Source of the DNA: Octopus vulgaris
Lineage: Eukaryota
Assembly (NCBI GenBank): GCA_951406725.2
Contig: OX597837.1
Coordinates: 10,850,001 to 10,914,000, forward strand
Direction: 5' to 3'
Length of the DNA stretch: 64,000 nt
The translations under genes and the position numbers were made by a program. Under the pieces are notes generated by a model, which saw only the letters and a program-made list of their open reading frames with translations, was not told the DNA's origin and made no database searches. Position 1 is the first letter of the stretch, and each line of letters starts with the position of its first letter. Positions 1 through 64,000 of this stretch are shown here, one piece after another.

Positions 1-69
1 CGACTATAACTACGAGGACAGACATGGCTACCGAAAGGACTCGGAGTTCCGGGATAGAGACAGGGACAG
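1..69 (+). CDS. RBM5: RBM5/RBM10-family RNA-binding protein, exon a (5'-truncated by the window), RD-rich N-terminus
   Basis: The frame from position 2 reads DYNYEDRHGYRKDSEFRDRDRD. Donor AG|GTAAGG at 70, phase 2, joins exon b in frame. Confidence 0.85.
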
Positions 70-99
70 GTAAGGGCCCTTTTTTTTCCCATCTTATAT

Positions 100-1110
100 G
101 CATTAGGGCAATCAGCTCACAATCATAAGGTCATCAGTTCAATTCCCGGCAGTTCATTGTGTCCTTGAGCAAGACACTTAATTTCACGTTGTTCCAGCTC
201 ACCCAGCTGGCAAAATTCAATTGTACCTGTTTCTTTATTACCCACAAGGGGCTAAACATAGAGGGGACAAACAAGGACAGACAAAGGTATTAAGTTGATT
301 ACATCGCCCCAGTATGTAACTAGTACTTAATTTATCGACCCCGAAAGGATGAAAGGCAAAGTCAACCGCGGCGGAATTTGAACTCAGAACGTAACGGCAG
401 ACGAAATACCGCTAAGCATTTCGCTCAACGTGTTAACGCCTTTGCCAGCTCACTGCCTTTTAACAATTCACTTGTACCTGTAATTCAAAGGGTCAGCCTT
501 GTTACACTCTGTGTCATGCTGAATCTCTCTGAGAACTACATTAACCCGTTAGCATTTAAACCGGCCATATCCGGCCAAAAGTATTCTGCCTGTTTTATGT
601 TCAAACTGGCCAGATCTGGTCTCTCACACCAACCCTACAATATCATTTTAAAAATTAACATTTTCGTTACCATATTTATTTTGAGATGCTCTGTATTTCA
701 TTCAATTAATTTTAAAAATAACCAAGAATTTAGTCAAAGAACTTAGTTATCATTAAGCTAGTGTTGGGAACATAAATTGTGATTAAGGTTTGGTGGAAGA
801 TTTTAATTCGAAACTTATGAAAATAAGACATTTGTACTACAGAGCCAGAGGCGGTTTTGGCCAGGTTGGTATCAAAAGGGTTAACAGCTACCTCATCAAA
901 TTCTCATAGCTACAAGATAATGCATGATTAGTTCAAAACAATGTGGATGAAAAAGCATTAATTTTGGTAGAATAATGTGAACACTAAAGGGTTAAGGGTA
1001 CGTATGTCTGTGGAGTGCTCGGCCACTTGCACGTTAATTTCACGAGCAGGCTGTTCCGTTGATCAAATGTTCTGGAACCCTCATCGTGGTGACCGACAGT
1101 AAAGTGCCAG
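100..1110 (+). mobile_element. Nested repeat cluster: a tRNA-derived SINE interrupted by a second SINE (231-458, minus) and a piggyBac-like MITE (545-991), which itself contains another MITE (659-880)
   Basis: The outer SINE body matches the uninterrupted copy at 62617-62992. A 17-bp near-perfect TSD AATTCA(A/C)TTGTACCTGT flanks the inner SINE. TTAA duplications at 541/992 and 655/881. Confidence 0.8.
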
Positions 1111-1721
1111 TAGAGGTATTTACAGCCTGAAGGTCATGCATCAAATGTCTGCTGAATCAGGGCTGCTAGCTTTGCAATAAATGACATCATCACCATCACC
1201 ATCTGTTTTCCATGCTGGCATGGGTTGGAGGATTCAGCAAGAGCTGACATGTGAGAGAGCTACACCAGGCTCCAATTGTCCAATTTGGAATGGTTTCTAC
1301 CCCTGGATGCCCTTCTTAACACCAACCATTCTACAAAGAGTACTGAGTGATTTTTATGTGACACAAGCATCTCTGCTTGAATCAGTTTCTCTTGTCCTGC
1401 TTGAAATAGTAGCAAAATCGCCCTCAAATCACATGCTGTAGCCTTTAGAAGTGAGGATGCTTTAGGTAAGATAAGTAAATAATTAAGTTAGGTATTTTGG
1501 TTTGCTAAATTCTTGATGTGAAATCCTGTGTTAAAACAGATTTTGTTGTATGTTGCAGTAAATACCTCTAAATCAAAATTTTTTTTTTCATGGACCCCTA
1601 AGGTGCTACTACAGACCCAGTTTATCATTTTGCTTGTGTGAACCCCATAAAAAATCGTATAATGGACCCTGGTTGGGAGCCACTGGTTTAACGTGATGTA
1701 TATACTTGTTTCATTATGTAG

Positions 1722-1932
1722 ATCTCATCAGCCTGACAGGAGGGTGCATGACAGACGCAGAGGTCGGGTGGTCGACCGATCTCGACGCGACCGGGATCGT
1801 GACAGGGACCGTGATCGAGACCGAGGCTTCGACCGAGATCGAGACCGGAGCAGAAGTCGTGATGGACGAGATAGAAAGGACCGACCCTCTCGGGAACGAG
1901 GGGACCGATACGAAGAAGGCTTTGATTGTGAT
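1722..1932 (+). CDS. RBM5: RBM5/10-like exon b, RD/RS repeats
   Basis: Acceptor tgtag, donor gtaagt at 1933. Reads RSHQPDRR...RDRDRDRDRDRGFDRDRDRSRSR...GFDCD; phase 2 to 0. Confidence 0.9.
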
Positions 1933-2042
1933 GTAAGTTCAAAATATATATTTGCTATCTGTTTATTTTTATCTTTTATCTTTTGTTTGGCCCTGTCATT
2001 AGACTGTAGCCATGCCGGGGCACTGCCTTGAAGGGTTTAGTC

Positions 2043-2533
2043 CAGGGGTCGCCACAGGGGGTCAATAATAGCCAAGGGATCAAATAGGGGTCAGCATGTG
2101 AAAGACCAGCTTGCCCAGATGAACTGCCTGAAATACTTAGCCAGCGCCATGCCCATCCCCCCCATTGATGTTGTCAATTTCAATAAGAGATATTCAGGCA
2201 ATATGATGCGTTTTCCACATTTTCTAACCATGAGAATAATTTCATTAAAATTAAAAGTTTAATTATGTATACTCATACACGTAGTTTTAAATATAAAAAG
2301 TGTGTCATCGTCAATAGAATTTCTTAATTTGTTGTACATGTATATTTTAGCTAACATTTTAATTGCCAGCATCAGTACCCTGTACGCATTTCAGGTATAG
2401 TACGGCAGGGTAAGGTATTAAGATATTTTAAATGAGGAGGGTGATCGATGTGGAAGGAGAAATGGCTAAAAGGGGTCGATGCAGAAGAAGTGGCTAAAAG
2501 GGGTCAATGGTCGAAAACGTTTGGTGACCCCTA
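2043..2533. mobile_element. hAT-like MITE
   Basis: Termini CAGGGGTCGCCA ... TGGTGACCCCTA; flanks GTTTAGTC / ATTTAGTC give a 7/8 TSD. Confidence 0.65.
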
Positions 2534-3186
2534 ATTTAGTCAAACAAATCAACCCCAGTATTTTTTTTGTATTTTTTCAGTCTCATTTTACTGAACCGCT
2601 AAGTTACAGGCATGTAAGCACGCCAATACTGGTTGTCAAGCACTGCTGGGGGACAAACACACAAAAAAAGAAACATATATATATATATATATCTCAGGCT
2701 TCATTCAGTTTCCATCTATCAAAATCTGCTCACAAGGTTTTGGTCAACTGAGGCTATAATAAAATACACTTGCCCAAGGTGCCATGCAGTGGGACTGAAC
2801 CCAGAACCATCAGGTTTCATGAATAAAACATCTTTAGCAGTATACAGTAATAACAAGACGGCTACTTGGAAGAAATGAAGGACTTGCTCTTTAGTTTGGC
2901 TGCTATTTCTAGCAGATAGCATGATCACTGAACGGCTGCTTGTGCAATCTTTCTCTTTTAGTCTGTGGATTGATTTTCCTAATTTAATGGATTGGTGTAT
3001 TTAACAGTGGTGGTCATTTTATTATTGGTAACCTAGCTGCTCGCCCCTCTATCATCAGCCATCAGGTAGTAATTTTACCTTGTCCTTATTCTTAGTTTAA
3101 GTTTTGAAGAGTGCAGTTGATATATATATTGTTTTTGTTTTGTTTCATTGTATATATATATTTTGTTTTTGTTTCATTGTTTGCAG

Positions 3187-3336
3187 AGTTCTAGTCGTGA
3201 TAGCGGGGAAAGTTTCAGGGACCAGGACAGCGGCCGAGAAGGTCGAGAGGACCGAGCTGGTGAGCGATGGATGACCGACACACCTACACACACCATTCTT
3301 CTAAGAGGACTTCCAAACCAGATTGACGAAAAGGAT
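3187..3336 (+). CDS. RBM5: RBM5/10-like exon c, start of RRM1 (RNP2 ILLRGL)
   Basis: Acceptor ttgcag, donor gtgagt. Reads SSSRDSGE...PTHTILLRGLPNQIDEKD. Confidence 0.93.
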
Positions 3337-3405
3337 GTGAGTTTGTTTTTTTCTTTTTCTCTTTCTCATTGTGCACATGTATGTGTGTGTGTGTATATAT
3401 ATATT

Positions 3406-3662
3406 ATCATCATCATCATCGTTTAACGTCCGTTTTCCGTGCTAGCATGGGTTGGACGGTTCGACCAGGGTCTGGGAAGCCAGGAGGCTGCTCCAGTCTG
3501 ATCTGGCCGTGTTTCTACAGCTGGATGCCTTTCCTAACGCCAACCACTCTGCGAGTGTAGTGGGTGCTTTTTACGTGCCACCGGCACAGGTGCCAAGGGA
3601 GTCTGGCAGCGGCCACGATCGGTTGGTGCTTTTAACGTGCCGCTGGCATCGGCCACATTCGG
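3406..3662 (-). mobile_element. SINE family 3 ((GAT)n tail, V-domain-like GGAAGGGCATCCAGCTGTAGAAA, GTGCCGGTGGCACGTAAAA modules)
   Basis: Multicopy in the window: also about 19274-19455, 30403-30670, 36800-37120, 45445-45630, 46121-46256 (minus) and 63500-63786 (plus). Confidence 0.75.
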
Positions 3663-4035
3663 GTATGTATATATATGCATATATGTATATATATATGTGT
3701 GAGATTGAATGTTGCAAAAGGTGAACAATGGTTGATTCCATATATTGGTTTCAAATTTTGGCACAAGGCCAGCAATTTCAGGGAAGGGAGTAGGTTGATT
3801 ACATTGACCCCTCTGCTCAGCTGGTTCTTATCTTATCAACACCTGAAAGGCGAAGTCGAACTTGGCGGGATTTGAACTCAGAATAAATGCCACTAAACAT
3901 TTTGCCCTGGTTTGCTAACAGTTCTGCCACCTCACCACCTTACTGATTCCATATATTCATGTGTATGTATGTATGTATGTGTGTATGTGCATGCATGTTA
4001 CGACTCGTAATTTTATTTCTCTCTGTATCTTGTAG

Positions 4036-4102
4036 ATATTGACGGAACTAATGATAATTGGACTCAGTGTCAAAGACGTTCGATTAATGAGGAAAAGTTC
4101 CG
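4036..4102 (+). CDS. RBM5: RBM5/10-like exon d, RRM1
   Basis: Acceptor tgtag, donor gtgagt. Reads ILTELMIIGLSVKDVRLMRKSS(G), matching the family DVRLM motif; phase 0 to 1. Confidence 0.92.
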
Positions 4103-4786
4103 GTGAGTGTTTTTTTTTCCTTTTTCATGTTATTTCATTTATTTTTCATAGATAAATTTATAAACAAATCTACTCACTGAGGGGGTTCTGAGAATATTGA
4201 AACATATATATATGTATATATTATATATATATTTATTATATGATATATTTATATATATCTATATATAATATATGTATGTGTATCTTGTATAAAATTGAAG
4301 GTGTGTTTTGTTGGATTTTTTAATGTATGTATGTATATATATATATATCTATATATATATTATTTTTTCTTTGTAAACTATGTTGGCTTTATTCACCAGG
4401 GTCTTTATTATTATTATTGTTATTATTATTTTGTAAAAGTTCTTGAATATATGATATGTAACCAAACTAATCTTCTCTTATTCACAGCTGTTTATCTTTG
4501 GAAGTCTTGTATAGTTAATCTGTTATGATCTGTATTGATATCTGCCTTCATGAAATCACTGTCTTCTAATCTTGGTTTATACTCTTCACTGATTCACCTG
4601 TCTTCAGTGTTTTGGGATTGAGCCGGTTTTTACCTTTGCAAAATGGTGCTATTTTTGTTGTCGTTTAACCCTTACACTGCTCCTGCTTGGGCAAACATTG
4701 TTTTAGTCATTACTACTTCCTTTGTTGTTTTCAAACATAGTGTATCTAAGACAATATTGTTGAGTGTATCTTGTTTTTTTTGCTGG

Positions 4787-4828
<42 letters not shown>

Positions 4829-7800
4829 GTGACTCTAAGATGCTTTCATATACACCTTCTCCCTATATCTGTGTGTGAGTTCTTTTATTTGTTTCAGTCA
4901 TTTGACTGCGGCCATGCTGGAGCATTGCCTGTAGCCAAACAAATCGGCCCCAGGACTTATTCTTTGTAAGCTTAGTACTTATTCTATCGGTCTCTTTTGC
5001 CGAACTGCTGCATTACGGGGACATAAACACACCAACATCGGTTGACAGATGATGGTGGGGGGGACAAACACACACACACACAGACACATATATACACGAC
5101 AGGTTTCTTTCAGTTTCCATCTACCAAATCCACTCACAGGGCTTTGGTTAGCCCAAGGCTTTAGTAGAAGACACTTTCCTAAGGTCCCTCGCAGTGGGAT
5201 GAGAACTCGGGACCATGTGGTTGGTAAGTAAGCTACTTACCACACAGCCACTCCTGAGTAAGCACATGGATGTGAAACAAGGTGGGGAAAAAATAGCATT
5301 CGACGACCTGAAGTAGAGTGATATGCTGTGTTATTAAAGTTGTGAAAAAACATCACAGAAATATCACAAAGATCTGCTACTCAGAGTTTCGCATTCCCAT
5401 TTGTCTGTGTTGTGGTTAAGAATTCTTATGTGTGTGTGTAGTGCGAATTTAATTTTCTTGTCCCAAAGTTTATGCATAACAAATCATTGGCTATTTGGCT
5501 CATACTTAGATCACTGTATTGAGTATGTTGTGTCAAACCAGCCCTAAGATGTATGGAGCTGTGTGGGAGCATAACAAAAGGGCCCCTTTGGTCCACTTAA
5601 GATGTTTTGTCTTTGGAAGTGTGTCTGTGGGTTGCTCTGTTCTTTTATTGTCTTTGGTCATCAGCTGCACCAGCAACAATGCTTCTGCCGAATTACTATT
5701 CTCTACTAGTAAGGATTATCTGTTCCTATGTATAGTGGCTGTCTCTTCCCCACACCTCTTGTGTCTGTGCTTGGTCAAATTTTCTGAAAGGTCTGAACTT
5801 TTATGGTTGTATTTAATAAATTTGTGCCTTTTATTTTCCTTCCACTTCCCAAAAGTCTTTGGTCAACTTCTGTTGTTGAAAACCCACCACTCCTCCCCAC
5901 AGAGGCCAGATTTAGTGACTTCCCCCCCACCTAAATTGTGGATTTTTGCAGATAACCTTGTTAACTCTTTAGCTTTCGGATTACTCTGTCTGGTGTAATG
6001 CTTGTTTATCCACATTGTTTTGAATTAATCCTGCATTATCTTATCACTTCCAAGAGTTTGGTAATCTGATTGTTTGTTTTAACAATGGCATTGTAGGACA
6101 GGTGTGAAATGTTGGATCTAGCCATTTTGAACATAAAAAAGGCAGATTATTTGGGCCAGATATGACTGCTTTAAATACGAAGAAAATTCATTTTAATTGT
6201 TACTAAATTGGACAAACTTTCTGGTCTTTTGCCTAGAAACAAATGTATTAATAGGAGGAAATTGCGATAAACTCCAAAATTGTGGCATATTTCACTTTAG
6301 CTCCAATCCAGTCCTGCCCACCACTGTTATCTCTCTCATCAACATCTCAATTATCTTGTTGTGAAGATACAGAGCTGAAGACACCTCTGAAAGGGGGTGG
6401 GGGGCACCACGTCAAAACGGTACAGGAGTAGGGGCCGAAACCGGACATGGTTCCTCCTGATGATGTCTTGAGCTAACTGGATCCTATAAAGGAGCTGTTG
6501 TGGTAGCAGACCACGAAACACGGTTGTAATTCCTTCCTTAGAGTCTTTTTAAATTCTTGGCTTCTTATCATTCCTGGCTGGTCTCTCGTTTGCACTCAGG
6601 TGTTTTTTGTAAACAGAAATAATCCATTACTTTCACTTTCAGCTTATCACCGTCTGTTTTCTTCTGGTAAGTAATGGCAAGTTTGATGCTTGACTCGTCA
6701 CTCTTTTACTCAATCCTACCTTAACGATGTATTCATTTGCATTAACCATTTTTTTATCATTTTGAACAGGATACTGCTGTTAGCTGTGTGTGTGTCTGTG
6801 TGTGTTCATTAGCACATCAATGTAAAGTGCTTTACAGTCTGATCAGTTCATATGTAACAATTATTTTGTAGATACATTGATTATTCTGTAAGAATTTTAA
6901 TTGCTTAATTAGTTAAAATGGGAAAAAAGATGAGAAATTTAAAGTGTAGGTATTCGATCCTGCAGCTGCTATTCTGTATAAGATAATTGCTGCTTCCATG
7001 ATTGGATCAAAACACCTTGAGTCTACACACCTGAAGACATCAAAGTAACCATGCTTCACCTGCAGTTAGTAGGCTATTAATTAATTAATTAATTGATTGA
7101 TTGACTATTACACTGTAGTACTTGTCCTGTGACTGATTTGTCTTATATTACAATCAGTGGTTGATTCCTTTGGACAAAGTAACTTATTTTTTTCCTTTAA
7201 TTTGTTTTCTTTGACTTGATGACAGGTGAATTCTCATAAAGTACGAAGTGACTATCGTAGAAAGAAATCATTTATCACTTTCATGATTTTTTATATTCTT
7301 TATGAGTCAGCTGCTGATGTACTTCAAGTAAAATTTTCAATAGAATCTAGATTTTTCTTGGAGTTTAGTAAAATATCTCTTACTTTATTACTGACGTACA
7401 TTAAAATGTGTCACTCTGGCTCAACTGTTTTTTGCTTTTTTTTTAAATCTGGCAGTTTCAAGAAATAAGGATTAGAAAAATTACTCTGAATAATTTTTAT
7501 TTGAATTTCCCAAAGGAAGGATTGGTCATCAGTGGGGTCAAGCTAGCAGAATCATTAGTACACTGGACAAAAATGCTTAGCAGCATTTCTTCCAGCTTCA
7601 TGTTCTGTATTTAAATTCCACCAAGGTCTACTCTGCCTTTGATCCTTTCAGTGTTGATAAAATAGGTACCGGTCAAACACTGGGGTCAGTGTAAGTGACT
7701 AACCCCACTCTACTCAAAGTTACTGGCCTTGTGCCAAAACTAGAAAGTATTATTATGTTCTGAAATTAAATTCTGTCATGGTCAGCTTTCTTTTCCGTCC

Positions 7801-9253
7801 TTTTGGGGTCAATCTAAAAAGGGTCAGTTAAGCACTGGGCTTGATGTTACCAACAAGCTTCCCTGCCAAAGTTCAGGCTTGTGTTTATAAATCCTTAAAA
7901 TCCTTTAAAATGTTTCAGCCCAAAAGCTGCGGCCATGCTGGGGCACCACCGTTGAAAGGATTTTATTAAAATTGTCTCCTCATCTTGGTTGTTATTAGGT
8001 TTAAAGGTTTTAATTTCCATTAACTAATTGCACCATAGGACAACACAGTAGTGAATATAAAGGAACAGACCCCTTTTGGTTATGACCATGGGACTGCACC
8101 TAGAAAGTTCCCCTCCAAGGCACAGGTCTAGGCAAGGTTGTTTTATGGAATACCAGCCTCCTCTCTCTGCACCAGTGATCTTATCCAAGGGAAAGGCAAA
8201 GGGGTCGATACAGCTTGGCCCCAGTGGCATCGCAACTCATTTCTACAGATGAGTAAACTGGAGCAACGTGAAATAAAGTGTCTTGCTCAAAAACTCAACA
8301 CACAGCCCAGTCCAGGAATTGAACTCACTATCACATGATTGTGAGCCCAACACTCTAACCACTGAGCCATGTACTTGATTATAAGCATTAAGTATTTAAG
8401 TGTAGTAGGTTCAGTCCCAGAGTCAGTATACACATTCTCTGTCTGGTTGGAGCTGAAAAGCCAAGCAACTTGTAGGAGAATGATAAATTGAGAATATCTC
8501 TGATGTGGACAACAGAATAAGAACACAACCATCCTTGTGGATTTTATAAAGGGTTCAGTTTGAATTCCTGGAAATTTTACCTATCACAGTAGACACCTGG
8601 ATAAAGTATAAAAAACCTGGTTAAAGTATTAAAAAACTGCATCCCTCTACCAAACCATGTTGAGCCAGTGTGGCAGAGAAGGCTCAAGTATGATCTCCAG
8701 TGCAAATTCATGGCCTCCACATCAGACTGTGGTTGGTGGGGGGGACATACTGAGCCCTTCGTCCTCCTACACTGATTGAATATAGGCAATCCAGTTTAGT
8801 TCAATGCTTTAGTCTGTTTAGATTTACTATGTTTTGTTTTTTATAACAAAAACAAGTTGGTCTAACTTTGGTCTCCATGTTTTTTTTTTCTCTCTCTCTT
8901 TAATTCTGTTTTGAATTTAATTTTTCGCTAAGAATCTATATTATATTTGTTCTTTGAAAATTTTTTTTTTTTTTTTAAATGTGAGAGAAAATTCTTAAAT
9001 TAAAGAAAAAAAAGAGAAAAGAAATTTTTTTTCTTTTCTTTTCTTATTAATCTCAAATCTCGCCAAAGAACCAAATGGTAAGTTTCTCAGAGAACCAACC
9101 AGCCTCAGTGAGTGGGTTTTTAGTCATTTATTATTATCTTTTTTTTTTTTTTGACCTTGGGTTTCACGTGTTCTGGTTGGTTTCAGATGATAACCGCCAT
9201 ATTTTTTTAGAAATTAGTTCCACTAATGCGGGACATTCTGAATACTTACGCAG

Positions 9254-9327
9254 GTGCATCCCGTGGGTTTGCTTTTGTGGAGTTTCAGAACGTAGCAGAT
9301 GCCCAGCGCTGGATGGAACAGAATCAG
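9254..9327 (+). CDS. RBM5: RBM5/10-like exon e (74 nt), RRM1 RNP1
   Basis: Reads GASRGFAFVEFQNVADAQRWMEQNQ, the family-typical SRGFAFVEF...WME.NQ. Acceptor cgcag lacks a pyrimidine tract; donor CAG|GTCTTA is weak. Confidence 0.95.
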
Positions 9328-9604
9328 GTCTTACACAATTATCTAAGACTTTTGTACCGGTACAGTAGACCCCAAAAAAAAAAAAAAAAAAAAAAAAAAA
9401 TTACCATGCCCCCCCTTTCCATACAGACACACACACATGCATACATACACACACACATACATACAGACTGACAATCCCACACACCTATGTTTGCTTGCAT
9501 ATATATATATATATAAATATATGTGTATATTTAGATATTACATGCATATATATATATGTATATATATTTGTTATATACAGCAGACATGCTCATACATTGC
9601 TACA

Positions 9605-9647
<43 letters not shown>

Positions 9648-12600
9648 GTATATGTATACATACACATATACATACGTATACATGCACACATACATATGCA
9701 CACACAGTTACACTCATACATGCATACAGTCATACATACACACTTATATACACACTCATATACACACTCATATACATCCTACATGACTCCCAGTCAATTG
9801 CTGTCTCAAGCAGTTTGTACGCTGCTCAATTTTATTCTTTCTTAATGTTGTTTGTTGTTTCTGTTTCGTTTTTTTTTTTTTTTTCTCCATATACTTTGTT
9901 TAAATAAAGGTTTCTGTCTAATTTTAAATAACCAAAATGCTACTACTACTACTGCTACGATATCATTTATGGTCCTCATTTTTTTTTTATTTCCCCTCTC
10001 TCTCTCTCCTTACTCAGATCAGTATCTTTAGCTTCACACACACTCACACGTAACCTGTGTGCTAGACCAAATGCCATACCATTCATCTTGCATTCATGAT
10101 TCCAAAGTACCGCCTTCCTTTAATCATTTTCCTGTTCTATCTTGTTATAGTTGATGTTATTGTTAAACCCCAGGTCAGCCCTGATTCAAGCACACCTACG
10201 ATCAAAAGCACTCCAGCTGTGACAATCCTATCTTTTCAGGAGTAGGAAGACTACATTATTTAATGCAGGGGTTTTCAACCATTTTTCTGCCCATGGACGC
10301 CTTTGGTTATTTTTTTTATTCTGGTGGACCCTCCCATATTGATTTAGTGATTTGACGTTTAAAAACTAGTTTTATAGACACTTCATTTGAAATTCCTGTT
10401 TACTTGTGTCGGCTTGCAATAGAAATCTTTGAGGGAGTATCTTTGTGGTGCACCTGAGCACTGTATACAATAATTTCATTATTATGATTATTATTTTTAT
10501 TATTGTCTTTCACTGGCCAGAAACATGTTGAACTAAACTTATGTAAAACTCAAGAGAAAGGAACATAGTTGTTCCTTGCAATAAATTCATCATCATTATC
10601 ATCATTGTTTATCGTCAGCCTTCCATGCTGGTATGGGTTGGATGGTTTGACAGGAGCTGGCCAGGCAGAGGACTGCACCACATTACTGTGTCTGGTTTAG
10701 CAGGGTTTTCATGGCATAAGCACAGCATGATCGCAATGACTGAAGCAGTAAATGAAGAATGTAGACCTAGATATATTGAAAAAGATAGGACGGGTGTGGC
10801 TGGAATGCTTTTGGTTGTACTGTTGCTCAGTTGAAGCTGACTTTGGACTATAAACTACAACAACTCCATAAGATTGAACTTTCCACAGTTTAATAACACA
10901 TTGGGTCATAATCTCATTGCTGGAGATTTAGCCTTTGTCTGGTGTTGAGGACGTATGAGCTTGTTGAAAGCCTGTATCAATTCCTCATCATTCTGTCCTT
11001 TTGGTTGAGGTGAAAATGTTCAACTTAGCCATGATGAAGGCTTGGTGCCAATTAATACCCACAAAATCCATTGTTTCAACACATTAGACCCAACATTTTA
11101 TTTATCTGACCTGTTAACGCTACATTAATAGAAATAAAATAGTTATGAATTTCTCCAGCCCTGATTTTGTTTTTGTGTTTTTAGAAAAAGGGTATGCAAA
11201 AAAAAAAAAAAAAACACTCAAAACAGGTTTTCTATCTGAGAAATATTCCGTGGGAATGGGTCGGTCGTTTTTGTTCAGTTTTGTCTCCATTTGTCTCGTC
11301 TGTATTTTTGTTGATAAATTCCAACCTCACCATTTCATACACAACAACACTCTTTGCTTACAAAACTCTTTCTTTCCCTTCAAATCTTTGAAGATTTCTA
11401 AATTAAACTTATTTTTCACCAATTCACCACATGCACATAACCTGCATATAAAAAAACTGCACCACATTATTTTATTTTATTTCTTCTTTTTTTTCATTTT
11501 TGTTTTATATATATTTTTTTTTTGTAAACTGAAAAACTGAAATGTTTAGAGAAAATTTCAAATTAAAAATAATAATAATAAATGCTATCTGCTTTCTTAA
11601 TTTAATATTGAGCTTTTTGCAGCATGCTTCCTCAGTTGAAATGATGCCCTATAAAAAAAATTTTAAAAACGAAAGAAAGAAGATTTAGTTTAAACAATGC
11701 ATGAGAATTCTTCTTGTTGTAATTATATATTCTGGTTAACATCTATTAGTTGATAGTGTTTCTCTCTCTCTTTCTTTCCCTCCTTTGTTCTTGTGCGGGT
11801 TCAGTTTCTGAACTTACCGAAATAGTGCAGTGTGTCTGCCGGCATTATTGTTTGTTGAATAAGTTGTAAGGTCTTTGAAACAATGATCGAGAACAGTTTT
11901 GACTTGCATTTCAAAACATGGTTGGGAAAACGCATAAAGAACAGTCAACCAGTCAGATAAACATAGACAGACAGACAGACCAGTGGGTAGGTGGGGGAGA
12001 ATGTTGGAAATTGCTGTCAACCTATATTTAGTTATTGTTGTTGTAGTTCTGTTATCTAGAATGGAATTCTACCCCGTTCTCTCTTTTCTCTGCCCATCAG
12101 TCATAAAATTTTGTTTTGGGACCCAGATTTTTTTTTTTTACTATTGAAAACCCACCATTACAAAATGCATCCTACCAAGGAGCCTCGACCAGGACTCTCA
12201 ATCTACTCGAAGTTGCTGCCAGATCTCCCTCGAACCATTGTCTAATGTAGTTTTGGATAAGACTGTTTGAAAATAAGACAGGGTGGTCATGCTTTATTGA
12301 TGAATAACCAACACTGAGTTAAGCACTAACACCACCACCACCAACGACAACAACATCGTTTGTTGCCTGTTTTCAGACCCTGGATGTATGATATAATAAA
12401 ACGAATGAGAGGCTGAGCCCTACACAAGCAAAGCCAGTTTCATATTATGTTGCTTCTGTGTATGGATGCCAAACCTCAAATCTGCCATTTGCCACAAATC
12501 CTGTGAGTGGATTTGATAGATGGAAACTATATTGAAGCCTGTCGTGTGTGTGTGGTTTATTTGTACATTCCTGTTTGGCAATGCAAACAGAATTAGCTCT

Positions 12601-13785
12601 AAACTTGAGTTAAACTATTCTACAAAAAAAAAAAAATAAATAAAAAAAAAACCTTCAAAGCAGTGCTCCAGCATGGCTGCAGGTCAATGGCTGCAACAAG
12701 TAAAAGATGTGAGAAGATACTTTCTTCCTAGCTGTAGGGTTCGAATTAAGGGAGATTTGGCTGCTATTTTCTTGTGGGTTGACCAACCATCTAGATGCAC
12801 TCCATCTTAGCGTGTTTTGTTTCTTATTTGAAGTGTGTTACGTCTCTGCTGTTTCTCAATTCTTTATCCCACCCGGTGCCTTCTGCCCCTTGTCCATATG
12901 TCGGTCTTTCACTTTGGTTAGAGATCATGATCCCCCCCTCGTCATGCAGTTCTGTCTATATATATATTGGTTATAATGTGTCTGAATCTGGGTAGTAATG
13001 TTTTCTCCTTGTCTCCTCTCTTTTCTCATGCACACACACACACAACACACTCAGACGTTGGCTGTTCAGACATTAGATATTTCTCTTTCAATTCATTCAG
13101 GCAAACATTACAAATAGTTTTTTGCTGCACACATGTATATGTTTATTTATTTATATATATATATAAATGTGTGTGTGTGTGTCTATGTATTTGTGTATGT
13201 ATGTATATGTGTGTGTGTGTATATATATGTAAATATGTATACATATGTGTGTATGTATATATATGTGTGTGTGTGTATATGTATATATATATGTGCATAT
13301 ATATGTGTGTATATATGTATATGTGTATATATATATGTGTCTATATGTGTGTGTGTGTGTGTATGTATATATATAGTACCCTTCGTTTTGTTTTTTTTAA
13401 GTTACACATTATCTTTATTGTGATTTCCTGTTATTTTTATTTTTTCCGTTCCTCTACACCTGCACATCACATCAAACACATCCACACACCCATTCCCACA
13501 CAACTTTTTCCTTTTTTTTTTTTTTTTTTTTTTCAAAGATATTAGCTAAACTAAAATATTTAGCATGCAGTTGCTTGTTTTGAAACTAATAGCTTGTCTA
13601 CTTTCACTTTCCTCTCTTTCTCTCTCTCTCATATTCCACATTTAAGATATTCAAATGTAGTTTCAAAGAGGTTTTTTTTTTAATATTTTGTGAAAGAAGG
13701 AAAGGGCTTCAGTACATTTTTAAGACATCTCCGTTTGAGATGAGCACTATAAGAAATAATAATAATAATAATAATAATAATAGCA

Positions 13786-14146
13786 AGAGCACTCAGAGAG
13801 CATAAACTTCTGCCAAGGCAACATCAACGTCCTCTCAATGATTAGCTGGAGATGTTTTTTAAAACGAGAATATCTGAAATAAACTCGATTGCTCTCACAA
13901 ACGAGAATACTAAAAATGAACCTGATTGCTCTCAGAGATTAAGTAAAAAAGACAGGAAAAATAATCCAGAATCTTTGTCCGGTACCGGATCGATCCCAAA
14001 ATCTAATCAGTTCATGCCAGTCACGAGGCCAAACATCCTTGAAAGTTTCATCGGAATCTGTCCAGCGGTTCTTGAGATATCTTGTCCACGGACAAACAAA
14101 CACAAATGAAAACAATACCTCCATCTTTGCTAAAGCAGAGGTAATA
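13786..14146. mobile_element. Non-autonomous DNA element, Helentron/HINE-like; second copy about 31500-31865
   Basis: Two ~360-bp similar copies with ACCTCCGCC-type subterminal repeats and a terminal small hairpin. The superfamily assignment is tentative. Confidence 0.5.
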
Positions 14147-15381
14147 ATAAAAATCATTAGTCTGTCCCTCCTACAATCTGTTTCTAGGGCATTCCTGTTC
14201 TTTTTTTTTTCCTCTCTCTCTCTCATTAGTCCCTTATTTCAATGAACTAATTGAAATTTTTGTTCCGAACCATCCTAATTTATTTATTTAATGTGGATTC
14301 TATAGCAGTAAGCAACCAAATGTTTGTTCTTTGCAAAGCGAAATTGTGTCATGGCTTCCCAGCAGAACTTGCACATGATTTCCTGTCTGTCATCTCTTTC
14401 TTCGTTCTGTGCTCTTCTGCCTCCTCCTCTTCCTCCTCTTTTCATGCTACCACACCCCCAAACCCCATCTCACCACCTCAGCTCAGCTTTGCTCAGCTCC
14501 AATTTTTTATTTTTTTTTTATTTCAATGTCTTCCCTTGCCAGAGTTTTTTTTTTTTTTTTTCCTTTTTTTTTCTTTTTAATCACCCTGCCAATTAATTCA
14601 TTAATTAACTATGATGATGATGTTGATAGCTGCTATTATTAGTGCTCTCTTACTACTACTATTACTACTACTGTCCTTCTGAAACTTCTAGTATAACTCA
14701 CACACATATACACATACACAACAACAATATCCATCTCCACGCACACATACACCCTTATCACCAGTACAGGGTTTCAAACCCTGTCGGTTGATATCTAATT
14801 TTTTTTTCCCCCAAATATTTTAACAAGGGTTTTTTTTTCGTTTATAATTTTTTTCATACAATTTATCAATTATTGGCTTAGATAGGAAATCATGCCTCGT
14901 TAGCTTAATAAATTATATTATATATATATATTAAAAAAAAAGCAATTGTACATTTTTTTTCTTGATAGATTTTTTTTTTTAACCATAAACTTTTGTGTTT
15001 ATTTCTACTTTAGAGATGTTACTGTTTTCTGTAGAATAAAAAAAAAGAAAAAAATGAGAGAGAAAACATATGCATGTATATATATATATATGTATGTATA
15101 TATATATATATGTATGTATATGTGTGTATATATATATAGATATTTATATATATATATTTATATGTTACTTGTATCTTTTGTCTACCTACATTGATATTAA
15201 GTACTACTACTACCTACTACTACTACTTCTACTACTACTAGACGTCACGTTGACCTGAGGCTTCCGAAGACATACTTGATGTGTGTCCTGAACCTAGATC
15301 ATGGCATTGGCAAAATGGATGATGTGTTGCTACCACATGGTTTCCGTTTCATTGATACTGACTTCCTTCTTTTGCTTCCAG

Positions 15382-15483
15382 GGGTCGCTCTACCTGCAGG
15401 ACCAGTTCCATGTCACTATGCACTACAGTCAGCCCAAAATGGGGCCTGAGAAGGTACAGAAGTGTGACTGGGTTTGTACGAAG
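15382..15483 (+). CDS. RBM5: RBM5/10-like exon f, end of RRM1 and start of RanBP2 zinc finger
   Basis: Branch-like TACTGAC plus pyrimidine tract and ccag; donor gtaagt. Reads GSLYLQDQFHVTMHYSQPK...DWVCTK. Confidence 0.93.
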
Positions 15484-15519
15484 GTAAGTAAGGAGTGTGC
15501 CTTGTTTTTTTGGGTTTTT

Positions 15520-15727
15520 TTTCACTTGTTTCAGTCATTTGACTGTGGCCATGCTGGAGCACTGCCTTTAGTTGAGCAAATCGACCCCGGGACTTATTCT
15601 TTTGTAAGCCCAGTACTTATTCTATCGGTCTCTTTTTGCCGAACCGCTAAGTGATGGGGACGTAAACACACCAGCATCGGTTGTCAAGCAATGCTAGGGG
15701 GACAAACACAGACACACAAACACATAA

Positions 15728-15758
<31 letters not shown>

Positions 15759-15928
15759 CATATATACGACAGGCTTCTTTCAGTTTCCATCTACCAAATC
15801 CACTCACAAGGCATTGGTCGGCCCGGGGCTATAGCAGAAGACACTTGCCCAAGATGCCACGCAGTGGGACTGAACCCGGAATCATGTGGTTGGTTAGCAA
15901 GCTACTTACCACACAGCCACTCCTGCGC
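15520..15928 (-). mobile_element. SINE family 1 (tRNA-like head, CORE-like GGCACCTTGGGCAAGT, internal (TA/TG)n, GTAAAAGA tail), full length
   Basis: High-identity copies at about 4880-5255, 28565-28945, 46280-46688 (minus) and 18235-18530, 41085-41385, 51030-51412, 53571-53850, 55061-55365 (plus). Confidence 0.85.
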
Positions 15929-16184
15929 CTATCTTTTATTTCCTTTATCTTTTTTGCTCATGCCACATAAAAGCACCTGGCACATTCTGTAAAGTGGTGG
16001 GCATTAGGAAGGGCATCCAGCTGTAGAAACCATGCCAAAACAGACGACTGGGGTCTGGTGCAGCTGGTCAGCCCAAGCCAGCATATACAATGGACATTAA
16101 ATGATGATGACTTGTTTTAGTCATTGGACTGTGGTCCAGAAGGGTTTTAGTCAAACAAATCAACCCTGGTACTTATTTTTTTAA

Positions 16185-16406
16185 CCCTTTAGCATTTAAA
16201 CTGGCCATATCCAGCCCAAAATATCCTTCTTGTTTTGTGTTCAAACTAGCCAGATCCAGCCTCTCGCACCTAACCTACTATGTCATTCTAAAAATAAACA
16301 ATCACTTTTTCAAATTCTCTTAAGCTACAAGATAATACATGATTAATTCATAAAAATACAAATAAATAAGCATTATGTTGGACACAATAATCTGGATGCT
16401 AAAGGG
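16185..16406. mobile_element. piggyBac-like MITE family B
   Basis: TTAA TSD with CCCTTTAGCAT...ATGCTAAAGGG TIRs. Other copies at about 545-991, 23981-24203, 33037-33218, 45190-45410. Confidence 0.8.
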
Positions 16407-16775
16407 TTAAAGTCCGGGGTTTATTCTGTCGGTCTCTTTTTTGCTGGACTGTTTCGTTACTGGGACGTAAACAAACCAGTGTTTATTGTTAAGCCGTTAG
16501 GTTGTGGGGGACAAACACACACCCACACATATCACATGACCGGCTAGGCTATCAGATGTTGTTACACATTGCTGGTCACAATGCACTTTGCATCATTTTA
16601 GCCTTTGAATGGTGCCACCCCACGGGCTAGGCAAGCAGGCCACCATTCCCCCCTTGATCAAAGGGGGGGGGAGTGGAGCAACATGAAATGAAGCGTTCTG
16701 CTCAAGAGCACAATGCACTGCTCGGCCTGGGAATTGAACCCATGATTTAGTGATCATGTGTGCAATAGCCTAACC

Positions 16776-17177
16776 TATTTCTTTACTACCCACAAGGGGC
16801 CAAACACAGAGAGGACAAACAAGATCAAGATGATTATATCGACCCCAGTGCGCAACTGGTACTTTATTTATCGACCCCCAAAAGGTTGAAAGGCAAAGTC
16901 GACCTCGGCAGAATTTGAACTCAGAGCGTAACGGCAGACGAAATACCTATTTCTATTTCTTTACTACCCACAAGGGGCTAAACACAGAGGAGACAAACGG
17001 ATCAAGTCGATTATATCGACCCCAGTGCGTAGTTGGTACTTTATTTATCGACCCCCGAAAGGATGAAAGGCAAAGTCGACCTCGGCGGAATTTGAACTCA
17101 GAACATAGCAGCAGACGAAATACTGCTAAGCATTTCGCCTGGCGCGCTAACGTTTCTGCCAGCTCGCCGCCTTCACA
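16776..17177 (-). mobile_element. SINE family 2 (GCCTTTCATCCTTTCGGGGTCGATAAA central domain), tandem dimer
   Basis: One full and one 5'-truncated unit inside a single 13-bp TSD CAATAGCCTAACC (16763-16775 / 17178-17190). Monomers at 231-458, 20420-20650, 22390-22614, 29247-29420. Confidence 0.85.
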
Positions 17178-17324
17178 CAATAGCCTAACCACCACACCAC
17201 ATTCCTTCACTATATACAAACTCTCTCTCTCAGGCACAAACCCACACGTATATATATGTATATCCACATATACACATTGTAGAAAAATAGTTTCTAATAT
17301 TTTTAAAAATTATTTTCATTTCAG

Positions 17325-17385
17325 TGTGGAGCTCACAATTTCAAACGAAGAGATTTCTGTTTCCAATGCAGTGTGTCACGAGAAG
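17325..17385 (+). CDS. RBM5: RBM5/10-like exon g, RanBP2-type zinc finger
   Basis: Reads CGAHNFKRRDFCFQCSVSRE, completing W-x-C-x2-C-x3-N-x6-C-x2-C; splice sites ttcag / gtaagc. Confidence 0.95.
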
Positions 17386-17649
17386 GTAAGCTCCTTTACC
17401 TGTTCTTTTTATGCCCCCTTTTGTGGGTCAGTGGGAGGGGGATCTCAAGAGATTTCAGTCTTTTACTTAATCAGAATGTGGCTCTGTATTTGCTTTAGTG
17501 TGTGTCGTCATCATTTCATGTGTTGGCATGGAAACCATCATTGGCAGATAACGATGGTTTGTTGTTTTCTTGTGGATTTTTCAGAGTAGGAGGAAGAGGA
17601 GGAAAAGCAGTGACTAACAATATTTTTATTTTTCCAGCAAGTACAGGCA

Positions 17650-17700
17650 TATAACTCCAGACATGTTTCAGTTTTATTCTGACCTCATCAGTAAATTATA
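17650..17700 (-). ncRNA. Minimal type-I hammerhead ribozyme-like motif (Penelope-type)
   Basis: Minus strand reads TATAATTTA-CTGATGA-GGT-CAGAATAAA-ACT-GAAACATGTC-TGGAGTTATA: both core boxes, palindromic helix III ACATGT, GUC triplet and a plausible helix I. Confidence 0.55.
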
Positions 17701-17894
17701 AACTTCATCTTACGTACAAGATTTGACACCAGGAAATACAAACATTTAGAGAATAGATAATGCAGCTGGCATTTATCCAAACTATATATGTGTATAGAAC
17801 TACAAATATATGATTCAGTTGTAGAATCTATCTTTTAGATAATTTCTAGTTCTTCATGATACGCTTCTAATTGCTTCTTAATATGGTTTTTCAG

Positions 17895-17954
17895 AATCAG
17901 AACGAGCCAAAGAAGGAGATGGATTTGACCAAGTTGGAACAAACCCTTGCAATA
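17895..17954 (+). CDS. RBM5: RBM5/10-like exon h, linker
   Basis: Splice sites ttcag / gtaagt. Reads ESERAKEGDGFDQVGTNPCN; phase 1-1. Confidence 0.88.
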
Positions 17955-19501
17955 GTAAGTTTTAGGTTTGCCTTTTAACATTTTTTTTTTTGGGGGAGTC
18001 CCTTCGGTTTTTTACTATTCAGTGTTGCACAACCTGTGCGCAGTACGTCTGGTGGAGTGTCTTGCTCCCTTCACAGTAGCAACAGTGTGCAGGGATCGGA
18101 TTACTACATTAGTCCACTTTTTGAAGGATGTGAAGGTATGATAGCTGGACATTAGGATGTACATTTGTTTTTCAAGTCAGATTCTTGTTCTATTAGTGTC
18201 TTTTTTCAATCTAAGTTACAGTTGCCCAAGGTGCCACTGTATGGCACCTTGGGCATGTGTCTTCTACTATAGCCTCAGGCCGACCAAAGTTTTGTGAGTG
18301 GATGGAAGCTGAGCCAGGCCCGTCGTATATGTGTATGTGTGTATATATGTTTGTCCCCTAACATCGCTTGACAACCGGTGGTAGTGTATTTATGTCCCCG
18401 TAACTTAGCAGTTTGGCAAAAGAGACCGATAGAATAAGTACCTAGGCTTCCAAAGAATAAGTCCTGGGGTCAATTTGCTCGACTAAAGGCGGTGCTCCAG
18501 CATGGCTGCAATCAAATGACTGAAACTGGTTATCAAGCAGTAGGTGGAACACACACATACATATACTATAAGCTGCTTTCAGTTTCCATCTACCAAATCT
18601 ATTTACAAGGCTTTGGGTCATCCTGGGGCTTTTGTAGAAGACACTTGCCCAAGGTGCCATGTAGTGGGACTGAACTCAAAACCAAGTTGTTGGGGAGCAA
18701 ATGTCTTATCACTCAGCCAAACCTGTAATTAAAGATTGTAATCAAAAATCAATCTTTCATAAATATCTGGTAAATTAGACACATTCTACTATAAGTGAAT
18801 CCAGATAAAATTCATCATCATACATTCGTTTTCCATGCTGGCATGTGTTGGACGGTTTGACAGAAGCTGACCAGCTGAAAGGCTGTTCAGGCTCCATGTC
18901 TTGTTTTGGCGTGGTTTCTATAGCTGGATGCCCTTCCTAATGCCATTTATAGGACAGAAATCAGCCCAAGTTAAATTTGAACCTAGTGCAGAGAGATGGA
19001 GGCCCCTCCTAATATGCCAACCACTTTACAAAGTAGACCCATCATTCACAAAATGCATAATACATACACACACATACATGGATATAAATATACAAAGATA
19101 GCAACCAATCCAGGTACAAAATTACTGTACCTGACATTTAGAGAAGAGAGGGTGACACCCCTGATCCTTTTTGTAGGGCCCTTTGGCTGGTGGAGTCAGG
19201 ATGTGAAAGGAGTTATTCTCCAACCAGGCATGAGTGCTATATATGTCTATCGTTAAAGATTGTCTTTCTACTTCATCATCATCATTTAATGTCCATTTTC
19301 CATGCTAGCATGGGTTGGACGGTTTTGACTGAGGGCTGGCAACCAGATGGCTGCACCAGGCTCCAGTCTTGATCTGGCAGAGTTTCTACAGCTGGATGCC
19401 CTTCCTAACGCCACCCACTCCGAGAGTGTAGTGGCTGCTTTTTACATGCCGCCTACTTCTTCCTTTAATTTATGTTTTTTTCCTATCTATTTTATTTACA
19501 G

Positions 19502-19766
19502 CTTTGATATTCCGTGGTCTGGACGCCCTGACCACTGAAGAGACGTTGTCGCAAGCGCTGAGCCAGCAGATGTCGCTTACACTGAAGAACATCAAGATTA
19601 TCCGTGATGAACTAACGAACACGTCACAGGGCTACGGCTTTGCCGAAATGGGTTCCATCCTCGAGTCTACGCAAGTCTTGGAGCATTTACGCCAGATGAA
19701 CCCACCTTTTGAAGTGGAGGGCAAACTAATCTTGGTAGCATTTGCCAAGAACACCTTTAGTACAGT
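19502..19766 (+). CDS. RBM5: RBM5/10-like exon i, RRM2
   Basis: Reads TLIFRGLDALTTEE...NIKIIRDELTNTSQGYGFAEM...PPFEVEGKLILVAFAKNTFSTV; splice sites tacag / gtaagt. Confidence 0.95.
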
Positions 19767-19805
19767 GTAAGTACCGGTTTCTCTAAACCCCCTTTTTTTT
19801 TCTCG

Positions 19806-19837
<32 letters not shown>

Positions 19838-21240
19838 TATACTATAGTGGTTGTGTGGTAAGTAGCTTGCTTCCCAACCACATGGTTCTGGGTTGCTCCA
19901 GCCACTGAGCTGGCAAAAATGAGTAATGCTGCGATGGACTGGCGTCCCGTCAGCTGGAGAACACATACGCCATTGAAAGTGGGGAACTGGGCCCATGAGC
20001 CTTGCTACGCTTTAAAAGGGCGCATTTTTTTAATTTTTGTATATTATATGTATGTATGTATAGGATAACATGCAAATTTATGACCCATGTTTTGGAGTCT
20101 GTAGTTGCTTGTGCCATGTAAACGACACCCAGTACAGTCTGTGAAGTGGTTGGTGTTACAAAGGGCTTCCAGCTGTGAAAAACCATGCCAAAGCAGACTT
20201 CACTGGGGCTGTTGCCATGTAAAAAGCACCCAGTCCACTCTGTAAAGTGATTGGCATTAAGATGGGCGTAAAAATCCCATACCAATGCAGACAGGGGAGC
20301 CTGGTACAGTTCTCTGGCTTGCCAGCTCTTGTCAAACCATCCAGCCCATGCAAGCTTGGAAGACAGACGTTAAATGATGATGGTGGCAGAGGTGGCATTA
20401 TTATTATTATTATTATTGAAGGAGGCGAGTTGGCAGAACCGTTAGCACGCCGGGTGAAATGCGTAGCCGTATTTAGTCTGTCGTTACGTTCCGAGTTCAA
20501 ATTCCGCCGAGGTCGACTTTGCCTTTCATCCTTTCGGGGGTCGATAAATTAAGTACCAGTTACACACTGGGGTCAATGTAATCGACTTAATTCGTTTGTC
20601 TGTCCTTGTTTGTCCCCTCTGTGTTTAGCCCCTTGTGGGTAATAAAGAAACAAATTATTATTATTTGTTGGCATAGCTGTGTGGTGAGGAAGCTTGCTTT
20701 GCAGTGTTACATTCAGTCCCATTGCATTGAAACCTTTGTTTGTGTATGGAGGTTATGTGTTTATATGTATGTGTGTGTGTGTTTGTCCCCCTCCATTGTT
20801 TAACAGGTGTCGGTTTGTTTACATCCCTGTACCTTAGCAGTTTGGCAAAAGATACCAATAGAATAAGCACTGGGGGAGGATAAGTGGGGTGCATTTTGTT
20901 TGACAATCCTTCAAGGTGATGCTCCAGCATGGCTATGGTCCAGTGACTAAAACAAGTATAAGGTGTGTGTGTGTGTGTGTACATATGTATTGTAATTTTC
21001 TTTGTTTTTTTTTTTTTATTTTTTTTTTTTACCATGAACTAATTAACCTGAGGATGTAAACTTGATCATGACACGTCAGTGGGGGGATTACAGATTATCC
21101 TAATCCCTTCCTCTCCTTTAATTAACGTATATGTTTTTGCATGAAGTTCATAAATATCACAAACCTATCTGCTCTGCTAATGTTGATTTTCTTTTTTTTC
21201 TTTTTTTTTTCTCTCTTTTTCCTTCTTTTTCTTCCCATAG

Positions 21241-21289
21241 AATGGCAACACTCAACAGCCGACCTAACTCATACACGGGAGGTCAAATG
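21241..21289 (+). CDS. RBM5: RBM5/10-like exon j
   Basis: Long pyrimidine tract plus catag; donor gtgagt. Reads MATLNSRPNSYTGGQM; phase 2 to 0 is needed to keep frame. Confidence 0.85.
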
Positions 21290-21426
21290 GTGAGTAAGGT
21301 AATTTCACTACGATCGGATGGTGTGGGAAACCATAATTGATGATCTCTTAAACTACTACTACTACTCGTTCTCTCTTTCCTTTCTCTCTCTCTCTCTCTC
21401 TCTGTTTTCCATTCCAAATGCATATA

Positions 21427-22248
21427 CAAGGTCTGATCAATAGGTATCCGGACTGTTGCCATAGCAACGAAGCTAAAGTAGGCAAAGTCAAGCTGCTTGG
21501 CACAGATTGACCTTGAACTCTGCTGTGCAGGCACACTAAGTTTTAAGGTTCTAGTTCGCTTTCACTGTTTGCAGCAATGCTTGGAAGGAAGGTGTGTAGC
21601 GTGTGATCGTTGCGTTGACCGTGACAAAGTTGTCATGGCGTTACTTGCTCTGAGGCCTATGCAAAGTTGCAGAAAGTGTGTAAAGAGGAGTGTATGTACT
21701 CACACAAGTGTACAAGTGGTTCAGATGTTTCCAGGATGGCCCAAAAATGTCAATATTGACAAACGTTCTTGGAGTGCAGCTGTGAGGGGAAATCATCGAA
21801 TCCCCATCCGTGGGTTATCAGAGGATGTGAAGATTAGTTATGGTTCAGTTCAGTCCATTATCACTGAAGATTTGGGTATGAGACGCGTGTCTGCCAAGTT
21901 TGTGCCAAAACTGCTTTCATCTGACCAAAAAGACACATGGGTTTTCAATTGCACAAGATTTCCTTGATTGTCTTGAGAACGATGAAAACTTCTTGAAAAC
22001 TCTGCGTAGGCCTCTGAACAGGTATTGTCAAGCTTTTAGCAAAATCTGATTCAGATTCTCTGCTCATCTTTCTCTGCCATGGTCAATGTGACAATCACAC
22101 GCTACACACCTTCCTTCCATGCTCAGCTGTAAACAGCAGAAGTGAGTTAGCTCGTTAAAACTTAGTGTGCAAATTTCAAGCTCAATCTGTGTGCTTTAGC
22201 TTTGTTCCTATGGCAACAGTCCAGGTGCTTATTGATCAGGCGACGCAT
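21427..22248 (+). mobile_element. Internally deleted mariner-like element with ~200-bp inverted arms
   Basis: Arms ~21427-21625 and ~22076-22248 are reverse complements. The internal remnant ISYGSVQSIITEDLGMRRVSAKFVPKLLSSDQK is a mariner HTH plus WVPHEL-like linker. Confidence 0.8.
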
Positions 22249-23774
22249 CACTGGTGATGAAGCAAGCAAGTATATGCATGTCTGTTTCTTTGTGCCTTAT
22301 GACTTAGGGAAGAGAGGGTGACACCCCCGATCTTTTTTGTAGGGCCCTTCGGCAGGTGGAATCAGGATGTGGATGGAGTTTTTTTCCAATAAGGCGACGA
22401 GCTGGCAGAAACGTTAGCGCGCTGGGCGGAATCATCATCATCATTTCGTCTGCCGCTACATTCTGAGTTCAAATTACGCCAAGGTCGACTTTGCCTTTCA
22501 TCCTTTCGGGGTCGATAAATTAAGTACCAGTTACGCACTGGGGTCGATGTAATCGGCTTAATCCGTTTGTCTGTCCTCTCTGTGTTTAGCCCCTTGTGGG
22601 TAGTAAAGAAATAGGAGTTATTCTCCAACCAGAGACCTGTCCGTAATGCTTGCACCAGAATGGACACAACTAATGGCATCCAGTGAGCCAGGCCATTGTA
22701 TTAAAGCAAAGCAACAGATTGTGTTGACCGTCCAGCAACACGTGCAGTCTGTTCAACTGGTGTGTGTGTGTGTGGTTAGCTGCTGCTCTGTTCCATTGGA
22801 GCCAAGTCAGGTTTACAGCCGTGTGCGTGTCTCCTTATATTGACTGCATAACAGTTGTGAATGAGTATCCTTAATTTCCAATCTTCGGTGAAAACATGTC
22901 TGGCCATTGGTAAATATTTACCATGATCGGAAACAGTTAAGGCTTTGGTGACAGATATGGCATCTAACCGTATAAAATCCGCCTCGGCAAATTCTCTCCA
23001 ACCCGTGTGGGGCATGCAAAACTGAATGTTAAAAAGGACAACTGCAGTGTGAAGGGAGGTAATTCCAACTGAACTAAATAGCATCTTGTTCAATAGACAC
23101 ACTTGGGATCTTTTCGGTTTGAACGGCAGTTTTTAACATAATTTCCACGTAACTAAACACTTTTAAATTTCGTATACTGGTAGAATGTGTTTATAAAACA
23201 TCTTTTTCTCTTGGCCTTATTGAGAAAATTCTATAGTTTGTAGTCTCGCAAGCTGCATGGCTATGATGACCTTGCTAGTGCTGTTGGCATGAAAAAAAAG
23301 CACAGAATACCCACTGTTAAATGGTTGATGTTAGGAAGGGCATCCAGCCATAGAACCTATGCCAAAGTAGGCAGTGGGGCATGATGCATTCCTTGGGCCC
23401 TTTGAACCATCCAGCCCATACCATCATAGAATATTGATGGTGGTGATATATACATGATGAGCTGCCATGCAGTTTCCACTTACGAGTTGCATTCTCAAGG
23501 CATGGGCCAGCCCAAGACAATAATAAAAAAAACTTGATTATGGTGCCCCAGTGAGATAGAACCCAGAACTACATGATTATGAACCAAAAATCATATCCCC
23601 ATAGCCTTTTTATTTATTCCCATGCTTTAGTTCTTGGAGCCCAAGGACGATTGCATATAAATTTAGAAAATAAAACTCTAGGGTAGATCTTGAGGCTAAT
23701 TAATGCCTAAGAAGCCATAGATTCCTGTCAGTATGTTTACTAATGTCTTTCTGTTTTCTTATTGTTTTTCTCAG

Positions 23775-23928
23775 CAGCGTTCCTGGAACTACGATCAACA
23801 ACATGGTGATTATTATTATAATCCGTCTGGTTATGAACATTCAACATTCTATGACCAAAATAATCCTCACTATGGCCAAGGTCAAGGTTATGACTCCAGT
23901 TACTACAACCAAAATTACAGCCATCAAG
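23775..23928 (+). CDS. RBM5: RBM5/10-like exon k, Tyr/Gln-rich low-complexity segment
   Basis: CAGCAG tandem acceptor. Reads QRSWNYDQQHGDYYYNPSGYEH...YSHQ; donor g|gtatca; phase 0 to 1. Confidence 0.85.
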
Positions 23929-24244
23929 GTATCATTACCTACTTCTCTCTCTCTTTTTAGCTATCCATCTTTCTACTTAACCCTTTAGTGTTCAGATTAT
24001 TCTCTCAAATGTGATGTTTGTTTATTTAAAATGGTTTAAATTAATCATGCATTATCTTGTAGTTTAGAGATTTCAGTGATGTGATTTTTTTTAGTTTTAG
24101 AATGGACATGGTAGGGCTGAGGTGAGAGGCAAGATCTGGTCAGTTTCAATATAAAACAGGTTAAATATTTTGGCCGGATATGGCCGGTTTGAATGCTAAA
24201 GGGTTAAATAAAATTTAGCTTTCTCTCCCTGTCTCCCCTTTCTA

Positions 24245-24454
24245 CAGGGTGTCCCAGAAGTCGTGCACCATTCTGGTTTTCATTTAAAATAATTAAAGCA
24301 TTTTATTTTATTATATTTTTTTCTGCATGTTTTATTGTAGAGGGTGCTCAATTTGAGCATTTGCTTTAATTAATTTCAATAAAGTGTTTTTGAAATCAGT
24401 AAGAGTGTATTCTTTTAAAAAACCAGGATGGTGCGCAACTTCTGGGACACCCTG
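24245..24454. mobile_element. Tc1-type MITE
   Basis: TA TSD; ~35-bp TIRs CAGGGTGTCCCAGAAGT... / ...ACTTCTGGGACACCCTG. Confidence 0.85.
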
Positions 24455-25129
24455 TATATTTTCTATCTTTTTCCTGTCTATCTCTAATCACCTTAATGTC
24501 AGGTACAGTAGTTATGTACGTGGATTGGTTGCTATCTTTGTATATTTATATCCATGTATGTATTATGCATATTGTGAATGATGGTCCACTCTGTGAAGTG
24601 GTTAGCATTAGGAGGGGCGTCCAGCTGCAAAACCATGCCAAAACTGACAGTGGAGCTGGGTAGAGTCCTCTAGCTTGCCAGTTCCTGTGAATCTGCCCCA
24701 TTCATCCCAGCATGGAAGACAGACGTTAAATGATGATGATGAATAATGGATGTGGCTGTGTAGTTAAAAAGCTTGCTTTCCCACTATGTAGTTTCAGGTT
24801 CAATCCAACTGCATGGCACCTTGGGAAAATGTCTTACTATAGTCCCAAGCTGACCAAAGCATTCTCAGTGAATATGACAGACAAATTGAAAGAAATCTAT
24901 TCTGTGTGTGTGTGCGCATGTTTGCATCTCCTTGTCTTGACATCATTTGATTATTGTAAAAGAATAGCCTTCGTTTCCAATATTCTACAAAAACATCTTT
25001 GGCCATAGGGAAAATATTACCTTGCTTGGATACAAGTGAAGGTTGGTGACAGCAAGGACATCCAGCTGTAGAATATTTGACCCAGTAAACGCTGTCTGGC
25101 CCTTGCAAGCATGCAAAAGTGGATGTTAA

Positions 25130-25352
25130 CCCTTTCGCTACCATATTTATTTTGAGATGCTCTGGGTTTCTTTCAATTAATTTTAAACATAACAAAGAAT
25201 TTAGTAAACTAACTTAGTATTATCATTAAGCTAGTGTTAGGAACATAAATTGTGACTAAGGTTTGGTGGAAGATTTTAATTCAAACTTCTGAAAACAAGA
25301 CATTTATACTACAGAGCCAGAGCCAGTTTTAACCGGGTTGGTAACGAAAGGG
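25130..25352. mobile_element. piggyBac-like MITE family A
   Basis: TTAA TSD with CCCTTTCG(C/T)TAC / GTAACGAAAGGG TIRs. Copies at 659-880, about 35685-35909 and 35941-36161 (tandem), and 43977-44196. Confidence 0.85.
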
Positions 25353-25497
25353 TTAAAAACAATGATGATAGATAAATCACCAGCTTCGTTAAATTTTGTA
25401 ATTGTTGTAAAACGTGAGTTGTTGTATTTTGTCTGAGGTTTTCTGATGTTGGTGTTAAAAGCTAATTCCTTCTTGTTCTTCTTGTGTGTTTTAACAG

Positions 25498-25589
25498 CCG
25501 ATTCCACCAATGCTGCAGCCGCCGTGGCACAAGCTGCCATTCAACAAGCCCAGGCTGCAAAACAGTACCAGAAACATTATCAGAAACAG
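25498..25589 (+). CDS. RBM5: RBM5/10-like exon l, Ala/Gln-rich
   Basis: Splice sites aacag / gtaaag. Reads ADSTNAAAAVAQAAIQQAQAAKQYQKHYQKQ. Confidence 0.9.
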
Positions 25590-28072
25590 GTAAAGCAAAC
25601 AGTTTGCACTTGGAATAGGGTCTCTTTCGGACTTTAGCAAAAGAGGGTTGCCAGATCTATTTCCCGAAACCTTTGAAATCTTTCAAAAAGTTACCCAAAA
25701 TGAGAATTTCACAATATATATATATATATATATATAATATTTTGGACTTAAGGGTTTATGTTGATTAGTGTGTTGAGTAAAGCACTGGCACACTTTGGGC
25801 TACCTGGTGTCATCCACAGTTGGGATATATTTCCGTTGGATCTACTTCATATCAACATGGATCTTTAACCCTTTCGGTACTGTATTTATTTTGAGATACT
25901 CTGTGTTTCTTTTAATTACTTTAAATATAACAAAGAATTTAGTAAAATAACTGAATATTTATAAATAAGATTTCCTTCTGTTTATTTTAGTCATATAATG
26001 CAGAATAACCGTGTAACTCTTCTGTGCCTGTCCCTCTCATATTTTTAGCCCAGTGATTCTCAATTGGGGTCCATATGGCCCTTGTAGGGTGGTCCTTATA
26101 AGGTTTGTTGTTAAAATTTATGTGCCATGAACTGGTTATACTTCTGCATTGCACAAAATATTTTAACAATTTTTTTTATGCAGTTTCTAATAATATTTAA
26201 TTATAAAAATATAATAGGATTTTAAAATATCAAATAGCTATAAGGGTCCACCCGAGCAAAATAGGGATCAAAGAGGCCCATAAGTAAAAAAAAATGGTTG
26301 AGTATCTCTGCTTTAGCTTCTCCACTCCCAATATAAAACCACTTCCCCTTCTGCTATAACCCCACTCACTTGAATGGGTTTCTTATTTTTCCTTGTCTTG
26401 CAAATTACTGGTGTTAGGAAGGGCATCCAGCCACAGAGACCAGGCCAAAGCAGGTGTTAGAGTTTGACAGTCTTCTGGACCATTGGATCCTGTCAAACCA
26501 TCCAAGCATAATATGATGGTATTCAATCAGTTTCTTAATTTGAACCTGGTGGCATGCTACTTTGAGTGAAGCACGTATTGTATGCTGTTTTAAGTGCATT
26601 CACTTCAGCACGAAGCACCAGCAATAGTCGGAAAGTGTTAACATCGCGATGGACGAGCATCCCGTTCTGCCGGGTGTTTCTTCTATTAATCAGTTCTGTC
26701 CCACAGAGATCTGACATATAATCGGTTTGTAGTCTTGAGACAGACTTCAACTTTTTATAATGGTCTTAAAATCAAAAAAGTGTTAATCTGCTATTTGTAG
26801 TCCAGTCTGGCAACCCTGTTGGGAAGGGAGTTTACATATATAAGTATGTGTGTAAATAAATGAATTTGGCTATAAAATAATTATTCATATTATAGAAGAG
26901 TATATGCTGTGTGTGTGCATGCATGTGTATACATCTATCTGTGTGTATGTATATATAATGTATGTAGGTTCTGAATTGGCAGGATTATTAGAGCACTAGG
27001 TTAAATATTTTGTAGTACTTCTTCCCTCTCGTGTTCCTCTCTTGCCTATATATATATATTGGCACGAGCGGCACCTCGGGCAAGTTTCTTCTACGATAAT
27101 ATCTAGCTGACTAGATTGATTTGGCAGCAGAAGCAGAAAGAAGCTCATCATGTGTGTGTGTGTGTGTCTGTGTTTGGGCTTCTCTGAAAACCTTAAGCTA
27201 CATGCAATGTGATGTTGTCATTTGTCCAGCCCCTGCTAGCATGGAAGAATGGATCTGTGTAGGCATGTTAGTGTGTATTGATGAGGTGGAAAGTCAGCGT
27301 GTTGGACAAAAATATTTTATGATATTTGGTTCCTTCTGTGTTGCACCCAGATTGACTTTGTCATTCTATCTACTGCGGTCAATAAAATAAGTACCAGACT
27401 TGAGGGTTACTGGGTCAACTAGAATATAAACCCTGAAAGCAGTGCCCCAATATGGCCACAAGTCCTGTTACTGGAACCAGTAAAAGGCCAAGAGGTATGT
27501 GACAGACACACTTCACAGTTGTGTGGATTGAAATTATAATTCCACTTGAAGGCAAGCAGTGGTTCCTGGGTCTGATTGATAATGAATATTGGTCCTTGAT
27601 CTCAGTGCAGTGTGGTTGATTAAATTAGTCTAAGTAATAATCGACTGCTCCTTTATTTCTTCAAACTCTGAAGAATGGTAAGCAAAGTTGACTTTGGTTA
27701 GATTTGAACTCAAGGTGAAAAAACAACTGTAACTAGATACCACCAGGTATTTTGTTTGTTGCTCCACCATTCTGCCAATCCTCGACACAAGGCCACTCAT
27801 TTAAGGTGAAGGCTACAAAACAATTGTATTGTATTGTCCCTAGCATGTTACTGGTACTTTTAGCTTAGATGCAAAGCCACAAATTTTGTGGGGAAGGGCT
27901 AGTTGATTAAACCAAACCCCAGTACATGACTGGTACTTTATTTTATCAACACCCTCCCAAAATAATGAAAGGTAGAGTTGACTTCAGCAAGATTTTAATA
28001 TTCCGAGGTCAACTTGTGCCTCTCATTGGCCATTTACCAATGGTTTGTAATGGTCAGCTTGTCGTTTTCAAG

Positions 28073-28397
28073 GTGCAAGAACAACAGAAATTGGCTGAAA
28101 TGTCTCCCGAGCAGCGTTTGGCCCATCTGGCTCAGAATTGGTCACAACAAAAAAATCTTTCTCCATCTTCACAGTCTTCCCAGGCGCTATCAGCAGCCGG
28201 AACCGCAGCCACGGCAGCCGCCGTAACAGTTGGCGCACCCACCACCGTCGACGTGAATGCAGATGGCAGCACAATCACTGATAGTTCTACGCATAAAGGC
28301 TCGCCAACCGTTTCCAAACTGCCTGTTCTACAGAGTTCACAACCTGCCTTTCAGACGCCAACAGGAATGCCAGTCAATGACGAGTACCCCAAATATC
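28073..28397 (+). CDS. RBM5: RBM5/10-like exon m, low-complexity linker before OCRE
   Basis: Acceptor ttttcaag (an in-frame CAG 15 nt upstream is also possible); donor c|gtaagt. Reads VQEQQKLAEMSPEQ...NDEYPKY(P). Confidence 0.87.
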
Positions 28398-28999
28398 GTA
28401 AGTATCTAAAGTTCTACACAGCTCATGTTTTTTTTATCCCCTTTCTCTCCCTCTCTCTCTCAAATTCTGTCTCTGTTCTATCTTATCTAACCCCTCCTTA
28501 TTTCCAATAAACCTACAACCAGTATAGTGTAAGAATTCTCATGTAAATTTTTGAACTTTCTCTCTTTCTCTTTTACTTGTTTCAGTCATTTTGACTGCGG
28601 CCATGCTGGAGCACCGCCTTTAGTCGAGCAAATCGACCCTGGGACTTATTCTTTGTAAGCCCAGTTCAGTACTTATTCTATTGGTCTCTTTTGCCGAACC
28701 ACTAAGTGACAGGGACATAAACACACCAGCATCGGTTGTCAAGCAATGCTAGGGGGACAAACACATACATACATACATATATACGACAGGCTTCTTTCAG
28801 TTTCTGTCTACCAAATTCACTCACAAGGCATTGGTCGGCCCGGGGCTATAGGAGAAGACACTTGCCCAAGATGCCACACAGTGGGACTGAACCCGGAACC
28901 ATGTGGTTGGTTAGCAAGCTACTTACCACACAGCCACTCCTGCACCTCTTAACATTTTTCTATCAAATATTTTTCATTCACATAAGTTTGTGTGTGTAT

Positions 29000-29222
29000 A
29001 CAAGAGGAGGTGCTGAAAAGTTCCTGGCCTTTGGTAAAAGAAAATACGGGAGGATCAGTTAATTATGATTTTATTCAACATATTCCTTTCTCAGCTTCAC
29101 ACACTTATTGCAGCGGTCCTTCAGTTTTTCTAAGCCCTGTAAAAAAAGAACTTGGAAGGCTAAACCTCCAACCAGACCTTTTGCAATACCCTTAAAGCTA
29201 GGAACTTTTCAATACTCCCCCC
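29000..29222. mobile_element. Degenerate mariner-type MITE
   Basis: Imperfect TIRs GAGGTGCTGAAAAGTTCCTGGC / GCTAGGAACTTTTCAATACTCC. Confidence 0.55.
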
Positions 29223-30282
29223 CCCCCACATGTGTATGCGTGTATTTATTTCTTTATTGCCCACAGGAGGCTAAACATAGAGGGGACAAACAAGGACAGA
29301 CAATGGGATTAAATCAATTACATCAATCCTAGTGCATAACTGATACTTACTTAATCAACCCCGAAAGGATGAAAGGCAAAGTTGAACTTGGCAGAATTTG
29401 AACTCCGAACATAACAGCAGGCACGGTCATGGCTGTGTGGTTATTAAGCTCAATTTGCAATCACATGGTTTTGGGTTCAGTTCCATTGCATGGTACATTG
29501 GGCAAGTGTCTTCTGCTGTAGCCCCAGGCCTATCAATGCTTTGCGATTAAATTTGATAGATTAAAAACTGTTCGGAGACTCATGTGTGTGTGTGTCTCCT
29601 TGTCCTTGACTTTGCTGGAGAGTTGTAAATGAATGTCCCTGTCACACAAGCAGTGTCGTTTATTTCTAATCATCTGCAAATCATGTCTGGCCACTGGGGA
29701 AATATTACCTCCCTTGAGAACAGTGGAGAGTTGGTGACAGGAAGGGCATTCAGCGGATCTTTTCTGTTTGAATGGCAGTTTTTAACATAATTTGTCGGTA
29801 ACTAAAAAATTTTAAACTTCGTATACTGGTAGAATGTGTTTATAAAACATTTTTTCTCTTGGCTTTATTGAGAAAATTCTATAGTTTGTAAAATATTTGC
29901 TGTTTTTCTTCTTCAATTTCTGCAATTTCAACCAATCAATGATGTCCATTGAGGTAAAAAAAACATTCTGTGCCATATGAATATGTCCCACGTTTAAGAA
30001 ACAGATTGGGTTTATTTACATTTGTGAAGAAAGAAAGATACCCTTCCCCCACCCTTAACCGCAAAACAGATTGAAATGCAATAGATCGATACTAGGGTCA
30101 TAATTATGGGTGACAATTTCATATGACATCTGACCCATGCGAGCATGGAAAACTGGACATTAAAATGACGATGACGATGTTTTATATTCGTGTGTGTGTG
30201 TGTGTGTGTGTGTACATTCAGTAAATTGTCATTGTAAAGATGAATGCTACCCTCTGTAAATTGTTATCCGTTTTCTTTACAG

Positions 30283-30374
30283 CATCACCTGATGTTTGTA
30301 CCTATCAGTACGACGACAGCTCTGGATATTACTATGATCCTTCCACTGGACTCTATTATGATGCCAACTCTCAA
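30283..30374 (+). CDS. RBM5: RBM5/10-like exon n, OCRE domain part 1
   Basis: Reads [31 protein letters not shown], the OCRE aromatic octamer repeats; splice sites tacag / gtaaga. Confidence 0.96.
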
Positions 30375-31920
30375 GTAAGACACACTTTTAATACTTTCCT
30401 CCTCATCATCATCATCATTTAACGTCCGTTTTCTGTGCTTAGCATGGGTTGGACGATTCGACCGGGGATCTGGGAAGCCAGAAGGCTGCACCAGGCTCTA
30501 GTCTTGATCTGGCAGTGTTTCTACAGCTGGATGCCCTTCCCAACGCCAACCACTCCGAATGTGTAGTGTGTGCTTTTTATGTGCCACTGGCACGGAAGCC
30601 AGCCGAGGTGGCGCTGGCATCGGCCACATTCAGATGGTGCTTTTTACGTGCCACCGGCACAGGGATCACAACATTGATTTCTTTTCTTTTTTTTTTTCTT
30701 TTTTATGACTACACTTCTAATGAAATAAGCTCAGCTGTGTTTAAATAACTCTTATCATCATCATCATCATCTTCATCATCCTTCTGTTATGGTTCCATCC
30801 ACATCAAGGCTGCTTTGGATAAAGTAACCAATCAAATTCCGGGATTTATTATTCCCAGTATTCAGTTGGTTACTTCTCAAACCTTCTAAAGGATGAATGA
30901 CCAAATCTGACCTCGACAAAATCTGTACTCAGAATGTAATGGGTTGGTCACTAAACACCATAAGGCATTTTATCTGTCCATCTAACGATTTATTCTGCCA
31001 ATGTAAATAATAATAATTAAGAATTTGGAAAGATTTTGCTAAATTGGCTAACTTTGTCGTTATTGTGGTGTTTGGAACCTAATTTAAGAAAGGGTTTCTT
31101 GGATAAACTTTTAGCAGAAGTTCCAGCCTAAATATAGATACTGTTCTGATACGTATTCAGACAACTAAACATATCGTTTATCTTCCATGTGTTTCAGTCA
31201 TTAGACTGTGGCCATGCTGGGGCACCATGTTGAAAAATTTTTAGTTGAATGGATCAACCCTCAGTACTTATTTTAATTTTAATTTTAAGCCTGGTACTTA
31301 TTCTGTCAGTCTCTTTTGCAGAACTGCTAAGTTACCAAAGTGATATAGGCACACCAGGACCAGTTGTCAAGCAATGGTGGGGAGCGGGGGGGGGGTGCAA
31401 AAACTTTCACACTGAACGTAAAATGCCTGAAGGAATGGTGCCCAGCATTTTGCTGATGCTCTTGCAATTTTGGAAACTTGCCACCTTATAATAATAACAA
31501 GGGCACTCGGAGAGCACAAGCCTCCACTAAGGCAACACCAATGTCCTCTCAACAATTAGCCAGAAATGGTTTTTAAAATGAGAATATCTGAAATAAACTT
31601 GGCTGTTCTCACAAATAAGAATACTAAAAATGAAACCAACCGCTCCCAAAAATTAAGTAAAAAAAAAACTGGAAAAATAATCCAGAATCCTTGTTAGGTA
31701 CCGGATCGCTCCCAAAATCTAATCAGTTCGTCCCAGTCACAAGGCCAAACATCCCTGAAAGTTTTATCCAAATCCATCCAGCAGTTTTGGGATATTTTCT
31801 CCACAGACAAAGAAACAAATACAACTGAAAACAATACCTCTGCCTTCGCTAAGGCGGAGGTAATGATAATGATAATGACAATAATAATAATGTTTCCTGT
31901 TTATTATTATCTATTTCCAG

Positions 31921-32097
31921 TATTATTACAATGCTTCCACGTGCCAATTTTTGTACTGGGATGCTGAGAAATCCACTTATCTACCTGCTCCAACTGGGGC
32001 TGGAGGTCAGCAATGTGATGACAAAGATGGAGACAACAGAGGCAAAAAGAAGGAAGACAAGAAAGAAAAAGTGAAGATTGCCAAAAAAATTGCAAAG
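31921..32097 (+). CDS. RBM5: RBM5/10-like exon o, OCRE part 2 and Lys/Glu-rich segment
   Basis: Reads YYYNASTCQFLYWDAEKSTYLPAP...KKEDKKEKVKIAKKIAK; splice sites tccag / gtactt. Confidence 0.95.
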
Positions 32098-32345
32098 GTA
32101 CTTTGAACCCAAAGTGTTGCCCCCCACCCAAAAATATTTACCATATTTATTCATGTAACACCCTTCATTTAAATGTTAATTCTTGGTATTAAATTTTTTC
32201 CTTTCCATATTCAGATATCGGCTTTGCCCTGTACATGTCACAAATGGCGGTGCCCCAGCATGGCCACAGCTCATAAGCTGAAACTAGAATCAATCAATCA
32301 ATCAATCAAACCCCAGTTTTTATTCTTTTGTCCCTCAGTTAAAAT

Positions 32346-32719
32346 CTCTATCTCTCTATATATAAATGGTAAAATGTCTGCGTGCGTGTCCTTTATACAA
32401 ATCCACAATTTTTCAGTTAGAGGGCTCGCACTTTCTATGGTCATTCAAAGCCGTCCAAGGGTGGTCGTGCACATCTTTACATTTCCCCAGTCACCCCGCA
32501 AAGCCATTAAAAAATCAATAGAAGTGACTTTTTTGTGAATTTTCTATCCCAAACCCAATCAAAATGCCCGAAACTTGATATGCCAATTGAATGCCAGCAA
32601 GCTGTGTGTGATTGGTCGGAGATTTGGACAGTACCCACGTGTATGTGCGCACGCACACAGCTGTATATGCATGCACTAGCACTATGACCCGGCAACGCCG
32701 GGTCATAGTGCTAGTCTAG
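32346..32719 (+). mobile_element. Non-autonomous Helitron-like element
   Basis: Starts A|TCTCTATATATAAA-like and ends with a GC-rich hairpin plus CTAG|T. Related elements with the same termini at about 34857-35167 and 60442-60840. Confidence 0.7.
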
Positions 32720-33334
32720 TATAAAATATTGCAACTTTGCACCAGTAAATTTGGAACATAGAGAAATCTATCGGTTGGCTTGTTTTATTAATCATAATTG
32801 TGTATAGTAAAATTACTTGCAACTCTTTGTTGTATCTGATGGCGTTACTATAATGCTGAACCCTTTCCAAAACGGATTTATGATTTGTTCGGCCTCTTAA
32901 GAAATTTTAACTTTATAAGCGTGAAAGGAAAAGATTAATAGTTATTTGTAATATATTTTTATGCAGGCGTTCCCTGATACTTGGAATGTAGTCCAAGGGT
33001 TCTCCAAGAGGGAAAAAGTTAGGGAACACTACCTTAACCCATTAGCATTTAAAACAGCCACATCCGGTTGAAACATTCTATTTTATGCTCAAACTGGCCA
33101 GGTTTGGCCTTTCACACCTACCCTACAATGTCATTCTAAAACTGTACAGTCACATCATAAAATCTCAAAGGTACCAGATAATGCCTGATTAATTCAAAAT
33201 AATGTGACTGCTAAAGGATTTAGTTAAGATCACAGTCTAATCTGATCCAGTATGTTGCTATTTTAAAGAGATAGGAATTTTTGCTGTTTTTCAAAAGGTG
33301 TTTTATCTATTTTTTTTTTTTTTTTTACTTTTAG

Positions 33335-33502
33335 GATATGGAAAAGTGGGCGAAAACATTGAATGCTCAAAAGGAGGCCATCAAAGAAGGTTTTAAGAAG
33401 ACAAGTGTAAATATCATAGGCCCCATTGCTCCTATGAAACGGGTGATTGAAGAACGTGAGTCTGCAACTGCTGACGCTGGCTATGCAATCCTTGAGAAAA
33501 CG
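33335..33502 (+). CDS. RBM5: RBM5/10-like exon p
   Basis: Reads [14 protein letters not shown]...[16 protein letters not shown], with family-conserved DME.WA..LN and SA.ADAG.A..EK motifs. Confidence 0.95.
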
Positions 33503-34189
33503 GTAAGCACACTGCTTTAAGATTTTCTAGTGTAGGCATCTTGTGTATCATTATCATCGCTATCGTTTAACATCCATCTTCCATGCATGCATAGGTAGGC
33601 TGGTTCACAGGAGCTGGCCAGGTAGAAAAATTACCCTATGCTACTGTATCTGTTTTGGCTGGGTTTTTACAGCTGGATGCCCTTCCTAACACCAACCTCT
33701 CTGCAGGGTGGGCTTGGTGCTTTTTATGTGGCACTAGCACAGGCAAGGTTAGTTTTGGCATCATTTTTACAGCTGGATGCCCTTCCAAATGCCAACCACT
33801 ACACAAAGTGGACTTGATGCTTTTTACGTAGCACCAGCACTGGCAGGGTAACCAAGTAACTCGCAAGACAAGGGATTATGAGAGGAGCAGAGGCATTTGA
33901 GGAGGGTAACTTGTGCCAGAGAATGAAAGGTTAGAGGGTGACAAAGGGACAGGGGCAGAAACGGGTGTCTTGCTATAACGGAGGGGTCATTGGAGGTGGT
34001 GACCCAGTATCAGATGATAAAAGGTTCTTCGTAGGAGGATAAGGTGCACCCATCATCTTTTGGATGCACATTTTATCATCAGATCAGAATAGTTGGCCGA
34101 GTGTAAATGTGTGTGCTGTAACAGTTTCCATATTTCTCTTCTTTTCTGTCTTCGTTCTAAGCTTAATCTCTTTCCTTTAATTATTGCAG

Positions 34190-34243
34190 AGTAGCGGCAG
34201 AGGTCTAGAAGACAAACGGTTAATGCCCCCACCTTGTCCAATG
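34190..34243 (+). CDS. RBM5: RBM5/10-like exon q (54 nt, symmetric)
   Basis: Splice sites ttgcag / gtaagt. Reads SSGRGLEDKRLMPPPCPM; phase 0-0, so skippable in frame. Confidence 0.75.
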
Positions 34244-34356
34244 GTAAGTTCCTGTTGTAAACACCCTTCTTCTGCCTGCAGAGTCTTGACTGCCAAATTG
34301 CAAAGCAGATTGTAATTACCCTCTACTTCTGGTATTTGGTTTAGAAATACACCACT

Positions 34357-34387
<31 letters not shown>

Positions 34388-35270
34388 TGCCAGCTTGGAA
34401 TACAGATAATGAATTATGATGATGATGTGTCTGTGTATGTTGTGTATATCTTTAAAATTATTTCACAATGTGTCCATGGTTTCAGGTTCATTTCCACTGC
34501 TTGGCACTTTCCGCAAGTGTCTTCTGTAGCCCCGGGCCAATCAAAGCCTTGTGAGTAGATATAGTACATCAAAGCCAAAAGAAATCCATCTTGGCATCAC
34601 ATAATAGTAGTAGTATAAGAGAAGTGATTGTGAAATAGAACCAGTGTGTGTGTTTATCCCAAGATACTACAAAATCTGTTTTAAAAACCTGATTTTACAT
34701 CAAGAATCTTGCAGACTAAATACAGGAGAGAAAAAATTAAACTAATTTCAGTAAGTTTTGAAAATGTGTGCTTGATTGCTTTGTTGGTAAAGATTGGGTA
34801 CTAATTAGCAGCCTAATAACTGGCCTCAGATTAAACATATTTGCTTGAGTGAATCATCTTTATATATAAAATTGAAGTTGTGTGTGTGAGACTCTGTCTC
34901 CTCCGATTTAGATTCCTAACTACTCCCACATTTTGCGGAGCAGTTTAATTAACCAAAAGCAGGTATCTTATAGTTGTCATTCATATCGAGCCTTTCTGGG
35001 TATTAGCGCGCGTCTATGATGAGTCTACGATTAAAAAAAAAATTTACCATCATTTTTCCGCATTTTTAATGATTTTTGCTCGGGTTATATAAGGGAAGTA
35101 AGTCTCTAAAAATGCTTATATAGTTATTTCCTTTACAAACCCGAGCAACGCCGGGCGATACTGCTAGTTGATAATAAAGTGGGTAGGTACCACATTTACC
35201 TTCTCATAGTAGACTTTGCTTGCAGTTTGCCGTCGATATACTCTAACAATTTTTTGTTCTCTTTCTTCAG

Positions 35271-35552
35271 ACGCCTACTGAAAAAGCAGCCGCGGCAGCT
35301 GCAGCAGCTGCCGCCGCTACTGAGGCAGTAGCAGCCAACAATCCGGCCCTTGTGGCCTCATATGGAGGTGACAGTGATTCTGAGGACGAATCATTTGAGA
35401 CAACGCCAGCCCCTGGCAATACCCAACGAACCGGTGTCCTTGATGAGGCCAAGCTGACCGACTGGAACAAACTCGCCTGTTTGCTGTGCAAACGACAGTT
35501 TCCCAGCAAAGAGGCCCTCACAAGACACACGCAACTCTCTGATTTACACAAG
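35271..35552 (+). CDS. RBM5: RBM5/10-like exon r, poly-Ala tract and C2H2 zinc finger
   Basis: Reads TPTEK(A)11TEA...[12 protein letters not shown]...[33 protein letters not shown]; splice sites ttcag / gtaagt. Confidence 0.96.
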
Positions 35553-37698
35553 GTAAGTTTTTTTTTTTTTCCTTACCAAAGCATTTTTCTCCATTGTCAT
35601 TTCAGAAAATTATATCAACCCCATTGATGCCAACCCACCTGACATTACCACTGGTTCTCTGACTGATCATGTTTAAATTATTAACCCTTTCGTTACCAAC
35701 CCGACTGAAACTGCCTCTGGCTCTGTAGTACAAATGTCTTGTTTTCATAAGTTCTGAATTAAAATCTTCCACCAAACCTTAGTCACAATTTATGTTCTTA
35801 ACACTAGCTGAATGATAACGATATTATTTTACTAAATTCTTTGCTATATTTAAAATTAATTGAAAGAAACCTGACAGAGCATCTCAACAAAAATATGGTG
35901 ACAAAAGGGTTAAAATATATAATAGAGAAACTATTTTTTACCCTTTTGTTACCAACCCAGCTGAAACTGCCTCTGGCTCTGTAGTACAAATGTCTTGTTT
36001 TCATAAGTTTTGAATTAAAATCTTCCACCAAACCTTAGTCACAATTTATGTTCCTAACACTAGCTTAATGATAACTAAGTTATTTTACTAAATTCTTTGT
36101 TATATTTAAAGTAATTGAAAAAAACACAGAGCACCTCAAAATAAATACAGTAATGAAAGGCTTAAAGCCTTCCCACCATAATTTTATGAAAGAACTATTC
36201 AAGTCCTATATCACTATCTTAATAATAGTTTCAAAGTTTAGCACAAGGCCAACAAGTATGGTCGGGGGAGGTGTAGGTCAGTTACATTGACCCCAGTGCG
36301 CAACTGGTACTGCTATCATCGACCCCCACCTCCAAGGGATGAAAGGCAAAGTTGACCTCAGCGGAATTTGAACTCAGAATGTAAATATGGATGAAACCCC
36401 TGGTACTTTATTTTATCAATACCCTCCCAAAATAATGAAGGGTAGAGTTTGGCAAAAGACACCAATAGAATAAGTACTAGGCTTACAAAAAATAAGCCCC
36501 GGGGGTCGATTTGTTTGACTAAAGGCGGTGCTCCAGCACGGCTATAGTCAAATGACTGAAACAAATAAAAGAATAAGGTTTTAATATCTAATATTTTAAC
36601 ATGAGATAGAATGGGGTTTAAACAAGCAACCTTAAGAAAAGAGACACACACAAATGTAGTCTCGTGCATAGCCATGCTAATATAGAATCACACCCACAAA
36701 CACACACACACAGTTATATGTAAGTAGAGTTAGATGTACACATAAATATAAACAGATATTGACACATAGGTTACACATAACCTTTCATTATAACATACAT
36801 CATCATCATCATTTAACGTCCGTTTTCCATGCTAGCATGGGTTGGACTGTTCAACCGGGGTCTTGTAAGCCATGAAGGCTGCACCGGGCTCCAGTCTGGT
36901 TTGGCAGTGTTTCTACAGCTGGATGCCCTTCCTAATGCCAACCACTCTGTGAGTGTAGTGGGTGCTTTTTTACGTGCTACCGGCACAGGGCCAGAGGAGG
37001 CTGGCAAACAGCCATGATCAGTTGGTGCTTTTACGTGTCACCGACATGGATGCCAGTCAGGCGGCGGTGGCATCGGCCACATTCGGCTGGTGCTTTTTAC
37101 GTGTCACCGGCATGGGTGTCTTAACTACAATTTCCATTTGATTTTTATTTTGATGTTGGTGTTGACGTACTTGACTCGATAGGTCTCCTCAAGAACAGCG
37201 GCACATCGGAAATCATATTAGTTAGTTAGTTAGTTAATTTTTTGGCTCAAAAAGCAAAAAGCAAGGCCATGTAGGGGGACATGGAGTTAAGTACAGGGTG
37301 GTGTTCATGTAAAGAGTTCAGGCCACTTGAGGTCAAGGGAGACTTTGAACCGAGCAGTCATCGGCATCTTCACCATCTCGTCTGGCAGCTTATTCCACGG
37401 ATCTGCAACCCGGACGGAGAAAGCCCCTCTCCTTCGATTGAGAGATATATATACACATATACACCCATAAGGTTTACTCTCCTTTTTATTTTCGTCTTCC
37501 ATCGTTTAAAAGACATGCCAGTCGAGTACCGGTGGTGATGGTAACAGTGTGTCGTAGGGGTTACGCTTGAAATGACTTCGATGCCACCCCCTTCAGAATC
37601 TGTGGCCTTGTATGTGATGTCTATGAAATCATTGTTGTGTTTTGGGTTTTTTTTTTTTTTCTTAACTGAAAGCATTGTCTGTGTTTTGTTTATTGCAG

Positions 37699-37764
37699 CA
37701 AAATCTTGAAGTGATGAGGAAAAAATATAGCTCTGGTGCAGCTGATGGGGATAAAAAAGGACCG
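37699..37764 (+). CDS. RBM5: RBM5/10-like exon s
   Basis: Acceptor ttgcag. Reads QNLEVMRKKYSSGAADGDKKGP; the donor ccg|gtagga is moderate. Confidence 0.83.
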
Positions 37765-38492
37765 GTAGGAAGGCTTTACTCTGATCTCTCCTTATTTCAT
37801 GCATGTATGTGTGTCCTAAATATATGTATGTATGCATACACGTGTGTGTGTGAGTATATATGTGTACATACATATATATATATGTGTATGTATATGCATG
37901 TACTGTATACAAACACAAGTGTGTATATGTGCTCTATAAATTTTTTTATACATATTTCATAGGTTTACTTCTGTTTCCTTTTAAAAGTCACAAGGTTTAT
38001 TATATTAAAACTGTCAGTAGTGATTGGGCTATGGGCTGTGGCCTTATTATCTTATGCACCACACAAACCTTAACTTTTTTTCCATTAATTTTTTAACTAA
38101 ACGGAGCACTTCAGATGCAGTGGTTTCTGAACGGGCAACTGCTAGGTTTTGGCTACGAATGTTACCCTTAGACATAAAAAATGCTTTATTACACATGTGA
38201 TGATGTTGACAATGATGACGATGGTCGTCATCGTTACGATGACGATCGTGATGTCTGTCAGCTGTTAAATGCTGCAACTGCATTGTTACATTGCATACGT
38301 CGAGAGTACGTAGTAGTCTGAAAAAAATAACAAAAATAAAAAAAAAACTGGAGCCTTTTTTTTTTTTCACTCATTTTTTTTTTTCTTCTGTTGCCTTCCC
38401 CCCACTCCCGACGCCGCCCTTCTCCTCCTTGGATTCCGTTCTAGCTCTCTCTCTATCTATGAGTGTTCTTACTTGCTATTGTTCCTCCCCAG

Positions 38493-38578
38493 TACCGTGA
38501 CCGTGCTAAAGAGAGAAGGGAGAAATATGGAGCGCCATCCCCACCTGAGCCAAGGCGCAAGTTTGAGGCGCCTCTTGT
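38493..38578 (+). CDS. RBM5: RBM5/10-like exon t
   Basis: Reads YRDRAKERREKYGAPSPPEPRRKFEAPL(V), the family YRDRA.ERREKYG motif; splice sites cccag / gtaagt. Confidence 0.93.
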
Positions 38579-38919
38579 GTAAGTTGCTTTTATGTATTTA
38601 CAAGAATCGAGCTGTTTTAGAATGGGCACAGGCGATTTTTGCAGAAGAATGTTATTTCTGGGTGTTTGCTGTAGGGGTTTCCAGTTTTTGATCCTTGTTT
38701 TAATCCTTCACTTTAACAAACTTACGAATTTTGGTTTCATTTTCAGAATGTTTAAAATTCTAATGCTTGGATTTCTGGCTCGAAGCTCCTATCAAAAATT
38801 CTGTTTTTCTTTCATTTAAATTAAATCTTAGCTTTAAGATCTTTTTTTTCCTTTCTTTTTTCTTTTTTTTTTTTTTTTTTGAAATTCTAAATTGCAACAT
38901 AGCAGAGATTAAATAGTTT

Positions 38920-39061
38920 ACATACACAGACACACACACACATATATATATATATGTGTGTGTGTATGTATATATATATATATACATGTGTATCTATATT
39001 ATGTAGACGTGTGTATATCTATGTGTATATGTATATATACTTGTATATGTGCATAGATATA

Positions 39062-39103
<42 letters not shown>

Positions 39104-39153
39104 TACATGTATATGTACATATAAAAATGTATATATACATGTATATGTGTATA

Positions 39154-39198
<45 letters not shown>

Positions 39199-39259
39199 GT
39201 ATATGTATATATACTTGTATGTGTACATAGATATATATATATGTATATGTATATATACT

Positions 39260-39304
<45 letters not shown>

Positions 39305-39371
39305 GTATATATACTTGTATGTGTACATAGATATATATATATATATATATATATGTATATGTATATATACT

Positions 39372-39416
<45 letters not shown>

Positions 39417-39440
39417 GTATATATACTTGTATGTGTACAT

Positions 39441-39486
<46 letters not shown>

Positions 39487-39512
39487 GTATATATACTTGT
39501 ATGTGTACATAG

Positions 39513-39546
<34 letters not shown>

Positions 39547-39625
39547 GTATATATACTTGTATGTGTACATAGATATATATATATATATATTACATCATAT
39601 GTATATGTGTATATGTATATATATG
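38920..39625. repeat. Compound (TA)n microsatellite/minisatellite
   Basis: A unit GTATATGTATATATACTTGTATGTGTACAT(AG)(AT)n repeats about 7-8 times with variable TA length. Confidence 0.9.
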
Positions 39626-40502
39626 AGTATGTAGGATCAAAGAAATATAAGGAATTATAGTTGACCTTTTCATCCCCTGTCCAGTGTGTTAATCTAACGA
39701 TTGTAATTTCACCACTGATTAACAAGCCACTGACCTTCATTAGCTGATCATCCTCTTTTGTGATAAAACCTATAATATATATTCACACACACAACACAGT
39801 AGAAAGCTGCACTCCATTAACTGCATTCAGCTGAACGTAGTTATCATTTTGAATGGTTACCGAGAGATAGTTTAGTTGACCCAACGTATAAATGCACGTA
39901 GCACTGCCAAATAAGGGCATACGTATTAGTGTTATCACAGTTTTTTTTTTTTTAGGCAAATACTTCAGTTTTTTTGTTTATTTGGGAGGGTTTTTTTTTT
40001 TTAGATAATTAAATAATTTTTTTTTTTGTTTGTTTCCTTTGCTGTTCTGTAAACTTGTGGTTTTGTCTCAGAGATCATATAGCTTGCTGTCTTGGTGATT
40101 TTAACTAACTCCATATTGCTAACTATTTAACCCCCCCACCACCACCGCCGCCACCACCACCACCATCGTCATCCTTGTCCGGCCGTTACGACGTTAGCGT
40201 ACACTCTCTTTCTTTCTTTCTTTCTTTCTACCTGGAATGACACTACACTAATTAGTTTAATTAACGTGTGCTTGGATTGGCAAAGAAAAAACCCAGAATC
40301 TTTTTGCCTCTTATAGCGTGTGTCTGGATAATCTAGTCTCTCACTCTCACTCTTTCTCTAAAATATAAAAATATATATATATATATATATACACGCACAT
40401 AATATATATATTAATATATATGTGTGTCTGTCTGTATGTGTGCATATATGTATACGTACGTACGTCTGTCTGTATGTATGTGTCACCTTTCCTGTGTTGT
40501 AG

Positions 40503-40629
40503 CTACGAGGAACCAACCAAGCAAGGTATCGGAATTGATAACATTGGAAACAAACTGCTACAGAAGATGGGGTGGAGTGAGGGACAAGGTCTGGGTAAAA
40601 AAGGTCAAGGGATTGTTGCACCTATCCAG
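40503..40629 (+). CDS. RBM5: RBM5/10-like exon u, G-patch
   Basis: Reads YEEPTKQGIGIDNIGNKLLQKMGWSEGQGLGKKGQGIVAPIQ; splice sites tgtag / gtaaac. Confidence 0.96.
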
Positions 40630-42164
40630 GTAAACTTAAGGCATCTCTTTCTTTCTTTCTTTCCTGCTTTTTTTTTTTTTAATTAAAAAGATTTTTTTTT
40701 TTTTTTTTTTTGGCATAATTGAAGACATGTTGTCTTTATATTGGCTTGCTGAAATAATTAATTGTTCTAGATATCGTTATGGTTGATTAAATAGCTGTAG
40801 CATGGGCTGATGATCCATCAGGTCGATTACAGTTATTTTTGTATCTAAGTTTTATTGTTGCTGCTGTTGCTGGTGTTTAACCCCGAGTCAGCCCTGATCA
40901 GGTCGACCTGTGACTAAAGGCATTCAAGAATTTGCATACCCCTGGAATATATAATTCAGTGTGTCTTTTCACCCCACACCCCCAAGGTACTTATATGTGG
41001 TTCGGGGTAAATTTGGCTGTTATTTCTAGCTGGTCAGTCTATTGTGGAGATACTTCCTCATCATTTTTATGGCACAGGCATAACTGTGTGGCACCTTGGG
41101 CAAGTGTCTTCAGCTATAGCATTGAGCTGATCAAAGCCTTATGAGCAGATTTGATAGATGGAAACTGAAAGAAGCCCAGTGTCTGTGTTTGTCCCCCACC
41201 ACTGCTTGACAACCGGTGTGGTTTTGTTTACATCCTTGTAACTTAGCAATTTGGCAAAAGATATCGATAGAACCATGCATTAAAGAAATAAACAAGTTCT
41301 GCGGTCGATATGTTCAACTAAGATTCTTTGAAGAAGTGCCCCAGCATGGCCACAGTCTAATGACTGAAACAAGTAAAAGACAAAAGGCCGATGAGTTTTT
41401 TGTGTGTGCTTCTTCGCACTTTTGGGGTCACAAAACCTCATACGGAATGCTTTCCTTTCTGTTCTAAGCATGCCTCAGAAAAAAGGGATTACTTCCGCGA
41501 CCTCCTAAACAGGATGGTCACAGCTAGATTGTCTTTGACAACAGATTTGTATCAGTCAGTTAATCTAGGGTTATTTATAGAAATAACAGCCAATTGCCCC
41601 ATAAATCACATCGTTACCATATTGGTAAAAATTAGAAACACAATGGGTAATTTTATCCTAGGAACCCTTAAAAAAGATGGGTTGATCCAGGCTTAAATGC
41701 CCTTTGATCATAAGGCCTACATGATCACAGTTTTGACTTGGGGTTAAACAGCAGCAGTAGCCCTTCGGTGCTCCTTTTTTGCATGACAGCCTTTCAGTAT
41801 TGCTCTTTACACAGAAACCGTTCATTGCTCCTTCTTCTACGGCTGCCCTTCAATGCTCCTTTTTTACACAGAAACCTTTTGGTGCTCCTCTCTATATGCA
41901 GCAGCCCTTAAATGCTCCTATGTTGAGCTGTAGGGGCCATCACACTTTCGGGAGTGTGTGTGCTGTTGACTCCATATTACAGTTTGTTATACCATAACTG
42001 TAATTAATTTCCCCCCTCCCTTTTTTTTTTTGTGAATGTTTTCAAATGGGGGTGTAACCCCAAAACCACATGTACCCATGTATTTCATAAGTAAAAACTT
42101 TGCAACACCTGACAGATATATGAGACACCTTGTAGAAATCAAGAATTTTATGTTTCTCCTCGTC

Positions 42165-42471
42165 TTATCTATAACTCTCTCTTTCTCTCTCTCTCTCTTT
42201 CTTTCTCTCTCTCTTTCTTTCTCTTACTCTCTCTCTCTTTCTTTCTTTTTTCCTCTCTCTTTCTCTGTCTTTCTTTCTCTCTCTCTCTCTCTCTCTTGCT
42301 CTCTTTCTTTCTTTCTCCCTCTCTCTTTCTTTCTCTCTCTCTCTCTCTTGCTCTCTCTTTCTCTCTCTCTCTTGCTCTCTCTCTCTCTCTTTCTTTCTTT
42401 CTCTCTCTCTCTTTCTTTCTCTCTCTCTCTCTTGCTCTCTTTCTCTCTCTCTCTCTCTTTCTCTCTCTCTC
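42165..42471. repeat. (CT)n / polypyrimidine tract
   Basis: About 300 bp of almost pure pyrimidine upstream of the last RBM5 exon. Confidence 0.9.
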
Positions 42472-42546
42472 AAACAACAGTCTCTACCTTGATAATGGTG
42501 ATTCTTACATGGAAACCACCCTCTCTTCTTTTCTGTCTCGTTTCAG

Positions 42547-42672
42547 GCCCAACGGAGATTAGCGAGTGCGGGACTCGGTGCTCGGGGAGCAAACATTGTC
42601 TGTGATGTCAGCGACTCTTACAAAACGGCAGTGAAGAAATCCATGTTTGCACGTTACCATGAACTCGAATGA
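42547..42672 (+). CDS. RBM5: RBM5/10-like last coding exon
   Basis: Acceptor ttcag. Reads AQRRLASAGLGARG...DSYKTAVKKSMFARYHELE, stop TGA at 42670-42672, a family-typical C-terminus. Confidence 0.95.
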   Translation, partial: AQRRLASAGLGARGANIVCDVSDSYKTAVKKSMFARYHELE

Positions 42673-43097
42673 ACTCAACAACACTCATTCAATGTCTGTC
42701 CGCCATGTCATGCTCTCTCTCTCTCTCTTTTTCTCTCTTCCTTGTACATAGTTTGCTGCTATATATTCTTCACCACCAACAATTATTTGTTCACCACCAC
42801 CACCACCACAAACTTTTTTTTTTTGGTCCTTTTGCTCTCGCCCTCTCCCTCTGCGTCCCAAGCTCTCACTCACTCACTCTCAAATCTGTTCCAAATATTG
42901 GAAAAAGACAGTTTTTTTTTTCTGTTGTTGTTTTTTTTTTTTATAAAGGACGAAACAACATTATTCTCCTTTCAACCTTTTCCATCTCTTTCATCATTTA
43001 CCATTTATTAAACCATCATTTCATTAAGCATAAACCAAGAGAAAAAAATTTTTTTCAAAAACAAAAAAAAAAAAGTTATAAAATTTCGGAAGAAAAA

Positions 43098-43103
43098 AAT
43101 AAA
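43098..43103 (+). terminator. Candidate polyadenylation signal of the RBM5-like gene
   Basis: AATAAA about 430 nt after the stop, followed by T/GT-rich sequence. It sits in an A-rich context, so it is uncertain. Confidence 0.4.
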
Positions 43104-43284
43104 ACATTTTTTGAAAAAAAAAATTTGATTTTCTTATATTTTGTTACTGTTTTATATCAGTCTTTTTGATTATTGTTTGTTATTATTTTTGTGTTTTTTT
43201 TCTTTGCATGCTGACATGGGTTAGATGTATATATTACTGAGGTGTTGTATTTCAGCTGGATGCTCTTCCTGTTGCTAACCCTTA

Positions 43285-43890
43285 GCTGGATCTCTTATTC
43301 CAAACATCTTCAAAGGCACAAGATGGAACCTACACTCGCCTCCTTATGAGAGCTCAAAATCTCTCCTGGAAGCGTCATCCAACCAAAGTACAAATATATG
43401 GGAAACTACCACCTGTATCATCTCTTGTGAAAAGTAGGAGAGTCCAGTTTGCTGGACATTGTTGTAGATCTGAAAACGAGGCAATTTCTACTCTTTTCCT
43501 CTGGAAGCCATCTACTTGTAACACCAGAGGGCGCACACTCTCCTACCCTGATGTAATCTCCTGGGATACAGGCATCCAGCCACAGGACCTCCGTAATGCT
43601 ATGATGGACCGTGAAGTCTGGCGTAGCGTGGTAAATTCCATTGTCTCGACCAGAAGAGTCCAGTTTGCTGGACATTGTTGCAGAGCTGAAAACGAGGTAA
43701 TTTCTACTCTTCTCCTCTGGAAGCCATCTACCCACGATACCAGAGGGCGCACACTCTCCTACCCTGATGTAATCTCCAGGGATACAGGCATCCAGCAACA
43801 AGACCTCCGTAATGCTATGATGGACCGTGAAGTCTGGCATAGCATGGTAAATTCCATTGTCTCGACCACGGTCGAACAATGATGATGATG
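43285..43890 (+). mobile_element. 3' end of an RTE-like LINE with an in-frame 216-bp tandem duplication
   Basis: ORF 43346-43882 repeats RRVQFAGHCCR...RGRTLSYPDVIS...DREVW twice and ends in a (TGA)n tail. Confidence 0.75.
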
Positions 43891-44674
43891 TAAAGCACAA
43901 AGCCATCAAGCAACTTGTTAACAGGGAACGAAATCACTGCTTGTGGCTGAAGGGATTTTCTAACAAGTGCAATTAACCCTTTCGTTACCAACCCGGCTGA
44001 AAACGGCTCTGGCTCTGAGTACAAATATCTTGTTTTCAAAAGTTTTGAATTAATATCTTCCACCAAATGTTAGTCACAATTTATGTTCCTGACACTAGCT
44101 GAATGATAACCAAGTAATTTTACTAAATTCTTTGTTATATTTAAAGTAACTGAAAGTAACATGGAGCATCTCAAAATAAATACAGTAACGAAAGGGTTAA
44201 CACACATGAGGGAGAGAAAGAGACTCACTTAATGTCCATTGTCCATGTTGGCATGGGTTGGACGGTTTGACCAGAGCTGCACCAGGCTCACTGTCTGATT
44301 TAGCATGGGTTTTACAGCTGGATCCCTTCCTTTACAGAATGTGCTGGGTGCTTTTACGTGACCCCCAACAGAGGATTCTTGCAGGCCAATCCTCGTCACT
44401 AACGAGAGTGGCCTTAACACTTCTGCTGTGGAGTACAGATTTTGAGTACAGCAAGGCGCCAGACAGCTCGATCCTTTGTCATCTCATCTGAAAGTTTCAT
44501 CATCCTGTGGTCATCCTTCAGCACTTTGTCCCATGTCTTCCTCGGTCTCCCTTTTCCACGTGTTCCATTTGTTTTGAGGGATCAGCACTTCTTTATGGAG
44601 CTGTTAGCATCCATCCGCATCACATGACCAAACCAGCACAGTCTTCTCTCCTCTAATGTATACTAATATATGTA

Positions 44675-45444
44675 GTGGGTTGTCCAAAAAGTTTGTGCCG
44701 ATCTATAGTAGCTTACCTTTCGACTTATTTTAGACCATGGTTGAGTCCATAAAATAGGATTTGACTACACCTCCATTTAGAGCACAGTTTAAGCTATCTT
44801 TTCGTGGAAGAAGGTTTATGTTCCTATAACCTGTGTTAATTCTGTAACCCTTTAAAATGGAAGATAAAGTTCATTTTCAGCACTTGATGGGAACCAGACA
44901 AAAATTGCTGCAGCTCGGCTGGGATGTGTTACCCCACCCTCCATATTCACCAGATTTCCACTTATTCAGGTCTCTGCAGAATAGTCTTAATGGTACAAAA
45001 TTCAATTCCTTGGATGACGTAAAAAGATACCTTGATGAATTCTTTGCCATGAAACCACCTCAATTTGGGGGAAGAGGGTATTTTCAAGTTAAAGGAAAGA
45101 TGGAGACGCATTGTGCAACAAAATGGTTCATATTTGATTGATTAAAAATGTAATGGCAAGTATTTATTGACCTTTTCCTTTCCTTTAAACCTTTAGTGTT
45201 TAAACCAGCCATGTCCAGCCCAAATATTCTACATGTTTTATATTCAAACTGGCCATATCTAGCCTCTCACACCTAACCTACATTGACATTCTAAAAATAA
45301 ACAATCACATCATTGAAACCTCAAAAGCTATAAGACAATGCAGAATTAATTAAAAGCAATTTGAATAAAAAAAATATTACATTTAACAGAGTAATCTGAA
45401 CACTAAAGGGTTCAAAACCAGCATGAACTTTCCGGACAACCCAA
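44675..45444 (+). mobile_element. Internally deleted mariner element containing a nested piggyBac-like MITE
   Basis: TIR-like ends TGGGTTGTCC / GGACAACCCA. Remnant TRQKLLQLGWDVLPHPPYSPD..FHLFRSLQNSL is the mariner catalytic C-terminus. Confidence 0.85.
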
Positions 45445-46989
45445 TCATCATCATCATCATCGTTTAACGTCCGTTTTCCATGCTAGCATGGGTTGGACGG
45501 TTCGACCGGGGTCTGGGAAGCCAGGAACTGCACCAGGCTCCAGTCTGATCTGGCAGAGTTTCTACAGCTGGATGCCCTTCCTAACACCAACCACTCCGCG
45601 AATGTAGTGGGTGCTTTTTTACATGTCACCAATATTATACGCAAACCAGAATGTTGCCCATCATATGACGGGTAACTTTGGAAATATACTTTTGCTACTA
45701 TTAGTAATATCAGGAATGTATGGCATGTCCAACCCATGCTAGAATGGAAAGCAGACGTTAAACGATGATGATGATGATGATATGGCATGTATGTGGGAAG
45801 AATACTGAGAAGACATGCAACATGAACAAAGCTCAAACATCAATAATGGAAACCATAGCGCTATGAGATGAAATGTAATTGTGTTATGGGAAAGTGCAGT
45901 TTGTAAAGCAATGAAAAATTACTCCCTAATTACGGGCAATGAATTTTATGAAATACATCTATAGGCACAGGAGTGGTAAGAAGCTTGTTTACTTACCAAC
46001 CACATGGTTCCGGGTTCAGTCCCACTGCTTGGCACCTTGGGCAAGTATCTTCTACTTTAGCCTCGGGTCAACCAATTCCTTCTGAGTGGATTTGGTAGGC
46101 AGAAACTGAAAGAAGCCTGTCATCATCATCGTTTAATGTCCGTTCTCCATGCTGGCATGGGTTGGACGGTTCAACTGAGGTCTGGGAAGCCAGAAGGCTG
46201 CACTAGGCCCAGTCTGATCTGGCGATGTTTCTACGGCTGGATGCCCTTCCTAACGCCTGTCGTATATATATATACTCTCTTTTACTCTTTACTCTTTTAC
46301 TTGTTTCAGTCATTTGACTGCGGCCATGCTGGAGCACCGCCTTTAGTCGAGCAAATCGATCCCGGGACTTATTCTTTGTAAGTCCAGTACTTATTCTATC
46401 GGTCTCTTTTGCCGAACCGCTTAGTGACGGGAACGTAAACATGCCAGCATCGGTTGTCAAGCAATGCTAGAGGGACAAACACAGACAAACAAACACATAC
46501 ACACATATATATATATACACATACGACGGGCTTCTTTCAGTTTCCGTCTACCAAATCCACTCACAAGGCATTGGTCGGCCCGGGGCTATAGCAGAAGACA
46601 CTTGCCCCAAGATGCCAGGCAGTGGGACTGAACCTGGAACCATGTGGTTGGTTAGCAAACTACTTACCACACAGCCACTCATGCGCCTATATGTATATAT
46701 ATATTAGCTGGTGTACCTGGTAATTCCCGGGGGTAAAGATGTTCGATTGAAACGCTTTATTACTCATAGCTTTGATAGTGCAGTGACATAATTGCTTGTC
46801 TTTAAAACAGTTTTGTAAGGTGTGAGGGACCAGATCTGGGTGTTTCTGAAATTTATGAAGAACCAAAGTTGGTGGAGCGCATATGTGTAGGTACGGTGCA
46901 GCTAACTGCTTCCGGTCACTCATTGCGCATTATCAGAGGTCCATGGGAAACATGTTATTTTGTACCCCGTGCTAGTAGGGTGCTAAGAG

Positions 46990-49005
46990 CACCATCCGAG
47001 CATGATCGTTGCCAGAGCAGCTATCTGGCCTCCGTGCCAGTGGCACGTAAAAGGGCACCATCCGAGCATGATCGTTGCCAGAGCGGCTGTCTGGCCTCCG
47101 TGCCGGTGGCACATAAAAGACACCATCTGAGCGTGATCGTTGCCAGAGCAGCTATCTGGCCTCCGTGCCAGTGGCACATAAAAGACACCATCTGAGCGTG
47201 ATCGTTGCCAGAGCAGCTATCTGGCCTCCGTGCCAGTGGCACATAAAAGACACCATCTGAGCATGATCGTTGCCAGAGCAGCTATCTGGCCTCCGTGCCA
47301 GTGGCACATAAAAGACACCATCTGAGCATGATCGTTGCCAGAGCAGCTATCTGGCCTCTGTGCCAGTGGCACATAAAAGACACCATCCGAGCATGATCGT
47401 TGCCAGAGCAGCTATCTGGCCTCTGTGCCAGTGGCACATAAAAGACACCATCTGAGCATGATCGTTGCCAGAGCAGCTATCTGGCCTCCGTGCCAGTGGC
47501 ACATAAAAGACACCATCCGAGCGTGATCGTTGCCAGAGCGGCTATCTGGCCTCTGTGCCAGTGGCACATAAAAGACACCATCCGAGCGTGATCGTTGCCA
47601 GAGCTGCTATCTGGCCTCCGTGCCAGTGGCACATAAAAGACACCATCTGAGCATGATCGTTGCCAGAGCAGCTATCTGGCCTCCGTGCCAGTGGCACATA
47701 AAAGACACCATCCGAGCGTGATCGTTGCCAGAGCTGCTATCTAGCCTCCGTGCCGGTGGCACATAAAAGACACCATCCGAGCGTGATCGTTGCCAGAGCG
47801 GCTGTCTGGCCTCCGTGCCGGTGGCACATAAAAGACACCATCCGAGCATGATCGTTGCCAGAGCAGCTATCTGGCCTACGTGCCAGTGGCACATAAAAGA
47901 CACCATCCGAGCATGATCGTTGCCAGAGCGGCTGTCTGGCCTCCGTGCCGGTGGCACATAAAAGACACCATCTGAGCGTGATCGTTGCCAGAGCAGCTAT
48001 CTGGCCTCCGTGCCAGTGGCACATAAAAGACACCATCCGAGCATGATCGTTGCCAGAGCGGCTGTCTGGCCTCCGTGCCAGTGGCACATAAAAGACACCA
48101 TCTGAGCGTGATCGTTGCCAGAGCAGCTATCTGGCCTCCGTGCCAGTGGCACATAAAAGACACCATCTGAGCGTGATCGTTGCCAGAGCAGCTATCTGGC
48201 CTCCGTGCCAGTGGCACATAAAAGACACCATCTGAGCGTAATCGTTGACAGAGCAGCTATCTGGCCTCCGTGCCAGTGGCACATAAAAGACACCATCTGA
48301 GCATGATCGTTGCCAGAGCGGCTGTCTGGCCTCCGTGCCGGTGGCACATAAAAGACACCATCCGAGTGTGATCGTTGCCAGAGCAGCTATCTGGCCTCCG
48401 TGCCGGTGGCACATAAAAGACACCATCTGAGCGTGATCGTTGCCAGAGCAGCTATCTGGCCTCCGTGCCAGTGGCACATAAAAGACACCATCTGAGCGTG
48501 ATCGTTGCCAGAGCGGCTGTCTGGCCTCCGTGCCGGTGGCACATAAAAGACACCATCCGAGCATGATCGTTGCCAGAGCAGCTATCTGGCCTCCGTGCCG
48601 GTGGCACATAAAAGACACCATCTGAGCGTGATCGTTGCCAGAGCAGCTATCTGGCCTCCGTGCCAGTGGCACATAAAAGACACCATCTGAGCGTGATCGT
48701 TGCCAGAGCAGCTATCTGGCCTCCGTGCCAGTGGCACATAAAAGACACCATCTGAGCGTGATCGTTGCCAGAGCGGCTGTCTGGCCTCCGTGCCGGTGGC
48801 ACATAAAAGACACCATCCGAGCATGATCGTTGCCAGAGCAGCTATCTGGCCTCCGTGCCAGTGGCACATAAAAGACACCATCTGAGCGTGATCGTTGCCA
48901 GAACGGCTGTCTGGCCTCCGTGCCGGTGGCACATAAAAGACTCCATCCGAGCGTGATCGTTGCCAGAGCGGCTGTCTGGCCTCCGTGCCGGTGGCACATA
49001 AAAGA
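46990..49005 (+). repeat. 65-bp tandem array, 31 units, inside a family-3 SINE (about 46960-49245)
   Basis: Unit CACCATCYGAGCRTGATCGTTGCCAGAGCRGCTRTCTGGCCTCCGTGCCRGTGGCACATAAAAGA, with exact 65-bp period from 47121 to 49005. Followed by two degenerate units and the SINE 3' body with (GAT)n tail. Confidence 0.95.
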
Positions 49006-49655
49006 CACCATTCGAGTGTGATCGTTACCAGCATCGCCTTACTGGCACCTGTGCCGGTGGCATGTATATAAAGATTCGAGCGAGGTCGTTGTCACTACTG
49101 CCTGACTGGCCCCCGTGCCGGTGGCATTAGGAAGGGCATCCAGCTGTAGAAACTCTGCCAGATCAAGATTGGAGCCTGGTGCAGACCCTGGTCAAACTGT
49201 CCAACCCATGCTCGCATGGAAAGCAGACGTTAAATAATGATGATGAATCTAGATACCAACACAAACAGGCTTCTTTCAGTTTCCACCTACAAGGTTTTGG
49301 TCAGCTGGAAATTATAGTGGAAAATACTTGCCTCGTGATGTCATTCCATAGGACTGAACCTGATACCATCTGGTCACAGGGTGAACTTTTTAACCTCACA
49401 GCTACGTGTGCCATCTAATAATTTGTCTCCTCTGTGCAAAAGTTCAAGGGAAAATAGAGCCAACACTCTTTACAGCTGCAGCCTTTACAAGGGAGATAAT
49501 CATTTCGTTACGCTATGACATGGAACAGTTCAATCCTGTTCAGCACTATTTTTGTTAATTTTCAGAAACCAACAGGATGTAATTTGTGACTCATTAATTA
49601 AATAATAAAACATTTTATGAAGTGAGAGGTTGTATTAATTATGGAGATATTTATA

Positions 49656-50063
49656 GGATCTTTTCGGTTTGAACGGCAGTTTTTTAAAATAATTTCCACG
49701 TAACTAAAAAATTTAAAACTTCGTATACTGGTAGAATGTGTTTATAAAACATCTTTTTCTCTTGACTTTATTGAGAAAATTTTATAGTTTGTAAGATATT
49801 TGTTGTTTTTTTTCTGCAATTTTAACCAATCAATGACGTCTATTGAGGTAAAAAAAAAAACATTCTGTGCCGTATGAATATGTCTCTCGTTTAAGAAACA
49901 GATTGGGTTTATTTACATTTCTGAAGAAAAAAAAGATACCCTTACCCCCACCCTAACCCTAAAACCGATTGAAATGCAATAGATCGATACTAGGGTCATA
50001 ATTATGTGTGACAATTTCATATGACACCGCTAGAAAAAACTGCCGTTCAAACCGAAAAGATCC
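49656..50063. mobile_element. Merlin-like MITE (GGATC-ended TIRs)
   Basis: 27-bp TIR GGATCTTTTCGGTTTGAACGGCAGTTT at both ends; no TSD visible for this copy. Partial copies at about 23106-23240 and 29755-30130. Confidence 0.8.
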
Positions 50064-50731
50064 CCCAAATGTACCCAACACCTCCATTAATAACCATCAC
50101 AAGTTAAAACCCACCGCTGCCGCGAATACCACTATTATCACCACGACCACCACCACATCACGACGACAATGTCGACCACCACCACCATCACTACAACCGC
50201 TATTATCTTCCCTTCTCGCAACTTTTCCCACCACAACCTTCAATATATCTTTACGTGTGTCTGTGTGTGTATTTCTTTGTATTACTATGCGTGTATGTCT
50301 GTGTATATACGTATCTCTATGCGACTGTAAATGTCTGTGTATGTATGTGTGCGTGTGTGTGTGTGTGTGTGTAACAATTACGTGTTAATGGATATCACGG
50401 TGGGCAGGGGAAGGTATTGGATGCGTGCGAGCCGGAGCTGGTGCAACGAGCTGCACTCGCCAGCCTGCACCAGGCTGCACCATTCTGCATATCAGCGACA
50501 TCAGGTGTATATCTATACCCTATTGTGTGTGCCATCGCGTTTACACCACCACCACAACAACAACAATAAGCAAACACACACACACACACACGGACGCACT
50601 AAAACACTAAACACTAAACGAAACACAGTTGAGCCCTTAGCCGCTATACGGTCATTCGACCAGCTAGAAATAGCAGCCAAATCTCTCATCAAATCACACT
50701 TCACTGTCTTGCAAATTAAAAGACATTTTAG

Positions 50732-51167
50732 GGATCTTTTCGGTTTAAACGGCAGTTTTTTCCTAGCGGTGTCATATGAAATTGTTACCCATAATTATGA
50801 CCCTAGTATCGATCTATTGCATTTCTATCTGTTTTAGGGTTAGGATTAGGGGTGGAGGGAAGGGTATCTTTTTTTGCTTCAGAAATGTAAATAAATCAAA
50901 TCTGTTTCTTAAACGAGGGACATATTCATACGGCACAGAATGTTTTTTTACCTCAATGGACGTCAGTGATTGGTTGAAATTGCAGAAATTGAAGAAAATA
51001 TCTTACAAACTATAGAATTTTATCAATGCTAACCAACCATATGGTTCCGGGTTCAGTCCTACTGCGTGGCACCTTGGGCAAGTGTCTTCTACTATAGCCT
51101 CGGGCCAACCAAAGCCTAGTGAGTGGATTTGGTAGACGGAAACTGAAAGAAGCCCGTCGTATATATG

Positions 51168-51199
<32 letters not shown>

Positions 51200-51529
51200 T
51201 GCGTGTGTGTCTGTGTTTGTCCCCCTAGCATTGCTTGACAACCGATGCTGGTGTGTTTATTTCCCCGTTACTTAGTGGTTCGGCAAAAGAGACCGATAGA
51301 ATAAGTACTGGGCTTACAAAAGAATAAGTCCCGGGGTCGATTTGCTCGACTAAAGGCGGTGCTCCAGCATGGCCGCAGTCAAATGACTGAAACAAGTAAA
51401 AGTGTAAAGAGTAATAAAGCCAAGAGAAAAAGATGTTTTATAAACACATTCTACCAGTTTACGAAGTTAAGAATTTTTTTAGTTACCTAGAAATTATGTT
51501 AAAAACTGCCGTTCAAACCGAAAGGATCC
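50732..51529. mobile_element. Merlin-like MITE interrupted by a family-1 SINE
   Basis: Same TIRs; perfect 8-bp TSD CATTTTAG. Confidence 0.85.
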
Positions 51530-52028
51530 CATTTTAGATCAATGCGAGCGGTGAGGTGAGCAGCGATGTAACATAATTAAGGTAATAAATTTTACCTAAA
51601 TTATATTATACATGATAAAACTAGTAATGGTATAAAACAAAATGGGTTCTCACCAGGCACAGGGAAAAGTAAATTTACATTCGTCTTAATTGCTTTTTCT
51701 TTTTAAACATTCCACCGTTAACCAAGGAGTGGCTGTGTGGTAAGTAACTTGCTTACCAACCGGGTAAGGTTCCGGGTTCGCACCTTGGGCAAGTGTCTTC
51801 TACTATAGCCTCGGGTCGACCAAAGCATTGTGAGTAGATTTGGTAGACGGAAACTGAAAGAAGCCCGTCGTATATATGTATATGTATGTATGTGTATACA
51901 CTTGCGTCAGAAATTAATTAGCACTTCTCAAATTTCTACATTTTCTTAATTTAATTAACTTATTATCAGAAACGAACCCGTTTTTAATCAAAAATTTATT
52001 AAAACATATCCCACCATACCACATAATA

Positions 52029-52994
52029 GTCAATATCTTGTTGCACAGGTACTGTGCAGGGAGGCCCTCCATGCAGCAAGAAGTGCCCCAAACAGCTCGT
52101 GTCGGTTCCTGTATTGCTGCACATTCAAATCCCTACCCAATCGACTCCAGAGGTTCTCAATAGGGTTCAGGTCAGGTGACTGGCCAGGCCAGGCCAGTCC
52201 ATGACCGTCACCCTATGGTCCTTGAAGAAACCGGTTGTGAGCTTGGCTGTGTGGGGAGGCGCGTTGTCCTGCTGGAGCACGTACTCCTCGCCACCAAAGA
52301 GGTATCCCGCAGAGGGTAGGGCAGCATTCCGTACTATCTCAACGTACTTTGCTGCGTTGATGTTGCCTTCGACGGCATAGAGCCGCCCAACACCACTGTA
52401 GCTGAACGCCCCCCACACCATCAGACCACCCCCACCATGCTTCATGGTGGGAGCAATGCAGTCTTTGTTGAAGCGCTCACCCCTGCGGCGTCGCACATGG
52501 ACAGGCTTGTCACTGACGAGACTGAATCGCGACTCGTCAGTGAACATCACTGTCCGCCACAGCTGCACGGTCCATGTCTTGTGGGCACGGGCCCAGAGCA
52601 GCCGCCTCTTCCGGTTTTGGGCTGTAAGGAGCGGCTTACGGGCGGCCCTACAGGATTTTAGACCAGCTTCCAGTAATCTGGTCTTGACGGTGGTTGTAGA
52701 CAACTGCTTCCCTGTCACCTTTTGCATCTCCTCCGCCAGTTGCCGGCTCGTTGCCCTTCGGTTGTTCAGCGACTTTCGGATCAGCATCCGGTCCTCCCGC
52801 TGGGTCGTCAGCCTCTTCTGTCCCCTACCCTTTTTGTCAGCTGCTGATCCGGTTTCTTCGTATTTCTTAAATAAGCACTGAATTGTGCGCCTGGCTACAC
52901 CAAGTTTTCTGGCTATTGCAGCCTCCGACAGCTTCCCACGCCACGAGAGAGCCTCGTACCGTCTCTCCAAGGTCATGCGAGGTCTTGGGCCCAT
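52029..52994 (-). pseudogene. Tc1 transposase, frameshifted near the C-terminus
   Basis: HTH, GRQKR linker, MFTDESRF, MVWGAFS, QQDNAPPH. Removing a 5-bp GGCCT duplication restores WPGQSPDLNPIENLW with 34 residues between D and E. Confidence 0.92.
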
Positions 52995-53153
52995 CTAGGA
53001 ATGAACGATAAAAACCAGTTATTTTCATTAAAACTATTCATTTGAATAATGTTATGCTATAACAAAACTACTATGAGTTATTATTCATTAAACAAAAAAG
53101 AAAGAAAGCAGAATTTCTCACTTTATTTGATGTATAACAGAAAGTTTTGTGAA

Positions 53154-53169
53154 CCGGAAGTGACGTCAC
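53154..53169 (+). promoter_or_regulatory. Overlapping ETS-CRE motif CCGGAAGTGACGTCAC in the Tc1 5' region
   Basis: Exact CCGGAAGTG plus TGACGTCA overlap, about 160 bp upstream of the transposase ATG. Confidence 0.6.
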
Positions 53170-54091
53170 AAAGCAGAGTGTAGGAGAATTTGTGAGGAAA
53201 AAAATCTTGCAAATACACAAATCAATTAACCTACAAGCTGTTCAAAACGTCTTACGCGATGAGAAAACTTAGTACGGTGTGATTTCGGTCCTTGCGAGGC
53301 GCTACCTATATCTATTAAACAAAGGAAGATTTGTCTGCATCCGCACTCCAAGTTGTTGTTGCACTGCTATGTCAACATCATTAGGCTGTAGACTCTCAAA
53401 CCGCTCTGCAAACAAAGTTACGTCATCGTTCTGCGCAACAGTGAACTCGCAACAAAGCAATAGTTCGAGATATGCCCACTAGGTGACAGCACATACCTTG
53501 AGTGAAGAGCAAATCAAGGGTGCTAATTAATTTCTGACGGTAGTGTATATATATATATATATATATATATAGGCGCAGGAGTGGCTGTGTGGTAAGTAGC
53601 TTGTTTACCAACGAAGCCCGTCGTATATATGTATATATGTGTGTTTGGGTGTCTGTGTTTGTCCCCTTAGCATTGCTTGACAACCGATGCTGGTGTGTTT
53701 ATGTCCTCGTTACTTAGCGGTTCGGCAAAAAAGACCGATAGAATAAGTACTGGGCTTACAAAAGAATAAGTCCCGGGGTCGAGTCGCCCGATTAAAGGCG
53801 GTGCTCCAGCATGGCCGCAGTCAAATGACTGAAACAAGTAAAAGAGTAAAAAATATACATATGTGTTTGTGTGTCTCTGTTTGTCTGGAGCCTACCCAAG
53901 GTTATAAAAATTCTTGCATTCTGCCTCACTTGGTCCTTGGTGGCAGCCACTGACCACACGCCACGTCTCTTTGGACCAGCGTCGATGAACCAGAAATTCA
54001 GCCTGTCTCAGCTTTCGTCAGCCAGCCATCTCCGGTCTTCAGCAGATCACAGCCACATAAACGGAACCAGCAGATCTGAAGTTATTTAACT

Positions 54092-54401
54092 CAGTGGTTC
54101 CCAAACTTTTTCGGGGTTGCCGCCCCCATGACATCCAGGCCACGTTCCTAAAAACACCTCACCCCAACTAATCATCGCAACCACAGGCCCCTTTCCGAAG
54201 CAAATTCAAAGCAACTGTATTTCACAAATAAAACTTTACCTAATCAACCCATTATCTTGTCTTTACATGAAACGCCGCCCCATTATCGCCCCACTTTTTA
54301 CACGAACCACTATCCCATTATCGCCCCACTTTTATTCAATGCTTCCTTGAACTTTCCACCGCCCCTCAGGGGATCAATACCGTCCACTTTGAGAACCAAT
54401 G
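54092..54401. mobile_element. hAT-like MITE remnant
   Basis: Termini CAGTGGTTCCCAAACT ... ACTTTGAGAACCAATG; TSD not evident. Confidence 0.5.
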
Positions 54402-54915
54402 ACTCCTTGTTCCAGACTGTCATATAATCACCATCTCCTCAAAGACATACTTCATCTCGAAAGAGTCCAGAAGCTGGCTACCCGCATGGTTCTTGGTCTC
54501 AAGCATTTGTCTTATGAAGAAAGGCTGAAGACGCTCAACCTTTATTCTCTAGAAAACGACGATGCCGTGGTGATCTCATTCTTGCTCACAACATCATAAG
54601 CGGAAAGTGTAACCTCTCGAAAGAGCTGTTCTTCACTCCTGCTCCTGAGCGTCGGCTGCGGGGTCACTCCGAAAAGCTCTATCTGCGACGATTTCATCTC
54701 AATCGAAGGAGAAGGGCTTTCTCCGTCCGGGTTGCAGATCCGTGGAATAAGCTGCTGGACGAGTTAGTGAAGATGCCGACGACCGCTCGGTTCAAGGTCT
54801 CTCTTGACCAGAAATGGCCTGAACTCTTTGCATGAACACCCTCCCTGTACATAACTTCATGTCCCCCTACATGGCCTTGCTTTTTGCGTTTTGAGCCAAA
54901 TTAACTTAACTTAAC
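54402..54915 (+). mobile_element. CR1/L2-group LINE 3' fragment
   Basis: Reads LERVQKLATRMVLGLKHLSYEERLKTLNLYSLE, then RGHSEKL and FSVRVADPWNKL in other frames, with a (TTAAC)n tail. A shorter antisense copy lies at about 37220-37445. Confidence 0.85.
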
Positions 54916-55013
54916 ACCATTCTCTTTTGGAAATCTTATTTTTATAACGAGAGGAATAAATCGTCGCTTATTCAACTTATCCAAATTTTATTGTCACCTT
55001 TCTTCTTTCTTCG

Positions 55014-55062
<49 letters not shown>

Positions 55063-55369
55063 CGCTTCTGTGTGGTAAGAAACTTGCTTCCCAACCACTT
55101 AGTTCTAGGTTCATTCCCTCTGCGTGGCACTTTGGGCAAGAGCCTTTTACTGCGGCCTCGGATCGACCAAAGCCTTGTGAGTGAAATTGGTAGACGAAAA
55201 CTGAAAGAAGCCCATGATATGTGTGTGTGTGTCTTTGTGCCTGTATTCCCCCCCCCCCCACACACACACACTCACACTTCGCTTGACAACCGATGTTGGT
55301 GTGTTTACGTCCGTAACTTAGCGGTTCGGCAAAAGAGATCGATAGAATAAGTAGTAAGCTTACAAAGCA

Positions 55370-56190
55370 ACATCCTCTCCTCTCCAATATGGACCAGTTC
55401 CAACAGGGACTTGAATGAAGCTGAGGGAATTGGGCTTGTCTGCCCCTGAGAAAATGGAGGACTGTTGGAGTCAGAGAGCTTGGGACAGCATAATTTCGAA
55501 GGCCACCTTCGACTCTCTCTTTATCCAGTTGGACCAGTTTTCAAGGTACCGCTTACTGTCTGCTAGTACCAAATACTCAGGTGACTGGATTGATGCCATC
55601 CCTGTGGCTAATGTTGGTGGCCTACTCATTTTGGACGAACTTCGTGTCTCCATTGCCCTCAGAATGGGAGCCGACGTATGCACAGATTTGATGTGTCATT
55701 GTGGTAGGCTCCTCAACTCCACAGGCCATGATACTCAAGAGGAGCATGACCCAGGCAAACATCTCCTCCATTTTGGAACCATCTGGATTGTCCAGATGTG
55801 ATGGGAAAAGACTTGACGGCCTCATCCTGTGCCCTTGGTCGCGAGGTGGATGCCTTGTCTAGGATGTCACAGTTAGCGACTCCTTTGCTCCTTCTCACAT
55901 CCTGGATGCTGCGCTCAGGGTGAGATCCACAGCTTCTGCGACCAAGCGGAACAAAATCCTGAAACACAGCAATCTGTCGGCCAACTACATTTTCCATCCT
56001 GTGGCGTTCGAGATTCCTGTCTCCACTGGCGACTCGCCTAGCAGAGGTAACTGGTGAGGCCCGTGAGGGCGCTTGGCTGTTCCAGTGTATCAGCCTCGCC
56101 ATCACCGCGGCAATGCTGCAAGCATGCTGGTGTGTCTCAATAGCCATTAGAGAGGTTTCCCCAGTGCCCCCAGGTTTTCAACCTAAGATG
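55370..56190 (+). pseudogene. CRE-clade (RLE-type) non-LTR retrotransposon C-terminal remnant
   Basis: Across frames: RLLSA...SGDWIDAIP...LRVSIALRMG...CHCG, then LEPSGLSRCDGKRLDGL..PWSRG.CLV*DVT, HPVAFE and REGAWLFQCISLA..RGNAAS (zinc knuckle plus PD-D/ExK nuclease region); several frameshifts. Confidence 0.75.
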
Positions 56191-56307
56191 GTGAATTTTT
56201 TTGTTTTTTTTTCCTTTAATTTTTTCAATTGAGTTCTCTGTTTTGTCCAATTTTCTAATTTAATTTTTTAAAACTAGATTAATAAAATACATTAAATTAC
56301 CGAGTTT

Positions 56308-56736
56308 GGATCTTTTCGGTTTGAACGGCAGTTTCTTCTAGCGATGTCATATGAAATTATCACCCATAATTATGACCCTAGTATCGATCTATTGCATTTG
56401 AATCTGTTTTAGGGTTAGGGTTAGTTAGGGTTAGGGTTGGGGGAAAGGTATCTTTTTTTCTTCACAAATGTAAATAAACCCAATCTGTTTCTTAAATGAG
56501 GGACATATTCATACGGCACAGAATGTTTTTTTTACCTCAATAGATGTCATTGATTGGATGAAATTGCAGAAATTGAAGAAAGCAAAAACAACAAATATCT
56601 TACAGACTATAGAATTTCCCCAATAAAGCCAAGAGAAAAAGATGCTTTATAAATACATTCTACCAGTATACGAAGTTTAAAAGTGTTTAGTTACCTAGAA
56701 ATTATGTTAAAACTGCCGTTCAAACCGAAAAGATCC
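56308..56736. mobile_element. Merlin-like MITE with internal TTAGGG repeats, flanked by ~115-bp direct repeats
   Basis: Same TIRs; TTAGGGTTAGGGTTAGTTAGGGTTAGGG at about 56409-56436; direct repeats at 56192-56307 and 56741-56858. Confidence 0.85.
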
Positions 56737-57725
56737 ATAATGAATTTTTTGTTTTTGTTTTCTTTTTAATTTTTTCAATTGAGTTCTCTATTTTGTCCAA
56801 TTTTCTAATTTAATTTTTAAAAAACTAGATTAATAAAATACATTAAATTACTGAGTTTTATTACGGTAGAAGTATAATCTCAAATTCGTGAATAAAACGA
56901 AAGTTGTTTGAAAAGAAGTGGAACAAAAATTGGTTGGGAACAGAGGCAGATTTACAAAATGGCCGTCAAACAATGGCTAACTAAGGGAGACAACAAAGGA
57001 CATAAAGATTGAAAATATCAAAATTACTGATATATTCTTTCTATTTCGAGCACAAGGCCTGAAATATTAGGGGAAGGGATAAGTCCATTACATCTATCCC
57101 AACACTTAACTAGTTCTTATTTTATTGACCGCGAAAGGGTAAAAGGTTAACCCCCACCAACGCCGGAATTAGAACTAGGGACGGAAAAAATTCCTCAAAG
57201 CATTTCTGTTTGGTGTGGTAACGATCACACCATTTATGGAATTGGTATTCGGCTAATGAATAAAGTAATTACAATGTGTGCAAATGATAATTAATTAAAA
57301 TTTACACACGATATTCTGTAATCCTTAATGCAAAATGTTCAAGCAAGGTAGATGTTATTACGTCCCTTGATTTAATCTACACAGGTTCACACAAATATTA
57401 ATAAATTAATATTTATTAAACACGAATCAATCACAAAATCATATTTTCTTATGACTAAAATAATCTTAGTGTCCTGATAAAAATTAATTAATGATAACTA
57501 ACAAATAATAATAATCAACAAAATGACACATCCGTTAGAGAAACTCGTAGTGCAACATCCTATGCAAAAAACTGTTCATATTCTCGTTGCTTTAATTGGT
57601 ATAAATAAATTAGATTAATTTCCTTTAGAGAAATAATATATATATACCGAAATAAATCAGACTATATCTTTATATTTCTTTAAAAATAAAAAGGGAATTA
57701 TTATTTAAGACATTTATATAACATT

Positions 57726-57781
57726 ATGCAAATTAAATAACTTATATTTTAAATTATCCTGCTATCAGATACCTATATATA
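57726..57781 (+). promoter_or_regulatory. External (type-3-like) Pol III promoter elements of tRNA-Sec
   Basis: TATATATA at -31 to -24 (57774-57781) and octamer ATGCAAAT at 57726-57733. A PSE is not recognisable by eye. Confidence 0.55.
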
Positions 57782-57804
57782 GATCTGCGGCAGCCAATAA
57801 TATT

Positions 57805-57891
57805 GCCCGAACGAGCTTCAGTGGTCTGGAGTGCAGGCTTCAAACCTGTAGCTGACTGACGTCAGAGTGGTTCAATTCCACCTTTCGGGCG
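57805..57891 (+). tRNA. tRNA-Sec: Selenocysteine tRNA (anticodon TCA)
   Basis: 87 nt, GCCCGAACG...TTCAAA...TTTCGGGCG: 9/4 fold, 6-bp D stem CTTCAG/CTGGAG, anticodon arm TGCAGG-CTTCAAA-CCTGTA, long variable arm CTGAC/GTCAG, G73 discriminator. Closely matches metazoan tRNA-Sec. Confidence 0.98.
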
Positions 57892-57892
57892 A

Positions 57893-57921
57893 AGGACCGC
57901 CCCACGGTCCTATTTTGTTTT
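57893..57921 (+). terminator. Pol III terminator with preceding hairpin
   Basis: AGGACCG-CCCCA-CGGTCCT (7-bp stem) followed by ATTTTGTTTT. Confidence 0.65.
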
Positions 57922-58124
57922 GCCTACATTCAATTTATTTAATAAATATTATTTCTTTTTGGTAATTTTCAGTTTTGCTTCCGTTTAGGGTTTTCCTTTA
58001 ATACGAAGGCATATATTATCCGACCCCGCCCACAATCAACTTTTCATCATTTTCTGAAATAATGAATATTTTCATTTGAAATTTTCAACAAATTGCGTGG
58101 ATTCCAACAATATCAAACTTTGTA

Positions 58125-58245
58125 AATATATATATATATATACACATACATACATATATATACATACATACATATATATATATAGATACATATATATATA
58201 TACACATAGATACATACATATATATATGTATATATATATATATAT

Positions 58246-58312
<67 letters not shown>

Positions 58313-58350
58313 GATACATACATATATATATATATATATGTATATATATA
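58125..58350. repeat. (TA)n/(TACA)n microsatellite
   Basis: Direct inspection. Similar tracts at about 9500-9780 and 13135-13375. Confidence 0.9.
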
Positions 58351-59089
58351 TTCGTGAGAGGGCTTTCGGACAATTCACACAGGTCAACTTTGTTTTCTCA
58401 TAACTTTCAGAAAAACAGGTTTTGTTTTTTTTGTCATCAAATTTTCACCGAATACGTTTCAGAGTGCATAGTTTACGATTATATCGGAATTGAAAAAAAA
58501 AAAAAAAATTGGTGGACTCGTACAGATATATACTGACGCACATCATATATATCTAAAAAAGAAACTTGTAATTTCTAAAAAAAAAAAAAAAGATAGTGTA
58601 CAACGCGTTCACCATTCCCACCCACTTATTATTATTTTTAATATTAAATTCTAATATAATCACAACCTACATACTCTGAAAGGAATTTTTTTATAAAATA
58701 GTATCTGTTTTTCTGAAAGTTATAAGGAAACAAGACCAGGTCGTGTGAATTTTTCGAAACTCCTCTCCCCACCAGCAAAAAATTCTTTTCTTCACTAATT
58801 CTGCTACGATCGGAATCTGCTCTATCTGTAGCGTACTTCTAGAAAAGTTCATTAAAAATAGAAAAAAATTCAGTTTTCGGGAAGTTATGAGGAAACAAAA
58901 TTAGGTGGGGGTACGCTTGTGTAGGTATTGTAATAATCTTTCATTCTGGTATTGTTATTCTAACTTATTGAACTCAGCATTTGTTCTATTAGTTCTTTAT
59001 AATGAGCTGCTAAGTTACAAGAACGTAAATAAGCCGACACCAGTTATCAAGTGATGTGGGCACACACAGTCCTATCTAGGGCAGATCGA

Positions 59090-59188
59090 CGACTATCTAT
59101 CTATCTATCTACTTATCTGTCTCTCTGTCTATCTATCTGTCTATGTATCTATCTATCTGTCTGTCTATCTATCTATCTATCTGTCTGT

Positions 59189-59242
<54 letters not shown>

Positions 59243-59355
59243 GTCTGTCTGTCTGTCTGTCTATCTGTCTATCTGTCTGTCTGTCTATCTATCTATCTGT
59301 CTCTATCTATCTATCTTTATCTATTTATCTATCTTTATCTGTCTATCTATCTTTA

Positions 59356-59386
<31 letters not shown>

Positions 59387-59390
59387 GCTT
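59090..59390. repeat. (ATCT/GTCT)n tetranucleotide repeat
   Basis: Direct inspection. Confidence 0.9.
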
Positions 59391-59957
59391 GTATGTATGC
59401 TGGCTTGTCCGTCTGTCCATTTATCCTTTTCAAAAACAGCAGGGTGTAATTTTCGAGGCAATTCAACTGCTATTTCTAGCACGCAGACTGATCTCTTAGA
59501 AACTTGCTATTGACTCTCTTAAGAGTTGTCCCGCTTGGCCTTACACCCAAAATCCACTCCAAATACATTTCCAAGTAAAAAGGTAACAGAAAAAGAAAAA
59601 AAAAACACCTTTGCTACACACACACACACATTAAAAAAACCACATAGAAATAAATAATATATCTGAAAATAAAGAATTTATGCAAAGAAGATGACAATTA
59701 TAGAAGCTGAAAAATCTAGAGGACCATTATGTTGAATGGTGCTGGCAATAGGTGGCGCTTCTGGAGCAGTGGTTGCACCGATGTCGGTTTCCTTAAACCG
59801 ACGTTAATTAACGCACCTAATTAATTACTGCATAAATGATCACTACCTAAATAACAACACCAGTAGGCTGTTTATCTTTCCTCCAACATCTCTATTTACT
59901 CTATTTATTTCCATCTTCTCTGTTTTCCGGGGGATTTTTCTTGCTTCTTCGATAGAA

Positions 59958-60111
59958 ATGGAGAATGTTAAACTTCAATCGCACCTTGATGCTCCTGGCA
60001 CCCGGAATGAACACCCGACTGTTTGTGTGGCTAGTACGAGTAGCGATGGATTGCCTGTCGCAATTAAAGAAGAACCGTTGTCTCAAGACACCTACGAAGT
60101 ACTGCTTTATG
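59958..60111 (+). CDS. Probable first or early coding exon of a downstream gene (unknown nuclear protein)
   Basis: Reads MENVKLQSHL...AIKEEPLSQDTYEVLLY(G), with donor g|gtaaga and a pyrimidine tract plus AG at 59955. IKEEP is a SUMO-type motif. CpG-rich non-repetitive context; no further exon identified. Confidence 0.55.
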
Positions 60112-61370
60112 GTAAGAACTGCGTAGTTTTAAATCTCCACCGCGTTTCATAAACAAGGACGTGATGCCGGGCCGCCGGGCCGCCGGTACCCCTGTCCTTC
60201 TTTGTTCGTTGTAACAAACACGGAACGAACAATCCAGTTCGTGTCTTCTATAATAGTTAAATCCACATCTAAGCTGCTTTAGGAAATATTAAAATTGCGG
60301 GTCTTTCCCTATCGCAGCTGTTAAATCAAAAGAGAAAATACAAAATGACATTTGCAGACAAGAAACACGAACGTCGTTAAATTCTCTGAGAAAATTAAAT
60401 ACTTTGACAAAACAATAATAAACAAACAGTAATGGTTCGAATCTCTCTCTATATATAAAGCTGAAGTTGTCTGTGTGTGACAGCCTTCAACTGACACTAT
60501 CTCCTCCGAGACCCTGCGGCACAAGTTGACCAAAATTGAGAGTATGATAGAAGAAGGTTTGCTCTTCCTTCTGTAGAAGAAAAAATTAAAATCGGACCAT
60601 GTTAAGACCAAAAATTATTTACATCAAAAAGGGTGGGGTTTTTTTCCTATGAAAATCCCTATTTTTTACGAGTTTTCGACTTCTGTGTCGCCCTTTTTCG
60701 GTGTATTTCAACCGGAAAAAATGTTCACTTAAAGAGAATAACAAGCTACATAATGCAAAATTTTTACTTTTCAAAAATTCCAATCCTAAAGGGTCGAAAA
60801 GAAAACAAACCCGAGCAATGCTGGGCTATACTACTACTAGTTTAAAATAATGTTAAGAATTAGTGTTTTTCTTCAGTATGAAATATATTCAACTGAGATA
60901 ATATAGTTTGATTCAATATTGTAGTGACACTTTGTAAAGGCGACAAAACAAGAAACCCGTGTTATTTAAAAACAATCTGGTATATTCTGGATCAAACAAT
61001 ACTATCCTTGTTAAATATATATATATTTTATACAGTTTTATATACTTTAAAAAGTCATATTTAGTTCTACCTAACTTGAACTGTCGTTGTTTGTTTATAA
61101 AATTTTGATTGCGACACGTTCGTGTTTGTTTATTATTGTATTATTCTGCTGCTTTTGTTTTCATTTAAGTTGACAGTAAAATATACAAGGTATTCTAGGT
61201 CTAGAAAATTTAATTTAAAAAATAATGATTTTAGGTACAGGCGAGCTGTGTCGTTAAAAGTTTGCTTCCCAAGTGTATAGTTCCGGGTTCGGTCCCACTT
61301 TGTGGCATCTCGGGCAAGTGTTTACTATTCTTTTCGGTCCCACTGCATGATATCTTGGGCAAGTGTTTTC

Positions 61371-61793
61371 GGATCAGTTCGGTTTGACCGGCAGTTTTTT
61401 AAAATAATTTCCACGTAACTAAACACTTTTAAACTTCGTATACTGGTAGAATGTGTTTATAAAACATCTTTTTCTTGGCTTTATTGAGAAAATTCTATAG
61501 TTTGTAAGATATTTGTTGTTTTTTTTCTTCAATTTCTGCAATTTCAACTAATCAATGACGTCTATTGAGGTGAAAACATTCTGTGTCGTATGACTATGTC
61601 CCTCGTTTAAGAAACAGATTGCGTTTATTTACATTTGTGAAGAAAAAAGATACCCTTCCCCCCACCACTAACCATAACCCTAACTAACCCTAAAAAGAGA
61701 TTGAAATGCAATAGATCGATACTAGGGTCATAATTATGGGTGACAATTTATATGAGACAGCTAGAAAAACTGCTGTTCAAACCGAAAAGATCC
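61371..61793. mobile_element. Merlin-like MITE inserted in a family-1 SINE
   Basis: Same TIR family; perfect 8-bp TSD GTGTTTTC; internal CCCTAA repeats. Confidence 0.85.
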
Positions 61794-62507
61794 GTGTTTT
61801 CGACTATTCTGGGTTTGGTCCCACTGCGTGGTATCTTGGGCAAGTATTTTCTACTATAACCCTGAGCCGACCGAATACTTCTGAATGGATTTGGTAGACG
61901 GAAACTGAAGGAAGCCCGACATATATATCTATTGTGTTTGTTCCCCACCACTGCTTGGCAACCCGTGTTGGGTTATTTATGTTCCCCGTAACTTAATGGT
62001 TTGACAAAAACTGATCAATAGAATAAAAACCAAACTGAAAAAAAGTACTGGGGTCGATTCATTCGACTAAAACCCATGAAGCCGGTGCCCCAGCATGGCC
62101 GCAGTCCAATGACTGAAACAAATGATAAACTTTTTGACACGAAATTCTGATATGATAGTAATCATCATCATCATCGTTTAACGTCCGTTTTCCATGCTGG
62201 CACGGGTTGGACGATTTGACAGGAGTTAGCCAGCTGGGGAGCTTGACACATCTTCTCAAGTACAGCAAATCACCACATCTCCTGGTCCCTTGTCATTTCC
62301 TCAGTGAGGCCCGGCATCTGAAGATCCTTTCTTGTCCCATGTTTTCCTGGGTCTACCCCTTCCACAATTACAGTTTGGCACTTCTTTATGTCCTCCCCCA
62401 TGCACATCGCATGACCAAATCTGCTCAGTCTTCTCTCTTGCACACAGCATCTGATGCCACTTGTGCCTGGTTTCCTTTTCTAGATGGAAGGCACACTTGT
62501 GTAGTTA

Positions 62508-63898
62508 CAGTGATCCCTCGTTTATCACGGTAGATTGGTTCCGAGACCGGCCGCAATAACTGAATTTCCGTGAAGTAGGGACACCATATTTACAGTATTT
62601 ATTTAACGTGTATTTGGAGTCGCAATGGCCCAGTGGTTAGGACAGCGGACTCGCAGTCATAGGATCGTGATTTTGATTCCCAGACCAGGCGTTGTGACTG
62701 TTTATTGAGCGAAAACACCTAAAGCTCCACAAGTCTCCCACAGGAGTGGTAGCAAATCCTGCTGTACTCTTTCCCCACAGCTTTCTCACTCTTACTTCCT
62801 GTTTCTGTTGTGCCTGTATTTCAAAGGACCAGCCTTGTCACACTCTGTGTCACGCTGAATATCCCCGAGAACTACGTTAAGGGTACACGTGTCTGTGGAG
62901 TGCTCAGTCACTTGCACATTAATTTCACGAGCAAGCTGTTCCGTTGATCGGATCAACTGGAACCCTCGTCGTAAGCGACGGAGTGCCAACAGAATCTGGA
63001 CTTTTAAAACCCTCCCTGTACTGTTAACAACCCACCCATTACAGTAGTTTATTAATAACAAGAACAACAGTTAAGCAATAACACTTTAGATTCATCTTCT
63101 CAGCGATCGTCATCATTCTTCGTTTGCGTTTAGGCTTAGTACCAGCCTTGGAAGAAGCAGCACAGTTGAGCCATTGCAGGGGTCGAAAACGCAAAGTTCA
63201 AGGCAAAGAAACAAAAAAATCACACACAGCACAGCGTAAAGTAGTAGAGTAAACCACGCGGCGAGGAAGCTTGAAGCGAAATGGCCGCGAGAGAGAAACA
63301 AGTGAAGATGCTGCGGATCTGAACATCGGTCAAAGCACCGATCACAGGACATGACAAAGTAGAAAGCTGTGATTCGTCGTCTCTCTCCATTGCATCAATC
63401 ACAGCCCGTCTTAAGTTCAAATACCCCTGTATATGCTTTTTTGCTATTTTACGCTTGTTTTGTTGTTCCTAGACTAGGAAATAATATATATTAAAAAAAC
63501 AAACATTTGAGCGAGGTCGTTGCCAGTGCTGCTGGACTTGCTCCTGTGCAGGTGGCACATAAAAAGCACCGTTTGAGCATGGCCGTTGCCAGTACCACCA
63601 ATCTGGCCCTTGTGCCGGTGGCACGTAAAAGCACCCACTACACTCTCGGAGTGGTTGGCGTTATGAAGGGCATCCAGCTGTAGAAACTCTGCCAGATCAG
63701 ACTGGAGCCTGGTTTGCCAGTCCTCAATCAAATCGTCCAACCCATGCTAGCATGGAAAGCGGACGTTCAACGATGATGATGATGATTTTAATGGGTTTAA
63801 TGAAAAATTTTAGGTGCTCATATATATATATATATTTTTAAAATCCGTGAAGTCATGAATCCACGATAGTTGAACCGCGAAGTAGCGAGGGATCACTA
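62508..63898. mobile_element. pogo/Tigger-like non-autonomous element with two nested SINEs (62617-62992, about 63500-63786)
   Basis: TA-flanked TIRs CAGTGATCCCTCG ... CGAGGGATCACT(A). Confidence 0.75.
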
Positions 63899-64000
63899 TA
63901 TGTTCTTCATTTTATCTACTTTGGAAGAATGACAGCTAATTTGAACTTGGCAGGATTTGAACTCAGAACATAAGAGCTGTAAACCACAAACGTTTTTGTA

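Follow-up and report, generated by a model that had tools for sequence, protein, structure and literature searches.

The closest described system is exon 6 of human RBM10 and RBM5, which is subject to AS-NMD (Sun et al. 2017, PMC5737846). In the available sections of that paper, RBM10 exon 6 corresponds to c.503-576, i.e. 74 nt, and the mutagenesis primers place its start at AG|GT and its end at AATCAG|GTT, giving a non-consensus GTT donor. The same sections give RBM5 exon 6 products of 188/262 nt and refer to RBM5/RBM10 mutation in TARP syndrome and lung cancer. Four forms of human RBM5 are described in the accessible part of another report (RBM5, RBM5-delta6, RBM5+6, and RBM5+5+6; PMC2174484). 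Unproductive events of very long standing are also found in other splicing-factor genes, namely in SRSF5 (animals and fungi, PMC4379411, accessible part) and, according to similarly partial text, in Smndc1 with its poison exon. In the available text on C. elegans fubl-1/fubl-3 (PMC13247117), skipping of a non-triplet essential exon in an invertebrate RNA-binding-protein gene yields an NMD substrate. No report of the RBM5/10 exon 6 event in an invertebrate was found in the literature; subscription journals, supplements, and splicing databases may hold one. To our knowledge, alternative-splicing events common to protostomes and vertebrates are few and come mostly from SR-type genes. No invertebrate case is mentioned in the accessible portions of an RBM10 review (PMC10445532) and of papers on C. 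elegans rbm-5 (PMC6284560) and zebrafish upf1 (PMC7354994).

We analyzed the RBM5/10 gene of Octopus vulgaris in a window of 64,000 nt, the whole stretch of DNA under study. A 74-nt exon of this gene resembled human exon 6, as far as the available text of PMC5737846 permits comparison, in its length, borders, codon phase, non-consensus donor, premature stop upon skipping, and conserved flanks. Unlike the human pair, the octopus has one gene and presumably no paralog cross-regulation; its exon lacks a pyrimidine tract, its flanks are mostly dissimilar to the human ones, and the octopus side is known from sequence. The likeness to SRSF5 and Smndc1 lies in a long-kept unproductive event in a splicing-factor gene, but the exon here is an essential one, either left out or kept together with adjacent introns, and no poison exon is involved. 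The fubl-1/fubl-3 event is alike in kind, whereas the octopus gene belongs to another family and the fubl case has been genetically tested. The features referred to below are as follows.

1..42672, + strand: RBM5/10 gene with 22 coding exons inside the window; its start codon lies 518 nt before position 1
4036..4102, + strand: upstream exon (exon 5 homolog)
4103..9253, + strand: upstream intron, 5151 nt; 5' end found in spliced RNA; retention leads to a stop at 4152
9187..9253, + strand: three candidate upstream AG acceptors; exon starts at 9187 and 9211 would lead to the stop at 15447, a start at 9218 would be in frame and add 12 aa
9223..9253, + strand: weak 3' splice site with branch-like CTAAT (9223-9227), no pyrimidine tract, TCTGAAT (9237-9243), and in-frame ATG (9226)
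9236..9290, + strand: predicted 17-bp stem, acceptor 9236-9254 pairing with exon 9274-9290
9254..9327, + strand: 74-nt RRM1 exon, encoding the RNP1 peptide and homologous to exon 6 of human RBM5/RBM10
9328..9372, + strand: non-consensus donor GTCTTA and the adjoining intron, of which some 42 nt are conserved in a squid/cuttlefish-like contig
9328..15381, + strand: downstream intron, 6054 nt, with a stop at 9468 if retained; its homolog is kept in P0035, P0037, P0039, and L003
15382..15483, + strand: downstream exon (exon 7 homolog); premature TGA at 15447-15449 upon skipping of the 74-nt exon

Homolog mapping yielded a 22-exon model in one open frame. With the first 518 coding bases taken from the neighbouring stretch L024, the full frame comprised 1124 aa with a single stop. 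RRM1, a RanBP2 zinc finger, RRM2, OCRE, a C2H2 finger, and a G-patch were all found in this frame, as in the RBM5/6/10 family. Homologs of the protein carried PF00076, PF17780, and PF01585, and its best matches in the PDB were RBM5 and RBM10. The RRM2 exon was 99% identical to that of O. bimaculoides RBM5, which identifies the gene as its ortholog in an Octopus. When five candidates were scored, this exon had a single match in the octopus genome, and cross-regulation between paralogs is therefore unlikely in octopus. Judged by sequence, the octopus case would be one of the autoregulation type, and the vertebrate paralog circuit is unlikely to apply. A UPF1 gene is present in the octopus genome.

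The peptide encoded by the 74-nt exon aligned at the protein level to residues 139-161 of human RBM5 and to RBM10. The octopus exon begins AG|GT and ends CAG|GTCTTA. For RBM5, the product sizes together with the skip primers, as given in the accessible sections of PMC5737846, put both junctions at residues homologous to the octopus borders. A comparison of exon borders with the human genes had been proposed as a check on the locus, and its outcome was positive: within what those sections contain, length (74 nt), borders, and codon phase equal those of human RBM10/RBM5 exon 6. Donor position +3 is a pyrimidine in the octopus and, going by the primer sequences, in human RBM10 alike. The sequence TCTGAAT was found at -17 of the octopus acceptor and at -18 of the human RBM10 exon 6 acceptor, by eye and from one primer. 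The motif TCTGAAT..CAG is not rare in itself, with two occurrences in the window against 0.64 expected and 19 of 100 shuffles reaching two.

The original prediction described weak splice sites, two exceptionally long flanking introns, and a TGA followed by many junctions after skipping, and all three were borne out. With a leave-one-out matrix built on only 20 sites, all from the RBM5/10 gene itself, the donor of the 74-nt exon scored -1.5 and its acceptor -0.87, each being the lowest of 21. The acceptor contains 10 pyrimidines in 20 positions (13-19 in the other acceptors) and no pyrimidine tract; acceptors 17325 (-0.18) and 28073 (0.18) are nearly as weak. The latter ends in AAG and has an AG-free zone of only 13 nt. 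The flanking introns are the two longest of the coding region, the other 19 of 21 measuring 509-2485 nt. Skipping leads to the TGA at 15447, with 15 junctions lying more than 50 nt downstream. As 12 of the 20 internal exons of the gene shift the frame and skipping would produce a stop upstream of a junction in 11 of 20, the frame shift of the 74-nt exon is unremarkable taken alone. A minor, U12-type intron was considered and rejected: the donor consensus of this type is GTATCCTT/ATATCCTT, and the donors GTGAGT (4103) and GTCTTA (9328) differ from it. The in-frame intronic ATG at 9226 overlaps the branch-like motif, and the short proteins P0040-P0042 start at the same place. Going by the reading frame, this ATG could start a protein without the first half of RRM1.

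Conservation of the flanks was judged from back-translated read-through peptides, with one comparison per side. On the donor side, the 14-residue read-through tail of P0035, a squid/cuttlefish-like record (81% to P0027, 56% to octopus), back-translated onto the window from 9328 onward at a cost of 4.0, compared with 14.5 for the best of the 20 other donors and a minimum of 12.5 for 600 random GT sites. Over about 42 nt, octopus and the squid/cuttlefish-like sequence differed by one substitution and two single-base gaps. On the acceptor side, the nine residues preceding the exon in the bivalve-like P0040, whose exon peptide is nearest to that of Potamilus (23/24), fitted 9226-9252 with three mismatches in 27 (at least 24 of 27 nt compatible); the best of 2260 other AG sites had nine mismatches. 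Control read-throughs at other junctions (two tails and four heads) gave no comparable match. The donor-flank element was not matched in the bivalve-like contigs (cost 16-17), and the acceptor element was not seen by eye in the metagenome contigs L002 or L004. The two comparisons span approximately 270 and more than 500 million years of divergence, respectively. Conservation of the flanking intron sequence in other molluscs, which had been suggested for examination, was thus found for 27 nt at the acceptor (bivalve-like) and 42 nt at the donor (squid-like). These two flanks constitute small, testable cis elements.

A product of exon skipping was found in a clam. P0088, recovered with the exon two places upstream of the 74-nt exon as the query (30 matches), is encoded by a single 2211-nt Logan contig from a venerid clam, not from octopus, and represents the exact skip product of the 74-nt exon. 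It is spliced across the two preceding exons, and its frame breaks off precisely where exon 5 meets exon 6. Read in the shifted frame, the following exon of Ruditapes P0061 accounts for all 24 positions of the tail, among them the stop; at the second-best of 838 positions, 14 stayed unexplained.

Retention of the flanking introns was evident from several sources. In octopus RNA, the X1 contig (1226 nt, identical to the window, depth 22.3) was spliced over 3337-4035 and continued unspliced to 4185. X1 contains 32 of the 32 sampled words of 9050-9372; among the listed sequencing runs containing this segment, none is recorded as RNA. Raw reads were counted in three runs of one study, using about 6% of each; the organism is a related one, with five fixed differences over 217 nt of exon. 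The ratio of bin 4103-4136 to bin 4069-4102 was 7.8/45.2 (17%) in X21, 6.0/47.0 (13%) in X22, and 2.0/28.0 (7%) in X23, and the control bin 4001-4034 had no reads in four of four runs. These octopus values reach 100 nt into the upstream intron and are set against a single control bin at the far end of one intron, the remaining control bins being masked or filled by repeats. SINE-like repeats at 3401-3941, which occur in as many as 20 copies in the window, drew thousands of RNA reads. Long introns are more often unspliced anyway, and the signal at the 5' end of the upstream intron may alternatively stem from an extended exon or intronic polyadenylation.

Moreover, 35 short proteins with an RRM1-like motif were sorted by their structure, in a kind of search that favours truncated products and yields no frequencies. 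In seven of them exon c was spliced to exon d, c and d being the two exons before the 74-nt exon: three of these entered the downstream intron (P0035, P0037, and P0039), one left at the upstream junction (P0082), one skipped, and two, belonging to one cluster, were spliced normally. Three short proteins (P0040-P0042) carried the 74-nt exon plus both flanks. Fragments ending in the control intron after exon c numbered 23 and may derive from DNA or RNA; the rest were one unspliced protein and one RRM2 fragment. P0040 and P0052 each lie on a single 4616-nt Logan contig, and if this is the same contig, both flanking introns are kept while it is spliced downstream.

A metagenome scan gave at least 22 loci; 11 were inspected, of which four were RBM5/10-like and seven bacterial-type RRM proteins. 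The same 74-nt exon is shared by contigs L002, L003, and L004. L003 has an 856-aa frame once its 164-nt downstream intron alone is removed. In L002, the 743 aa starting with the 74-nt exon are spliced, yet upstream intron sequence is kept; L004 contains both flanks and may be genomic DNA. L002 and L003, which may be arthropod-like, fell outside the mollusc-nemertean group with support of 100/100, L003 on a long branch. In a distant eukaryotic RBM5/10 (L005:803-1054), introns lie elsewhere and none is found on either side of the peptide of this exon.

Among the records found, retention was commoner than skipping. Coverage of both flanking introns had been named as a check in the original prediction; what was seen is the start of the upstream intron in octopus RNA and flanking introns kept in P0035, P0037, P0039, L002, and L003. 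The protostome records fall into the same three classes as the human RBM5 variants in the accessible part of PMC2174484 (downstream intron kept, both flanks kept, exon skipped). Unlike the cloned human variants, the protostome forms are known as assembly contigs, and a spliced transcript with both introns kept is only deduced. At 15301-15483, all eight O. bimaculoides RBM5 models read (P0001 and P0017-P0023) have their start within the downstream intron or next exon and lack RRM1, as do Tegillarca and Mizuhopecten models; these may reflect retention or an annotation fault. The O. bimaculoides and Tegillarca models starting in the downstream intron were set aside as evidence, since assembly or prediction faults would look alike.

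The 74-nt exon corresponds in octopus to exon 6 of human RBM5 and RBM10. It is likely an inherited dial by which a share of the transcripts is sent into early-stop forms, either lacking the exon or keeping an intron, and the RBM5/10 protein itself likely controls it. It is probably an ancient unproductive-splicing switch operating by retention as well as skipping; every skipped or intron-keeping form has an early stop. The conserved weak sites would make inclusion dependent on regulator levels. An excess of RBM5/10 would bind the flanks, as human RBM10 was shown to, and splicing would be stalled or redirected; the retained and skipped forms, all with an early stop, would then leave less functional protein. 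We infer that selection holds the splice sites weak for regulation, that NMD eliminates skipped transcripts, those with retained introns being detained or decaying, and that the circuit was already present in the bilaterian ancestor. By analogy with human RBM10, the RBM5/10 protein would promote these events on its own pre-mRNA. The original prediction had placed the vertebrate circuit in a mollusc and before the protostome-deuterostome split. Exon homology, the clam skip product, retention, and weak-site conservation lend this partial support; paralog cross-regulation, with one RRM2-exon match in the genome, is unlikely to carry over.

If the regulation is as proposed, RBM5/RBM10 would join the few splicing events kept between protostomes and vertebrates. 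The exon 6 feedback would date from before the RBM5 and RBM10 paralogs, making cross-regulation a by-product of duplication. Feedback could be tested free of paralogs in invertebrates with a single gene, and the switch may explain why several mollusc gene models are without RRM1.

A less likely explanation is that the exon is conserved and regulated but that its output is mainly nuclear intron detention or another control (temperature, stress, or other RNA-binding proteins) rather than RBM5/10 feedback via skipping and NMD. The preponderance of retention among the records found would fit this, as would the X1 contig, which continues into the intron and not into the next exon, and the predicted acceptor stem could work without a protein. 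Nevertheless, the skip product exists in the clam, skipped RNA is expected to be rare because NMD removes it, and human RBM10 acts on this very exon via its flanking introns in the accessible text of PMC5737846. The stem was examined by pairing and folding calculations. Intron-exon pairing at the acceptor of the 74-nt exon was 0.76, the highest of the 21 acceptors (next 0.68). Folding of 9180-9372 gave a z of -0.54, and values of -3.05 and -2.03 came from windows picked afterwards; z was -0.60 on the donor side, 0.31 for the L002 acceptor, and -0.98 for the L004 acceptor. By eye, one forced change in the bivalve-like peptide keeps a pair of the stem and two break one. It is speculative that an acceptor-hiding stem sets the basal weakness of the exon. 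Still more doubtful than the detention explanation is a single device of the bilaterian ancestor with a stem as its core, in which the TCTGAAT element would pair with the RNP1-coding exon and hide the acceptor; the coding sequence would be half its own silencer, and the cephalopod stem could respond to temperature or A-to-I editing.

Independent origins of unproductive splicing on an exon that is itself old, one each in vertebrates, in molluscs, and in other protostomes, are improbable. Separate origins gain plausibility from the ease with which a frame-shifting RRM1 exon can be skipped; flanking elements differ across lineages, and SR genes show repeated independent gain (PMC4379411, accessible part). 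Against this, the same exon is affected in all lineages out of 20 candidates, 11 of which would give a premature stop, and human RBM10 and octopus have in common the pyrimidine at donor +3 and the 7-mer at -17/-18. We consider it very improbable that regulation is absent altogether. In that case, slow and noisy splicing of two long introns would be at work, and the flank match would come from a splice signal of a general kind or from a short in-frame extension of the N-terminus starting at ATG 9226. The introns are indeed long, one control bin was counted, and the nine residues before the exon are open from an ATG in octopus and in P0040-P0042. On the other hand, conservation exceeded the nulls well on both sides, frameshifts on the donor side exclude coding as the cause of the match there, the retained intron of L003 is merely 164 nt, and a Patella model (X4) begins within the exon and not at such an ATG. 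A regulated, inherited switch, probably under RBM5/10 control, is the reading that we favor.

Additional observations were made elsewhere in the window. An alternative donor 9 nt downstream (21289-21298) and a tandem CAGCAG acceptor (23775-23778) could account for small isoform differences between O. bimaculoides P0001 and P0020. Both models join 37764 to 42547 and omit two G-patch exons (38493-40629; 213 nt, in frame), which may be a real isoform or an assembly gap. Downstream of the RBM5/10 gene, a GC-rich block (0.56-0.57) occupies 47000-49000, and exon-like or transposon-like open frames were found 3' of the gene at 43286-43630 and 59956-60111.
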